Positions 1 through 64,000 of a DNA stretch of 64,000 bases are shown here, piece by piece. The notes under the pieces are model-generated. The model worked only from the letters and a program-made list of their open reading frames with translations, did not search any database and was not told the origin of the DNA. Positions within the stretch are counted from its first letter, which is position 1; the number at the start of each line of letters is the position of its first letter. Source of the stretch: Thermoanaerobaculia bacterium (lineage in GTDB: Bacteria; Acidobacteriota; Thermoanaerobaculia; UBA5066); NCBI GenBank assembly GCA_038319835.1, contig JBBQDQ010000002.1, forward strand, positions 2,010 through 66,009, read 5' to 3'. Both the position numbers and the translations under genes were made by a program.

Positions 1-160
1 ACACGGTGACGAGGGTCGGCTGCGGCGCCGCGGGCATCGCGCCGGACGCGGGGGCGGCCGGAGCCGCCGCGGGAGTCGTGACGTTCAGCGCAGGTGTGGA
101 CGGCTGCTTCGAGCAGCCGGCTAGGACGGCGAGAGCGACGAGAGTGGCCGGAACACGCAT
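1..160 (-). CDS. lipoprotein, 5' portion only (gene runs off the left edge)
   Basis: Read by hand on the minus strand: AAGGAG, 9-nt spacer, ATG at 160-158. Translation MRVPATLVALAVLAGCSKQPSTPALNV... is a signal peptide ending in an L-A-G-C lipobox. Too short to appear in the ORF track. Confidence 0.5.
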   Translation of the reverse strand, partial: MRVPATLVALAVLAGCSKQPSTPALNVTTPAAAPAAPASGAMPAAPQPTLVTV

Positions 161-186
161 GGGCGAGAACTCCTTTGAGGTCGGAT

Positions 187-549
187 TCAGGAGGCCTTGT
201 CCGGCATGAACCAGGACAGGACCGTCGAGACGATGGAGACGATGAGGGCCCCGAGGAACGCGGACGGCCAGAAGCCGGCGACCGTGAAGTCGATCCCAAG
301 CTGCTTTCCGAGCCACGCCGTGAGCATGAGCATCAGGGCGTTGAGGACGAGAGTGAAGAGTCCGAGCGTCAGGAAGATGATCGGGCAGCTCAGCAGCTTC
401 AGGATCGGGCGCACGAGGGCGTTCACGAGCCCGAAGACGACCGCGACCGCGAGAATCGACCCCGCGCCGCCCGCGTGGATGCCGTCCACGACCGACGCCG
501 CGATCCAGAGGGCCGCCGCGTTGATGAGGATGCGAAGAAGCAGTCTCAT
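187..549 (-). CDS. small polytopic membrane protein, DUF360 / phage-holin-4-like family
   Basis: 120-aa ORF, hydrophobic throughout (about 4 TM segments). The stretch GLVNALVRPILKLLSCPIIFLTLGLFTLVLNALML is typical of this family. Confidence 0.75.
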   Translation of the reverse strand: MRLLLRILINAAALWIAASVVDGIHAGGAGSILAVAVVFGLVNALVRPILKLLSCPIIFLTLGLFTLVLNALMLMLTAWLGKQLGIDFTVAGFWPSAFLGALIVSIVSTVLSWFMPDKAS

Positions 550-596
550 GTGAGCTCCTCGGCCGGGATTCTAAGGCCGGGGCCGCGGACCGTAGA

Positions 597-1055
597 ATGA
601 AGCGGATGTCGGATCGCAAGTACCGCTCGAAGGGGTATCAGGACAACGCGAGGACAGGCGGCTCGGGCGCCGGAAGCGGGGGCGGCGGCGGCTTCACGTT
701 CGACCGTCCGGCCCGCCTCGAGGGTGCGCCCCGCGGCCGCGGGGCCGACCGGGACCGCGCCGAAGTCTTCCGCTGCAAGGCGTGCGGCGAGAAGAACGAC
801 GTCGAGGTCGCCATGGAGTCGGCGTGCCGGAAGTGCGGGACCGCGCTCCACGCCTGCAGCCAGTGCCGCCACTTCGACGGGGCTGCGCGCTGGCAGTGCC
901 GGCAGCCGATTCCCTCGCCTCTCGCCGCAAAGTCGAGGGCGAACGACTGCTCGTTCTACGCGCCGGTCGTAAGCCTCGACCTCACGGGAGCGAAGGCCGC
1001 CGAGACGCCGGACCAGGCGCGCTCGGCCTTCGACAACCTCTTCGGCAAGCGCTGA
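597..1055 (+). CDS. hypothetical zinc-ribbon protein
   Basis: 152-aa ORF with a Gly/Arg-rich N-terminus followed by three CxxC pairs (CKAC, CRKC, CSQC). Convergent with the redox operon. Confidence 0.55.
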   Translation: MKRMSDRKYRSKGYQDNARTGGSGAGSGGGGGFTFDRPARLEGAPRGRGADRDRAEVFRCKACGEKNDVEVAMESACRKCGTALHACSQCRHFDGAARWQCRQPIPSPLAAKSRANDCSFYAPVVSLDLTGAKAAETPDQARSAFDNLFGKR

Positions 1056-1062
1056 ACCCGGG

Positions 1063-1761
1063 TCAGCCCTTCAGGAACTCCGACACGAGGCGCTGCCACT
1101 TCTCCTGGGAGAGGAGCGCGGGCGCCTCGACGACGAGCTCGCCACCGTCGGCCGCGAGAAGGCCGAGCTCGGTCTCGAGCGCATGCGAGAAGCGCGCCGT
1201 CTCGTCCTGGAACCAGCTGCGGGCGGCGTCGCCCGTCGGCAGCGTCAGGAACGCGGCCGTGGCGGGCTTCATCGCGAAGAGCCAGCCGTCCCGGTAGCGC
1301 GATTCCTCGAGGAGCGAGGGGTCGCGTACGACGGCGGGGTTGATCGCGACGACGGTGCCCGAGACGGGCGCGGAGATCGCGGCCGAGCGGGTTCCGCAGG
1401 TCACCGTAGCGGCCGGCAGGCCGGCGGCGAGGATCGTCCCGGGCTTCGGGAGCGAGACGCCCGTCGGCGCGTGGAGGAGCCGGCCCGCGATCTCGTCGAG
1501 CCCGACGCGGACGGTGCCGCGCGCCCGGCGCGCGACCCACGTGTGTCCCGGCCCGTAGTGGTGAGCCTCGGCCAGCTCGAGCCCGCCGACGTCGACGAGG
1601 CCGATCTGCCGGTCCCGGAGCTTCTGCCACGCGCGCCAGATCGCGAACGCGGCGAGAACCGGCAGGGCGCAGATCGCAAGGACGAGCGTGAACGCGAGCG
1701 CGCGCACGAGGAGGCCGGCGAGGAAGATCGCGGAGAGCTGGAGGAACTCGAGAGGCGTCAT
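1063..1761 (-). CDS. membrane-anchored GcvH-fold (glycine-cleavage H-like) protein, no lipoyl lysine
   Basis: 232-aa ORF. N-terminal hydrophobic region (aa 5-43), then GcvH-type motifs HTWV..VGLDEIA, ISAPVSGTVVAIN, DPSLLEESRYRDGWLF. The canonical lipoyl-Lys position (8 residues before the P of APVSG) is Thr124. Confidence 0.75.
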   Translation of the reverse strand: MTPLEFLQLSAIFLAGLLVRALAFTLVLAICALPVLAAFAIWRAWQKLRDRQIGLVDVGGLELAEAHHYGPGHTWVARRARGTVRVGLDEIAGRLLHAPTGVSLPKPGTILAAGLPAATVTCGTRSAAISAPVSGTVVAINPAVVRDPSLLEESRYRDGWLFAMKPATAAFLTLPTGDAARSWFQDETARFSHALETELGLLAADGGELVVEAPALLSQEKWQRLVSEFLKG

Positions 1762-1769
1762 GGGTCACC

Positions 1770-2120
1770 TCACTTGGCCTGGTGGCACGTTCCGCAGTCG
1801 TCGAGGCCGTGGGCGCTCTTGCCGTCATGACAGGAGCCGCAGCTCTTGCCGTTTTCCATGTCGGCGTGGCGGATGGCGGCGGGGGCGGCCGAAGAGGCGG
1901 TGCGTTTGACGATGGGGAAGAGCTTCGTGTGACAAACCGTGCAGTCGGGGCGCGAGGCGTCGACGTGCGAGTCGTGGCGGAAGGTCACGACGCCCGGGCT
2001 GCCGTCGCCCTGCGGGAGCGCCTTGTCCTTCGGGAGGTTCGGGAGGGCGCCCGCGAAGAGGGTCGAAGAAAGGGCGATGAGGAGGGTGGCCGCGAGGAAG
2101 CGGAGGCGGGGCTTCATCAC
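1770..2120 (-). CDS. secreted triheme cytochrome c, c7/c3 (PpcA-like) family
   Basis: 116 aa with a signal peptide. Three CXXCH motifs (CTVCH, CGSCH, CGTCH) and flanking His residues are spaced as in cytochrome c7. Confidence 0.85.
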   Translation of the reverse strand: MMKPRLRFLAATLLIALSSTLFAGALPNLPKDKALPQGDGSPGVVTFRHDSHVDASRPDCTVCHTKLFPIVKRTASSAAPAAIRHADMENGKSCGSCHDGKSAHGLDDCGTCHQAK

Positions 2121-2127
2121 GTCCTCC

Positions 2128-2793
2128 TCACTCGCCCCGGAGAGACGTGCGGACGAGCGTGTCCCAGTTTTCGGGGTCGATCTCGCGGGCGATCCCGTGA
2201 ACGGGCGTGCCGCCGTCCTGGAGGACGACGCCGAGCTCGGGGCTCATGCGGCCCGCGAGGACCTCGGCGGCCGCGTCCAGGAAGCGGCGCGCGGAGTCGC
2301 CCGAGACGAGGTTCTTGAGGTTCGCGGTCAGCCAGCGGGGCTCGACCTTGAGGAGCCAGCCCGTGCCGTAGGGGTCGCGGACCGCGTCGCCCGGGTGGGC
2401 GCGGACGACCTCGTTCACGGCCACGACGTTGCCGTCGACGGGCGAGACGACGTCGAAGGGCTTGCCGTCCGCGACGACCGTGAAGGCCTTCTGGCCCTGG
2501 CGGAGCGACGTGCCGACCGCGGGAAGCTCGACGGCGTCGAGGGGGCCGATCATCTTGTGGGCGAAGTCGTCGAGTCCGACCGCGACCGCGCCGCCGAACG
2601 TCCTGGCCCAGGAGTGGCCGCGGTGCAGGTGGACGTTCTCCGGCACCTGGAACCAGCCGAGGGCGAAGGCCTGCGCGACCGTCGCGCCGTTCACGAAGCG
2701 CCAGAAGGGGATGAAGAGCAGGAGGTACGAGACCGCGAGCAGGTACTCGATGGCCTTCGTGGCGTGAGGGCTGAGGACTTCGGGTGCGTTCAT
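2128..2793 (-). CDS. membrane-anchored GcvH-fold protein, lysine displaced by one position
   Basis: Start moved to ATG 2793 (MNAPEVL...); the longer ORF-track N-terminus is Arg/Pro-rich shadow over the NrfD-like gene. One TM helix, then HSWAR..VGLDDFA, SPVDGNVVAVN, DPYGTGWLLKV. Lys111 sits one residue off the canonical lipoyl position, which is Gly110. Confidence 0.75.
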   Translation of the reverse strand: MNAPEVLSPHATKAIEYLLAVSYLLLFIPFWRFVNGATVAQAFALGWFQVPENVHLHRGHSWARTFGGAVAVGLDDFAHKMIGPLDAVELPAVGTSLRQGQKAFTVVADGKPFDVVSPVDGNVVAVNEVVRAHPGDAVRDPYGTGWLLKVEPRWLTANLKNLVSGDSARRFLDAAAEVLAGRMSPELGVVLQDGGTPVHGIAREIDPENWDTLVRTSLRGE

Positions 2794-2813
2794 GTCTTTC
2801 CTCTTCTCCTCGT

Positions 2814-4043
2814 TCAGTGGGCGCCGCGCCATTCCGGATGCTCGTGGAGTACCGGCATGCGGTTGACGATCCAGCGGAACACGAGGACGCCGAGCGTGAC
2901 GATCGTGACCGAGATGACGATCTCGCCCAGCGCGGGGATGTATCGGTCGGTGACCTTCCAGTTGAAGGCGATGAGGGAGACGTTGAAGCGGTTGAGAACG
3001 ACGCCGAGAACCGTCATGACGCCGGCCGCGCGAGCGAGCTTCGCGCTCTGCGTCCTCACCGCGAAGGCGAAGAGGAGGGACGGCAGGAGGACGAACCCGA
3101 GCATCTCGAGCCCGTACCACGCGCCCCAGCCCGTCGCGAGGAGGTCCCAGCGGCCGGAGGCCACGAGACCCTGGAGGCGGATGAAGAAGTACGCAAACAG
3201 GACGACCGCGCCGCCCTTGGCGAGACCGATCTGGAGCGCGTCCATGTCGACGTGCGCCTCCGGGTCGAGCTGGTCGCGGAAGGCCCGGTGCGAGATCGTG
3301 CTCTCGAAGATGACCATCCCGATCCCGGCCGCGATCGAGGAGCTGAAGAAGAAGACCGGGAGGAACGGCGAGTACCACAGCGGGTGGAGCTTGCCGGGCG
3401 ACATCAGGAAGAAGGCGCCGAGCGAGGACTGGTGGAGGGTCGAGAGTGTGACGCCGAGGACGATGATCCCGATCGTCAGGTTGCCCATCCAGCGGCGGAC
3501 CTTCGAGAAGCCGAGCCACTCGAGCGCCGCCGGAAGGAACTCGAGCGCGAGGACCATCAGGTACAGGAAGACGCACCAGCCGACCTCGTACATGACGGCG
3601 GTCGTGCCGGGCGTCAGGAAGAACTGGTAGGGGAGCCGCCAGGGCTGGCCGAGGTCGACCATGAGGCCGACGACGACGAACGCGTAGCCGAGGAAGCCGG
3701 TGAGGATCGCGGGCCTGAGCACCGGACGGAACTGCTTCTGCCCGAAGAGGTAGACGGCGGCCGCGACCGTGTAGCCGCCGGCCGCGAGCGCGACGCCGCA
3801 CACGATGTCGAACGCGACCCAGATTCCCCATGGGTTCGTCTGCGAGAGGTTGGAGACCGCGCCCATGCCCTTCCAGAACCGGTACGCCATGGTCGGGAGG
3901 CCGATCGCGAGAATCAGGGCGAAGATCGCGTTCGTCTTCGTGTAGAGGCTCTTCGCGTACGTCTTCGGCTCCATGCCGAGGAAGACCTTCTCGCGGACGA
4001 GAACCGAGAACGCCGACGGGCGGTTCATGACCTGCTCACTCAT
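2814..4043 (-). CDS. NrfD/HybB-type integral membrane quinone-interacting subunit
   Basis: Start at ATG 4043 (MSEQVMNRP), 8-nt overlap with the upstream gene. About 10 TM segments. NPWGIWVAFDIVCGVALAAGGY and the overall layout resemble HybB/DsrP/HmcC. Confidence 0.85.
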   Translation of the reverse strand: MSEQVMNRPSAFSVLVREKVFLGMEPKTYAKSLYTKTNAIFALILAIGLPTMAYRFWKGMGAVSNLSQTNPWGIWVAFDIVCGVALAAGGYTVAAAVYLFGQKQFRPVLRPAILTGFLGYAFVVVGLMVDLGQPWRLPYQFFLTPGTTAVMYEVGWCVFLYLMVLALEFLPAALEWLGFSKVRRWMGNLTIGIIVLGVTLSTLHQSSLGAFFLMSPGKLHPLWYSPFLPVFFFSSSIAAGIGMVIFESTISHRAFRDQLDPEAHVDMDALQIGLAKGGAVVLFAYFFIRLQGLVASGRWDLLATGWGAWYGLEMLGFVLLPSLLFAFAVRTQSAKLARAAGVMTVLGVVLNRFNVSLIAFNWKVTDRYIPALGEIVISVTIVTLGVLVFRWIVNRMPVLHEHPEWRGAH

Positions 4044-4950
4044 GGCCGTTCTCCTTGTGCGCGGAGCCGTCGGCGGGGGCGCCATCGCGGCTCTTGCTGA
4101 ACGTGTAGAGGCCCATGAGGAGCGGGGGCCACAGGGTCACGATGAACGGGACGACCGAGAGCGCGCCGTCCGCCATCTCGGGGTACGACTTCTTCTCGAT
4201 GTCGTCCGGGAGTGCGAGGCTCGTGAACGGAACGTCCGAGATGTAGAGCCAGCTCGTGCCGCCGGCTTCGGACTCGCCGTAGATCTCGTGGACGTATTTC
4301 GTCGGGTTCTGGTAGATGCGGGTCTTCGCTTCTTCGAGGAGGTCGGTCCGCTTCCCGAACGTGAGCGCACCCGAAGGGCAGGCGTCCGTGCACGCGGGCG
4401 GGAGGCCCTTGGCCTGGCGCGCCGCGCAGAAGGTGCACTTCCTGACGAGCGGCGCGGCCTTCGTGTACTCGTACTTCGGTACGCCGAAGGGGCACGCGAT
4501 CATGCAGTAGCGGCAGCCGAGGCAGCGGTCCTCGTGGTAGACGACCGGGCCGGCGGCGGTCTTCTCGAGCGCCTTCACGACGCACCCGGAGGCGCAGGCG
4601 GGCGTGACGCAGTGCATGCACTGCGTCTTCGCGTATCGATCTTCGCCCGAGGGGCTCTTGGTCGTCGACTTGTTCACGACCGTCAGGTGCGTGGGGCCCG
4701 TGCGGCGGCGCGCCGCGAACACGGCGTCGTCGCCCGGCTGTTCGGGAGCGGCGAGGGCGTTCGCCTCGGAGCACGCGGCCTCGCAGGCGCGGCAGCCGAC
4801 GCACTTGGTGGTGTCGACAAGGACGCCGACGGCGTCCCGGGCGGCGCCGCGCGTCGAGGCCGACGCGAGGGCGCGGCCCGCGAACGAAGCGCCCGCGGCC
4901 GCGCCCGCGGCACCGGCGATCTTGAGCAGGTTTCGGCGGTTCAGGTTCAT
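4036..4950 (-). CDS. Tat-exported 4x[4Fe-4S] ferredoxin-like subunit (HybA/DsrO/HmcB type) with C-terminal TM anchor
   Basis: Start at ATG 4950: MNLNRRNLLKIAGAAGAAA is a twin-arginine signal. Four Cys clusters (CVGCRACEAAC, CMHCVTPACASGC, CLGCRYCMIACP, CTFC...CTDACP). Hydrophobic helix near the C-terminus. Confidence 0.85.
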   Translation of the reverse strand: MNLNRRNLLKIAGAAGAAAGASFAGRALASASTRGAARDAVGVLVDTTKCVGCRACEAACSEANALAAPEQPGDDAVFAARRRTGPTHLTVVNKSTTKSPSGEDRYAKTQCMHCVTPACASGCVVKALEKTAAGPVVYHEDRCLGCRYCMIACPFGVPKYEYTKAAPLVRKCTFCAARQAKGLPPACTDACPSGALTFGKRTDLLEEAKTRIYQNPTKYVHEIYGESEAGGTSWLYISDVPFTSLALPDDIEKKSYPEMADGALSVVPFIVTLWPPLLMGLYTFSKSRDGAPADGSAHKENGHE

Positions 4951-5044
4951 CGCGTCTCTCTCCCTCACGCCGTGCGAACCCGGCTCTGATGGGCCATCGC
5001 AAGAAGCGTCAGGATGGCGAGAAGGGCGAGCGGAACGGTGGCGA

Positions 5045-5284
5045 TCATGACGGGACCTCCCTCCCGGAAACGGCCTCTCGGGTCGCCTCCGTGTCAACGG
5101 CGCCAGCCTGGATCCGAAGGGCCATCTCGCGGTACATCGCGCACTCCTCGAAGGAGCCGGCGAGGCAGGGACCCTGGGATACGAGCTGGTCGCGCGGGAC
5201 CATTTTTTTCGTCGGGCACGCGTCGCAATAGAGCATCACCACTTGCTTCAGCCAGGGGCAGGTGGTCTTGGTTTCGTTCAACAT
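5045..5284 (-). CDS. Cys-rich small protein (79 aa), function unknown
   Basis: ATG 5284 within the 127-aa ORF-track entry. Sequence MLNETKTTCPWLKQVVMLYCDACPTKK... has Cys at 9, 20, 23, 40 and 48. First gene after the sigma-54-type promoter. The start is uncertain; Met17 at 5236 is an alternative. Confidence 0.4.
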   Translation of the reverse strand: MLNETKTTCPWLKQVVMLYCDACPTKKMVPRDQLVSQGPCLAGSFEECAMYREMALRIQAGAVDTEATREAVSGREVPS

Positions 5285-5298
5285 GGCGATCCCGGTAG

Positions 5299-5314
5299 TG
5301 CACGGATCGAGCCA
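5299..5314 (-). promoter_or_regulatory. candidate sigma-54 (-24/-12) promoter
   Basis: Minus strand reads TGGCTCGATCCGTGCA, with GG and GC 10 nt apart as in the consensus TGGCACG-N4-TTGCW. It lies immediately downstream of a sigma-54 activator gene and upstream of the redox operon. Confidence 0.4.
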
Positions 5315-5421
5315 CGTTCCCGACAGCCTGCCCCGCCGCCCGCAACCAGCTTCCGTGCAGCGCGTTGCGCCCGATCCGGCCCCGGAACGCGAAAAACGCG
5401 CGGAGGGCCCGCGCGTTCGCT

Positions 5422-5444
5422 TTCTCAACGGAGAGTTGCGGTTC

Positions 5445-5451
<7 letters not shown>
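5422..5451. promoter_or_regulatory. tandem direct repeat TTCTCAACGG x2, candidate activator binding site (UAS)
   Basis: Identical 10-mers at 5422-5431 and 5442-5451 (20-bp period). The first overlaps the small palindrome CAACGGAGAGTTG. Located about 110-140 bp upstream of the -24 element. The second copy contains the regulator gene's stop codon. Confidence 0.25.
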
Positions 5452-6836
<1,385 letters not shown>

Positions 6837-7376
6837 GGGGATCTCCGTTCTCCGAAAGTTCGCGGGTGCGGGCGCGGCAGGCGCGGCACAGGGCGGGTGT
6901 CTTTGCATCGACGTGTCTCAGGCTCGGCGAGCGCGCCATCGCGCAGCGCGCGTCCGCGCAGTGCAGAAGGCCGTACGTGTGCCCGAGCTCGTGGACGGCT
7001 TCCTTCTGGAGGCGCAGCGCGATGCGCGCACCCTCGCCCGGAATGAGAGGGGTGTCGCCGAGGCGGGCCGTCGAGACGACGGCCGCACGGCCCGAGAGCT
7101 GGGCTTCGCCGAACACGAAGGTCAGGATCGGAATGAAGAGGTCGACGTCCGTCACGCCGAGGACGCGGTCCGCTCCCTCGTGCCGCTCCCGCAGCCACGC
7201 GAGAATTCGCGACGAGGAGTGCTGGCCCCGCCGCGCGTCGAAGGCGTCCTCGGGACTGTCCGGGGACCGGCTCAGGCGAACGGGGCGCTCGTACTCGCGC
7301 GCGACGCTCCGGTGCACGCCTTCGAGGAGCCCGGGGCCGGGGTCTTTCTGGCCGATCCAAAGGAGGAGGACCTCGC

Positions 7377-9014
7377 TCACAGGGCGGCGCCGGCGGGCGC
7401 CGCCGTCTCTCCGGCAAGCGGAAGCCGGACCGTCATCGTGGTCCCTTCGCCGACGCGGCTCTGCGCCTTCATGGAGCCGCCGTGCTTCTCGACGACGCCG
7501 TACACGACGGACAGGCCCAGCCCCGTCCCCATCTGCTTGGTCGTGAAGAAAGGATCGAAGATGCGCGACAGGTTCTCGGGTGCGATTCCCGTGCCCGTGT
7601 CCGCGAGCGCGATCTCGAGCGTACGGCCGTCGTCGACGATCTTCGACGTCACGGTCAGGCTCCCGCCGTCGGGCATCGCGTCGCACGCATTCAGGACGAG
7701 GTTCACGAAGACCTGCCGAAGCTGGCCGAAGTCGCCCTTCACGATCGCCGAGCCCTCGTCACGCTTCGTCACGACGACCTGCTGAAGCTGGAGCTTGTGC
7801 TGCGTGAGGGAGACGGCCTCGTCGAGCGCGGCCACGGCGTCGACGCGGTGGAGATCGATCGGCCGGGCCCGGGCGAAGTCGAGGAGGCTCCGCACGATGC
7901 GCGTGCAGCGCTCCGTCTCGCGCTGGATGAGCCCGAGGTTCCTCAGGCACGTCGCGCGCGCCGCGTCGTCGATCTCGCCCGCCTCGAGCGTGCGCGACAT
8001 GAGGCGCGCGAACGTCAGGATCCCGGCGAGGGGGTTGTTGATCTCGTGGGCGATCGAGGCCGAGAGCGTCCCGAGCGACGCGAGCTTCTCGGACTGGACG
8101 AGCGCCTCCTGCGCCTGCTTGAGCGCGTTCGTACGGTCCTCCACCTGGCGCTCGAGGCCGTCCGCCGCCTCCTCGAGCCGCGCGCGCGCGTACCGCAGGT
8201 ACGCGTTCATCTCGTTGAACGAACCCCCGAGCATTCCGAGCTCGTCACGCGAGCGGACGCTCAGGGGCGCGGGCGTGCCGCCGAGCGCGAGGTCCTTCGT
8301 CGCCGCGAGCATCTCGGACACGGGCCTCACGACCAGGAGCCGCACGATCGCCGAGACGAGGGCCGTCAGGAGGACGAGCGCGAGGACCGAGAGACCGACG
8401 ATCCGCCACGTCGCGGCCGCGCGGCGGTCGTCCACCTCGCGCAGCGACAGCGCGACGTCGAGGAGGCCGAGGACGCGCTGATCCTTCGGGGACGCGTGGC
8501 AGCCTGCCGCGGCACACGTGGCCTCGTTGTAGATCGGCGTCACGAACGAGAGAACGCGGTGGTCGCCGACGGACGTGATCCGGCTCCGCGTCGCGGGATC
8601 AGGGTTCGTGACCGGAGCGCCGGAGCCGCCGTGGCAGGGCGCGCAGGCGCCCGCGCGCTTGTCCGCCAGGCGCCCGATCTCGGCGCGGTCGGTCGAATAC
8701 ACCGTCGCGCCCAGCTTGTTGAAGATCCGGACGCTCTCGATCGAGCTGTCCTTGCGCAGGCTCTCGTGCCCGACGATCTCGACGATCCGATACGCGTCCT
8801 CGCGCTGGTCCTTCAGCATGAAGTCGTGCGTCGCGCTCCGGACCGTCTCGGAGAGGATCGCGGCGCTTCCCTGCGCCCGCGCGACGAGCTCTTCGTGCTG
8901 GGCGCGGATCGTGAGGGCCGCGACGATTGCCACCGGCACAAGGATCGCCCCGGCCGCCGCGGCGGTGATCTTGAAGCCGAGGCGCCGGTGGAACGGAATC
9001 CGGGACAGAGTCAT
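7377..9014 (-). CDS. sensor histidine kinase with periplasmic heme-c-motif domain
   Basis: 545 aa. TM1 aa 14-36; periplasmic ~165 aa containing CAPCH (aa 124-128) and CAAAGCH (aa 167-173); TM2 aa 203-228; HAMP; H-box SIAHEINNPL; N/G1/F/G2 boxes (NLVLNACDAM, DTGTGI, FDPFFTTK, GTGLGLS). Confidence 0.9.
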   Translation of the reverse strand: MTLSRIPFHRRLGFKITAAAAGAILVPVAIVAALTIRAQHEELVARAQGSAAILSETVRSATHDFMLKDQREDAYRIVEIVGHESLRKDSSIESVRIFNKLGATVYSTDRAEIGRLADKRAGACAPCHGGSGAPVTNPDPATRSRITSVGDHRVLSFVTPIYNEATCAAAGCHASPKDQRVLGLLDVALSLREVDDRRAAATWRIVGLSVLALVLLTALVSAIVRLLVVRPVSEMLAATKDLALGGTPAPLSVRSRDELGMLGGSFNEMNAYLRYARARLEEAADGLERQVEDRTNALKQAQEALVQSEKLASLGTLSASIAHEINNPLAGILTFARLMSRTLEAGEIDDAARATCLRNLGLIQRETERCTRIVRSLLDFARARPIDLHRVDAVAALDEAVSLTQHKLQLQQVVVTKRDEGSAIVKGDFGQLRQVFVNLVLNACDAMPDGGSLTVTSKIVDDGRTLEIALADTGTGIAPENLSRIFDPFFTTKQMGTGLGLSVVYGVVEKHGGSMKAQSRVGEGTTMTVRLPLAGETAAPAGAAL

Positions 9015-9069
9015 CCAAGGTCAATGTCGGGGGTCGGGCGGCGGCCCGTCCATCCCCCATTTGAACCAT

Positions 9070-10895
9070 TCAGGGCCTATTTCGGAGCCTCGCCCTGCCC
9101 TGCGGGGCCGGAACCTGACCAGGAAAGGCGCGGCTCTCTCGGGGTCCGAGCCGCACGAGATCCATCTCGTCGCCGAACGGATTGAGGCGGATCGGGTGTC
9201 CGCAGCGGCGAGCCGCGCACAGCGCTCCGAGCCGGCGGGCGCGGCTCACGTACCAGCACGCTCCTGTTCCGGCCATCGCCTCGGGCTCGCGAACCGGAAA
9301 CGAAGGGACCGGGACCCCGAAGGAAACCGGGCGAGCCACGGTCTCCACTACGATCGGGTGGGACACGACGCCGGGATCCAGGACGACGCAGGTCACCCCG
9401 GCGAGTCCGACGAGCCGGCCCGCCTCGGTCTCTGCGGCGCCAAAACGGGCTGCGACCGCGGCGTCGAACGGCCAACGGGTCAGCATCGGCACCCCGTCGA
9501 ACGTTAGGACCGTCGCGACCACGAGCCCCGCGACAAGCGCTGGACGGACGCAGACGAGGCTCGCGATTCGAACCGACGCCGTGCGCAGGCTCGCCGCCGC
9601 CCAGACGAGGACGGCCGGGATCAGCGCACAGACGCGGAAGGAATTCGGCGCGCCGCCGGGGTCCGAGAGGATTCCCGCGAGGAGGGAGCCTCCCGAATAG
9701 ACGAGGAGCACGCGCTCGGCCGCGGACGCCCCCCTTCGGAGCGCCGCGACCGCCGCGCACAGAGCTCCGAGGCCAAGGAGGAGCGGGATTCTGGCGCGCG
9801 ACGTCGGGCCGTGTCGCACATTCGGATCCGCCGCGCCTGTGAAGAGGCTCGTGTAGCTCTGCGCGTTGTACGCGAGCCTCCCCGCGAGCCCCAGGGCTCC
9901 GGTTCCCGTCGGCGCCTCCACGTCACGCACCGCCTTCCGAAGGTGAACGTCGCGCAGGTGGCCGCCGATCCGCGACGGCTCGCTCACGAACCCCCACGCG
10001 AAGGGCGCGAGCGTGAGCGCGCCTGCGAGGGCCGCACCCGCGACGAGCCGCCGGCTTTCCGTGCCGGCTGCGGCGCGTTTGAGTCCCCAGAGCGCGAGGA
10101 TCCCGACGGCCGCCCAGGCGCCCGGATGCGTGTGGAGCGCGAGGCCGAGACTCGCTCCGGCAAGGAGGCCCCACGCCGCGCGGCCCGTCCGGCGCCCGGC
10201 GAGGAGCGCCGCGACTCCGGTCGCGAGAAGCGGAAGCATCGCTGAACCCGTGAATCCCCAGCGTGCGACGTTCAGCGGCCACGCGGTGCAGGCCGCGAGC
10301 CACAGCGCGAGGACGCCGACCGCTGGCCCTCCCGCCTCGACGCCGAGCCACAGGATCGCCGGCAGGAGGAGCGTTCCGGGCACGGCCGCAACGGACAGGA
10401 GGCCCGCCGCTCCGCCCCCGAAAGTCACGACGGAGGCGTGGGCCGCCCGCGCGTAGAGGTTGGAAATCTGGTCGTTCTCCGCTCCCGGGAACGGCGTCGT
10501 CCCAATCCACGGTGCGCCGGCGGGGTCGCGCAGGACGCGCTCGAGCTCGGAAAACGTGTCGCTGAACTGGGCCGGCGGGATCAATGTTGGCCCCACCCAC
10601 CGGAGGACCGTGCCGAAGACGAGGCCCGCCGCCGCCGAGACGGCGAGCGCCCTCGTCCAACCGCCGCGGGGCCCGGCAGCGCGCGCGCGTTCGACGGCGC
10701 GAAAGACCGCGACGACAAGCGCCGCGGCGAGCACGGCGAGAAGGAGATCCTTCGCCCAGAGGAGCGTCAGGAGCAGCCAGGTCTCGCGAGTCCACCACGT
10801 CAGGACTGCGAGGCGGTCCGACCGAACGAGGGCCACGAGCGCCTGGACGAAGACGAACAGAGCGAGGCCCGTTTCGAGCTTCGCTCCCTCGCGTC

Positions 10896-10899
<4 letters not shown>
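9070..10899 (-). CDS. large polytopic membrane protein, GT-C/ArnT-PMT-like topology (function uncertain)
   Basis: Only the last ~610 codons of the 1535-aa ORF-track entry look coding: many TM helices, then a ~150-aa soluble tail. No canonical start near the N-terminus. CTG 10899 overlaps the nrdJ stop; the first canonical start is GTG 10836. Confidence 0.45.
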
Positions 10900-13820
<2,921 letters not shown>

Positions 13821-14000
13821 GGACGGAAAAGCCTCCCTCTCACCTTCTCGAGACGTGAGTGGTCTGTCCTCTTTTTGCCGCCGCCCGGCGGCACCTCTGG
13901 CCCTTCGTCTGACCGGGGAAGACGACTTTTCGTGATCGCCGAGTCGTTGTCAGGTCTGTCGGACAAGGTAGTGCCGCTGAGATGTGATTTCAAGAGGAAA

Positions 14001-14045
14001 ACGCAAGGGATAGTGCTTTTCTTCTGAGGGGCCACTAGATGGTGG
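14001..14045. promoter_or_regulatory. two NrdR-box-like partial palindromes (weak)
   Basis: ACGCAAGGGATAGTGC (14001-14016) and CCACTAGATGGTGG (14032-14045), centres 30 bp apart. Partial matches to the acaCwAtATaTwGtgt NrdR-box pattern. Located in the nrdJ/erpA divergent spacer. Confidence 0.25.
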
Positions 14046-14155
14046 GGTTTTCAACTGCCTGTGCGGAAGCCGCAACCCCTCTCGGGCGTTTGACTTCCGC
14101 GGGCATTCCCCGCCATATTCCACAGGCGGCGCGCGCGCCGATGGAGGTCCTTTCA

Positions 14156-14527
14156 ATGTCCAGCGTCCCCGACACCGCCACGCAGGTCTCGTCCCCCTCG
14201 GTATTCGTCCTCAGCGTGACGGATCGCGCCGTCGCGAAGGTGAAGGAGTTCGCGTCGAAGATGCCGGACGCCGCCGGCAAGCCGCTGCGCGTCTTCATCC
14301 AGGGCGGCGGATGCTCCGGGTTCCAGTACGGCTTCACGTTCGACGCCAAGCGGCCGACGGACCACGTTCTCGCCGTGAAGGAGATCGAGGTCGTCGTCGA
14401 CCCGGCGAGCGCGCTCAAGCTCCACGGCTCCACCGTGGACTTCGTCGAGGACATGCGGGGCGCGGGCTTCGCGGTCGAGAACCCGAACGCGACCTCGGGC
14501 TGCGGCTGCGGCAAGTCTTTCAGCTGA
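14156..14527 (+). CDS. erpA: Fe-S cluster insertion/carrier protein, HesB/IscA/ErpA family
   Basis: ATG 14156 lies 8 nt after GGAGG. FIQGGGCSGFQYGF and the C-terminal SGCGCG are family signatures. Confidence 0.85.
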   Translation: MSSVPDTATQVSSPSVFVLSVTDRAVAKVKEFASKMPDAAGKPLRVFIQGGGCSGFQYGFTFDAKRPTDHVLAVKEIEVVVDPASALKLHGSTVDFVEDMRGAGFAVENPNATSGCGCGKSFS

Positions 14528-15726
14528 CCCAGAACCGCTCCATCCTGAGGATCGTCTTCCTGACGGTCTTCATCGACCTTCTCGGCTTCGGGATCGTGAT
14601 CCCGCTGCTGCCGCTCTACGCCGAAAGGTTCCATCCGTCGCCGCTCGTCTTTGGACTCCTCATGTCGAGCTTCTCGGCGATGCAGTTTCTCTTCGCGCCT
14701 CTCCTCGGCCGGCTCTCGGACCGCTACGGGCGCCGCCCCGTGATCCTGTTCTCGCTTGCGGGCACGGTCGCGGGCTACGTGCTCTTCGCGTTCGCGCACT
14801 CGCTGCCGCTCCTCTTCGCCTCGCGCCTCCTCGACGGCGCGACAGGCGGCAACATCGGGACGGCGCAGGCCGTCATCGCGGACTCGACGTCTCCCTCCGA
14901 GCGCGCGCGCGGCATGGGGATGATCGGGATGGCGTTCGCGCTCGGGTTCATCTTCGGCCCGGCGATCGGCGGCTTCGCCGTGCACCTCGGCGAGGCCGCG
15001 CCGGGGCTCTTCGCCGCGGGCCTCTCCCTGATCGCGTGCGTCTGGGCGTTCTTCAAGCTCCCCGAGACGCTTCCGGCGGGCCGCGTCGCGTCCACCGCGT
15101 CGCTCTTCTCGGCCGGCTCCCTCCTGAAGGCACTTCGTCGGCCCGAGATCGGCGCGCTCATGCTCCTCTCGTTCGTGACGACGACCGCGTTCGCGAACTT
15201 CGAGTCCACGTTCGCGCAGTTCCTCACGCTCCGACTCGGCACCGGCCCGGCGACGGTGGCGTGGTTCTTCGTCTTCGTCGGCGTCTGCTCGGCGATCGTG
15301 CAAGGCGGCCTCGTGCGCCGCCTCGCCCCGCGCTTCGGCGAGGCGCGCCTCGTCTTCGCGGGCTGCGTTCTCCTGATCGCGGGCTTCCTCCTCCTGCGGT
15401 TCGGGACGACCGTGCCGCGCCTCCTCGCCGCGATCGCCGTGATCGCGCTCGGGATCGGCGTCACGACGCCGTCGCTCTCGTCTCTCGTGAGCCGGCGGAC
15501 GGCCGCGGACGAGCAGGGCGAGGTCCTCGGGGCCTACCAGTCGATGGCCTCGCTCGGGCGCGTCTTCGGGCCGTTCGCCGGCGAGAACCTCTACCTGCGC
15601 GTCGGCGCCGACGCACCCCACTGGGCCGCGGCCGCGCTGCAGGCCGGCGCACTCGTTCTTTCCGCGGCCGGCCTCATGAAGCAGAATGACGACGCGCAGA
15701 AGCGCGCGGAGGAATCGCCCCCATGA
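14524..15726 (+). CDS. MFS transporter (DHA1/TetA-like)
   Basis: N-terminus RSILRIVFLTVFIDLLGFGIVIPLLP plus GRLSDRYGRRP are classic MFS TM1 and loop 2-3 motifs, with 12 TM-like segments. The only start compatible with TM1 is CTG 14524 (CTGA overlap with the erpA stop). The next canonical start, GTG 14596, would delete most of TM1. Confidence 0.75.
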   Translation: MTQNRSILRIVFLTVFIDLLGFGIVIPLLPLYAERFHPSPLVFGLLMSSFSAMQFLFAPLLGRLSDRYGRRPVILFSLAGTVAGYVLFAFAHSLPLLFASRLLDGATGGNIGTAQAVIADSTSPSERARGMGMIGMAFALGFIFGPAIGGFAVHLGEAAPGLFAAGLSLIACVWAFFKLPETLPAGRVASTASLFSAGSLLKALRRPEIGALMLLSFVTTTAFANFESTFAQFLTLRLGTGPATVAWFFVFVGVCSAIVQGGLVRRLAPRFGEARLVFAGCVLLIAGFLLLRFGTTVPRLLAAIAVIALGIGVTTPSLSSLVSRRTAADEQGEVLGAYQSMASLGRVFGPFAGENLYLRVGADAPHWAAAALQAGALVLSAAGLMKQNDDAQKRAEESPP

Positions 15727-16280
15727 CGCCGCAGGTCCCCACCCCTCACCAGCTCTCCCGCGACTGCCCGGCCATCCGGATTCCCTCCGGCGAGCCCGTC
15801 ACGCTCAAGGCCGGCACCGACGTCTTCCTGACGCAGTCGCTCGGCGGGACGCTCACCGTGCAGGCGCCCGCGCTCGGCGGCCTGTTCCGCATCTCCGGCT
15901 CCGACGGAGACGCCCTCGGGATCACGCCCGGGGCGGGAGAAGACGCTCCGGCCGCCGCGGCGGGCCCGGTCAGCGAAGACGCGCTGTGGGAGCAGCTCAG
16001 GACCGTGTACGACCCCGAGATCCCGGTGAACATCGTGGACCTCGGCCTCGTCTACGACCTGCGCGTCCTGGACGCGGAGAAGGGCGGCGCGCGCGTCGAG
16101 GTCAAGATGACGCTCACGGCGCCGGGCTGCGGGATGGGCCCTGCGATCGCCTCGGACGCCCAGTCGCGCGTCGCGCGCGTGCCCGGCGTGAAGGAAGCGG
16201 CGGTCCAGCTCGTCTGGGATCCGCCCTGGAGCGCGGAGATGATGACGCCCGAGGGGAAGCGAATCCTCGGGATCGCCTGA
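15723..16280 (+). CDS. sufT: SufT-type Fe-S assembly protein (DUF59/MIP18 domain with N-terminal extension)
   Basis: ATGA overlap with the MFS stop. LRTVYDPEIPVNIVDLGLVY, MTLTAPGCGMG and LVWDPPW are signatures of the family. Confidence 0.75.
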   Translation: MTPQVPTPHQLSRDCPAIRIPSGEPVTLKAGTDVFLTQSLGGTLTVQAPALGGLFRISGSDGDALGITPGAGEDAPAAAAGPVSEDALWEQLRTVYDPEIPVNIVDLGLVYDLRVLDAEKGGARVEVKMTLTAPGCGMGPAIASDAQSRVARVPGVKEAAVQLVWDPPWSAEMMTPEGKRILGIA

Positions 16281-16281
16281 G

Positions 16282-16623
16282 CTACTGGAGCGGGACGCGC
16301 CCCGCGAAGCCCTCGTCGTACCCGTGGAAGAACTCGAGGGACTGCTCGGGCCACTTCCAGCAGTAGTAGCCCGCGCCCGAGTCGAAGTCGACGAGCCACG
16401 GGCCCTTCACCTCGATCCCGAGAGCCTCGACCTCGTCGCGCCAGCCGTTCAGGATCCCTTCGATCGCGCTCTCCGTGCGGGCGCGTGCGGCCTCGGGATC
16501 GTCGTCCGACACGGCCGCGAGGCCGTCGAGCGCCTCGAGGGCGAGCCGCGTCCTCTCGCGCACCGCCGGAAGCAGCGCGCGCGCTTCGTCGAACGTGAAG
16601 GTCTTCCGGACGGGCTCGGTCAC
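16282..16623 (-). CDS. DUF2203-family protein
   Basis: GTG 16623. KTFTFDEARALLPAVRERT... resembles DUF2203 N-termini. The upstream part of the ORF-track entry is Arg-rich shadow. Confidence 0.5.
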   Translation of the reverse strand: MTEPVRKTFTFDEARALLPAVRERTRLALEALDGLAAVSDDDPEAARARTESAIEGILNGWRDEVEALGIEVKGPWLVDFDSGAGYYCWKWPEQSLEFFHGYDEGFAGRVPLQ

Positions 16624-16661
16624 GGCCGAAGGATAGCGCGCCCGCGGCCTATGATCCCGCC

Positions 16662-17837
16662 GTGAATCCGCTCGCGAGCGACGCCCGCGCCGCCGACGCC
16701 GACGCCGTTGCCCTGCGCAGGACCATCCACGCGCGCCCCGAGACCGCCTTCGAAGAGGTCGAAACCGCACGCCTCGCGGCCGACCGGATGCGCGCGCGCG
16801 GTCTCGCGGTGCGCACCGGGCTCGGCAGGACCGGCGTCGCCGCCGTCCTCGACACGGGGCGGCCCGGACGGACGGTCCTCCTGCGCGCCGATCTCGACGC
16901 GCTGCCCGTCGCGGAGAAGACAGGCCTGCCGTTCGCGTCGACGAACGGCCGCATGCACGCCTGCGGGCACGACGGGCACGTGGCGGCCCTCGACGAGGCG
17001 GCCGACCTGCTGCTCTTCGATCCGCCCGCCGGCGGCCGCGTCGTCTTCGCGTTCCAGCCGGCCGAGGAGGGCGCGGGAGGAGCGGCCGCGATGATCGCCG
17101 ACGGCGTCCTCGACGACCCGCGCCCCGACGCCGTCTTCGGCGTCCACCTCTGGACGTCGCTGGCGCTCGGCACGGCGGGCGTTGCGTCCGGCGCGATGAT
17201 GGCCGCCGTCGACGAGTTCCGGATCGACGTCACGAGCCCCGGGGGGCACGCGGCCGCGCCGCACGAGACGCGCGACGCCGTCGTCGCGGCCGCGCAGGTC
17301 GTCACGGCCCTCCAGACGATCGTCGCGCGGCGCCTCTCGCCGCTCCAGCCCGCCGTCGTGTCCGTCACGTCCGTGCACGGCGGTTCCGCGTTCAACGTCC
17401 TCCCGGAGTCCGTGACGCTCACCGGGACCTGCCGCTCTTTCGACCGCGACGTGCGCGAACGGCTCGGGTCGCTCGTTCCGGAGATCGCGGCCCTCGCCGC
17501 CGCAGCCGCGGGCTGCGCTGCGAAAACCGTCTACGAGCGGCGCACGCCCGCGCTCGTGAACCACCCGGCCGAGGCCGAGCGCGCCCGGCGCGCCGCGGAC
17601 GTTCTCCTCGGCGCGGGCCGCGCGACGCCCGAGTGCCGGACGATGGGCGGCGAGGACTTCTCGGAGTTCCTCCTGCGCGTCCCGGGCGCATTCGCGTTCG
17701 TCGGGGCGGCGCGGACGGACGGCCCGCGCGGAGCGCACCACGCGCCGGACTTCGACTTCGACGAACGGGCCCTTCCGCACGCGGCGCGCCTCCTCGCGGC
17801 GTACGCCCGCGACGTCCTTTCGGCCCGGCCCGCTTGA
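16662..17837 (+). CDS. M20-family amidohydrolase (N-acyl-amino acid / hippurate hydrolase-like)
   Basis: 391 aa. IHARPETAFEE, LRADLDALP and MHACGHDGH motifs. Confidence 0.88.
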   Translation: MNPLASDARAADADAVALRRTIHARPETAFEEVETARLAADRMRARGLAVRTGLGRTGVAAVLDTGRPGRTVLLRADLDALPVAEKTGLPFASTNGRMHACGHDGHVAALDEAADLLLFDPPAGGRVVFAFQPAEEGAGGAAAMIADGVLDDPRPDAVFGVHLWTSLALGTAGVASGAMMAAVDEFRIDVTSPGGHAAAPHETRDAVVAAAQVVTALQTIVARRLSPLQPAVVSVTSVHGGSAFNVLPESVTLTGTCRSFDRDVRERLGSLVPEIAALAAAAAGCAAKTVYERRTPALVNHPAEAERARRAADVLLGAGRATPECRTMGGEDFSEFLLRVPGAFAFVGAARTDGPRGAHHAPDFDFDERALPHAARLLAAYARDVLSARPA

Positions 17838-19150
17838 TCCCCGCGCTCGCCCTCTACGGCATCGCCGTCCTCCTCGTCGGCGCTCTCTCCGCGCGCGCGG
17901 CCTCGCGCTCGACGGACGCGTTCCTCGTCGCGGACCGCCGGCTCGGCGCGTTCCGGGCCGGGGTCGCGCTCTCGTCGACGGTCATCGGCGGCTCCACGAC
18001 GCTCGTCCTCGCGGCACTCGTGGCCGCGAAGGGCCTGCCCGCCCTCTGGCTCGACCTCGCGGGCGCGCTCGGGCTCCTCGCGCTCGGCGCCTTCCTCGCC
18101 CCGCGCGTGAGGGCCACCGGCGCGACGACGATCGCCGAGGTCATCGGCCTTACGTACGGCCCCGGCGTGAGGCGGATCGCCGCGGCGCTCGTCGTCTGCG
18201 CCGAGATCGTCTGGTTCGCGCTCCTCACGGAGGCGACGCAGACCGTGATCGTCGCGACGACGCCCTGGGACCCCGCGCGCGTCCTCGTCCTGACGGCCGC
18301 GCTCTTCGTCGCGTACACGGCCCTCGGCGGCCAGCGGGCCGTCGTCACGACGGATCTCCTGCAGTTCTCGCTCATGGTCGCCGGCCTCCTCGTGGTCGCA
18401 TTCCCGCTCGCGCTGGCCGTGCTCGTGAAGACTCCGCCGCCCACGCGCCTCTTCACGTTCCCGACGGGCCCGGCGTTCTCGTGGGCCGACGCCCTCGCGC
18501 TCCTCGTCCTCGTCGGGCTTCCGCACGCGGTCGGGAGCGACGTCTGGGCGAAGGTGCTCTCGGCGCGGGACGAGCGGGCGGCGCGGCGCGCCGCGTTCGG
18601 GGCGGCGGCCGCCAAGCTCGCCTTCGGCCTCGCGACCTGCGCGATCGCGCTCGCGGGCGTCTCGCTCGGCGTCGGCGGGCCCCCGGCTCAGCTCTTCCCG
18701 CGTGCGGTGTTCGCGCTGGCCGGCCCCGCCCTCGCGCCGTTCCTCCTTGTCGCGCTCGTGGCGACGATGCAGTCCTCGGCGGACTCGGTGCTCCTGTCGG
18801 CCGCTGCGGCAACGGCCCACGACCTCGTCCCGCGCGCAGGGGTGCGCCTGGCGCGCGTTGCCGTCGTCGCGTACGGCGCGGCCGGCCTCGCCCTGGCGCT
18901 CGTCCTCCGCGACCTCGTCGAGACGTTCCGGCTCGGTTACACGCTCTTCGCGTCCGGGCTCATCCTCCCGACCCTCGCGGCGTTCGTGCCCGGCGTGCGC
19001 GTCGACCGCCGGTTCGCGGGCGCCGCCATGATTCTCGGCGGCGCGGCGGCGATGCTCGAGCGGTTCCTCCACGTCGCCGGCGTCGACCCGGTCCTCGCCG
19101 GGACCGGCGTCAACGGCGCCGTGCTGCTCCTCGGCCTCCGGCGGCGCTAA
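17834..19150 (+). CDS. sodium:solute symporter-family transporter (tentative)
   Basis: TTG 17834 in a TTGA overlap with the amidohydrolase stop. About 12-13 TM segments. The family assignment rests on overall look only. Confidence 0.6.
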   Translation: MIPALALYGIAVLLVGALSARAASRSTDAFLVADRRLGAFRAGVALSSTVIGGSTTLVLAALVAAKGLPALWLDLAGALGLLALGAFLAPRVRATGATTIAEVIGLTYGPGVRRIAAALVVCAEIVWFALLTEATQTVIVATTPWDPARVLVLTAALFVAYTALGGQRAVVTTDLLQFSLMVAGLLVVAFPLALAVLVKTPPPTRLFTFPTGPAFSWADALALLVLVGLPHAVGSDVWAKVLSARDERAARRAAFGAAAAKLAFGLATCAIALAGVSLGVGGPPAQLFPRAVFALAGPALAPFLLVALVATMQSSADSVLLSAAAATAHDLVPRAGVRLARVAVVAYGAAGLALALVLRDLVETFRLGYTLFASGLILPTLAAFVPGVRVDRRFAGAAMILGGAAAMLERFLHVAGVDPVLAGTGVNGAVLLLGLRRR

Positions 19151-19740
19151 AGGCCAGCGACGCGCAGCGCCGCGGCGACGACCCCGCGGCGCTGCGCCTC
19201 GGGTGCCGGAGCGTCGGCGCCGTGGCCGCTGCGCGCCGCCACGAGTGCGCCGTCCATCAGGACGAGGACGAACTGTGCGGCCTCGTGGGGTGGAAGTGTT
19301 CCCTTCGACGCGACCTCCGCGATGACCCTCGCGAGGATCTTCGCCCGCGGGTCGTCCAGCGCCTCGTGCGCGCCGCCGCTGAACGACGGGCCAGCGAGGC
19401 GGTGGAGAAGGCTCAGCCGGGGGAGCGCGGGGCGCGTCCAGCCGAAGTTCCAGAGCGCTTCGACGACCCCGGTGAGGCGTTCGGCCGGCGAGCCGGCGCC
19501 CGTCGATTCAGGGATCTCGCCGGCGACCGCGGCCGCGAGGACCGCGCGGTACAGCCGCTCCTTGTTCCCGAAGTGATAGTGGAGCGTCGCGACGTTGACG
19601 CCGGCCCGGGACGCGACCTGACGGGTCGTCGCGCCGACAAATCCCGATGCGGCAAAGCTTTCCTCGGCGGCCCTCAGAATGTCGCGGCGCGTTTCGGCCG
19701 GGTCTCCATCGCGCGGGCGGCCAACGTTGCGCTTCTTCAT
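19147..19740 (-). CDS. TetR/AcrR-family transcriptional regulator
   Basis: ATG 19740 lies 6 nt after GGAGGG. HTH region ILRAAEESFAASGFVGATTRQVASRAGVNVATLHYHFGNKERLY. Confidence 0.85.
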   Translation of the reverse strand: MKKRNVGRPRDGDPAETRRDILRAAEESFAASGFVGATTRQVASRAGVNVATLHYHFGNKERLYRAVLAAAVAGEIPESTGAGSPAERLTGVVEALWNFGWTRPALPRLSLLHRLAGPSFSGGAHEALDDPRAKILARVIAEVASKGTLPPHEAAQFVLVLMDGALVAARSGHGADAPAPEAQRRGVVAAALRVAGL

Positions 19741-19764
19741 GCCGTCCCTCCGACCGATCTTCGC

Positions 19765-19788
19765 CCCTGGATTCAAAAAAATCGAGGG
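19765..19788. promoter_or_regulatory. imperfect palindrome, candidate TetR operator
   Basis: CCCTGGAT-TCAAAAAA-ATCGAGGG (7 of 8 arm positions complementary) in the tetR/GNAT divergent spacer, 25-48 nt upstream of the tetR start. Confidence 0.2.
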
Positions 19789-19849
19789 ATTGGTCCGTGA
19801 TCCACGGCCCCCGGGCGTCCCGCCGAGCGCGTGTTAGCGTCGGTCGAGG

Positions 19850-20683
19850 TTGAGCGCGAAAAAGAACGTTCCGTTCCGGGTGCGCCCCGCCCGCGCGGGC
19901 GAGTGGCCGAAGACCTCCGCGGACGCCGCGCTTCTCGCGACGGACCCCGACGGAGCCCTCGTCGCGGCCGCGGAGGACGGGCGCGTCCTCGGCCGCGCGG
20001 CCGCAGCGGTGCGCGAGGACGCGCTCCTCCTCGCCCGTCTCGAGGTCGAGCCCGCTCACCGGGGCGCCGGCGTCGGGCGCGCCCTTCTCGAGGGCGTGCG
20101 CGCGTACGGCGCGGCGCGCCGGGCCCGAGCCCTCGAAGCGCTCGCCCCTTGCGGTCCCGAGGGCGTCGCCTTCCTCCTCCGCGCCGGGCTCTCGCTTCGC
20201 TCCCTCGTTCTCACGTTCGCGGGCGCGCCGCCGAAGAGCGCCGCCGGAGCGGGCGTACTCGAGCCCCTGGGCTTCGGAGCCGGGCTCTCGGGCTGGGTCG
20301 CGGACCTCGACCGCGAGACCCGCGGATTCGCGCGCGTTCCGGAGTGGGAGCGGGCCGTCGCGAAAGGCGAAGTTCTGACGCTCCGCCGCCGTGGGCGGCC
20401 GGAAGCCGTCGGCGCCCTCCGCCGCGCCGGGACCCGCGCGTGGATCGGGCCCGCCGCGGGCCGGAGTCCCGAGGCCGCCGCCCAGCTGTTCCTCGCGCTC
20501 GCGGCGCGGGCGGGCGCCTCGGGCGCCTCGCGTCTCGTCGTGCGCGTCCCCGCGGAGGCCGCGGCCCTCCTCGAGGCGGTGCGGCACATCCATCTCACAG
20601 CCGGAGAGGTGATCCCGCTCCTCACGCTCCGCCGCCGCGGCGACTTCCGCCGCCTCGCGGGAGCGCCCGGACCCGTCTTCTGA
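19850..20683 (+). CDS. GNAT-family acetyltransferase-like protein (two-domain)
   Basis: TTG start. LEVEPAHRGAGVGRALLEGV resembles the GNAT acetyl-CoA (Q/RxxGxG/A) motif. Divergent from tetR. Confidence 0.5.
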   Translation: MSAKKNVPFRVRPARAGEWPKTSADAALLATDPDGALVAAAEDGRVLGRAAAAVREDALLLARLEVEPAHRGAGVGRALLEGVRAYGAARRARALEALAPCGPEGVAFLLRAGLSLRSLVLTFAGAPPKSAAGAGVLEPLGFGAGLSGWVADLDRETRGFARVPEWERAVAKGEVLTLRRRGRPEAVGALRRAGTRAWIGPAAGRSPEAAAQLFLALAARAGASGASRLVVRVPAEAAALLEAVRHIHLTAGEVIPLLTLRRRGDFRRLAGAPGPVF

Positions 20684-20788
20684 ACGTGAGGCGACCCTGA
20701 CGCGCGACACTCCCGGCAGAGGGGCCGCAACTTAGGCGGCCGCTTCCCGTCGAATCCGGGTCAAAATCCCCCTGAGAGGACTTCTCAC

Positions 20789-22003
20789 ATGCGCCTGCCC
20801 CCCCGCTTCGCCGTCGTCGCCGCCCTGTTTCCCTGCGCCGCGCTCCTGGCGGACACGCCCGCCACGACGCAGTGGGTCGTGACGTCGGCGAAAGCAACCG
20901 GCGGCGGCAATCAGTACGTGACGTCGCTCCGCATCGTGAATCCGAATGCCGCGCCCGCGCCCGTCGACCTCACGCTCTTTCCGGCGAGCGACGGTTCGGG
21001 CGACAACGGCACGAACCCCGCGAAGGTCAGCGTCAGCGTTCCCGCCAACTCGACGCTCGCCGTCGACGACGTCCTCGGAACGAAATTCGGGACGACCGGC
21101 GCCGGCGGCCTGCGCGTCGACTCCACGGGCGTCACGCCGCAGGCCGTCTGGGTGCTCTCACAGACGCTCGTCGTAAATGCGGTGAGCTCGACGGGCGTCC
21201 CGGGCACGAACGGGTTCGCAATCCCCGCGCAGAACACGGACCAGCTCGTCGCCCTCGGCGAGACGGCGTACGTCCCGTACATCTCGTCCTCGAACAGCGG
21301 GTCGAGCGGCTACCGGACGAACCTCTTCCTGCTCTCGGCGAACGGCAAGGACTCGACCGTCGTGACGGTCACGCTCCTCAAAGGCGACGGGACCGTCCTC
21401 GGGACGCGCGACGTCACGCTGGCCCGGTACGCCCAGACGCAGATCAACGGCATCGCCGGCCAGTTCGGCTACACGGCCAACGACACGAACCTCACGGCCA
21501 CCGTGAAGGTCAAAAGCGGCGGACCCGTCGCGACCGGCGCCTCGGTCATCGACAACGCGATCGCGTCCATCAGCTACTCGCCCCCGATGAAGGTCGCCCG
21601 CGCGAACAACGGCGCGTATGGCCTCCTCCTGAACGACGGCGGATTCGGGTTCTCCGGACGCCTCGACATCCTCAGCGGGAACGGCGACTACATGACGATG
21701 GCCGTCGTCGTCCCGAACTGTGCGGGCGCCAACTACGTCTTCTACTTCCAGGCGTTCGGGGACTCCGCCGGCACGGGCAAGAACACGAGCTTCGTCGCCC
21801 AGAGCGACGGGTCGATCTCCTTCTCGGGCGCCCAGGCCGACGGATCGTTCAGCGGGACGGTATTCCCGAAGTACGACGGGACCGTCTACGGCAACCTCAA
21901 CTACACGCGGGCCACGGGCTCGAACGGCGCGCCCTGCCCGGGCGTGAGTCTCCTTTCGCCCTACACGTTCACCGGGTCCAAGGCGTTCTCGATCGTTCCG
22001 TGA
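20789..22003 (+). CDS. secreted protein; N-terminal half is the ~245-aa module also repeated in the sedolisin C-terminus
   Basis: 404 aa with a signal peptide. YVTSLRIVNPNAAPAPVDLTLFPA ... YRTNLFLLSANGKDSTVVTVTLL ... ATGASVIDNA parallels YQTELTLTNPSLSSSVAVTLTYTPA ... MRSNLAVADA ... YVAYGVTNDG in 36824-37549. Confidence 0.65.
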   Translation: MRLPPRFAVVAALFPCAALLADTPATTQWVVTSAKATGGGNQYVTSLRIVNPNAAPAPVDLTLFPASDGSGDNGTNPAKVSVSVPANSTLAVDDVLGTKFGTTGAGGLRVDSTGVTPQAVWVLSQTLVVNAVSSTGVPGTNGFAIPAQNTDQLVALGETAYVPYISSSNSGSSGYRTNLFLLSANGKDSTVVTVTLLKGDGTVLGTRDVTLARYAQTQINGIAGQFGYTANDTNLTATVKVKSGGPVATGASVIDNAIASISYSPPMKVARANNGAYGLLLNDGGFGFSGRLDILSGNGDYMTMAVVVPNCAGANYVFYFQAFGDSAGTGKNTSFVAQSDGSISFSGAQADGSFSGTVFPKYDGTVYGNLNYTRATGSNGAPCPGVSLLSPYTFTGSKAFSIVP

Positions 22004-22365
22004 TGCGTTCCTCTCTCCGCGCCGTCCTCGCCGCCGCGGCGATCGCCACCCTCTCCGCCGCGCCGGTGCGCGCGGCCGATCTCTACGGCAAGCCCCTGCG
22101 CGGGCTGACGGCCGTGAGCGGCGCGGCGGTCGTCGCGGCGCCCGAGAAGTACGCCGCGAAGGCCGTGCGCGTCGAGGGGAAGAACGAAGGCCCCGCGGGC
22201 CGGCCCGCGCTCCGGGAGGGCGACGCGATCCTCCCGATCGTGACGGACGGCTCGTACGACCTGCCCGATGGCTTCGCTGGCGGAACGCTCGCCGCCGAGG
22301 GCAAGGCCGAGACCCGCAAAGGCGGTGCCGTGTTCGTGGCTTCAGGCCTCGAAGTCCGGCGATAG
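22003..22365 (+). CDS. small secreted protein (120 aa)
   Basis: ATG 22003 in a TGATG overlap with the upstream stop. Signal peptide MRSSLRAVLAAAAIATLSAAPVRA. Confidence 0.5.
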   Translation: MRSSLRAVLAAAAIATLSAAPVRAADLYGKPLRGLTAVSGAAVVAAPEKYAAKAVRVEGKNEGPAGRPALREGDAILPIVTDGSYDLPDGFAGGTLAAEGKAETRKGGAVFVASGLEVRR

Positions 22366-22375
22366 ACTCGAACGA

Positions 22376-22891
22376 GTGAAGAAGCTCGCACTCTGCGCCG
22401 CCGCGGCCCTCCTCGTCCTCTCGTCCGCCTGCCGCCGAGTCGAGGAGACGCGCTCCCTCAACTTCGACCCCGAGACGACGGCGGGCGCCCTCGGCGCCGG
22501 CTGGGACAGTTTCGAGAGGACGCAGACGGGCGACACGTTCGTCTGGGCCCACGGCAAGGAGGCGCGCGTCCTCGTCCAGAGCCGCGCCGACGGTGACCGT
22601 CTCGTGCGTTTCCGCTGCTGGCCCTTCGGGTTCCCCGGCGGCCCCGGACAGACGGTCACCCTTTACGTGAACGACCGAAAGATCGGCGCCGTGACGCTCG
22701 GCGGCGAGGCGCGCGTCTACACGATCCCGACCCCGAAGGCCGCGTGGAAGCGCGGCGTGAACGAGCTGAAGTTCGCCTTCGCCTATGCCGAGTCCCCGAA
22801 GGACCGTGTCCCCGGCGCCACCGACGAACGCACGCTCGCGGCCGGCTTCGACTGGCTCGAGATCCTTCCGCTCGTCGCCACCAAGAAATAG
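22376..22891 (+). CDS. lipoprotein (171 aa), unknown function
   Basis: GTG 22376. VKKLALCAAAALLVLSSAC is a lipobox signal peptide. Confidence 0.5.
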   Translation: MKKLALCAAAALLVLSSACRRVEETRSLNFDPETTAGALGAGWDSFERTQTGDTFVWAHGKEARVLVQSRADGDRLVRFRCWPFGFPGGPGQTVTLYVNDRKIGAVTLGGEARVYTIPTPKAAWKRGVNELKFAFAYAESPKDRVPGATDERTLAAGFDWLEILPLVATKK

Positions 22892-22898
22892 GCCGCGC

Positions 22899-23306
22899 TC
22901 AGCGGAGCTCTTCCGAAGGGACGTCCGCGTAGGCTCCGCGCAGGGCGTCGAATGCCCTCCGCAGCGCGGCGCCGGCGGCGGAGGGGAGCTCCCGGAAGAC
23001 GTACGTTTCGGTCTTCGTCGAGACGCGCCACTCCGTGCACGGCGCGGCCGCTCCGCCGCGGCAAACGAGGGCGTGCCCCGTGATGCGCCGGGCGGGCAGG
23101 ACGAGGTTCTTCCCGGGGTTCGCGCGGTCCGTCCAGCGCACGAGGTCGTCTCGGAGCTCGAGGGCGCCGGGGTCCCAGCGACTCCGGAAGAGGACGAAAC
23201 CGGGGTTCCGCCGCGCGAGCCCCTCCCAACGAAACGGGGAGGAGGCGTCCTGGGCCGCCGCCAGCGACGCAAGGAGGACGAGCGCCGCAAGCGGCTTCAG
23301 GCCCAT
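22899..23306 (-). CDS. small secreted protein (135 aa)
   Basis: ATG 23306. MGLKPLAALVLLASLAAAQD is a signal peptide. The rest of the 357-aa ORF-track entry is shadow. Confidence 0.5.
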   Translation of the reverse strand: MGLKPLAALVLLASLAAAQDASSPFRWEGLARRNPGFVLFRSRWDPGALELRDDLVRWTDRANPGKNLVLPARRITGHALVCRGGAAAPCTEWRVSTKTETYVFRELPSAAGAALRRAFDALRGAYADVPSEELR

Positions 23307-23336
23307 CGGGGAATTGTAGTGTCCACGTTTCCCGTT

Positions 23337-24023
23337 ATGCTGGACAAGATGAAGCTCGCCCTCCCGGTCCTCGGCCTTCTCGCTGTCGCGGCGGGCCGCG
23401 CCGCGGCCCAGCAGCCGGACCCGCTGACGACGCGTCTGAAGACCTTCACGGACACCCCCATCGCGACCTTTCAGGGCGCCGAATGCGTTTCGATCGCCGC
23501 ACCCAAGGACATCGTCTGGCGCCTCCTCGTCGGGCACGAGACGATCAGCACCTGGCTCCTCGCCGGCGTGTCCGGCGTCGTGCCGCGCCGCGCGTACTAC
23601 GCCAAGGGCCCCACGGCGTCCAAGGGCGACGTCCTCTCGATCGAGGCGACGACGATCGAGGGGCCGCGGCGGATCGACCTGACCGTCATCGCGCTGCAGC
23701 CCGGAGAGGTGCTGGCGTTCCTCATGAAGAGCGACGACGCGGACCTCCTCGACTCGAAGGTCGAGCGGCTCACACTGTCGTTCTTCGTCGACGCCCGGCC
23801 CGACGGGACGACGGACCTCACGTTGGCCTCTCACTACGACTCGGATTCGCCGATCTCGGCGCTCCTGTCGCCCGGGAGCGTGCGGACGCGCCGCACCCGG
23901 CGGCTCTCCGCGCTCCACATGTTCAAGGCGATCGCCGAGGAGGCCGCGCGCCTCCCGTATCCGCCGCTCCACGACGTCCCGACGTCGCCGCAGCCCACGT
24001 CGACGACCCGCAAGCAGAAATAG
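23337..24023 (+). CDS. secreted protein, possibly SRPBCC/START-like fold
   Basis: ATG 23337 (or 23349). Signal peptide KLALPVLGLLAVAAGRAAA. The fold guess is weak. Confidence 0.45.
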   Translation: MLDKMKLALPVLGLLAVAAGRAAAQQPDPLTTRLKTFTDTPIATFQGAECVSIAAPKDIVWRLLVGHETISTWLLAGVSGVVPRRAYYAKGPTASKGDVLSIEATTIEGPRRIDLTVIALQPGEVLAFLMKSDDADLLDSKVERLTLSFFVDARPDGTTDLTLASHYDSDSPISALLSPGSVRTRRTRRLSALHMFKAIAEEAARLPYPPLHDVPTSPQPTSTTRKQK

Positions 24024-24025
24024 AT

Positions 24026-25072
24026 CTACAGAATCACGCCCTTGATCGGGACCTTGACCTCGGCGCGAGCCTTGTCGGTCGTCTTGATCGTGAGGTCGCC
24101 CTCGAAGACGCCCTTCTTGATCTTCTGGTCGACCGTCAGGACGACTTGCACGCGCGACTTGTCGACGGGCACGATCTCGGCCGTGACGCCGGGGATGTTC
24201 GTCTCTGCCTTCGTGACCGAGAAGTTCGCGACGGCCGCGTTGTTGTTCACGAGCATGACGTTCCGCTTCTGGGGATCACCCTTCGGGTCGAAGTTCCCGA
24301 AGTTGATCGAGAGCGGCGTCACGGACACCGCGGGCTTGATGAAGCCGGTGACCTGAAGCTCGATCTCCGGCTGCCGCTTGACGCCCGTCGCGACCTTCAC
24401 GGCGCCGCCGAGCAGGCCCTCGGGCGCGTCGGGAGCCGTCGAGACCGTGACCTTCCACTGGTTCGGGCCGCGATCCTTGACGAGCTCCTTCTCGGGCACG
24501 GGCGTGAGCGCGACGCGCAGGAACGAGTTCGGGGCTTCGGCCTTGGTGGGCTTGAAGTCCGGCTCGTCCGACACGAGAATCACGTCCGCGGACGCGGCCT
24601 CGCCGGAGAGAGCCGTGATACGGAAGAAACCGTAGGGCAGCGCGTCGACGAACGGCTTCACGACGGCCGTCAGGAAGAGGGTCTTCTGCGGCACGGTCGG
24701 ATCGTCCGTGACGAGGAGCGCCGTCTTCGAGATCGGGCCCGAGAAGGCCTTCGTGTCGACCGTGAGGGTGACTTTTCCCTCACCGCCGGGCTTGATGACC
24801 CTGTCGAACTCGGGGACGGTGCAGCCGCAGGACGGCTTGACGTCCGTGATGTGCAGGTCGGCGGTGCCCGTGTTCTTGAGGATGAACACGTGCTTGATCG
24901 GCTCGCCCTTGGCGACCTGGCCGACGTCCTTCTTGTCCTCGACGACCACGAGCTTCGGGCCGGCGGCTTCCGCGGCCTTCGCCTGGGCGACGAGCGGGGC
25001 CGGCAGGACCAGAACGAGCAGCGCGGCCGCCGCGAGCGCGGAGACGAGTCTGGGATAGCGGGGGGGAATCAT
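24026..25072 (-). CDS. DUF1573 domain-containing secreted protein
   Basis: ATG 25072, signal peptide. HVFILKNTGTADLHITDVKPSCGCTV is the DUF1573 signature, followed by further Ig-like beta-rich repeats. Confidence 0.8.
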   Translation of the reverse strand: MIPPRYPRLVSALAAAALLVLVLPAPLVAQAKAAEAAGPKLVVVEDKKDVGQVAKGEPIKHVFILKNTGTADLHITDVKPSCGCTVPEFDRVIKPGGEGKVTLTVDTKAFSGPISKTALLVTDDPTVPQKTLFLTAVVKPFVDALPYGFFRITALSGEAASADVILVSDEPDFKPTKAEAPNSFLRVALTPVPEKELVKDRGPNQWKVTVSTAPDAPEGLLGGAVKVATGVKRQPEIELQVTGFIKPAVSVTPLSINFGNFDPKGDPQKRNVMLVNNNAAVANFSVTKAETNIPGVTAEIVPVDKSRVQVVLTVDQKIKKGVFEGDLTIKTTDKARAEVKVPIKGVIL

Positions 25073-25232
25073 GTCCGGAGCCTCCTTCGGGAACGGGTCC
25101 GGCGACACCGGAACCCCTGAAAAACTCGGAATTCGAGTCTTGCGAGTATACGTGGCGCCGCCGGCGACCCGGCGACACGCCAGCGAGGCGCCGTTTGACG
25201 GCACCCCCCCTCTCTTGCAAACTGCGCGCCCG

Positions 25233-26669
25233 GTGTCGGAAGCCCCTCGCACGTTCCATCTCGTCGCAATCGGTGGAACCGCGATGACTCCCCTGGCCGC
25301 ACTTCTCCTCGCCCGCGGCGAGCGGGTAACGGGTTCGGACGGTCCCCTGTACCCGCCGATGTCGGACCGCCTCGCGGCCCTCGGCATCGGAGTCCTCCCC
25401 GGCTGGGCCGCGGAAAACGTCGGCCCGGACGTCACCGAGGTCGTCGCGGGCAACCTCGCCCGCAAGGACAACCCCGAGATCCTCGCGGCCCTCCGCCGCG
25501 GCCTTCGCGTGCGGTCGATGCCCGAGACGCTGCACGACGAGATCCTCGAGGGACGGCACCCCGTCGTCGTCGCGGGCACGCACGGCAAGACGACGACGAC
25601 CGCGCTCCTCGCCTGGCTCCTCGCCGCGGCGGGCCGCGACCCCGGCTACCTCGTCGGCGGAGAGCCCGCGAACTTCCCGGGCCCGGCGGCGCTGGGCGGG
25701 GGGGCGCCGTTCGTCGTCGAGGGCGACGAGTACTCGACGTCCTACGCCGACAAGGGGCCCAAGTTCCTCCACTACGCGCCGCGGACGTTCGTCCTGACGT
25801 CGGTCGAGTTCGACCACGCGGACCTCTACCCGGACCTCGCCGCCGTGAAGACGGCCTTCCGCGCGGGCGCCGCGCTCGCGCCCGAGGACGGGACGCTCGT
25901 CGCGAACGCCGACGATCCGAACGTCCTCGACGTGATCGCCTCCGCCCGCGCACACGTCCTTCTCTACGGTGTCGCGCCCCGGCCTGCGGGCACGCCCGAC
26001 GTGGACCTCCTCGCCACGGAGATCGCGGAAGGCGCCGAGGGAACGCGCTTCACGGTCCACCGGTCCGGCAAGGAGCCCTACAGCGTCCTGTCGCCGCTCG
26101 CCGGGCGGCACAACGTGTCGAACGTGCTCGCGGCCTTCGGAGCCGCCATCGGCTTCGGCCTCAATCCCGCCCAGCTGACGGGCGGCCTCGCCTCCTTCCG
26201 GGGGGTGATGCGCCGCCTGGAGGTCGTCGGGACCGAAGCGGGCGTCACGGTCGTCGACGACTTCGCGCACCACCCGACCGCGGTCGCCTCGACGATCGCG
26301 GGCGCCAAGCGCCGCTTCCCGGGCCGCCGCGTCTGGGCCGCGTTCGAGCCGCGCTCGATGACGGCGGGACGCGCCGACTTTTTCGAGCCGTACGCCGCGG
26401 CGCTCGCCGGCGCAGACGGCGTCGCCCTCGCCGCGCCGTTCCACGCCGCCCGCCTCGCCCAGCCGGGCGGACCGGGCTCTCTCGACGCAGCCGCGCTCGT
26501 CGCCCGGCTCCGGTCGTCGGGCCTCCCGGCGCTCACGGCCGGGAACCCGGAGCAGCTCCTCGCGGCGCTCGTCCCCGAGCTGCGCGCCGGAGACGTCGTC
26601 CTCGCGATGTCCTCCGGCTCGTTCGACGGCTTTCCCCGGAAGCTCCTCGAGCGGCTGAAGGCGCTCTAG
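25233..26669 (+). CDS. mpl: UDP-N-acetylmuramate:L-Ala-D-Glu-meso-DAP ligase (murein peptide ligase)
   Basis: GTG 25233 (alternative TTG 25215). HLVAIGGTAMTPLA, P-loop GTHGKTTTT, and the FVVEGDEYSTSY / FDHADL Mpl/MurC-type motifs. Confidence 0.82.
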   Translation: MSEAPRTFHLVAIGGTAMTPLAALLLARGERVTGSDGPLYPPMSDRLAALGIGVLPGWAAENVGPDVTEVVAGNLARKDNPEILAALRRGLRVRSMPETLHDEILEGRHPVVVAGTHGKTTTTALLAWLLAAAGRDPGYLVGGEPANFPGPAALGGGAPFVVEGDEYSTSYADKGPKFLHYAPRTFVLTSVEFDHADLYPDLAAVKTAFRAGAALAPEDGTLVANADDPNVLDVIASARAHVLLYGVAPRPAGTPDVDLLATEIAEGAEGTRFTVHRSGKEPYSVLSPLAGRHNVSNVLAAFGAAIGFGLNPAQLTGGLASFRGVMRRLEVVGTEAGVTVVDDFAHHPTAVASTIAGAKRRFPGRRVWAAFEPRSMTAGRADFFEPYAAALAGADGVALAAPFHAARLAQPGGPGSLDAAALVARLRSSGLPALTAGNPEQLLAALVPELRAGDVVLAMSSGSFDGFPRKLLERLKAL

Positions 26670-27433
26670 CTTTCCGCGGCGACGGACGCGGCGAGCGTCC
26701 CGACGCCCGAGATGCGGACTTCGACGCTCTGTCCCGCCGCGAGCGGACCGACGCCTTCGGGCGTGCCCGTGAGGATCACGTCGCCAGGCTCGAGCGTCAT
26801 CGCGGCCGTGATCCAGGCGACGAGCGTCCCGACGTCGAAGATGAAGTCCGACGTCTTCCCGCTCTGCCGGAGGGCGCCGTCCACGAACGTCTCGAGCGCG
26901 AGGTTCGTCGGGTCGACGTCCGTCTCGAGCGCCGGCCCGAGCGGGCAGAAGGTGTCGAAGCCCTTCGCGCGCCACCACTGGCCGTCCGTCTTCTGGAGGT
27001 CGCGCGCCGTGACGTCGAGCGCGCACGTCACGCCGAAGACGACGTCCCTCCACGCGTCCGCCGGGACGCGCCGCGCGCGTCTTCCGATCACGAGCGCGAG
27101 CTCCCCTTCGTAGTCCACCCGCGCGCTCTCCTTCGGGAGCCGGATCGTGCCGCCGTGCGCGATCACGGACGACGGCGGCTTGAAAAAGACAAGCGGCTCT
27201 TTGGGGACCTCGTTGCCGAGCTCGGCGGCGTGCGCCCGGTAGTTCCGGCCGATGCAAAGGATCTTGGTCGGCGCGGCGGGCGGCAGGAGCGCCGCGCTCC
27301 GCCGGTCGACGGAGGCCCCCGTGCGCCGCGGTCCGCCCGGCACCCACGGAGGCGCCGCGAGCGGCGCGATCGTGTCCCCCTCGACGAGCCCCCACGCGGA
27401 GCCGCCGTCCTTCTCGAAACGCACGAACCTCAT
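26666..27433 (-). CDS. fumarylacetoacetate hydrolase (FAH) family protein
   Basis: ATG 27433 (ATGA overlap with the dapF stop). KILCIGRNY, VDYEGELALVIG and GDVILTGTPEGVG motifs. Confidence 0.88.
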   Translation of the reverse strand: MRFVRFEKDGGSAWGLVEGDTIAPLAAPPWVPGGPRRTGASVDRRSAALLPPAAPTKILCIGRNYRAHAAELGNEVPKEPLVFFKPPSSVIAHGGTIRLPKESARVDYEGELALVIGRRARRVPADAWRDVVFGVTCALDVTARDLQKTDGQWWRAKGFDTFCPLGPALETDVDPTNLALETFVDGALRQSGKTSDFIFDVGTLVAWITAAMTLEPGDVILTGTPEGVGPLAAGQSVEVRISGVGTLAASVAAES

Positions 27434-28293
27434 GTCGCCTCCCACTCCTCCGGAGTCAGCGTCCCTTCGAACACGACGCGGGCGTCGCCGGCGAGCGTCA
27501 CGTCCCGCGCGACCTCGCCCGCGAAGCGGAAATCCACGACGAGCGTCTCGCCCGAACGCGTCTCGAGCGCGACGGGCGCGCGCGCGAGCCCGAGCGCGCA
27601 CGCGGTCACCGCCGTCGCGACGACGCCCGATCCGCACGCGAGCGTCTCGGCCTCGACCCCCCGCTCCCACGTCCTCACGAGGAGGCGCGAAGGCGCGACG
27701 ACCCGCGCGACGTTCGCGTTCGCACCCTCGCGCATCTCCGGGTGGCGCCGGAGCGCGGGTCCGAAGCGCGAGAGGTCGAGCGCCGCCAGGTCGACGCCCT
27801 CCGCGGCGAAGGCGACGACGTGCGGAACGCCCACCGCAACGGCGAAGGCGTCCCGCGCGAGCGTTCCCGTCGGGTCGAGCGAGGACACCGTCCGGCCCGC
27901 GGCGACGGGCTCGGGAAGGGAGAGCGTGACCCGCCTCTTCTCGACGTGCGCCTCGACGTCGCCCCAGCCCGTCTTCACGACGAGGCGCTCCGCCGCCATT
28001 CCTCGGAGGACCGCGAAGCGCGCGGCGCAACGCGTCCCGTTGCCGCAGAAGCGGCCCACGGATCCGTCGGCGTTGCGGTAGTCGACGATGACGCGGCCGG
28101 GGCCGTCGGGGTGCACGAAGAGGACGCCGTCGGCTCCGACGCCCGTCCCGCGGCGGCAGAGGCGCCGGATCGCGATGATCTCCGCCGCACCCACCGTCAC
28201 GGGCTCGCCCCAGACGAGGAAGTCGTTTCCGGCGCCGCTCATCTTCGTGAAGCACGGCGGGAGCGTCCCGAACGGCGCGGCCGCGGCCGTCAC
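27430..28293 (-). CDS. dapF: diaminopimelate epimerase
   Basis: GTG 28293 (GTGA overlap). FTKMSGAGNDF and the two catalytic-Cys contexts FCGNGTRC and LACGSG. Confidence 0.88.
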   Translation of the reverse strand: MTAAAAPFGTLPPCFTKMSGAGNDFLVWGEPVTVGAAEIIAIRRLCRRGTGVGADGVLFVHPDGPGRVIVDYRNADGSVGRFCGNGTRCAARFAVLRGMAAERLVVKTGWGDVEAHVEKRRVTLSLPEPVAAGRTVSSLDPTGTLARDAFAVAVGVPHVVAFAAEGVDLAALDLSRFGPALRRHPEMREGANANVARVVAPSRLLVRTWERGVEAETLACGSGVVATAVTACALGLARAPVALETRSGETLVVDFRFAGEVARDVTLAGDARVVFEGTLTPEEWEAT

Positions 28294-29366
28294 TTCGCCG
28301 TCCCCATCGGGCTCTCGTTTCCCGACTTGTCGACCGCCGTCACGGCGTACGCGCGGCCCGCGGCCCCGGCGTCGAACCAGAGCGGGTCCTTCAGGCCGTC
28401 CGCGAGCCGCGTCCGGGACTCCCCGTCGACCCGGTACACCCGGTAGAAGGCGAGGTCCGGGGCGAGCGACGGGTTCCAGACGAGGCGCGTACCCCCCGTC
28501 TCGGCCAGGACGAGGAGCCCCTCGGGCGCGGGCGGCGCGAAGACGTCTTTCGTGGAGACCGCGACGGGATCCGCGGCCGGGCCGAGGACGAGCGGGACTT
28601 CGGCGACGGGCGCCGCCCGGATCGTGTACACGTAGGCGCGGTCCGGCCGCACCGTCGCGTCCACGTACGTCGTCGCGCCGAGCGCGACGCCGAGCGGCTT
28701 GTCGTCGAACTCCTCTTCGGACACGTCGCGCCGGTAGACGGCGTAGCCCGCGACGACCGCGGGCACCGCGCCGTCGAGCATCGCGGTCGGCGGCCACCAG
28801 TCGAGGCAGACGCGGTTCTCCTCGACGATCGGGACGACGCGCAGCGGGCGGTCGGGCGGCACCCGCGGGACGATCGACGTGATCGGCGAAAGCTCGGAGA
28901 CCCGTTTCTTGTCTCGGGTCGCCGTGACGGCGTACCGGAGGAGGACGCGCCCGAGGCGCTTTTCGCGGTAGAGGGGGATCAGCGGGTCGCGGACGACGAG
29001 GTCGGCGCCCACCGTCGCCACGTCGAGATCCCGCGGGGCGAGCTCGGCGATCGTCTCGGCGCGCGCCCGGTAGAGCTTCTCGTCGCGCTCGCGCGCCGCC
29101 GCGTCGGGCGGCGGCGGCGGGGTCTGCTGGCCCTCGCGGATGCTCTGGACCTCGCGCAGGACGGTGACCTTCGTGAGGTTCGTGAGCATCGATCCGGAGT
29201 TCGTGACGGTGGGGTACGGAAAGCGCAGGACGACGTCGGAGCCTTCCTGGTTGATCCGGACCGGTTCCACGCGCGCCGGCAGGACGAGAAGCGGCGCCTC
29301 GGGCGGGAGCTTCCTTCCGCAGCCGGGGAGAAGCGCGAGGGCGAGGAGCGCGAGCGGCCGCTTCAC
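28290..29366 (-). CDS. lipoprotein with Fn3-like repeats
   Basis: [16 protein letters not shown] is a lipobox. Pro-rich linker, then beta-rich repeats ending in ...YAVTAVDKSGNES (Fn3-like). Confidence 0.55.
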   Translation of the reverse strand: MKRPLALLALALLPGCGRKLPPEAPLLVLPARVEPVRINQEGSDVVLRFPYPTVTNSGSMLTNLTKVTVLREVQSIREGQQTPPPPPDAAARERDEKLYRARAETIAELAPRDLDVATVGADLVVRDPLIPLYREKRLGRVLLRYAVTATRDKKRVSELSPITSIVPRVPPDRPLRVVPIVEENRVCLDWWPPTAMLDGAVPAVVAGYAVYRRDVSEEEFDDKPLGVALGATTYVDATVRPDRAYVYTIRAAPVAEVPLVLGPAADPVAVSTKDVFAPPAPEGLLVLAETGGTRLVWNPSLAPDLAFYRVYRVDGESRTRLADGLKDPLWFDAGAAGRAYAVTAVDKSGNESPMGTAK

Positions 29367-30709
29367 AGCACGAAGCGCGACAGGTCGCGGTCGCGGACGA
29401 GGCCCGCGAGGGCGCGGTCGACGTACGCCTTGTCGACGACGACCCGCGCGCCGGCGGCGTCGGGGCCCGCGAAGGAGATCTCCTCGAGGACGGTTTCGAG
29501 GATCGTGTGGAGGCGGCGCGCGCCGATGTTCTCGAGGTTCCGGTTCACCTCGGCGGCGGCCCGCGCGATCTCCCGGAGGCCGTCGTCCGCGAACTCGAGC
29601 GAGATCCCGTCCGCGCCCAGAAGCGCGGCGGACTGCTTCGGGAGCGCGTGCTCGGGCTCCGTCAGGATCCGGAGGAAGTCGTCCTCGGTGAGCGCGTCGA
29701 GGGAGACGCGGATCGGAAAGCGCCCCTGGAGCTCCGGGATGAGGTCCGACGGCTTCGCGACGTGAAACGCGCCCGCCGCGACGAACAGGACGTGGTCCGT
29801 GCGGATCATCCCGTGCTTCGTCTTGACGGTCGTCCCTTCGACGAGCGGCAGGAGGTCCCGCTGGACGCCCTCGCGAGAGACGTCCGGCCCGCCCCGCGCC
29901 CCTTCGCGTCCGGCGATCTTGTCGATCTCGTCGAGAAAGACGATCCCCGTCTCCTCGGCCCTGCGGATCGCCTCCTGCGGGAGCGTGGCCTCGTCGGTGA
30001 GCGCGTCGGCCTCGCGCTCGAGGAGGAGCGGCCGCGCCTCGGACACGGGCAGGCGGACCTTCTTTTTCTTCGGCCCTCCGAAGAGGCCCGGCAGCATGCC
30101 CGGGATGTCGATGCCCATCTCCTCCATGCCCTGCGGGCCCATGACGGAGATCTGGGGCCGCTGGTCGTCCGTGATCTCGAGCTCGACCTCCCGCGCTTCG
30201 TGCTTGCCCTCGTGGAGATCGCGCCGGATCCGCTCGCGCCCGTCCGCGACGACGGATCTGCCGGACGCCTCCGTCGCGAGGGCGGCCGTCAGCAGGTCGA
30301 CGAGACGCTCCTCAGCCGCCGCCGCGGCGCGGTCCGCGACGCGCGCGCGGCGCTCCTCCTTCACGAGCCGGATCGCGGCGTCCACGAGGTCGCGCGCGAT
30401 CGAGTCGACGTCCCGCCCGACGTAGCCGACCTCCGTGAACTTCGACGCCTCGACCTTCACGAACGGGGCGTCCACGAGGCGCGCGAGCCGCCGCGCGATC
30501 TCCGTCTTGCCGACCCCCGTCGGCCCGATCATGAGGATGTTCTTCGGCGTCGTGTCGCGCGCGAGCTCGGCCGGGAGGCGTTGCCGGCGCCAGCGATCGC
30601 GGAGCGCAATCGCGACCGCGCGCTTGGCCTTCGCCTGTCCGACGACGTGACGGTCCAGCTCGGCCACGATCTTGCGCGGCGAGAGGTCCCGGAGGTTGAT
30701 GGGCGTCAC
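29363..30709 (-). CDS. hslU: ATP-dependent protease ATPase subunit HslU
   Basis: 448 aa. [15 protein letters not shown] and Walker [20 protein letters not shown] overlap with the hslV stop. Confidence 0.95.
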
Positions 30710-31248
30710 GGCAGCGTCTCGACCTTGATCGTGTCGTTCGTGTAGATGTCGATCGTGGCGGCGATCGCGAGCGACTCCTTCACGATCGCGGCCGCGTCGA
30801 GGGAGGAGTGCCGGAGCAGCGCCTTGGCGGCGGCCGCGGCGTAGGGCCCGCCGGACCCGACGGCGAGGACGCCTTCGTCCGGCGCGATCACGTCGCCCGT
30901 GCCGGAGAGGAGGAGAGAGGTCTTCGCGTCCGCCACGACGAGGAGGGCCTCGAGCTGGCGGAGCGTCTTCTCCGTGCGCCAGTCCGTCGCGAGCTCGACC
31001 GCCGCGCGCTCGAGCTGGCCGTGAAACTCCTCGAGCTTCTTCTCGAAGCGCGTGAAGAGAGTCACGGCGTCGGCCGTGGACCTCGCGAACCCCGCGAGGA
31101 TCTTCCCGTCGAGGAGGCGCCGGACCTTGGACGCCCCGTGCTTCACGACGGTCGTCCCCATCGTGACCTGCCCGTCGCCGCCGAGGGCGACCGAGGTCCC
31201 ACGCCTCACGCAGAGGATGGTCGTGTGGTGAAAGAGGGGCTGCGCCAC
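30706..31248 (-). CDS. hslV: ATP-dependent protease peptidase subunit HslV
   Basis: 180 aa. N-terminal [10 protein letters not shown] (Thr nucleophile context) and GDGQVTMG. Confidence 0.95.
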
Positions 31249-31274
31249 GCGGAGAGTCTAGCGCCGGGGGGCGG

Positions 31275-32204
31275 TCAGTCCCGCTCCTCCGCCTTCGGGT
31301 GGCTCTTGCGGTACACCGCGAGGAGCCGCTCGGCGTCGAGGTGCGTGTACTTCTGCGTGGTCGAGAGCGACGCGTGGCCGAGGAGCTCCTGGATCACGCG
31401 CAGGTCCGCGCCCGCCGCGAGGAGGTGCGTCGCAAAGGAATGGCGAAGCGCGTGCGGCGACGCGTGGCGCTGGACCCCCGCCCCGAGCATCGCGCGGTCG
31501 AGGATGCGCCGCACGCTGCGGTCGGTCAGGCGCCCCGCGTGCGCGTTCAGGAAGAGGAACGCGGCGTCCTTCGCGGCCGGCCGCAAGTCTGCGCGCGCTT
31601 TCAGCCACGTCTTGACCGCGTCGGCCGCCGAGCGGCCGAACGGGACGATCCGCTCCTTGCGCCCCTTGCCGACGGTCCGCACCTGCCGGGCGGAGAGGTC
31701 GACGTCTTCGAGCTTCAGTCCGACGAGCTCAGAGACCCGGAGGCCGGTCGCGTAGAGGAGCTCGAGGAGCGCGCGGTCGCGCGAGCCGAGGGCGCCCTCC
31801 CGGCCCTTCGCCTCGACGACGGCTCCCACTTCCGTCACGGACAGCGTCCGCGGGAGCGCGTGCTCCCGGCGCGGCGTCGCGATCGCTTTGGCGGGGTTCG
31901 CCTCGACCCGGCCCTCGCGCTTCAGGAACGCGAAGAAGGTCCGGAGCGCGGAGAGCTGCCGGCCCATCGAGACCTTCGCGAGGCCCTCGGCCCGGAGGTG
32001 GGCGAGGAAGGACCTCACGGCGAGGGCGTCCACGTCCGCGGCGGAGATCTTCTCGAGGGGCCTGTTCCAGAAGACGGACGAGAGGAACGCGGCGAACCGC
32101 GCGAGATCCGTCCCGTAGGCCGCCCGCGTGTGCCGCGAGACGCCGCGCTCGTCCGCGAGGTGGCGGTCGAACGCGGCGAGCTCGTCCGCGAAGCGGTCGC
32201 GCAC
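31275..32204 (-). CDS. xerC: tyrosine recombinase XerC/XerD
   Basis: 309 aa. ATGLRVSEL, HALRHSFATHLL and LGHASLSTTQKYTH catalytic motifs. Conserved position upstream of hslVU. Confidence 0.88.
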   Translation of the reverse strand: MRDRFADELAAFDRHLADERGVSRHTRAAYGTDLARFAAFLSSVFWNRPLEKISAADVDALAVRSFLAHLRAEGLAKVSMGRQLSALRTFFAFLKREGRVEANPAKAIATPRREHALPRTLSVTEVGAVVEAKGREGALGSRDRALLELLYATGLRVSELVGLKLEDVDLSARQVRTVGKGRKERIVPFGRSAADAVKTWLKARADLRPAAKDAAFLFLNAHAGRLTDRSVRRILDRAMLGAGVQRHASPHALRHSFATHLLAAGADLRVIQELLGHASLSTTQKYTHLDAERLLAVYRKSHPKAEERD

Positions 32205-32524
32205 TACTTCTTCGCGAGCGTCCGCACCTCGGCGACGAGCGCCTTGATCTCGTCGGCCGAGAGCTTCTTCTCGAACGCGGGCATCTTGTCGTGCCCCTTC
32301 GTGACGGACCGGACCAGCCGCGCGTCGTCGACCTTGTCCTGCCAGCGCGCGTTCGTGAGGTCGCGGGCGCCCTTCTTCTTGCCTTCCTCGGTCTGGCCCC
32401 TGCCGTCGTCGCCGTGGCAGACGGAGCAGTACGTCTGAAAGCTCTCGGAGCGCGCGTCGGCGGCGGCGGCCGGCGCGGCGGCGAGGAGTGCGGCGGTCAG
32501 GGCGGCGGCGGCGTTCTTCTTCAC
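32204..32524 (-). CDS. secreted monoheme c-type cytochrome
   Basis: GTG 32524 lies 6 nt after GGAGGA. Signal peptide, a single CSVCH, and a distal Met context GHDKMPAF. Confidence 0.75.
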   Translation of the reverse strand: MKKNAAAALTAALLAAAPAAAADARSESFQTYCSVCHGDDGRGQTEEGKKKGARDLTNARWQDKVDDARLVRSVTKGHDKMPAFEKKLSADEIKALVAEVRTLAKK

Positions 32525-32546
32525 GGGTCTTCCTCCAAGGACGATT

Positions 32547-33914
32547 CTAGGAGCCGCCGCCACCGGGGACCGTGACGGACGGCACGGGAAGCGCCTCAGC
32601 CTTCCAGCGTGCGACCTCCTCGAGGGCCCGGCGGGCGATCTCGGCGCGCCTCCCGGCCCGGTCCTTCGACGGCGGGACGTCGGCGTCCTCGATGAGGCCG
32701 AACGTCACGTTCATCGGGGTGAAGTCCCCGTCCCGGGGCGTCGAGACGTGCCTGGCGAGCGAGCCGAGCGCCGTCGAGAAGGCGAGCGGCGCGGGCTCCC
32801 TCCCCTCGACGAGCTGCGCGAGCGTGGTGCCGACCATGAGCCCGGTGGCGGCCGACTCGAGGTAGCCCTCGACGCCCGTGAGCTGCCCCGCGAAGAAAAC
32901 GCGCGGGTCCTTCCGCCAGCGGAAGAAGCGGTCGAGATGCGCCGGTCCGTTCACGTACGTGTTGCGGTGGAGCATCCCGTATCTCACGAACTCGGCGTTC
33001 TCGAGGCCCGGCAGCATCCGGAAGATCCGCTTCTGCTCCCCGACCTTGAGCTTCGTCTGGAAGCCGACGAGGTTGAAGTGCGTCCGGGCGAGGTCGTCCT
33101 GCCGGAGCTGGACGACGGCGTACGGCTCGCGGCCCGTCCGCGGGTCGGGCAGGCCGAACGGCTTCATCGGCCCGTGGCGGAGCGTCTCGACTCCCCGCTC
33201 AGCCATCGCCTCGGCGGGGAGGCAGCCCTCGAAATAGACGGCCTTCTCGAAGTCGTGGAAGGGAACCTTCTCGCCCGCGAGGAGCTCCGCGACGAACGCC
33301 TCGTACTCGCTCCGCGAGAGCGGAACGTTCAGGTAGTCGTCTCCGCCACCCTTGCCGTAGCGCGAGAGCGCGTAGAGCTTTTCCATGTCGAGAGACGCGG
33401 CCTCCACGATGGGCGCCATCGCGTCGTAGAAGTAGAGGTACTTCTCGCCGAGCAGCGAGAGCAGCGCCTCCTCGAGCGCGGAGGACGTGAGCGGGCCCGT
33501 CGCGACGACGACCCACCCGTCGCCGGGATCGGGCAGCACCTCGGCTTCCGCCCTCACGAGCGTGAGGAGCGGCTCTCTCGCGAGGCGGCGCGTGACCGCG
33601 TCCGCGAAGATCGTCCGGTCCACGGCGAGGGCGTCTCCGGCCGGAACCGCCGCCTTGCGGGCCTCCTCGAGGATCAGCGAGCCGACGCTCTCCATCTCGC
33701 GCTTCAGGAGCCCGACCGCGTTCGCGGGGTTGTCGGACCGGAACGAGTTCGAGCAGACCATCTCGGCGAGGCGGTCCGTCGCGTGGGCATCCGTCGTCCG
33801 CACCGGCCGCATCTCGACGAGCGTGACGGGATGCCCGCGGCGGAGCAGCTGGTGCGCGCACTCGACACCGGCGAAGCCGCCGCCGAGAATCGTGACACGG
33901 GGAGCCGTTTTCAT
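32547..33914 (-). CDS. trmFO: methylenetetrahydrofolate--tRNA-(uracil54-C5)-methyltransferase TrmFO
   Basis: 455 aa. ILGGGFAGVECA dinucleotide fold, MVCSNSFRSD and FFAGQLTGVEGYLES. Confidence 0.93.
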   Translation of the reverse strand: MKTAPRVTILGGGFAGVECAHQLLRRGHPVTLVEMRPVRTTDAHATDRLAEMVCSNSFRSDNPANAVGLLKREMESVGSLILEEARKAAVPAGDALAVDRTIFADAVTRRLAREPLLTLVRAEAEVLPDPGDGWVVVATGPLTSSALEEALLSLLGEKYLYFYDAMAPIVEAASLDMEKLYALSRYGKGGGDDYLNVPLSRSEYEAFVAELLAGEKVPFHDFEKAVYFEGCLPAEAMAERGVETLRHGPMKPFGLPDPRTGREPYAVVQLRQDDLARTHFNLVGFQTKLKVGEQKRIFRMLPGLENAEFVRYGMLHRNTYVNGPAHLDRFFRWRKDPRVFFAGQLTGVEGYLESAATGLMVGTTLAQLVEGREPAPLAFSTALGSLARHVSTPRDGDFTPMNVTFGLIEDADVPPSKDRAGRRAEIARRALEEVARWKAEALPVPSVTVPGGGGS

Positions 33915-33997
33915 ACTCGGATTCTACGGAAGGGCTCGGCGTGAGCCGCGATGCCGATTTTCTTCGCATTGAGAAGAAAGCAGCACGAGGAGGCCCC

Positions 33998-36900
33998 ATG
34001 AGAACCGTCGCAAGGATCCTGCTAATCCTGGCTGCCCTCCCCGGGAGTCTTCTCGCCCTGGAGCCTTCCGGCGACGGGCGCGTCCCCGCGGGAACGGTCC
34101 CCCGGAGGGTCGCCGAGGCGAGCGACCTGGGTCCCGCCGATCGCGACCTGCCGTTCTCCCGCGTCGTCCTTCTCCTGGCGCCTCGCGACTCCGCCGCGCT
34201 CGAGACGTTCCTCGCCAGCCAGCAGGACCCGGCGAGTCCGGCCTTCCATTGCTGGCTCACCCCCGAGGAGTTCGGAGAGCGATTCGGGGCGCGGGCGGCG
34301 GACATTCAGCTCGTCTCGGCGTGGCTCTCCAACCAGGGGCTCACGGTCCTCGGTCCGACGTCTGGCCGGACGGCTCTCCTCTTCTCGGGGCGCCTCGCCG
34401 AAGTGGAACGCGCTTTCGACACCACGTTCCGGAATCTCGTGTGGAACGGCGAGCCCCATATCTCGAACGTCACGGTGCCGACGATCCCGCGAGAGCTATC
34501 CCACGTGGTCCGCGGCGTGGTCGCGCTCGACGACTTCCGGCGGGCCCGAGCACGCGCGCGGAAACCGCAGGACACCAGCAGCAACGGCGTTCATACACTC
34601 GCGCCCGCAGACTTCGCGACGATCTACGGCGTCGATGCCCTCTACGCGGCGGGCCTCGACGGGCGCGGGACCACGATCGTCGTCCCGGGAAGCTCGCAGA
34701 TCAACCTGGACGACGTGCGCACCTTCCGCAAGGTCTACGGGCTGCCGGCGGCCGATCCCGAGATCGTCGTCGCCGGGAAGGATCCGGGGCTGACGGACGA
34801 AGAGTCCGAGGGGGATCTCGACGTTCAGTGGTCCGGGGCCGTCGCACCTGCGGCCTCGATCGTTTACGTCGTCTCGGAGGGGGTGTTGCCGGCGCTCAAC
34901 CCCGACCTCGCCGCGCTCACGGCGGTCGACCGCAACCTCGGCGCGGTCCTCAGCTATTCCTTCGGCTGGTGCGAGGCCGACAGCACGCCCGAGTACGTCG
35001 CCTTCTACCGGAACGTCTGGGCGCAGGCCGCGGCACAGGGGATTTCCGTCCTCGTCGCCTCGGGCGACACGGGCGTTCTCGGCTGCGGCGACATCAACGC
35101 TGTGAGCCGGGACGCCGTTTCGGTGTCGCTCCTCGCCTCGAGTCCTTACTGCACCGCCTTGGGCGGGACGTTGTTCGACGATCCCTCTGCGGCGCTCTAC
35201 TGGGACGCCGAAAGCGACCCGGTCACGAAGCGTTCCGCCAAGGGCCCCATCCCGGAGGTCGCCTGGACCGGCTCCGGAGGAGGCCTCAGCGCGGTGTTCG
35301 CGCGGCCGCTCTGGCAGGACGTGCCCGGCCTCGCTCCCGGAACGGGCCGAGCCCTCCCGGACGTCTCCCTGAGCGCGTCGCCACACGACGGCTACCGCAT
35401 CAATTACAAAGGTGTTCTGCTCACGGTCGGCGGCACGTCGTGTTCGACGCCCGCGTTCGCCGGGATCGTCGCACTCCTCGTCCAGAAGCTCGGCGGACGG
35501 CTGGGGAACCTCAATCCGATGCTCTACGCGCTCGGCCGGCAGCAGTACGGCGGTGGGGCTGGCGTCTCCCCGTTCCGGGACGTGACGACGGGCGACAACT
35601 CGTGGCGCGGCCACACGGGCTACAAAGCCGGGGCGGGCTACGACCTCGTGACCGGACTCGGCTCGGTCGACGCCGGCGCCTTCGTGAGCGCGTGGACGGC
35701 GCTCGCTCAGGGCCCGAGCCCTTCGTCAAGCGACCTTTCCGTCGGGCTCTCGCCGGGCGCAGCCGGCGTAGCGCCGGGGGAAAGCGTGAGTTTCGCGGTG
35801 ACCCTCACGAGCGCGGCCGGCCTCGAGCCGGTGGCGACGGTCTCGAACGGCCCTCTGCCCTCGGGTTGGACGGCGCGCTACGAGCCATCCCGCCAGAGCG
35901 ACGCGTCGACGGGCTACGTCTCGCCCTCAATTCCGGCGACGCTGCGGATCACCGCCCCCATTTCCACGCCCTCCGGCAGCTACGCAATCCTGGTCCGTGT
36001 CGCCACCGGCACGGTGGCCCGCTCGACGGCCGCCGTCGTGACGGTCGGCGTCCCCGCGAGCACCGCTCCGGGAGTCGAGGTCCAGGCCCCCGTCGTCCTC
36101 GACTTCTTCGGCGCCGGCCGGTCGCACTTCACCTCGGACCTTTACGCGTTGAACCGGAGCCGCGCGGCCGCGACGCTCCTTCTCCGTTACGTCGCCTCCC
36201 CCGGCACTCCCGGTGCAGGCGCCCCTCTCGTGGCCGTGCCGATTCCCGCTGGCGGAGAGTTCCGGACGGACGACGCGATCGCGTTTCTGCGTTCGAACGG
36301 CATCGCGCTGCCCGAGGGCGGCACGCTCGGAACGCTCTTCGCAACGTTCGCGGGCGTGTCCGACCCGACGCTCGTGTCCGCCGGCTCGCGCACGTCGACG
36401 CCGAACCCGAACACGGTCGTCGGCGGCAGCTTCGGGACCTTCTCGCCCGCCTGGCGGTCGGGCGCGGCGCTCATTGGCGACACGTGGATCTACGGCCTCC
36501 GGGAGGACGGCGCGTTCCGCTCGAACCTCGCGCTCGTGCACGCCCCGTCGTCGTCGTCGTTCGGCGCGGTCGCACCCGTGACGGTGGAGATGCAGCTCTA
36601 TGACGGGGATCTCGGCCTCGCGGCGGGTGCCCCGATCTCGTACACGCTCCAGCCCGGCGAGTTCCACCAGTTCAACAGCGTGCTCGCGTCGCGCGGGCTC
36701 TCAAACGGCTACGCCCGCGTTCGGAGAACCGCCGGTGCCGACCGCTTCATCGCCTACGGAGTCGTCAACGACGGGGCCTCGACCGGCGGCGGGACTTCCG
36801 ACGGGAGCCTGATTGCGGCCGGGGCGACTGAGGGACTCCTCCCCATCGTGCTCGACCTGCCTGGGACGACGCACTACCAGACCGAGCTCACGCTCACGAA

Positions 36901-37552
36901 CCCGTCGCTCTCGTCCTCCGTGGCTGTGACTCTGACGTACACGCCCGCGGCGCTCCTCGGCGCGACCGGCGGCGGGACCGTTCCGACGACGCTGGGGCCG
37001 GGCCGGCAGCTCCGGGTGCCGAACGCGATCTCGTACCTGCGCGCGCTCGGACTCGGGATCCCGGCCGACGGCAAGCAGGGCGGCACGCTCTCCGTAAGCG
37101 GCGCGGCCGCGCTGGCCCGTACGTTCAACCCGAACCCCGACTCCGCGGTCGGCGGGACCTTCGGCCTGGCCTACGGAGCCGTACCGGCTTCGGAGCGGGC
37201 CAGGAGCGGCGCGTGGGTCTTCGGGCTGAGGCAAGACGACGCGATGCGATCGAACCTCGCGGTGGCCGATGCGCGGACGGCCGGCGACCCGCTCGATTAC
37301 CGCATCGACGTCTTCGACTCCGACTCGGGAGCGAGCCTCCCGGCGCAGTCCTTCACACGCACGCTTTCGCCCGGGCAATGGACGCAGGTCGACTCGATCC
37401 TCGGAGCGGCCGGCGTGGCGCACGGCTACGTCCGGGTCGCGCCGGCCTCGGGTGAGTCGGACTACGTCGCGTACGGCGTCACGAACGACGGCCCGGGTCC
37501 GGGCACCCGCACCTCGGACGGGTCGTACCTCCCCATGGTCGTCGGGGACTGA
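33998..37552 (+). CDS. secreted sedolisin (peptidase S53) with pro-kumamolisin-type propeptide, Ig-like domain and two C-terminal ~245-aa repeats
   Basis: ATG 33998 lies 4 nt after GGAGG, followed by a signal peptide. Propeptide (LTPEEFGERFG), catalytic region ESEGDLDVQW ... GGTSCSTPAFAG (the SGTSxxxP-type Ser). Confidence 0.85.
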   Translation: MRTVARILLILAALPGSLLALEPSGDGRVPAGTVPRRVAEASDLGPADRDLPFSRVVLLLAPRDSAALETFLASQQDPASPAFHCWLTPEEFGERFGARAADIQLVSAWLSNQGLTVLGPTSGRTALLFSGRLAEVERAFDTTFRNLVWNGEPHISNVTVPTIPRELSHVVRGVVALDDFRRARARARKPQDTSSNGVHTLAPADFATIYGVDALYAAGLDGRGTTIVVPGSSQINLDDVRTFRKVYGLPAADPEIVVAGKDPGLTDEESEGDLDVQWSGAVAPAASIVYVVSEGVLPALNPDLAALTAVDRNLGAVLSYSFGWCEADSTPEYVAFYRNVWAQAAAQGISVLVASGDTGVLGCGDINAVSRDAVSVSLLASSPYCTALGGTLFDDPSAALYWDAESDPVTKRSAKGPIPEVAWTGSGGGLSAVFARPLWQDVPGLAPGTGRALPDVSLSASPHDGYRINYKGVLLTVGGTSCSTPAFAGIVALLVQKLGGRLGNLNPMLYALGRQQYGGGAGVSPFRDVTTGDNSWRGHTGYKAGAGYDLVTGLGSVDAGAFVSAWTALAQGPSPSSSDLSVGLSPGAAGVAPGESVSFAVTLTSAAGLEPVATVSNGPLPSGWTARYEPSRQSDASTGYVSPSIPATLRITAPISTPSGSYAILVRVATGTVARSTAAVVTVGVPASTAPGVEVQAPVVLDFFGAGRSHFTSDLYALNRSRAAATLLLRYVASPGTPGAGAPLVAVPIPAGGEFRTDDAIAFLRSNGIALPEGGTLGTLFATFAGVSDPTLVSAGSRTSTPNPNTVVGGSFGTFSPAWRSGAALIGDTWIYGLREDGAFRSNLALVHAPSSSSFGAVAPVTVEMQLYDGDLGLAAGAPISYTLQPGEFHQFNSVLASRGLSNGYARVRRTAGADRFIAYGVVNDGASTGGGTSDGSLIAAGATEGLLPIVLDLPGTTHYQTELTLTNPSLSSSVAVTLTYTPAALLGATGGGTVPTTLGPGRQLRVPNAISYLRALGLGIPADGKQGGTLSVSGAAALARTFNPNPDSAVGGTFGLAYGAVPASERARSGAWVFGLRQDDAMRSNLAVADARTAGDPLDYRIDVFDSDSGASLPAQSFTRTLSPGQWTQVDSILGAAGVAHGYVRVAPASGESDYVAYGVTNDGPGPGTRTSDGSYLPMVVGD
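36074..37549 (+). repeat. tandem duplication of a ~245-aa protein module inside the sedolisin gene
   Basis: R1 36074-36823 and R2 36824-37549 align along their whole length (FTSDLYALNRS/YQTELTLTNPS; TWIYGLREDGAFRSNLALV/AWVFGLRQDDAMRSNLAVA; LQPGEFHQFNSVL/LSPGQWTQVDSIL; FIAYGVVNDG..TSDGS/YVAYGVTNDG..TSDGS). Confidence 0.8.
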
Positions 37553-37679
37553 GGCGCGGCGGAGGGGCGGCCCTCTCGTAAACTCGCCCCGTGACGTTCG
37601 AAGGCCACCTTTACGACAAGGGCTACTTCGAGGGGCTGCGCAAGAGCCTCTGGTTCACGAACCCGCGCGCGGTGAGGCC

Positions 37680-38396
37680 GTGACGGATGCGCCCGGGAAG
37701 TTCGCCCCGAACACCGACGTCTACGGGCCGGAGTACTACGAGCGGATGTACCGCCCGCACTGGTTCCTGAGGAACCGGCGCAAGTACGAGGAGCGCGACG
37801 CGGCCCTCCTCCGGCTCGTCCGGCCGACTCCGTCCACCCGCGTCCTCGAGGTCGGCTCGGCGCGCGGCGACACGGCGTTTTTCCTCGCCCCGCACGTCGC
37901 GGAGGTCGTCGGGATCGACGCGGCGCCGTCGGCCGTGGCGTCCGCCCGGGCGGAGAAATCGGCGCGCGGCGTCGTGAACGTCCGCTTCGAGGAGGTGGAC
38001 GCGCGGGACCTGTCGCGCATCGCGGGCGCTCCGTTCGACGTCGTCCTCCTCGCGGACTTCGTCGAGCACGTCCTCGACGACGTCCTCGTCCCGTGCCTCG
38101 AGAGCGCCCGGCGGACTCTCGCGCCCGGAGGCGCCCTCGCGATCTACACCCCGAACGCGACGCACTGGGCCGAGCGGATCAAGGCCGCCGTGCCCGGCCT
38201 CCAGCAGGAGGACCACATCGCGGTCCGGCCGGCAGCGCGCGTCGTCGCGCTCGCCCTGGAGGCGGGCTTCCGCACGGACGATCTCTTCTTCTCCGCGAGC
38301 CCGTATCCCCTCGTCGGCGCCCTCGACCGCGCGTTCCCGTTGGTCGGCCTCTGCCGTTTCCGGACGTGCCTGAGGGCGATAACGTCGCCGGCGTGA
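37680..38396 (+). CDS. class I SAM-dependent methyltransferase
   Basis: GTG 37680. VLEVGSARGD is motif I (GxGxG-like). DVVLLADFVEHV and LAPGGALAI are motifs II/III. Confidence 0.72.
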   Translation: MTDAPGKFAPNTDVYGPEYYERMYRPHWFLRNRRKYEERDAALLRLVRPTPSTRVLEVGSARGDTAFFLAPHVAEVVGIDAAPSAVASARAEKSARGVVNVRFEEVDARDLSRIAGAPFDVVLLADFVEHVLDDVLVPCLESARRTLAPGGALAIYTPNATHWAERIKAAVPGLQQEDHIAVRPAARVVALALEAGFRTDDLFFSASPYPLVGALDRAFPLVGLCRFRTCLRAITSPA

Positions 38397-38406
38397 GGGT
38401 CCCGCC

Positions 38407-39336
38407 ATGAAGGTCTCCTTCGCCACCTGCGACGTGTTCACGGACCGGCCGTTCACGGGCAACCCGCTCCTCGTCGTGCCGGACGCGCGCGGGCTCAGCC
38501 CGGCTCAGATGCAGGCGATCGCGCGCGAGATCAACTATTCCGAGTCCACGTTCGTCCTCCCGGCGAAGGACCCCGCCCACGCGTACTGGCAGCGGACGTT
38601 CGTCCCGGTCAAGGAGATCCCGTACGCGGGTCACCCGACCGTCGGGACCGCCGTCGTGATGGCCTCGCTCGGAAAGGTGGCCGCGGGGGCGGCCGACGGC
38701 GCCGTGCCCGTCACGATCGAGGTCGGATTCGGCCCGCTCGCCCTCGAGCTCCTGAAGAAGGACGGCCGCGTGTCGCGCGTGCGGATGCAGCAGGGGCGTC
38801 CGGAGTGGAATGAGCCCGTGACCGGCGACGACGTGAAGGGCCAGATCGCGGCCGCGCTCGGCGTGCCGTTCGACGCGCTCCATCCGTCCCTGCCGCCGCA
38901 GGCCGTCGGGACGGGCAACACGTTCCTCATGGTGCCGCTCGCCTCCGTCGAGGCGGTCTCCTCGGCGCTCTCCGACACGCGGATGCTGAACCTCGTCGAG
39001 CGGCACCTCGGCGTCCTCGGCCTCTTCTTCTTCGCGTTCGACGAGTCGTCCGGACGGACGCGCCTGAGGGCCCGGATGTTCGCGCCCGGCGCCGGCGTGC
39101 CCGAGGACCCCGCGACGGGCTCCGCGGCCGGCCCGGTCGGCGTCTACCTCGCCCTCCACGGCGCTCTGCCCGGAGGGGTCGCGGACGGACGCGGACGCTT
39201 CACGATCGACCAGGGCGTCGAGATGGCCCGCCCGTCCGAGCTCGAGGTGACCGTCCTTCTCGACGGGGGCCGCCCGTCGGGGGTCCGCGTCGAGGGCGAC
39301 GCCGTCCTGATGATGCGGGGCGAGATCGACGTCTGA
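38407..39336 (+). CDS. PhzF-family isomerase
   Basis: 309 aa. DVFTDRPFTGNPLLVV and INYSESTFVLP are typical PhzF motifs. Confidence 0.88.
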   Translation: MKVSFATCDVFTDRPFTGNPLLVVPDARGLSPAQMQAIAREINYSESTFVLPAKDPAHAYWQRTFVPVKEIPYAGHPTVGTAVVMASLGKVAAGAADGAVPVTIEVGFGPLALELLKKDGRVSRVRMQQGRPEWNEPVTGDDVKGQIAAALGVPFDALHPSLPPQAVGTGNTFLMVPLASVEAVSSALSDTRMLNLVERHLGVLGLFFFAFDESSGRTRLRARMFAPGAGVPEDPATGSAAGPVGVYLALHGALPGGVADGRGRFTIDQGVEMARPSELEVTVLLDGGRPSGVRVEGDAVLMMRGEIDV

Positions 39337-39345
39337 CCGCCGCGC

Positions 39346-40224
39346 TCAGCCGACTTCGGGCTCGATCGACCCCATCCGGCCCGCCTCGAAGTCCTCGAAC
39401 GCCTCGGCGATCTCGGCCTTCGTGTTCATGACGAACGGGCCGTAGCGGGCGATCGGCTCGTCCAGCGGCTGGCCGCCGATCAGGAGGACCCCCGCCGGTG
39501 CGGTCGCCTCGATCGCGACGTCGCCCGCACCCTTGCCGAAGATCACGCAGTCGCCGTCGGCGCCTCGCGTCGCGTCCCGCCCGAAGAGGCCCGCGCCCGA
39601 GACCACGAACGCGAAGACGTTGAATCCTTCGGGCACCGGCTGGGCGACGCGCCCGCCCGTCTCGAACGTGAAGTGGAGGTAGAGAATCGGCGTGCGCGTC
39701 TCGATGACGGCCCTCTGACCGAGAGACGCGCCCGCGATCACCTTCACGCGCGCCTTCCCGTCCGCGCTCTTCCCTTCGGGGATGCGCGCGGCGGGGATCT
39801 CCTGGTAGCGCGGGCGCATGCGCTTGTCCTTCTTCGGCAGGTTCACCCAGAGCTGGAAGCCGTGCATCCGGCCGCCCGTCCTCTGAAACTCCGGATCGGG
39901 CATCTCGGAGTGCACGACGCCGTCGCCGGCCGTCATCCACTGCACGTCGCCCGGCGTCAGCGCTCCGGCGTGCCCCTTCGAGTCGCGGTGGCGCATCGCG
40001 CCCGCGAGGAGGTAGGTCACGGTCTCGAAGCCGCGGTGCGGGTGGTCGGGCGCACCCACGGCCTTTCCGGGCGCGTAGTCGACCGGCCCCATCTCGTCGA
40101 GGAGGAGGAACGGGTCGATCGCATCGAGCGCCTGCGTGGGAAAGGGGCGACGCACCCGGAAGCCTCCGCCCTCGAGCGTGACGACGCCGGGGACGACGCG
40201 GGAAACGGGACGAAGTTCGGACAT
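39346..40224 (-). CDS. pirin-family protein
   Basis: ATG 40224. GFRVRRPFP, PDHPHRGFETVTYLL and WMTAGDGVVHSEMP (cupin metal site). Confidence 0.9.
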   Translation of the reverse strand: MSELRPVSRVVPGVVTLEGGGFRVRRPFPTQALDAIDPFLLLDEMGPVDYAPGKAVGAPDHPHRGFETVTYLLAGAMRHRDSKGHAGALTPGDVQWMTAGDGVVHSEMPDPEFQRTGGRMHGFQLWVNLPKKDKRMRPRYQEIPAARIPEGKSADGKARVKVIAGASLGQRAVIETRTPILYLHFTFETGGRVAQPVPEGFNVFAFVVSGAGLFGRDATRGADGDCVIFGKGAGDVAIEATAPAGVLLIGGQPLDEPIARYGPFVMNTKAEIAEAFEDFEAGRMGSIEPEVG

Positions 40225-40300
40225 GCGGCGTGAAACGCGCTGCTGCCGGGCGAAAATTCCCACGAAACCCGGCCGGGGCTTCGCGCGTCCTACGGGAACG

Positions 40301-40606
40301 ATGCCCACGATTCGCCGCGCCACCGCGCTCTTCGTCCTTTCCCTGGCGGCGGCTCCCGGCCGCGCCCAGGAGCCTCCCGCCGTCGCCGCATCCCTCGACC
40401 GCTACCTCACCGCCCGGACGGAACTCGGCCGCTTCAGCGGCGCGGTCCTCGTCGCAAAGGGCGAGCGCGTGCTCTTCCGGAAGGGCTACGGCTTCGCAGA
40501 CGTGGCGCGCCGGACCCCGTACACGCCGGAAACCCGCCACGCCGTCGCCTCGATCTCGAAGATGTTCACGGCGATGGCCGCGCTCAAGCTTCGCGACGCC
40601 GGGAAG
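40301..40606 (+). pseudogene. truncated beta-lactamase/serine-hydrolase-family gene (N-terminal ~100 codons only)
   Basis: Signal peptide plus FSGAVLVAKGERVLFRKGYGFAD and the SxxK motif (ASISKMFTAMAALKLRDAGK). Family similarity then stops abruptly: ~300 aa are missing and the frame runs as Arg-rich text into the topA 3' end. Confidence 0.5.
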
Positions 40607-40679
40607 CATCACGATCGTCGTGAGGTACGGCGGCGAGGACCACGTGGCGAAACGCCTCGCGGCGCCACCCACGCCCTGA

Positions 40680-43382
40680 TCAACCCTTCTTCTTCCTCGC
40701 TGCCTTCGCTTTCGGAGCCTTGGGGGCCTTCGCGGGCGCGCCCTCCGCGGCGGCGCCCTTGGCGCGCGGGGCGCGCTTCCTGGTGCCCTTGACGGGCGCG
40801 GGCAGCTTCGCCTCGGCGATCGCGGCCTCGAGCGCGCCCTCGGGGATGCGCGTCGTCGGCTCGAAGGCGTCGAGATCGCTCGCCGCGACGTCGAGGCCGC
40901 AGCCTTCCGTCTCGCAGACGTAGAACGGGCCCGCCTTTCGGTCGCGCACGAGAAGGTAGGGCGCCTTGCAGTTCGGGCACGTCTTCGGAACGGGCCGCGC
41001 CTTGAAGTTCTTCTCGCACGACGGGTAGTTCGAGCAGCCGTAGAAGGGGCCGAAGCGCCCGCGCCTCACGAGGACGTCGCCCGTCCTGCAGACCGGGCAC
41101 TTCACGCCCGTTAGTGTGACGGGCTTGGGCGGCTTGAACCGGCACGCGGGGTAATTCGAGCAGGAGACGTAGTCGCCGAAGCGCCCGTGCCGGGTCACGA
41201 GGGCGTGGCCGCAGTTCGGGCACGCCTCGCCGGTCGGGACGTCGGGCTTGGCTTCCGCCTTGCCGCCCGCGACCTTCACGGGGACCGTGTTGCGGCAAAC
41301 CGGGTACGCCGTGCAGCCGAGGAACGCCGATCCGCTCCTCCCGGTGCGGAGCTTCAACGGGCTGCCGCACTCCTCGCACGTCTGCCCTTCGAGCTCGGTC
41401 GCGTCGATGGGGTCTTCGTCGACCTCAGGGATGTCCAGCGTGAAGTCGCAGTCCGGGTAGCCGCCGCACGCGATGAAGAGGCCCGCCTTCCCCATCCGGA
41501 GTTTGAGCGGGTGGCCGCTCTTCGGGCACGTGTCGCCCGGGTCGTTCGTGAGGTGGAAGTCCACGAAGTGCGTGCGGACCTGCGAGAGCGGCAGGCCCGC
41601 CTTGAGCGAGACCATCTTCTTTTTCGCCTTCTCGCGGTCCCTCACGAACTCGCCGTCGAACTCCGCGAGCGCCTTCCTCCAGTCGAGCTTCCCTTCCTCG
41701 ACCTCGTCGAGCTCCTCTTCCATCTTCGCCGTGTACTCGGTCTGGAAGAAGTCGTCGAAGCCTTCGCGCATGAGGTCGACGATGACGCGGCCGAGCGGCG
41801 TGGGCGTGAAGCGCCGGTCCTTCTTGCGGACGTACTCGCGGTCCTCGATCTTGCGGAGGATCTCGGCGTACGTGGACGGGCGGCCGATGCCGTTCTCTTC
41901 GAGGAACTTCACGAGCGACGCTTCGTTGAAGCGCGGCGGCGGCTGCGTCTCGTGCCCCTCGGCGGTCGCCTCGGCGACGGCCGCGACATCACCTTCGGCG
42001 ATCGCGGGGAGACGCACCTTCGCGGCGTCGCCCTCTTCGCCCTCGGCGGGGGCCTCGTCCTCACCCGTGTCGGCTTCCTTCTCGTAGACGCGCAGCCAGC
42101 CCGCGTCCTTGAGCACCGTGCCGGTCGCGCGGACGGCTGCGAGGTCCGGCGAGCCGGGGCGGCGCGCCTCGAACTCGACCGTCGTGACCTCGGACAGCGA
42201 CGGGCTCATCTGCGACGCGATGAAGCGGTTCCAGACGAGCCGGTAGAGCTTGAGCTCCTCGGGCGAGAGGTGGCGCGCGATCGTCTCGGGCGGGAGGTCG
42301 AGCGACGTCGGGCGGATCGCTTCGTGCGCGTCCTGCGCGTCCTTCTTCTGCCGGAAGCGGCGGGCCTCTTCCGGGAGCGCGCCCCCCCCGTACGTCTTCC
42401 CGATGAAGTCGCGCACCGCGACGAGCGCCTCCTCGGCCGTGCGCGTCGAGTCCGTGCGCATGTACGTGATGAGGCCGATCGAGCCCTTCTCGCCGATCGT
42501 CTTGCCTTCGTAGAGCCGCTGGGCGATCTGCATCGTCCGGCGCACGCTGAATCCGAGCGACCGCGCCGCGCCCTGCTGGAGCTTGGACGTCGTGAACGGC
42601 GGCGGCGGGCTGGAGCGGCGCTCCTTGGCCTCGACGCTCACGGCGACGGGCGTCGAGGCGGCCACGTGGGCGCGCACGGCCTCGGCCTGGTCGAGCGTCG
42701 CGAGGCGCGGGTCCGTCCCGTCGAACTTCAGCTTGTCGCCCTTCCACGCGACGACGCGCGCCGGGAAGGCCGCGTCGCCCTTCTTCAGCGTGACGGGCAC
42801 GGAGAAGTACGGGACGGCGACGAAGCGTTCGCGCTCGCTCTCGCGCTCCACGATGATCCGGAGCGTGACCGTCTGGACGCGCCCGGCCGAGAGGCCGCGC
42901 CAGACCTTGGACCAGAGGAGGTCCGACACCTCGTAGCCGACGAGCCGGTCGATGATCCGGCGGGCCTGCTGCGCGTTCACGCGGTTCTGGTCGATCGTGC
43001 CCGGGTTCTGGACCGCGCGCGTCACGGCCGACTTCGTGATCTCGTGGAACTCGGCGCGGTGGAACGTCGCATTCGGGGAGCCGGGCCTGAGGACCTCCTG
43101 GAGGTGCCAGCAGATGGCCTCGCCCTCGCGGTCGGGGTCGGCCGCGAGGTAGATCGTGTCGACGCCCTTCGCGGCACGCTTGAGGTCCGCGACCGTGCGC
43201 TCCTTGCCCGGCAGGATCTCGTACGTCGGCGTGTAGCCGTGCTCGCGGTCGACAGCGATCCCCTTCTTCGGCAGGTCGCGGATGTGGCCGTAGCAGGCCA
43301 TCACGGTGAAGTCCTTTCCGAGGAACTTCCCGAGGGTCGCGGCCTTCGCGGGGGACTCGACGATCACGAGGGACTTAGCCAT
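40680..43382 (-). CDS. topA: DNA topoisomerase I
   Basis: 900 aa. Toprim start LVIVESPAKA, five C-terminal Cys4 zinc ribbons, Lys/Ala-rich tail. Confidence 0.95.
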   Translation of the reverse strand: MAKSLVIVESPAKAATLGKFLGKDFTVMACYGHIRDLPKKGIAVDREHGYTPTYEILPGKERTVADLKRAAKGVDTIYLAADPDREGEAICWHLQEVLRPGSPNATFHRAEFHEITKSAVTRAVQNPGTIDQNRVNAQQARRIIDRLVGYEVSDLLWSKVWRGLSAGRVQTVTLRIIVERESERERFVAVPYFSVPVTLKKGDAAFPARVVAWKGDKLKFDGTDPRLATLDQAEAVRAHVAASTPVAVSVEAKERRSSPPPPFTTSKLQQGAARSLGFSVRRTMQIAQRLYEGKTIGEKGSIGLITYMRTDSTRTAEEALVAVRDFIGKTYGGGALPEEARRFRQKKDAQDAHEAIRPTSLDLPPETIARHLSPEELKLYRLVWNRFIASQMSPSLSEVTTVEFEARRPGSPDLAAVRATGTVLKDAGWLRVYEKEADTGEDEAPAEGEEGDAAKVRLPAIAEGDVAAVAEATAEGHETQPPPRFNEASLVKFLEENGIGRPSTYAEILRKIEDREYVRKKDRRFTPTPLGRVIVDLMREGFDDFFQTEYTAKMEEELDEVEEGKLDWRKALAEFDGEFVRDREKAKKKMVSLKAGLPLSQVRTHFVDFHLTNDPGDTCPKSGHPLKLRMGKAGLFIACGGYPDCDFTLDIPEVDEDPIDATELEGQTCEECGSPLKLRTGRSGSAFLGCTAYPVCRNTVPVKVAGGKAEAKPDVPTGEACPNCGHALVTRHGRFGDYVSCSNYPACRFKPPKPVTLTGVKCPVCRTGDVLVRRGRFGPFYGCSNYPSCEKNFKARPVPKTCPNCKAPYLLVRDRKAGPFYVCETEGCGLDVAASDLDAFEPTTRIPEGALEAAIAEAKLPAPVKGTRKRAPRAKGAAAEGAPAKAPKAPKAKAARKKKG

Positions 43383-43409
43383 ATCGGACCCGCAACGATG
43401 CCACGCCTG

Positions 43410-44252
43410 TCAACTCCGGGGGCGCGAGCGAACGAACAGAGCTCCCGGGAGAGCCGTCGCGAGGCCCTCGATTTCGAGGTGCAGAAGAGCGGCCGAGAAG
43501 CGCGCGGCGTCGAGTCCCGCGGCCGGAATCAGCGCGTCCGCGTCGCGCGGCTCGTCGGGGTCGAGCACGGAGAGAAGGGCCGTCGCGTCCGGCGGGAGAT
43601 CCGGGAGGGAGGCCGCGGTCCGGGCCGCGATCACGCGGTTCAGCCGCCTTCGGTCCTCCTCGGGCAGCTCGACGAGGAGGTCCTCTGCCGTCCGCACGAG
43701 GATCGCTCCGTCCTTCAGGAGCGCGTTCGAGCCCGCGGCGCCCGGCGCGAGGACGGAGCCCGGCACCGCCGCAACGTCGCGCCCGTAACCCGACGCGCAC
43801 CGCGCCGTGATGAGCGAACCGCTCTTTATGGCGGCTTCCACCACGCAGACGATCCGCGCGAGTCCCGCGATGATCCGGTTGCGGACGGGGAAGTGCCAGG
43901 GCTCCGGCCCGTCGCCGATCGGAAACTCCGAGAGCACCGTGCCGGACGCAAGAAGGGCCTCGAGAAGGCCGCGTTGCTCGGCGGGGTAGCAGACGTCGAT
44001 GCCGCAACCGAAAACGGCGACGGTCGGGCCGGCGGCCTCGAGCGCCGCGCGGTGCGCCGCCGCGTCGACGCCGCGCGCGAAGCCCGAGACGACCGTCACG
44101 CCGGCCCCGGCGAGCCCCCGCGCGAGGACGGCCGACACCTCGAGCGCGACGCGCGACGCCCGGCGGGCTCCGACGAGCGCGACCGTCGGCGCAAGGGGAA
44201 GTGGGGCGCCGCGGGCGAACAACAGAGGCGGCGGATCCGTGATCTCGCGCAC
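43410..44252 (-). CDS. dprA: DNA-processing protein DprA (as delimited by the first canonical start; probably longer)
   Basis: Rossmann-like core VALVGARRAS...SGFARGVDAAAH...VFGCGIDVCYP...PVRNRIIAGL. The same frame stays open and DprA-like up to about 44519 but contains no ATG/GTG/TTG (see findings). Confidence 0.85.
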   Translation of the reverse strand: MREITDPPPLLFARGAPLPLAPTVALVGARRASRVALEVSAVLARGLAGAGVTVVSGFARGVDAAAHRAALEAAGPTVAVFGCGIDVCYPAEQRGLLEALLASGTVLSEFPIGDGPEPWHFPVRNRIIAGLARIVCVVEAAIKSGSLITARCASGYGRDVAAVPGSVLAPGAAGSNALLKDGAILVRTAEDLLVELPEEDRRRLNRVIAARTAASLPDLPPDATALLSVLDPDEPRDADALIPAAGLDAARFSAALLHLEIEGLATALPGALFVRSRPRS

Positions 44253-44579
44253 AAGTTCCGGGTACTCCGCGTCTCCGAAGAACAGGAGGCGCGCGCCCGC
44301 CGCCTCGAGCCGGCGCAGATCGCCGTCCGTCGAGGCCCGGTCGGGCCGGAGGAGGGGGGCGACGACTTCCTCGGCCTCGCCCGCGATCCGGACGGCCTCC
44401 GCGGGGGACAGTTCGAGTACGTGCGACGGCGTCTCGACCGCCGCGAGGAGGCTTCGGAGGGCGCGGGCGCGCCTTCCGCGGGCCAGGCGCGACCATGCGA
44501 GTCCTGTTCGGAGATCATCGACGAGGTTTCGGACGCGGCACCTCTCTTGCGAGAATTTGCGCAGGAGTCGCTGTCTATA

Positions 44580-45038
44580 ATGCCCGACCGCACCGTGACG
44601 AGTCTTCGCCGAGCCGTCGCCGCTACCGCCGTCGCGGTCCTCGCCGCGGGCGCGGGAGCGTGCTCCTCGGGCGCCTCCGAATCGACGGCCTGGAAGGACG
44701 AGAACGCCTACGGGACCCAGATGGCGAAGAAGGGCTTCTGGCGCGAGGCGCTCTTCCGCTACGAAAAGGCCGCGGCCCAGAAGCCCGGCGACGCATGGAT
44801 CCAGAACAACCTCGCCGTCGCGTACGAGAGTACCGGCGACACGGCGCGGGCGCTCGCCGCGTACAAGCGGGCCCTCGGGCTCGCCCCGCAGGATCCGAAG
44901 ATCAAGCGCAACTACGCGCGCTTCGCCGAGTACTACACGTCGGTACAGCGCTCGTCGTCCCTTCCTGCGCCGTCCTCGTCGGCGCCCGCGCCCACGCCTG
45001 CTCCGACGCCTGCTCCCACGCCCGGAGGAACGCCGTGA
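44580..45038 (+). CDS. TPR-repeat lipoprotein with Pro-rich C-terminal linker
   Basis: ATG 44580. Lipobox LAAGAGAC. TPR-like AWIQNNLAVAYESTGDTARALAAYKRALGLAP. Tail APAPTPAPTPAPTP. Confidence 0.7.
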   Translation: MPDRTVTSLRRAVAATAVAVLAAGAGACSSGASESTAWKDENAYGTQMAKKGFWREALFRYEKAAAQKPGDAWIQNNLAVAYESTGDTARALAAYKRALGLAPQDPKIKRNYARFAEYYTSVQRSSSLPAPSSSAPAPTPAPTPAPTPGGTP

Positions 45039-45727
45039 AGCGGCGCGCCGTCTCGGCCGCGCTCGCCGCGGCGCTCCTCCTCGGGGCCTGCTCGAGCTCG
45101 AACGAGGTCAAGCTCAAGCTCCCCCTCCGCCCGAAGCTCGCCGTGACCGGGCGCGAGCGCATCACGCTCGCGCCCTTCGTCGTGGCGTCCCGCCTGTCCG
45201 ACCGCAAGGACGCGCCGAAGTACAAGGACCTCGACCTCGACGCCGAGTTCCGCCGTTACCTCGGCAAGCAGCTCGGCAAGCGCACGAAGATGACGATCGT
45301 CGCGATGCCGGCTGACGTCCGCCTCCCCACCCAGCACCTCAAGGAGCTGAGCGAGGCCGGAGACTTCTGGAAGGGCATCGGCGCACGGACGGGCGCCGAC
45401 ATCGTCCTGACGGGCGTCGTCGACTTCCGCGTCGAGAACAAGTCCGGCTACCGGGCCGAGGAGTACATCAGTCCGATCGACAACCGGAAGTACTACCGGC
45501 AGGTTCTCATCGAATCGACGGGCTTCTCGTTCGACGTCACGATCCTCGCGATGGACGGGCGCACGGGCGCGCCGCTCTTCCAGGAGAACTTCCGAGACAC
45601 GAAGGAGAAGAACAAGCGTGCGGCCGACGAGCTCGCCGGCCTTTTCGAGAACCTGTTCTCCCTCGAGAACCAGCTGCTCGGGCTCTTCGTCGTCCGCGAG
45701 CGGGAGGCCAATCGCTATGTCTTCTAG
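45035..45727 (+). CDS. lipoprotein (230 aa), unknown function
   Basis: GTG 45035 in a GTGA overlap. Lipobox ALLLGAC. Overlaps the next gene by 11 nt. Confidence 0.6.
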   Translation: MKRRAVSAALAAALLLGACSSSNEVKLKLPLRPKLAVTGRERITLAPFVVASRLSDRKDAPKYKDLDLDAEFRRYLGKQLGKRTKMTIVAMPADVRLPTQHLKELSEAGDFWKGIGARTGADIVLTGVVDFRVENKSGYRAEEYISPIDNRKYYRQVLIESTGFSFDVTILAMDGRTGAPLFQENFRDTKEKNKRAADELAGLFENLFSLENQLLGLFVVREREANRYVF

Positions 45728-48602
45728 GAAGGCCCTCGCGCTCGTCCTCCTCGCCGGCCTCGCCGCGGCCGCCGCGCCCCGGCTCTTCGCCGCGGGTCAG
45801 AACAAGATCGTCTACGACACGTTCGACTGGTCGATCTACCAGTCGACCCACTTCGACGTCTACCACTACTCGCGCGAGAAGGGGACGCTCCAGAAGGTCA
45901 CGTCGATGGCGGAGTCCGCCTACGACGAGCTCTCCCGCCGGCTCAACTACCAGATCCCGAAACGCATTCCGATCATCTACTACTCGACGCACGCCGAGTT
46001 CGAGCAGAACAACATCGAGCTCAACTTCATCCCCGAAGGCGTTGGCGCGTTCGCGGAGCCCGCGCGCAACCGGATGGTCCTTCCGATCGACCTGCCGGAC
46101 GAGAAGCTTCAGGCCCTCATCCAGCACGAGCTCACGCACGTCTTCCAGTACGAGATCCTCTTCGGCGGCCGGCTCTCCCGGGCGCTGACGGCGAACCCGC
46201 CGACGTGGTTCATGGAGGGCATGGCGTCGTACTTCGGGAACGACGAGGACGACAAGGACCGCATGTACCTGCGGGACGCCGTGAACGCGGACCTCATCCC
46301 GCCCATCACGAAGGTCCAGATCTCCGGGTACCCGGCCTATCGCTACGGCCACGCCGTCTTCGACTTCATCGAGTCCGAGTGGGGCAAGGACGGCGTGAGG
46401 GACTTCGTCTTCGAGTTCCGGTCCTTCCTCGGAAGGGACATCTCCGTCGCGCTCCGCCGCACCTTCGAGATCCAGCCGGACGACTTCGACCTGAAGTTCC
46501 GGCGTTTTCTCCGCCGCAAGTACCTCCCGCTCCTCGCGACCAAGGGAGAGGCGTCCGAGTACGGCGAGCGCTTCCGCGTCGGCCCGTACGGCCGCGAGTC
46601 CTTCGAGATCGGCGCCGCGCCGTCGCCGTCGGGCGACTTCATCGCGACGCTCACGACGTACCGCGACGAGATCGACATCGCGCTCCTCTCCGTCAAGGAG
46701 CGGAAGCTCTTCAAGAACCTCTCTTCGGGCCGCACGACGAAGTACGAGTACATCGTCGGGCAGTACCTCTCGACCGGGCCCGAAAGCGGCCGCGACCTCT
46801 CGTTCGCGCCCGACGGCGACCGCATCGCGGTCTTCGGCCGGCAGGAGCGGGGCCGCAAGCTGCTCATCTTCTCCGCGCGGGGCGGCGGCCTCCTCGAGCG
46901 CGTCGCCGTCGCGCCCGACGTCCCGATGGCGCCGGCGTGGTCGCCCTCGGGCAACGAGATCGTCTTCTCGGCGATCGAGGGAAACAGCCGGGACATCTTC
47001 CTCCTCGACCTCAAGACGAAGGCCGTCCGCAACCTCTCGAACGACGCCGCCTACGACGAGGGGCCGGTCTTCTCGCCCGACGGGAAGTACATCTACCACT
47101 CCAAGATCGTGGGCAATCGCGCGAAGATCGTCCGCTTCCCGCTCTCGGATCCCACGAAGATCGAGCAGGTCACCTGGGGCGAGGGCAGCGACGAGGATCC
47201 GTCATTCTCCCCGGACGGCAAGCGCCTCTACTACTCGTCGTCCCGCGGCGGCATCTACAACATCTACGGCCAGGACGTCGCGACCGGCGACCTCGTCCAG
47301 TACACGGACGTCATCGGCGCCGCGCTCGGGCCCGCCGCCTTCACGGGGCCGGACGGCCAGGAGAAGATCGTCTTCTCGGGCTTCCAGGGGCTGCGCTTCC
47401 AGCTCTACATGGCCGACGCGAAGAAGCCCTTCCGCAAGCTCGACGAGAAGGCGGCGCCGCCGGCGCCGCTGAAGGCGGACGCGACGTCGGGGTTCGTGCC
47501 GTCCGTCGAGGTCTCGGTCGACCCCGAGAAGATCTCGCGGCCGAAGTTCAAGCTCTTCCTCGACAACGCCTCGCTCCTCGCCGGGATCAACTCGGACCAG
47601 ACCTTCGTCTCGCAGATCCTCCTGTCGTTCTCGGACTACCTCGGCGACCGCCGGGCGTTCTTCCTTTTCGACTCCGTCTCGACGTTCTCGAACTTCCGGA
47701 TCGGCTACTTCAACATCAGCCACCGCTTCCAGTGGGGCGCCCAGGTCTACGACGACCGCAGCTACTTCTACGGGTACGACTACCAGACGGGCGACACGGT
47801 CCGCGACCAGCGGATCTCCCGCAACACGGGCGTCTCGCTCCTCGGCACGTATCCCCTCACGCGGTACACGCGCTTCGAGGGGAACCTCGGGTTCGTGAGC
47901 CGGGCTCTCGACATCCCGATCCTCACCGCGAACCTCGACGGGTCGCAGCAATACACGTACGAGGCCCGCTCGGACAACGTCCCGACGGTCGGTCTCGGAT
48001 TCTCGAACGACACGACGCGCTACTCGTACTTCGGGCCGCTCTCGGGCCACCGGATCGACCTGAACACGCAGTACTCGCCTTCGTTCAAGCAAGGCGAGAC
48101 GACCCTCTCGTGGGACACGTTCGGCGAGGCGCGGCTCTATCTCCCGCTCTCGCGGCGTGTCCTCTTCGCCTTCCGGGCCTTCGCCGCGTCGTCCTCCGGC
48201 GCAGCCCCGACGGTCTTCTACTTCGGCGGCCTCGACACGCTCCGCGGCTACGACTACGCGACCGTCATCGGGAACAACGTCTTCTACATCAACAGCGAGT
48301 TCCGCTTCCCGCTCATCGACGTCCTCGCGACGCCGATCCTCGCGTTCCAGGGCGTCCGCGGGCGCATCTTTCTCGACGTCGGCGGCGCGTGGCTGAACGG
48401 GCAGAGCTTCGCGTTCTGGACGGACGGGCAGCTCAACGGCCTCAACAATCCCTCGGCTCCCGGAGGCCTCGCCTCGTTCGGCGGCGGGTTCTCCGTCTAC
48501 TTCCTCGGCCTGCCGTGGAACTTCGACTGGGCCAAGAAATGGGACTTCAAGCACACGCTGTCGGACTGGCAGACGACCTTCTACGTCGGGACCACCTTCT
48601 AG
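45717..48602 (+). CDS. outer-membrane fusion protein: peptidase_MA-like (HExxH) domain + TolB-like beta-propeller + Omp85/BamA-type beta-barrel
   Basis: ATG 45717, signal peptide. HELTH at 46125-46139 with downstream WFMEGMASYF. Repeated SPDG/SFSPDGK PD40-type blades. C-terminal ~330 aa show an alternating beta-strand pattern ending ...YVGTTF (terminal Phe). Confidence 0.8.
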   Translation: MSSRKALALVLLAGLAAAAAPRLFAAGQNKIVYDTFDWSIYQSTHFDVYHYSREKGTLQKVTSMAESAYDELSRRLNYQIPKRIPIIYYSTHAEFEQNNIELNFIPEGVGAFAEPARNRMVLPIDLPDEKLQALIQHELTHVFQYEILFGGRLSRALTANPPTWFMEGMASYFGNDEDDKDRMYLRDAVNADLIPPITKVQISGYPAYRYGHAVFDFIESEWGKDGVRDFVFEFRSFLGRDISVALRRTFEIQPDDFDLKFRRFLRRKYLPLLATKGEASEYGERFRVGPYGRESFEIGAAPSPSGDFIATLTTYRDEIDIALLSVKERKLFKNLSSGRTTKYEYIVGQYLSTGPESGRDLSFAPDGDRIAVFGRQERGRKLLIFSARGGGLLERVAVAPDVPMAPAWSPSGNEIVFSAIEGNSRDIFLLDLKTKAVRNLSNDAAYDEGPVFSPDGKYIYHSKIVGNRAKIVRFPLSDPTKIEQVTWGEGSDEDPSFSPDGKRLYYSSSRGGIYNIYGQDVATGDLVQYTDVIGAALGPAAFTGPDGQEKIVFSGFQGLRFQLYMADAKKPFRKLDEKAAPPAPLKADATSGFVPSVEVSVDPEKISRPKFKLFLDNASLLAGINSDQTFVSQILLSFSDYLGDRRAFFLFDSVSTFSNFRIGYFNISHRFQWGAQVYDDRSYFYGYDYQTGDTVRDQRISRNTGVSLLGTYPLTRYTRFEGNLGFVSRALDIPILTANLDGSQQYTYEARSDNVPTVGLGFSNDTTRYSYFGPLSGHRIDLNTQYSPSFKQGETTLSWDTFGEARLYLPLSRRVLFAFRAFAASSSGAAPTVFYFGGLDTLRGYDYATVIGNNVFYINSEFRFPLIDVLATPILAFQGVRGRIFLDVGGAWLNGQSFAFWTDGQLNGLNNPSAPGGLASFGGGFSVYFLGLPWNFDWAKKWDFKHTLSDWQTTFYVGTTF

Positions 48603-48662
48603 ACTGTGAGGCGCGTCACGGCGTGATCGCGGGGGGCCGGGCGGCCGCATAATCCACCCCCC

Positions 48663-49424
48663 GTGCGCATTCGCGTCCTCGGAGCCCACGGCGGCTCCAC
48701 GCCCCGACACCGGCAGACGTCTTTCCTCGTGAACGACGCGCTTTGCGTCGACGCGGGCGCCGTGACCGACGCCCTCTCCCTCGAGGAGCAGGAGCGTGTG
48801 CGGGCCGTTCTCGTCACGCATTCGCACATGGACCATGTCGCCGCGCTCCCGTTCCTCGTCGAGAACGTCTTCGGTCGGACTCGCGGGCCAATCGTGGTCC
48901 TCGCGCCGGAGGACGTCCTCGACGCGCTCCGGACGCATCTCTTCAACGACGCGCTCTGGCCGGACTTCTCGCGCATCCCGGGGCAGGGCGGGCCGAGCGT
49001 GACGTTTCACCCCGTCCCCGTCGGCACGCCGTTCTCCGCCGACGGCCTCACCGCAACGGCCGTGAAGGTCTCTCACGTCGTCCCGACGTATGGCTACGTC
49101 CTCGCGGACGAACACTCGGCCGTCGTCTTCTCCGGCGACACCGGTCCGACGGACGAGATCTGGGCCGCGGCCCGGCGGGCACCGAATCTCCGCGCCCTCT
49201 TCGTCGAGTGCTCGTTTCCGAGCGACCTGCAGCGCATCGCAGACGTCTCGTGCCACCTGACGCCGCAGACCCTCCGCGCCGAGATGGCGAAGTTTCCGAA
49301 GGACGTCCCGATCTACCTGTACCACATGAAGCCGCCCGCCCTCGGGCGCCTCACGGCCGAGATCGCCGCCCTGGGCGACCCCCGCCTTCACGTCCTCGCC
49401 GACGGCGACGACCTGAGCTTCTAG
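48663..49424 (+). CDS. metallo-beta-lactamase-fold hydrolase (class II cyclic-nucleotide phosphodiesterase-like)
   Basis: 253 aa. VLVTHSHMDHV is the HxHxDH motif. The size and layout resemble CpdP-type phosphodiesterases. Confidence 0.7.
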   Translation: MRIRVLGAHGGSTPRHRQTSFLVNDALCVDAGAVTDALSLEEQERVRAVLVTHSHMDHVAALPFLVENVFGRTRGPIVVLAPEDVLDALRTHLFNDALWPDFSRIPGQGGPSVTFHPVPVGTPFSADGLTATAVKVSHVVPTYGYVLADEHSAVVFSGDTGPTDEIWAAARRAPNLRALFVECSFPSDLQRIADVSCHLTPQTLRAEMAKFPKDVPIYLYHMKPPALGRLTAEIAALGDPRLHVLADGDDLSF

Positions 49425-50467
49425 GCCGGCCCGGCTCCGCCCAGTCCGAGAAGGTCCATGGCGAGGTGGAAGACGAGCGTCTTCCGCACGGACTCGCCGG
49501 GGCCCGTGGGCGGCACGCGCGCGCCGAGCGTCGCGGTGAGCGCGACACGCGAGCCGCCCGTGATCGCGTCGATCCGAGCGACCCGCGCCTCGACGAGCGC
49601 CGACGGGACCGGCGCCGCGAGATCGAGGCCGCGCCGCACCTCGTCCGGCCGCAGCGGCACCGCGTGGAAGACCGAGAGCGCCGCCGGTTCGTCCGCGGCC
49701 GGGACGCCGGGCAGGTCGACGCCCTCGAGGTTCAGCGCGAAGAGCGACTCGAACGCCGCGCGCTCCGTCCCCGCGAGCGGGTAGCGGAGCACGCTCCATG
49801 CGTCGAGGATCGTCATGACGCCGCCCGTCCAGTAGAGAACGCGGTCGTCGAGGACACGAAGGGCGGCGGGTGCCGATCTGGAGATCTCTTCGAGTGGAAG
49901 AGGGTTCGGCGGCGGCGCGTGCCGAAGGCGAAGCAGCTCGACCGCCTCGCCTCGTGCGTCGCATTCGACGCCGAATCCTCCCTCTCCGTCGACCCTCACG
50001 CTCAGCGTTCCGAAGCCGGTGGGAATCTCCTTCGATGGCGCATCCAGGCGGAGGAGCACGGGCAGCGGAAACGCCGCGTCCGCGAGGAGGCGCCGCCCTT
50101 CGATCGAGGCGACGACCGAACGGTGCGCCTCGCCCTTGTCGCGCTCCGCCTCCGCCCACGGGCGGGAGCAAAGGCTCTCCCCGATCTCGACTTCAAAGCC
50201 GAGCTCGCCCGCGAGCCACGCGAAGGCCCGCGCCCGCTCCTCCCCCGTCAAGCCGCGCTCCTCGTCGGGCCACTCCGCCGCGAACGCTTCCGGGTCGAAC
50301 GAGCTGGCTTCTCCCGCCGGGCGCGTGAGCGTCTCGCACGCGACGCGGCGCTGGAAGCGGAGAAACAGGTCTTCGAAGAAGGGCCCGTCCGGGAGCCGCG
50401 GCTCGAGGCCGAGCGCCTCGAGCCACGCGCGCGCCGCCGGGGCCGTCGGGCCGCCTCCGCGCGTCAA
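49421..50467 (-). CDS. arylamine N-acetyltransferase (NAT)-fold protein lacking the catalytic Cys
   Basis: TTG 50467 (TTGA overlap; alternative GTG 50515). ERGLTGEERARAFAWLAGELGFEV aligns with NAT RRGGYCFELNGLFERALRDIGFNV (Cys replaced by Gly). AHRSVVASIEGRRLLADAAF aligns with THRLLLVDVEDEQWIADVGF (His and Asp kept). Confidence 0.45.
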   Translation of the reverse strand: MTRGGGPTAPAARAWLEALGLEPRLPDGPFFEDLFLRFQRRVACETLTRPAGEASSFDPEAFAAEWPDEERGLTGEERARAFAWLAGELGFEVEIGESLCSRPWAEAERDKGEAHRSVVASIEGRRLLADAAFPLPVLLRLDAPSKEIPTGFGTLSVRVDGEGGFGVECDARGEAVELLRLRHAPPPNPLPLEEISRSAPAALRVLDDRVLYWTGGVMTILDAWSVLRYPLAGTERAAFESLFALNLEGVDLPGVPAADEPAALSVFHAVPLRPDEVRRGLDLAAPVPSALVEARVARIDAITGGSRVALTATLGARVPPTGPGESVRKTLVFHLAMDLLGLGGAGPA

Positions 50468-51252
50468 TGCGCGAGGGCGCGTGCGAGGCCCCTCTGACCC
50501 GTCTCGGAGAACCACGATTCGACGAATGCCTTGCGGGCGTCGGGCTGGATGTCCAGTGCGCGCTCGTGAGCCGTTCCGCGCAGGTCGCGCTTGATCGCGG
50601 CGTAGACCTCGCTCGGCGCGCCGCCGAGGCGCTGGGCGAAAGACACGGCCTCCTCGATCAGCCGGTCGGCCGGGACGATCCGGTCGATCGCACCGAGCTC
50701 GTGCGCCTCGGCGAACGGCATCGTTTCGCCGAGGAGCGCCCAGCGCGTGAGCGCCTGCTCGCCGACGGTCGTCCGCATCGCCTCGAGGTAGTGGCGCGGG
50801 ACGTGGATCCCGAGCGTGACCTCCGGGAGGCCGATCGTGCCCGGCCCCTGGGCCGCGATCCTGAAGTCCGCGGTCGACGCGAGGAGCGCACCCCCGGCGA
50901 CCGCGTGCCCCGTCAGGGCGACGACGAGCGGCTTGCCGAGGAGGAAGAGGTCGAAGAAGAGCGAGTCGAAGACGCGCACGAAGCGCGCGAACTCCTCGTC
51001 CGTCGCGTGGGCGAGCTTCCTCAGGTCGAATCCCGCCGAGAAGATCTTCGGGTTCGTCGACGTGAGGACGACGCCGCGGACGGAATCGTCTTCCTGCGCC
51101 GCGAGGGCGGCGTTGTGGAGGTTGTGCGCGAACTCCGTCGAAAGGGCGTTCGCCTTCCCGCGCGAGAGTGAGAGGATCCGGATCCCGCCGCGGTCCTCGG
51201 CGAGAACGTCGGTCGGGCGGTCGATCGTGGCGGCGGGGAATTCCGAGCTCAT
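50464..51252 (-). CDS. enoyl-CoA hydratase/isomerase (crotonase) family protein
   Basis: ATG 51252 (ATGA overlap with the pdxT stop). VVLTSTNPKIFSAGFDL and ALTGHAVAGGALLA motifs. Confidence 0.85.
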   Translation of the reverse strand: MSSEFPAATIDRPTDVLAEDRGGIRILSLSRGKANALSTEFAHNLHNAALAAQEDDSVRGVVLTSTNPKIFSAGFDLRKLAHATDEEFARFVRVFDSLFFDLFLLGKPLVVALTGHAVAGGALLASTADFRIAAQGPGTIGLPEVTLGIHVPRHYLEAMRTTVGEQALTRWALLGETMPFAEAHELGAIDRIVPADRLIEEAVSFAQRLGGAPSEVYAAIKRDLRGTAHERALDIQPDARKAFVESWFSETGQRGLARALAH

Positions 51253-51836
51253 GGCGCCGATTTTCGCACTTTTGCCGCGAGGAAGACGTCGAAGACGCGC
51301 CGGTCTTCGGTGAGCTCCGGGTGGAACGTCGCGGCCACGACGTTGTCCTTCTTGACGAGCACGGGATCGCCGTCGAGCCGCGCGAGGACCTGGACGCCGG
51401 CGCCGGCGCGCGTGATCTTCGGGGCGCGGATGAACACGGCCTCGAGCGGCGCCTCGCCGAGGGCGGCGCGGTCGAGATCGCCCAGGCGAACGACCGTGGA
51501 ATCGAGCTGCCGCCCGTACGCGTTCCGCGCGACCGTCACCGGGAGGAGGCCGAGCCCCTCCGCGTCGGGATTCGTCACGGCCTCCGCGAGAAGGATCGCG
51601 CCCGCGCACGTGCCGAGGATCGGATCTCCGCGAAGCGCAACGTCCCGGATGGCCTGCTCGATCCCGGTGCCTTCCATGAGCTTCCGGAACGTCGTGGATT
51701 CCCCGCCCGGGATCACGAGCCCCGTCGTAGCGAGGACTTCCGCCGCCGTGCGCACGGCGCGGGCGGCGACGCCGGCCCGGCCGAGGGCCGCAAGGTGAGC
51801 CTCGAAGTCGCCCTGGAGGGCGAGAACGCCGATCAC
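51249..51836 (-). CDS. pdxT: pyridoxal 5'-phosphate synthase glutaminase subunit PdxT
   Basis: GTG 51836. IGVLALQGDF, GTCAG (catalytic Cys) and ATFHPELT. Confidence 0.9.
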   Translation of the reverse strand: MIGVLALQGDFEAHLAALGRAGVAARAVRTAAEVLATTGLVIPGGESTTFRKLMEGTGIEQAIRDVALRGDPILGTCAGAILLAEAVTNPDAEGLGLLPVTVARNAYGRQLDSTVVRLGDLDRAALGEAPLEAVFIRAPKITRAGAGVQVLARLDGDPVLVKKDNVVAATFHPELTEDRRVFDVFLAAKVRKSAP

Positions 51837-51841
51837 GGAAC

Positions 51842-52750
51842 CTACCAGCCGCGGGTCTGGAGCAGCTCGGCCTCCGTGAGCTTCGCGGCCTCGATCCCCT
51901 TCATGCCCTCGCCGAGGTCCTCGGACGCCTTCGCGACGCGGGCCGGGTCCTCGAAGTGCGTCGTGGCCTCGACGATCGCACGGGCGCGCTTGGCCGGATC
52001 GTCCGACTTGAAGATGCCCGAGCCGACGAACACGGCCTCGGCGCCGAGCATCCGGCAGAGCGCGGCGTCCGCAGGCGTTGCGATGCCGCCTGCCGCGAAG
52101 TTCGGGACCGGGAGCCTCCCGTGCTGGGCGACCCACACGACGAGCTCGAACGGCGCCTGCAGGTTCCGGGCAGCCGTCATCCACTCGTCCTTCGTCAGGA
52201 GCGTGAGCGCCTTCATCTGGCGCGTGACCTCGCGGAGGTGCTTCACGGCGTGGACGATGTCGCCGGTCCCCGCCTCGCCCTTCGTGCGGATCATCGCGGC
52301 GCCCTCGCCGATGCGCCGGAGGGCCTCTCCGAGGTTCCGGCACCCGCAGACGAACGGGACCTTGTAGTCGTGCTTGTAGACGTGGTTCTCCTCGTCAGCC
52401 GGCGTCAGGACCTCCGACTCGTCGATGAAGTCCACCGCGAGGGCCTCGAGGATGCGCGCCTCGGCGAGGTGGCCGATGCGGCACTTGGCCATGACCGGGA
52501 TCGACACGGCGGCCTCGATCTCGCGGATCTTCGAGACGGGCGACATGCGGGCGACGCCGCCGTCCCGCCGGATGTCGGCCGGGACGCGCTCGAGGGCCAT
52601 GACGGCGGCCGCGCCGGCGTCCTCGGCGATCTTCGCCTGCTCGGCGTTCACGACATCCATGATGACGCCGCCCTTGAGCATCTCGGCGAGGCCGACCTTG
52701 ACGCGGAACGAATCGGAGGAGAACGGAGAAACGTAGGCGGGAGAAGTCAT
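51842..52750 (-). CDS. pdxS: pyridoxal 5'-phosphate synthase lyase subunit PdxS
   Basis: 302 aa. [34 protein letters not shown] and [10 protein letters not shown]. Confidence 0.95.
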
Positions 52751-52768
52751 CGGAGTTCCTTTCGTTCT

Positions 52769-54301
52769 TCAGATCTGGATGAGGGCCGCTTCCTTCGCGT
52801 CGCTCGCGTCGCGGGCCGCCTTCACGCGGCCCTTCTTCTGGCGGGCAGCCTGGCGGGCGAGATCGCGCGCGCAGGCGCCCGCGATCTCGAGGGCTTTCTC
52901 GAGGTCCGGGGAGGTCCCGCGCGCGACGGAGATGCGGATTGCGGACACGTCGGACTGGTCGGGCTGGTAGTCGGCGCCGGCCGAGAGGAGAACGCCCTGC
53001 TCGCGGGCCGCCGCGGCGAGGGCGCGCCCGGACACGCCCTCCGGCAGCCGCACCCAGAGGACCCATCCACCGCTCGGCCGCTCGACGGCCGTCCCGATCG
53101 GAAAACGCTTCAGGACGGTCCGGTGGGCGAGCGCGAGGCGGTTCTTGAGCCGCGCGCGGGTCCGGGCGAGGTGGCGGTCGTAGTCCCCACGCGCGAGGAA
53201 GAGGTTCAGCGCGGCCTGCAGGACGGGCGGCGACGTGAGCTCGCCGACTCGCTTGAGCGCCGCGAGGCGGTGGACGAACTCCTTCGGGCCCGCGATCCAG
53301 CCCACGCGGACGCCCGGGAAGAGCGCCTTGCTGATCGTCCCGAGGTGGATCACGTGCTCGGGGGCGAGGGCCGCCAGCGGGGGCGGGAGCTCGCCCTCGA
53401 CGAGGAGGTCCGCGTCGAACGCGTCCTCGACGATGAGGACGCCGGCCGCGGCCGCCCGGCGCGCGATCTCGGCCCGCCGCGGCGCCGAGGCGAGGAGACC
53501 CGTGGGGTTCTGGAAGTCCGGGATCGCGTAGACGAATTTCGGCCGCTCGGCCAGCGCGCGGTCGAACGCGGCAGGGTCCATGCCCTCGGCGTCGAGCGGG
53601 ATTCCGAGGAGGCGCGCGCGGTGGGCGCGCAGGAGGGACAGCGCTCCGGCGTAGCTCGGGCTCTCGACCGCGACCGCGTCACCCGGGTCGACGAGCGCGC
53701 GCGTGATGAGGTCGAGCCCCTGTTGGGCTCCGTTCACGATGAGGAGCGCGTCCGGGTCGGCCGCGATTCCCCGCCGCGACAGCCGCTCGGCCAGCGTCTC
53801 GCGGAGCGGGCGGTAGCCGAACGGCGAGCCGTACGCGAGGAGCGCGCCGTCGCGCGCGACCTCCGCGAGGAGCGCCGCGAAGGCCGCCGCGGGGAAATCG
53901 CGCTCGTCCGGCGCGAGGCGCGAAAGGTCGTAGGACGACGCGACCGGCTCGGCCGCCGGCGGCTCGGACACGATTCGGAGGAGGAGCGACGAGGCGATGC
54001 GGTCCCACGCGGGCGCCGGCCCGAGCACCGGGGCCGCGCTCGAGCGCCGCGCGACGCGCGTTCCGCCGCCCTTGTTCGTCTCGATCCACCCCTCGCGCTT
54101 GAGGAGCTGGAGCGCCTGGTGGACGGTCGCCCGGTTCACCTCGAGCGCGCGCGCGAGGTCGCGGGACGCGGGCAGGCGCTCTCCCTCGAGGTGCTTGCCC
54201 CGGCGGATGTCGCGGATCACCGCGTCCGCAATCGTCCGGTAGAGAGGCACCCGCGCGGCCGGGGTCGCGGGGTCTGCCGGTCCAGCGGCGGTCGTCGCCA
54301 T
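52769..54301 (-). CDS. pdxR: MocR/PdxR-type regulator (GntR wHTH + fold-type I aminotransferase domain)
   Basis: 510 aa. LPASRDLARALEVNRATVHQALQLLKREGWI is a GntR HTH, followed by an aminotransferase-like domain. Directly upstream of pdxST on the same strand. Confidence 0.82.
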   Translation of the reverse strand: MATTAAGPADPATPAARVPLYRTIADAVIRDIRRGKHLEGERLPASRDLARALEVNRATVHQALQLLKREGWIETNKGGGTRVARRSSAAPVLGPAPAWDRIASSLLLRIVSEPPAAEPVASSYDLSRLAPDERDFPAAAFAALLAEVARDGALLAYGSPFGYRPLRETLAERLSRRGIAADPDALLIVNGAQQGLDLITRALVDPGDAVAVESPSYAGALSLLRAHRARLLGIPLDAEGMDPAAFDRALAERPKFVYAIPDFQNPTGLLASAPRRAEIARRAAAAGVLIVEDAFDADLLVEGELPPPLAALAPEHVIHLGTISKALFPGVRVGWIAGPKEFVHRLAALKRVGELTSPPVLQAALNLFLARGDYDRHLARTRARLKNRLALAHRTVLKRFPIGTAVERPSGGWVLWVRLPEGVSGRALAAAAREQGVLLSAGADYQPDQSDVSAIRISVARGTSPDLEKALEIAGACARDLARQAARQKKGRVKAARDASDAKEAALIQI

Positions 54302-54305
54302 GCCC

Positions 54306-54338
54306 TTGACGTTAGAGCTTGGCCTAGACCAACGTCAA
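54306..54338 (-). promoter_or_regulatory. palindrome TTGACGTT-N17-AACGTCAA overlapping candidate -35/-10 of a leaderless pdxR promoter
   Basis: Minus strand reads TTGACG (18-nt spacer) TAACGT (7 nt) ATG of pdxR. The two 8-mers are perfect inverted repeats. Confidence 0.35.
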
Positions 54339-54386
54339 ACCGGCCGGAGCCGAAGGCCAACCAAAAGGGCGCCGGAGGCGGCCGGG

Positions 54387-54671
54387 CTACTCGCCGTGGG
54401 AGAGGAGCGCCGCGTAGGCGCGTTCCAGCTCCTCGGCGACGAGGAGGTCCCACTCGCGCGTGCCTTCGACGACGCGGCGCGCCCGCGCGCCGATCTTCGC
54501 CTTCACGGCTTCCGTGATCCGCTCGTTCTCCCGGTCCCACGCGAGGATCGCCTGGAGGATGTGGTTTCTGAGGAACTCGCGCTCGGCCGCGAGCGCAACG
54601 CCAGGCGTCTTCCCGAGGCGCCCGACCATCTTGTGCGAAAGGTCCACGGCGCGCTCGCGGGAGATCGCCAT
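54387..54671 (-). CDS. DUF507-family protein
   Basis: ATG 54671 (TGATG overlap with the upstream stop). 94 aa, helical. SRERAVDLSHKMVGRL... resembles DUF507. Confidence 0.55.
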   Translation of the reverse strand: MAISRERAVDLSHKMVGRLGKTPGVALAAEREFLRNHILQAILAWDRENERITEAVKAKIGARARRVVEGTREWDLLVAEELERAYAALLSHGE

Positions 54672-55318
54672 CAATGAATCCTTCTCGGTCCGTCGCCGGC
54701 CGGCGCGCGCAGAAGCGCGACGCCCTTCGCGGTGAGCGGGTGGTCGAACAGCTTGTCGAGGACGGAGAACGGCAGCGTCGCGACATCCGCCCCGAGGGCG
54801 GCCGCGTCGAGGACGTGGATCGGGTTCTGGATCCCCTGCACGCAGATCTGGGTCTCGAGGCCGGCGTTGTCGTAGACGCGCACGATGGACTCGACGACGT
54901 CCATCCCGATCTGGCCCGCGTCGTCCAGCTCGCCGACGGACGGGCTGACGTACGCGCTTCCCGCGCGCGCGGCGAGAAGCGCCTGCGAGGCCGTGAAGAC
55001 GAGGCCGACGTCCGTCGCGATCTGCTCGTCGCCGAGGAGGCGCACGACCCGCAGACCCTCGCGCGTCATCGGGACGCGCAGGACGACGTTCTTCCCATGC
55101 TTGTGGAGCTCGCGGGCTTCCTTGTACATCGCCTTCGGGTCGCCCGCGGCGAGCGTCGCGACGACCGGCCCGTCGCCCACCTGCGCGAGCTCGGCGAGGA
55201 GGCGGCGCGTGTCGCGCCCGGCGGCCGCGTCGGGCCGGAGGAGGATCCCGTCGAGGAGGCCCCACTCGCGGACGCGGCGCGCCTCGTCGGCGTCGGCGGT
55301 GTCGAGGAAAAAGCGCAT
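54671..55318 (-). CDS. transaldolase/Fsa-fold protein with degenerate active site (probable pseudoenzyme)
   Basis: 215 aa, collinear with short (TalC/Fsa-type) transaldolases (MRFFLDTAD..., YVSP.VG.LDD, NPIHVL). The Schiff-base Lys context VVKIPMT is VLRVPMT, and GVTTNP is GILLRP. Confidence 0.8.
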   Translation of the reverse strand: MRFFLDTADADEARRVREWGLLDGILLRPDAAAGRDTRRLLAELAQVGDGPVVATLAAGDPKAMYKEARELHKHGKNVVLRVPMTREGLRVVRLLGDEQIATDVGLVFTASQALLAARAGSAYVSPSVGELDDAGQIGMDVVESIVRVYDNAGLETQICVQGIQNPIHVLDAAALGADVATLPFSVLDKLFDHPLTAKGVALLRAPAGDGPRRIH

Positions 55319-55339
55319 GGGGGGCGGAGTCTACGCCGC

Positions 55340-57949
55340 CTACGCGGTCGCCGGGCCCTCGGCCGGGGGTGCGCCCTCCGCCGGGGTCTCCCCGTCGCCG
55401 CTCGGGACGTCCTCGCCGGTGAGCTTCGCGACCGCGACGACGCGGTCGCCCCCGGCGAGGTCGATGAGCTTGACGCCCATCGTCGCCCGGCCCGTCTCCC
55501 GCACATCCGAGACCGCGATCCGGATGAGGATCCCCTGCTCGGTGATGAGCAGGAGGTGGTCGGTCTCCGTGACGGACGAGACGCCGACGACCGGGCCGTT
55601 CTTCTCGGTGACCTTCACGTTGATGACGCCCGTGCCGCCGCGGCCCTGCTGGCGGTATTCCGCGATGTCCGTCCGCTTGCCGTAGCCCTTCTCGGTGACC
55701 GCGAGGAGCGTTCCGGACTCCTCGACGAGGTCCATCTCGACGAGGACGTCGCCCTTGCGGAGCTCGATGCCCTTGACGCCCGTCGTGTCGCGGCCCATCG
55801 CGCGCACGTCCGTCTCCTCGAACTTGATCCCCATCCCGTTGCGTGTCCCGAGGAAGACCTTGCGCGTCCCGTCCGTGATCTGAGCCGAAAGAAGCTCGTC
55901 ACCCTCCTCGAGATTGATCGCGATGATCCCCTTCTCGCGCGGGTTCCCGTACGCGGAGAGGACCGTCTTTTTGACGGTGCCGTTCCGCGTCGCGAAGAGG
56001 AGGAAGCGGTCCTCCGGGAACGTCCGCGTCGTCGCCATCGCGGCGAGGCGCTCGCCCTCCTCGAGGGCGAGGAAGTTCACGAGGGCTTTGCCGCGCGTCG
56101 CCGGCGCGAGCGAGGGCAGGTCGTAGACCTTGACCCAGTGGACGCGGCCCTTGTTCGTGAACGCGAGCAGGGAGTCGTGCGTGGACCCGACGAAGAGGTG
56201 CTCGACGACGTCCTCGGCCGCCGTCGCGGCGCCCGTGCGGCCCTTTCCGCCGCGGCGCTGCGCGCGGTAGACGGAGAGCGGCGTGCGTTTCGCGTAGCCG
56301 CCTCGGGAGATCGTAAGGACGACCTCCTCCTCGGCGATCAGGTCCTCCATCTCGAGCGTGCCGGCCTCGGCCTGGATGTCCGTCCGGCGCGGATTCCCGA
56401 AGCGCTCCTTCGCGGCGAGGAGCTCGGCGCGGATGATCGCGGCCACGCGCGCGGGTTTCGCGAGGATGTCCTTGAGGTCCGCGATCCGGGCGAGGACCTC
56501 GCGATACTCCGCGAGGATCTTCTCGCGCTCGAGGCCCGTCAGGCGCTGGAGGCGCATGTCGAGGATCGCCTGCGCCTGCACCGCGTCCAGCCTGAGGAGG
56601 CCGTCCGCCGTGCGTGCGGAGGCCGAGATCTCGAGCGTGTCGACCCCGAGGAACTTCTCGAGGGCGGCCTTTTCGACGACGACCTCCGCCGCGAGGCGGT
56701 CTTTCGCCTCGGCGGGATCCTTGCTCGACCGGATGATCGCGATGACCCGGTCGAGGTTCGCGAGTGCGACGGCGAGCCCGAGGAGGATGTGGGCGCGCTC
56801 CTCGGCCTTGCGGAGCTCGAACTGCGTGCGCCGGACGACGACCGACCGCCGGTGGTCGAGGAAGTGGCGGAAGAGATCCTTCAGCGGGAGGACGCGCGGC
56901 TGCCCGTCCACGATCGCGAGGAAGATGATCCCGAACGAGGACTGGAGCGGCGTGAGCGAGAGGATCTGGTTCAGGACGACCTGCGCGACGGCGTCGCGCT
57001 TGACGTCCACGACCACCCGCATCCCCTCGCGGTCGGACTCGTCGCGGATCGCCGAGATCCCCTCGAGCCGCTTCTCGTTCACGAGGTGCGCGATGAGCTC
57101 GATGAGCCGCGCCTTGTTCACCTGGAACGGGATCTCCGTGATGACGATCGACTCGCGGTCGCCCTTCTTGTTCTTCTCGATCTCCGCCTTGCCGCGGACC
57201 TGCAGGATGCCGCGCCCCGTGCGGTACGCGTCCACGATGCCCTGCCGCCCGAGGATGATGCCGCCCGTCGGGAAGTCGGGGCCGGGCAGAACCTTGATCA
57301 GGGCCGCGAGGTCGGCCGCCGGATTGTCCAGCAGCAGCACCGCCGCGTCGCACGCCTCGGCGAGGTTGTGCGGCGGGATCTTCGTCGCCATCCCGACCGC
57401 GATTCCCTCCGACCCGTTCACGAGGAGGTTCGGGAACGTCGACGGCAGGACGGTGGGCTCCTGGAGCGAGCCGTCGTAGGTCAGCGTCCAGTCGACCGTC
57501 TCCTTGTCGATGTCGTCGCCGATGAGCTCCTCGGCGAGCCGGGCGAGCCGGATCTCCGTGTAGCGCATCGCGGCGGCCGAGTCGCCGTCCACGGAGCCGA
57601 AGTTGCCCTGCCCGTCCACGAGCGTCTCGCGCAGCGAGAAGGGCTGCGCCATGCGGACGATCGTGTCGTAGATCGCCGAGTCGCCGTGCGGGTGGTACTT
57701 GCCCATGACGTCGCCGACGATGCGCGCGGACTTCTTGTACGGGCGGCCCGCGCGGTTTCCCTGCTCCCACATCCCGAAGAGGACGCGGCGGTGCACGGGT
57801 TTCAGGCCGTCGCGAACGTCCGGAAGCGCGCGTCCGACGATGACGGACATCGCGTAGTCGAGGTAGCTCCGCTTGATCTCCTCTTCGATGGAGACTGGGA
57901 ACTTCTCCGTGGGGTCGATCGTCGGGGGCTTCTCGGGGGTGTCGGCCAA
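55340..57949 (-). CDS. gyrA: DNA gyrase subunit A
   Basis: 869 aa. [20 protein letters not shown] (active-site Tyr) and C-terminal beta-pinwheel repeats. Confidence 0.97.
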
Positions 57950-57950
57950 C

Positions 57951-61612
<3,662 letters not shown>

Positions 61613-61620
61613 GAAGCCTT

Positions 61621-62745
61621 TTACATCCGCATCGGCATGACGACGTAGAGGTAGCTCCGGATGCCACCAAGGGGCTCCCCGGGCCGCCCCTGGCACTGGG
61701 CCTGCTCGTCCTTCACGAAGAGGTGGACGTCCTTGGTCTCGGCTGCCTCGAGGAACTGCTCGAGGTAGCGCGCGTTGAGGCGGAGCGTCACGGGGGTCGC
61801 GTCGTAGGCAGCCGGAATCTCCTGCGTGCCGTCGCCGACCTCCTGGCTCTCGGACGAGACGACGATGGAGCCCTTGTCGAACGCGAGGCTTACGGCCTTG
61901 GTGCGATCGCCGGAAAGGAGCGCAATGCGCCGGACGGCTCCGAGGAGCTCCTCGCGCGGGACGACGGCTTTCTTGTCGTTTTCCTTGCTGATGACCTTTT
62001 CGTAGTCGGGAAAGCGGCGCTCGTCGAGCTTCGAGAAGAGCTTGCGATTCCCGACGACGAATCCGATGTGGTTCGTGCCGCGAACGATCGTCACGGCCGC
62101 GTCCTCGGCCGCGTCGAGCTTGCCGAGCTCGTCGAGGATCTTCTTCGAGACGAGGACGGGCTCGAAGCCCGTGTCCGCCGTGGAGCCTTCGACCTCGACG
62201 AGCGCCAGGCGGTGGCCGTCCGTCGCAACCATTTCCACGACGCCGTTCTTCGCCTTGAGGAGCGCGCCCTGAAGCTGCAGGCGCATCTCCTCCGTCGAGA
62301 CGGCGAAGCGGACCTTGTCCACCATCCGGCGCAAGGCTCCGAACGGCAGCGTGAGCGACGGGCCTCCGGCCGGCTCCGGCCGGGTCGGATAATCGCCGGC
62401 AGGCAGCCCGTTCAGCCGGATGCGCAGCTTCGGCTCCTTGCATTCGAGAGAAACGTGGTTGTTCTCGAGCACCCGGAGCTTGAGCTCGGCGTTTGGCGGC
62501 AGCTCGCGCACAACGTCGTAGAGCCGCCGGGCGGGGGCCGTGACGGCCCCGGCGCTTTTCTGCGAAGTCGTCGGTATCTCGGACACGAGCGTCGTGTCGA
62601 GATCCGTCGCGGTCAAGGCGAGTACGCCGTTTCGCGCTTCCAGAAGCACGTTCGTGAGAATCTGGTGGGTGGTTCTCTTCTCCACGACGCCCTGTATCAG
62701 GCTGAGTTCGCGGGCGAGAACCGAGGCCGGTATTGTCAGCTCCAC
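61621..62745 (-). CDS. dnaN: DNA polymerase III beta sliding clamp
   Basis: 374 aa, GTG start, three-domain clamp. Sits between dnaA and recF. Confidence 0.95.
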   Translation of the reverse strand: MELTIPASVLARELSLIQGVVEKRTTHQILTNVLLEARNGVLALTATDLDTTLVSEIPTTSQKSAGAVTAPARRLYDVVRELPPNAELKLRVLENNHVSLECKEPKLRIRLNGLPAGDYPTRPEPAGGPSLTLPFGALRRMVDKVRFAVSTEEMRLQLQGALLKAKNGVVEMVATDGHRLALVEVEGSTADTGFEPVLVSKKILDELGKLDAAEDAAVTIVRGTNHIGFVVGNRKLFSKLDERRFPDYEKVISKENDKKAVVPREELLGAVRRIALLSGDRTKAVSLAFDKGSIVVSSESQEVGDGTQEIPAAYDATPVTLRLNARYLEQFLEAAETKDVHLFVKDEQAQCQGRPGEPLGGIRSYLYVVMPMRM

Positions 62746-62990
62746 GACGACTCCTTATGGAATCTGAATCGTATCATCCAGAACCCCCCAAAAGAAGTAG
62801 AAGTCGTAGGGAGTGTCAAAAAGTGCATACGGTCGTAAATGATTCATCATAAATGACTTAAATGTGACAACACCCTGTGTGTCTCCCGGCGCCGGATTGT
62901 GTATTGGTGGGTCAAGGGAAACGCGCGGCCCGGGTTATCCAAGGGGTTCGGCGGAGGGGAGGAAAACGGGTGGAGAAAAGCGTGGAAAAG
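62746..62990. other. candidate oriC segment (dnaA-dnaN spacer) with AT-rich unwinding element and DnaA-box-like 9-mers
   Basis: A ~35-bp stretch at 62834-62868 (cgtaaatgattcatcataaatgacttaaatgtgac) is strongly AT-rich in a GC-rich genome and carries TAAATG three times. Boxes matching TTATCCACA or its complement at 7/9: 62774-62782, 62935-62943, 62969-62977, 62981-62989. Confidence 0.5.
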
Positions 62991-64000
62991 TCAGCGGTAC
63001 TGCGCCACGAAGCCCGCCACGAGACGGTCGAACTCGGGATCTTCCTCACGCATGGCCGCGATCTTCCTCACCGCGTGAAGAGCCGTCGTGTGATGCTTGT
63101 CCGAGAAGAGGCGCCCGATTTCCGGCAGCGACAGGCGAGTGGCTTCCTTCAGGACGTACATCGCGACCTGGCGCGGGAAGACGATCGGACCCCGCTTGGA
63201 CCGCGCGCGCATCTCGTTCGGCTTGAGGCCGTAATGGGCGGCGATGCCCTTGAGGACCTCGGCCGGCGAGGTTGCGTGTTCCTCGGCGCGGAAGACGTCT
63301 TTGAGGGACTCGCGCGCGAGATCGAGGGAAACCGGCTCTCCCTTGAGGGAGGCGAACGCGACCACGCGGTTGAAGTAACCCTCCAGCTCGCGGATCGAGG
63401 ACTTGATCTTCGAGGCGAGGAAGAACGCGACGTCGTCCTCGAGCGCGACCTCGTGCGCGTCGGCCTTCTGCCGTAGGATCGCGACCTTCGTCTCGAAGTC
63501 CGGCAGCTGGATGTCGACGATGAGGCCGCCCTCGAAGCGGCTCTTGAGCCGCTCGGCGAGACCCGGGATCTCGCGCGGCGGCACGTCCGACGAGAAGACG
63601 ATCTGGTTGCCCTCGTCGTAGAGCGCGTTGAACGTGTGGAAGAGCTCGTTCTCGGAGGCCTCCTTGCCCACGACGAACTGCACGTCGTCGAGGAGGAGGA
63701 GGTCCGCCGCGCGGAAGCGCTGGCGCACGGCTTCCATCTTGTTGAAGCGCAGGCCGAGGACGACCTCGTTCACGAAGTTCTCCGAGGTGAGGTAGATGAC
63801 CTTCTCGCCAGGACGGCGCGAGAGGCGGCGGTGGCCGATCGCCTGCATGAGGTGGGTTTTGCCGAGCCCCGTGCCGCCGCAAACGAGGAGAGGGTTGTAC
63901 TGCCGTGACGTCTGGTCCGCGACGCGGAGGGCCGCCGCGTGGGCGAGCCGGTTCGACGAGCCGGTCACGAAATTCTCGAACGTGTAGGCCGGGTTCAGGC
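62991..64000 (-). CDS. dnaA: chromosomal replication initiator DnaA (3' part; gene continues past the right edge)
   Basis: Frame open to the window end. Walker A GGTGLGKTHL, LLLDDVQF, sensor motifs, and the C-terminal DNA-binding helix KHHTTALHAVRKI. Confidence 0.95.
   Translation of the reverse strand, partial: LNPAYTFENFVTGSSNRLAHAAALRVADQTSRQYNPLLVCGGTGLGKTHLMQAIGHRRLSRRPGEKVIYLTSENFVNEVVLGLRFNKMEAVRQRFRAADLLLLDDVQFVVGKEASENELFHTFNALYDEGNQIVFSSDVPPREIPGLAERLKSRFEGGLIVDIQLPDFETKVAILRQKADAHEVALEDDVAFFLASKIKSSIRELEGYFNRVVAFASLKGEPVSLDLARESLKDVFRAEEHATSPAEVLKGIAAHYGLKPNEMRARSKRGPIVFPRQVAMYVLKEATRLSLPEIGRLFSDKHHTTALHAVRKIAAMREEDPEFDRLVAGFVAQYR

Follow-up and report, generated by a model that had tools for sequence, protein, structure and literature searches.

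The 64,000-nt window that we analysed, whose positions serve as coordinates throughout, contains a tightly packed operon of minus-strand genes between 1063 and 5284. A sequence-only reading had placed six genes here (g1 to g6), and their positions and intergenic gaps (94, -8, 20, 7 and 8 nt, in order from g1) are reproduced exactly. The packing is confirmed, but the gene number is seven: the 94-nt gap between g1 and g2 is occupied by an uncounted hydrophobic ORF (4965-5048, minus strand) for a 27-aa, single-helix membrane peptide, MIATVPLALLAILTLLAMAHQSRVRTA. The ATG of this ORF shares bases with the g1 stop codon (ATGA), a strong Shine-Dalgarno sequence (GGGAGGGAGG) precedes it, and its 3' end lies 14 nt before g2. 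The position and character of this micro-ORF are conserved in related loci, with small hydrophobic ORFs at the same place in Thermoanaerobaculia, Anaeromyxobacter and other Acidobacteriota. As had been claimed, the operon has no catalytic subunit and is bounded by a promoter region on one side and a convergent gene (597-1055, plus strand) on the other, the end of which lies 7 nt from the g6 stop codon. Domain calls also bear out the main assignments of that reading, namely a 4x[4Fe-4S] protein that is exported by Tat and anchored at its tail, a subunit of the NrfD type, a triheme cytochrome of the c7 type and a pair of GcvH-fold proteins with TM anchors.

The electron-transfer core is made up of g2, g3 and g5. 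The g2 product (4036-4950, minus strand, 304 aa) matches the Pfam families TAT_signal and Fer4_11, carries 16 cysteines in four Cx2Cx2-4Cx3C groups and has a C-terminal hydrophobic helix at residues 263-281 by hydropathy; its nearest solved structure is FdnH (1kqf_B). It is a periplasmic, Tat-exported 4x[4Fe-4S] ferredoxin-type subunit of the HmcB/HybA type with a C-terminal membrane anchor. The g3 product (2814-4043, minus strand, 409 aa) scores 69.5 bits against NrfD (PF03916), with about 10 helices by hydropathy and no heme motifs, and this NrfD-type integral membrane subunit presumably provides the quinone/quinol site. The pair had been called HybA/HybB-like, and the type is right, but it is nearer to HmcB/HmcC: against the NCBIfam models, g2 scores 352.9 bits for HmcB (cut-off 420) and 244.5 bits for HybA (cut-off 263), while g3 scores 523.9 bits for HmcC (cut-off 550) and 279.2 bits for HybB (cut-off 450), so that the pair falls under both sets of cut-offs. 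The score for the NCBIfam DsrO model is 105.8 bits (cut-off 200). The third member, g5 (1770-2120, minus strand, 116 aa), had been read as a PpcA-like triheme cytochrome; it has three CXXCH motifs and scores above cut-off against both Cytochrome_C7 (PF14522, 54.3 bits) and TIGR04257 (66.8 bits), and its nearest solved structures are c7 domains (Geobacter dodecaheme cytochrome, 3ov0). It is a c7-type triheme cytochrome, secreted or anchored.

Two further genes, g4 (2128-2793, minus strand, 221 aa) and g6 (1063-1761, minus strand, 232 aa), match GCV_H (PF01597) with 66.4 and 64.9 bits, respectively. The AlphaFold2 model of g4 (pLDDT 84.7) has a helix at residues 9-35, a GcvH fold at 54-160, which Foldseek aligns to 1onl with a TM-score of 0.91, and a helical C-terminal extension at 165-218. 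This extension is family-specific, with an invariant DGG motif and Trp, and the model and alignment locate the DGG in a flexible loop. g6 is a paralogue of g4 (32% identical) with the same DGG...W tail; by hydropathy, its residues 1-19 and 23-41 form hydrophobic segments, after which comes RAWQKLRDRQ. The family comprises 840 clusters at 50% identity (E<=1e-30). A similar tail, ADGG, is found on a 68-aa membrane protein of the Syntrophales variant.

The strong GCV_H matches and the GcvH fold would suit lipoylated carriers in a membrane-bound glycine-cleavage-like or sHdr/LbpA-like pathway, a reading that we regard as hardly tenable. The lipoyl-Lys column is variable in the alignment and holds Gly in g4; the Lys next to it gives way to R, Q, H or L in homologues, and g6 has Arg at this +1 position. 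The GcvH equivalog score, 61.7 bits, is far under the NCBIfam cut-off of 115.85, and Pfam calls, including those for annotated relatives, find no lipoate ligase/synthase, T/P/L-protein or Hdr genes in the cluster. The GcvH domains of g4 and g6 lack a lipoyl-lysine. They share fold and sequence relationship with the glycine cleavage H protein and LbpA, but differ from them in this loss, in their N-terminal membrane anchor, in a C-terminal extension of roughly 55 residues with the invariant DGG...W, and in their respiratory-type operon. There is precedent for such a loss, since QrcB and ActB1 are cofactor-less relics of enzyme folds that serve as structural subunits in NrfD complexes; those relics, however, are molybdopterin-fold and periplasmic, whereas the relic here has a GcvH fold and is predicted to be cytoplasmic.

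That prediction rests on two indicators of topology. Across 106 homologues, K/R residues number 0.07 before the helix versus 3.2 after it, and natural fusions join the GcvH domain across a membrane helix to periplasmic cytochromes, as TM-GcvH-TM-c7 in P0319 and as periplasmic multiheme cytochrome-TM-GcvH in P0335 and P0370. Because of this charge bias and these fusions, we predict that g4 and g6 are N-out single-pass proteins with the GcvH domain in the cytoplasm.

The first gene, g1 (5045-5284, minus strand, 79 aa), encodes a cytoplasmic 4-Cys protein without a signal peptide. Searches of Pfam and NCBIfam found no family match, and its structure model is poor (pLDDT 59). Its relatives nevertheless fill at least 952 clusters at 90% identity, every source name among the matches listed being 'hypothetical protein', and their alignment has invariant columns at C9, C20, C40 and C48 as well as P10, P24 and K27. 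The protein probably binds metal. In four loci (L067, L073, L075 and L077) one or two copies of the 4-Cys domain precede, in a single polypeptide, a GcvH domain that has no TM helix. The Cys-rich ORF encodes a conserved 4-Cys domain, which certain lineages carry in natural fusion with GcvH domains, and the fusions suggest that g1 works with GcvH domains. It has no obvious redox role, because NrfD lacks a cofactor for electron transfer across the membrane.

Upstream of g1, a sigma-54 -24/-12 element, TGGCTCGATCCGTGCA (5299-5314, minus strand), ends 14 nt before the g1 ATG. The start of g1 is unverified, and the promoter position implies a leader of only a few nucleotides. Of 37 related loci, drawn from several phyla, 35 have a TGGC-N8-TGC element in the stretch that separates the activator gene from g1, in support of the sigma-54-type promoter proposed earlier. 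The activator itself (5445-6836, minus strand) is NtrC-type, with a receiver (Response_reg, 108.7 bits), an AAA+ domain with GAFTGA (Sigma54_activat, 237.9 bits) and HTH_8 (52.1 bits); its start is likely the MSKKS at 6836, with the open frame extending to 6908. A sensor histidine kinase (7377-9014, minus strand; HAMP, HisKA and HATPase_c in Pfam) has TM helices at 16-34 and 210-228 by hydropathy, which flank a periplasmic domain with two heme-c motifs, CAPCH and CAAAGCH. The expected pair of heme-motif kinase and sigma-54 activator is therefore present, but one of the two motifs is CX4CH rather than CXXCH; both keep their positions in 40 of 42 cluster-adjacent orthologues. The earlier description also missed a gene between the two, for an archaemetzincin-like M54 peptidase (6799-7380, minus strand, 193 aa) with the motif HELGHTYGLLHC. 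The gene overlaps its neighbours on both sides: the GTG start with the kinase stop, and the 3' end with the activator start. Its orthologues in related loci are called as PF07998, and tblastn finds the gene in 52 of 80 loci (the best 80 of 362 with g4 relatives), including Syntrophales variants. M54 is co-conserved with the cluster even where the latter is rearranged.

Accessory genes of hydrogenase operons include those for the HybD protease and HypA-type metal-binding proteins, which M54 and the Cys-rich, probably metal-binding g1 product call to mind, although this is no more than a likeness. g4, g6, g1 and M54 could by analogy be non-stoichiometric maturation or assembly factors of the Tat-exported FeS subunit or of the complex, and the predicted cytoplasmic orientation is on the side where Tat substrates gain their cofactors. 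We find this quite improbable: two distinct membrane-anchored paralogues sit at fixed positions inside the structural operon, the P0319 fusion to a structural cytochrome argues for permanent association, and M54 is encoded beside the regulators and not the structural genes.

Relatives of g4 are encoded at 362 genomic loci, of which the best 80 were sampled for synteny and 60 had both flanks readable. An FeS and NrfD gene pair adjoins the GcvH gene in 52 of these 60, a co-occurrence across phyla whose absence had been named in advance as grounds for refutation. A second GcvH gene is found in 51 of the 52 linked loci, and g6 forms a distinct orthologue group kept in the same proportion. A c7 gene is present in 39 of the 52; since about a quarter lack it (the Syntrophales type), c7 is not a core part. 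The linked taxa include Thermoanaerobaculia, Holophagales, Vicinamibacteria, Anaeromyxobacter, Methylomirabilis, Rokubacteria, Nitrospinae (Nitrospinota) and Syntrophales, with Acidobacteriota, Methylomirabilota and Nitrospinota among the higher groups. At least five bacterial phyla share the gene set, and its arrangement, which dozens of genomes in several phyla repeat, is beyond chance. The gene set, its domains, the topology indicators, the synteny and the promoter conservation are all matters of observation.

This synteny bears on whether g2 and g3 are simply an orphan HybAB/HmcBC module, working for a hydrogenase, a formate dehydrogenase or a large cytochrome whose genes lie elsewhere, with the GcvH-like, 4-Cys and micro-ORF products as passengers. 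Their scores near the HmcB/HmcC and HybA/HybB models would allow it, and a stand-alone g4 paralogue in Anaeromyxobacter (L049) has, about 3 kb away, genes resembling those of NiFe hydrogenase, as judged from N-terminal sequences only. Passengers, however, would not be expected to show such synteny across phyla with two GcvH genes in nearly all linked loci, overlaps and very short gaps indicative of translational coupling, or fusions of GcvH-TM proteins to c7 and other periplasmic cytochromes. In Pfam-annotated example loci, no annotated hydrogenase subunit occurs within +/-10 kb and no molybdopterin subunit adjoins the cluster, the nearest being about 6 kb off on the opposite strand in one example. 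We consider the orphan module very improbable. Stand-alone g4 paralogues in Anaeromyxobacter (L036, L049, L055, L064 and L072) do mean that the GcvH fold is not exclusive to the operon's complex.

Several known systems resemble the operon in part. Hmc and Nhc of sulfate reducers (HmcABCDEF, NhcABCD) likewise combine a periplasmic multiheme cytochrome c, a 4x[4Fe-4S] protein (HmcB/NhcB), an NrfD-type subunit (HmcC/NhcC) and a small hydrophobic subunit, and HmcB/HmcC give the best NCBIfam scores for g2/g3, yet under equivalog cut-offs. Their cytochromes have 16 or 9 hemes rather than the three of c7, HmcE (cytochrome b) and HmcF (CCG/HdrD-like) are absent from our operon, and neither system has counterparts of the GcvH-fold, 4-Cys or sigma-54/kinase/M54 parts. 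HybA/HybB of E. coli hydrogenase-2 also pair a Tat-exported, tail-anchored four-cluster ferredoxin with a heme-less NrfD-type quinone subunit, but the operon has c7 as partner instead of hydrogenase subunits and maturation genes, and hydrogenase-2 has no extra cytoplasmic module. DsrMKJOP, through its DsrJ-DsrO-DsrP half, also has an NrfD-type subunit, an FeS protein and a cytochrome with three hemes on the periplasmic side, and the one complex includes a cytoplasmic module as well; g5, however, is c7-type and not DsrJ, DsrM and DsrK are missing, and the operon's cytoplasmic module has no recognisable redox domains. NetBCD of Aeromonas is a similar FeS, NrfD-like and cytochrome quinol oxidoreductase cluster. 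Such three-part clusters are proposed quinol oxidoreductases in Geobacter (Cbc4, CbcSTU; bioRxiv 10.1101/2025.04.14.648717) and in MBNT15 and Melioribacter (PMC9386147), with the same proposed job and the same logic, which leads from the quinone pool through an FeS protein to a periplasmic cytochrome. CbcS differs from c7 in being a membrane-anchored, NapC/NirT-type tetraheme cytochrome, and none of Cbc4, the MBNT15 and Melioribacter clusters or NetBCD is reported with GcvH-fold, 4-Cys or M54 genes.

On a different view of the same parts, the cluster serves chiefly to sense redox state across the membrane or to signal, and is not a bioenergetic enzyme. c7/FeS/NrfD would read the redox state of a periplasmic cytochrome or of the quinone pool, and the GcvH-fold and 4-Cys proteins would be outputs that address the kinase/activator or that the M54 peptidase processes. 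One variant operon encodes NrfD, GcvH, REC-GcvH and GcvH, with M54, activator and kinase convergent; the fusion joins a REC domain to a GcvH domain from the subfamily seen here and is no less compatible with signalling than with a pure structural role. Proteins with the order periplasmic cytochrome, TM, cytoplasmic GcvH are laid out like sensors, the kinase, M54 and activator accompany the cluster despite changed order and orientation, and the invariant DGG sits in a flexible C-terminal loop with its like on the Syntrophales membrane protein. Against this, a complete 4x[4Fe-4S] and NrfD module would be a costly sensor, the kinase already has a heme sensor domain of its own, the GcvH domain has no known target, and the characterised homologues (Hmc, Nhc, Hyd-2, Qrc and Psr) are all energy-metabolism enzymes (PMC8076601). 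We judge a primary signalling role unlikely, without dismissing it.

Our preferred reading, which we hold to be probable though far from settled, is that the seven co-directional genes encode one NrfD/FeS/cytochrome-c membrane complex with a cytoplasmic GcvH/4-Cys module. An important caveat is that we infer physical assembly, which no expression, biochemical or structural data support, as well as which way electrons flow and what the GcvH, 4-Cys and M54 parts do. By family membership, the triheme c7 (g5) would exchange electrons with the 4x[4Fe-4S] protein (g2) on the periplasmic side, and g2 would wire them to the quinone/quinol site of the heme-less NrfD subunit (g3). This wiring would make the complex a menaquinol:cytochrome-c7 oxidoreductase, or the reverse, the direction and the donor or acceptor of c7 being undetermined. 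Four more subunits, the 27-aa peptide, g4, g6 and soluble g1, may accompany this core as a cytoplasmic cap, with the redox cofactors of the complex all on the periplasmic side. Such a cap is inferred to be structural or regulatory, not catalytic, and might, for example, control the N-side face of NrfD or relay its state. Expression would start at the sigma-54 promoter, driven by the NtrC-type activator once phosphorylated by the periplasmic di-heme sensor kinase, with the M54 metallopeptidase encoded between them and co-inherited with the cluster.

As the initial reading supposed, we find no description of a complex of such composition, or of one with GcvH-fold members, in the searchable literature or NCBIfam. 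Among NrfD/FeS/cytochrome quinone oxidoreductases, the GcvH/4-Cys cytoplasmic module would be unprecedented, and it is possibly regulatory.

Our ORF listing and start-codon analysis reproduce the arrangement proposed in the sequence-only reading, in which six minus-strand genes are separated by gaps of 94, -8, 20, 7 and 8 nt. In order, they encode a 79-aa four-cysteine protein (g1, 5045-5284), a 304-aa iron-sulfur protein (g2, 4036-4950), a 409-aa NrfD-type membrane protein (g3, 2814-4043), a 221-aa GcvH-fold protein (g4, 2128-2793), a 116-aa c7 cytochrome (g5, 1770-2120) and a second GcvH-fold protein of 232 aa (g6, 1063-1761). Each gene from g2 to g6 is preceded by a Shine-Dalgarno-like purine run. 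All six genes stand as members of the operon, but the 94-nt gap between g1 and g2 is not empty. It holds a micro-ORF (4965-5048, minus strand) for a 27-aa hydrophobic single helix, MIATVPLALLAILTLLAMAHQSRVRTA, whose ATG overlaps the g1 stop codon (ATGA) and lies 7 nt downstream of a strong Shine-Dalgarno sequence, GGGAGGGAGG; its own stop codon is followed after 14 nt by the g2 start. Because the micro-ORF fills the gap, coupling is unbroken from g1 to g6. Hydrophobic micro-ORFs occupy the equivalent position in Thermoanaerobaculia (MIATVPLALL...), in Anaeromyxobacter (MMFAFA...VLGT.NL.AAR) and in other Acidobacteriota.

The G+C content of the operon region, about 70%, matches that of the rest of the window's first 12 kb. 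A simple promoter and terminator scan of 500-9300 gave nothing exceeding shuffled expectation. It placed no terminator-like site on the minus strand inside the seven structural genes, and its sole minus-strand terminator-like match lies inside a peptidase gene further upstream; an Rfam scan of the entire window returned no match. At the other end, a convergent plus-strand gene (597-1055) stops 7 nt from the g6 stop codon. It encodes a protein rich in Gly and Arg that gives a weak double zinc-ribbon signal, and a four-TMS holin-superfamily-IV protein (PF04020, 112 bits) is encoded nearby at 187-549 on the minus strand. Judging only from the N-terminal sequences of our own gene calls, without a domain search, the window also seems to contain housekeeping genes, and look-alikes of gyrA, gyrB, recF, dnaN and dnaA at about 55300-64000 (minus strand) would place it near the chromosomal replication origin.

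To call the operon sigma-54-type, as had been proposed, we required an upstream -24/-12 element of the form GG-N10-GC and an adjacent enhancer-binding protein with a GAFTGA motif. The predicted element, TGGCTCGATCCGTGCA, spans 5299-5314 and leaves 14 nt up to the g1 ATG. Taken alone, it does not stand out from chance in the window, with 10 matches against 8.3 expected. Of 37 loci from several phyla, 35 have TGGC-N8-TGC between the activator gene and g1, and this conservation lends the predicted promoter strong comparative support. The adjacent NtrC-type activator (5445-6836, minus strand) has receiver, AAA+ (GAFTGA) and HTH_8 domains (Sigma54_activat, 237.9 bits), so that the sigma-54 assignment meets both sequence criteria, in the absence of transcript data. 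The spacing of 14 nt in this genome (5285-5298), compared with about 30 nt in more distant relatives, implies a leader of few nucleotides and thus a near-leaderless g1 mRNA. Several inverted repeats, such as AACGCGCGG/CCGCGCGTT at 5395-5417, lie upstream of the promoter within 5285-5450, and the direct repeat TTCTCAACG occurs twice at 5422-5450. It is possible that these repeats are activator binding sites.

The proposed pairing of a heme-motif kinase with this activator holds, except that the two genes are not directly together. Between them, and overlapping both, is a previously unlisted gene for an M54 (archaemetzincin-like) peptidase (6799-7380, minus strand). Our criteria for this family were an HExxHxxGxxH zinc motif and a PF07998 match. 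The motif is read as HELGHTYGLLHC in the window protein, which itself had no Pfam scan, and PF07998 is on record for its orthologues in three related loci (L081, L082, L083) and on the P0100 contig. The kinase (7377-9014, minus strand) has a periplasmic domain between two membrane helices, with a CXXCH motif (about residue 124) and an unusual CX4CH motif (about residue 167), both of which are kept in 40 of 42 orthologues. Searched against Pfam at E ≤ 10, this sensor domain gave nothing usable, just a weak Mcp40H-20_sensor match.

The core of the operon is made of recognizable respiratory subunits. The iron-sulfur protein g2 has a twin-arginine signal, a Fer4_11 domain and a C-terminal hydrophobic helix (263-281), and the four cysteine groups (16 Cys) in its translation correspond to four [4Fe-4S] sites; its nearest solved relative is FdnH (1kqf_B). 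The membrane protein g3 belongs to the NrfD/PsrC superfamily (PF03916, 69.5 bits against a gathering score of 25.8) and is polytopic: it has about ten hydrophobic segments and is free of CXXCH heme motifs. A sequence search of the PDB with g3 returned no match, leaving any solved structure undetectable by sequence. We assigned proteins to cytochrome c7 when three CXXCH motifs fell within a domain of roughly 70 residues and PF14522 or TIGR04257 scored over its cut-off. With three such motifs and scores of 54.3 against 24.8 bits (PF14522) and 66.8 against 40 (TIGR04257), g5 qualifies; each of the four c7 domains in the Geobacter dodecaheme cytochrome 3ov0 can be aligned with it.

Comparison with characterized complexes sets the operon apart from Hmc, Hydrogenase-2, DsrMKJOP and Cbc4, in each case on defining features. 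The nearest family is Hmc, but g2 scores 352.9 bits to the NCBIfam HmcB model (cut-off 420) and g3 scores 523.9 bits to HmcC (cut-off 550), and the operon has none of the 16-heme HmcA, cytochrome b HmcE or CCG-domain HmcF. For Hydrogenase-2 (HybOABC), the corresponding scores are 244.5 bits for g2 to HybA (cut-off 263) and 279.2 bits for g3 to HybB (cut-off 450), and neither the operon nor its annotated relatives contain NiFe hydrogenase genes. The DsrO score is 105.8 bits (cut-off 200), and the operon encodes no DsrM, DsrK or DsrJ-type protein. Geobacter Cbc4 consists of a membrane-anchored CbcS, the iron-sulfur protein CbcT and the membrane protein CbcU (bioRxiv 10.1101/2025.04.14.648717). 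We compared it by composition, with no direct sequence comparison to CbcT or CbcU: CbcS is a NapC/NirT-type tetraheme cytochrome, whereas the operon has a c7 triheme instead. Only Fer4, NrfD, GCV_H and c7 domains are found in the operon proteins, and likewise in Pfam-annotated relatives.

Literature and model collections gave no precedent either. A complex of such composition is absent from the NrfD review (PMC8076601), and no open-access paper or preprint among those we could search joins GcvH-like proteins to NrfD/HybA-type modules, subscription-only literature being outside our scope. Nor did this literature yield a relevant account of GcvH in connection with c7, Anaeromyxobacter, archaemetzincin or sigma-54, and neither a preprint on peat multiheme cytochromes nor the Anaeromyxobacter genome paper mentions a GcvH or NrfD feature in such a context. 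NCBIfam lacks a model both for g1 and for the anchored GcvH subfamily. Assignments at the superfamily level (NrfD, four-cluster ferredoxin, c7, GcvH fold and sigma-54 activator) hold. We therefore see the system as an already known core combined with a cytoplasmic module and regulatory unit that lack precedent, with the caveat that an earlier description under a different name cannot be fully excluded.

The GcvH-fold proteins g4 and g6 are part of this module. They score 66.4 and 64.9 bits to PF01597 (gathering score 22.2); to the GcvH equivalog TIGR00527 they reach 61.7 and 52.8 bits, far under the cut-off of 115.85. The AlphaFold2 model of g4 (pLDDT 84.7) has a helix at 9-35, the GcvH fold at 54-160 and a helical C-terminal extension at 165-218. 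Its barrel-sandwich hybrid fold superimposes on the solved GcvH 1onl with a TM-score of 0.91 and an rmsd of 1.7 Å, and the Foldseek search with this model returned GcvH proteins only; subunits of solved respiratory complexes were absent. The lipoyl-lysine of 1onl, on the hairpin with the ESVK motif, aligns to glycine in g4; the following column is K, R, Q, H or L across the homologue alignment, with arginine in g6. A lipoyl-carrier function for g4 and g6 is ruled out, as the lysine column is glycine or variable. What the family keeps invariant is FWR, where the helix ends, and DGG...W within the C-terminal extension, the DGG lying in a low-confidence loop of the g4 model. The g4 extension gave nothing usable against Pfam at E ≤ 10.

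In 106 homologues, K/R number 0.07 in the short N-terminal stretch and 3.2 in the 25 residues after the helix; this charge bias predicts an N-out orientation and a cytoplasmic GcvH domain. Natural fusions confirm this topology: one homologue (P0319) is a g4-g5 fusion of the form TM-GcvH-TM-c7, and two others (P0335, P0370) join a periplasmic multiheme cytochrome through a TM helix to GcvH. A periplasmic location of the GcvH domains is rejected on the charge bias together with the fusion topology. In another homologue, P0297, two GcvH units stand in tandem behind a single helix. At 50% identity and E ≤ 1e-30, the anchored GcvH family falls into at least 840 clusters. No public assembly has a record of the exact g4 sequence; at g4, the window is 94% identical to an Acidobacteriota (Thermoanaerobaculia-type) MAG (L001).

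The four-cysteine protein g1 appears to belong with these domains. In an alignment of homologues from distant loci, C9, P10, C20, P24, K27, C40 and C48 are invariant and C23 is not kept. A profile search found at least 952 clusters at 90% identity; among the matches listed, every source name is "hypothetical protein" and none carries a Pfam domain. Neither g1 nor the micro-ORF gave anything usable against Pfam at E ≤ 10, g1 had no NCBIfam match, and its AlphaFold2 model (pLDDT 59) is too poor for a fold search. One or two g1-type domains are fused N-terminally to a TM-less GcvH domain in four loci from Thermodesulfobacteriota or "Deltaproteobacteria", which indicates, from sequence, that g1 acts jointly with GcvH domains in the cytoplasm; whether its four cysteines bind zinc or an iron-sulfur cluster is undetermined.

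A pattern-based scan with one genome per species identified 362 loci encoding g4 relatives, and the best 80 of these were searched by tblastn with the window proteins. Many taxa share the order kinase, about 550 nt, activator, g1, FeS, NrfD, GcvH-a, c7, GcvH-b, including Thermoanaerobaculia, Holophagales, Vicinamibacteria, Acidobacteriaceae and several cultured Anaeromyxobacter species, whose strains have the full cluster; Methylomirabilis, Rokubacteria and Nitrospinae have a permuted form with GcvH-b ahead of FeS. Among the cultured carriers are Anaeromyxobacter oryzisoli SG63, Anaeromyxobacter sp. PSR-1, A. terrae SG22 and A. soli SG29 (L030, L031, L046, L050), and A. oryzae Red232 has a variant locus (L038). 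Both flanks are readable in 60 of the best 80 loci. An adjacent FeS/NrfD pair is present in 52 of these 60, with a second GcvH gene in 51 of the 52, and the pair occurs with c7 in 39 of the 60. The GcvH genes are thus kept beside the FeS/NrfD pair in relatives, as the sequence-only reading had required. Stand-alone g4 paralogues away from any FeS/NrfD pair occur in six loci from Anaeromyxobacter and relatives (L036, L044, L049, L055, L064, L072; around 7992-8738). For the Anaeromyxobacter paralogues, GC3-based gene calling found no consistent partner except an M54 homologue beside one (L044). By N-terminal sequences, the L049 paralogue lies about 3 kb from NiFe-hydrogenase look-alike genes.

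The Syntrophus/Syntrophales variant is without c7, and its g1 is replaced by a 68-aa membrane protein (L032, 5433-5639). The tail of this protein, ...LTMADGG..., echoes the invariant DGG of the GcvH extension. In Syntrophales variants, the kinase, activator and M54 genes are convergent to the structural genes. The M54 gene is present in 52 of the 80 loci, including these variants and one stand-alone g4 paralogue.

Taken together, these observations confirm what the sequence-only reading had observed and support its interpretation with corrections, while function is the main uncertainty. Homology to Hmc/Nhc, Hyd-2, Qrc and Psr (PMC8076601) indicates that g5, g2 and g3 form a cytochrome c:quinone oxidoreductase. 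The same three-part logic has been proposed for Geobacter Cbc4 (bioRxiv 10.1101/2025.04.14.648717) and for MBNT15/Melioribacter clusters (PMC9386147). All redox centres of this module are predicted to face the periplasm. Sequence does not tell which way the electrons flow: quinone is reduced by Hmc, Nhc and Hyd-2, whereas quinol oxidation has been proposed for Cbc-type complexes. The micro-peptide, g4, g6 and g1 would contribute three to four helices together with a cytoplasmic cap in which no redox domain is recognizable. We infer that, on the N-side of NrfD, the cap most likely plays a structural or regulatory part. Assembly into a single complex, the activity of that complex and the roles of g1, the DGG motif and M54 are likewise inferred rather than demonstrated.

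A signalling role is a serious alternative. It is favoured by a REC-GcvH fusion (L083, 2251-3165) located between two anchored GcvH genes of a variant operon, by the sensor-like cytochrome-TM-GcvH proteins and by the co-inheritance of the kinase/M54/activator unit with the cluster. Downstream of the REC-GcvH gene are MTHFR, Fer4_8, cytochrome c3 and DUF5981 genes. The oxidoreductase and signalling could also be parts of one previously unrecognized transmembrane redox machine, which we regard as a speculative and rather improbable proposal. Its c7/FeS/NrfD module would be coupled through the GcvH domains and their four-cysteine partner to cytoplasmic signalling, with GcvH serving as output or docking modules that are phospho-regulated in the REC-GcvH variants, and with the DGG loop perhaps processed by the co-inherited M54 peptidase. 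If this were true, the state of the quinone pool or the periplasmic cytochromes would be relayed to the sigma-54 activator or other cytoplasmic targets.

NrfD-type complexes are central in anaerobic respiration, in sulfur, nitrogen, metal and hydrogen metabolism. A recent review treats their catalogue as fairly complete (PMC8076601), yet the operon's gene set is missing from it. The gene set is widespread. Carriers include soil, peat and sediment lineages of Thermoanaerobaculia, other Acidobacteriota, Anaeromyxobacter, Methylomirabilota, Nitrospinota and Syntrophales. Many of these lineages have been linked to metal reduction, syntrophy or extracellular electron transfer. Current annotations label the genes as "glycine cleavage system H protein" and sometimes as hydrogenase cytochrome b, and this misannotation distorts metabolic reconstructions. 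If the inferred assembly is correct, a lipoate-carrier fold that no longer has its lipoyl site has become part of an NrfD complex, along with an uncharacterized four-cysteine domain, and the cluster is open to experiment through its cultured Anaeromyxobacter carriers.
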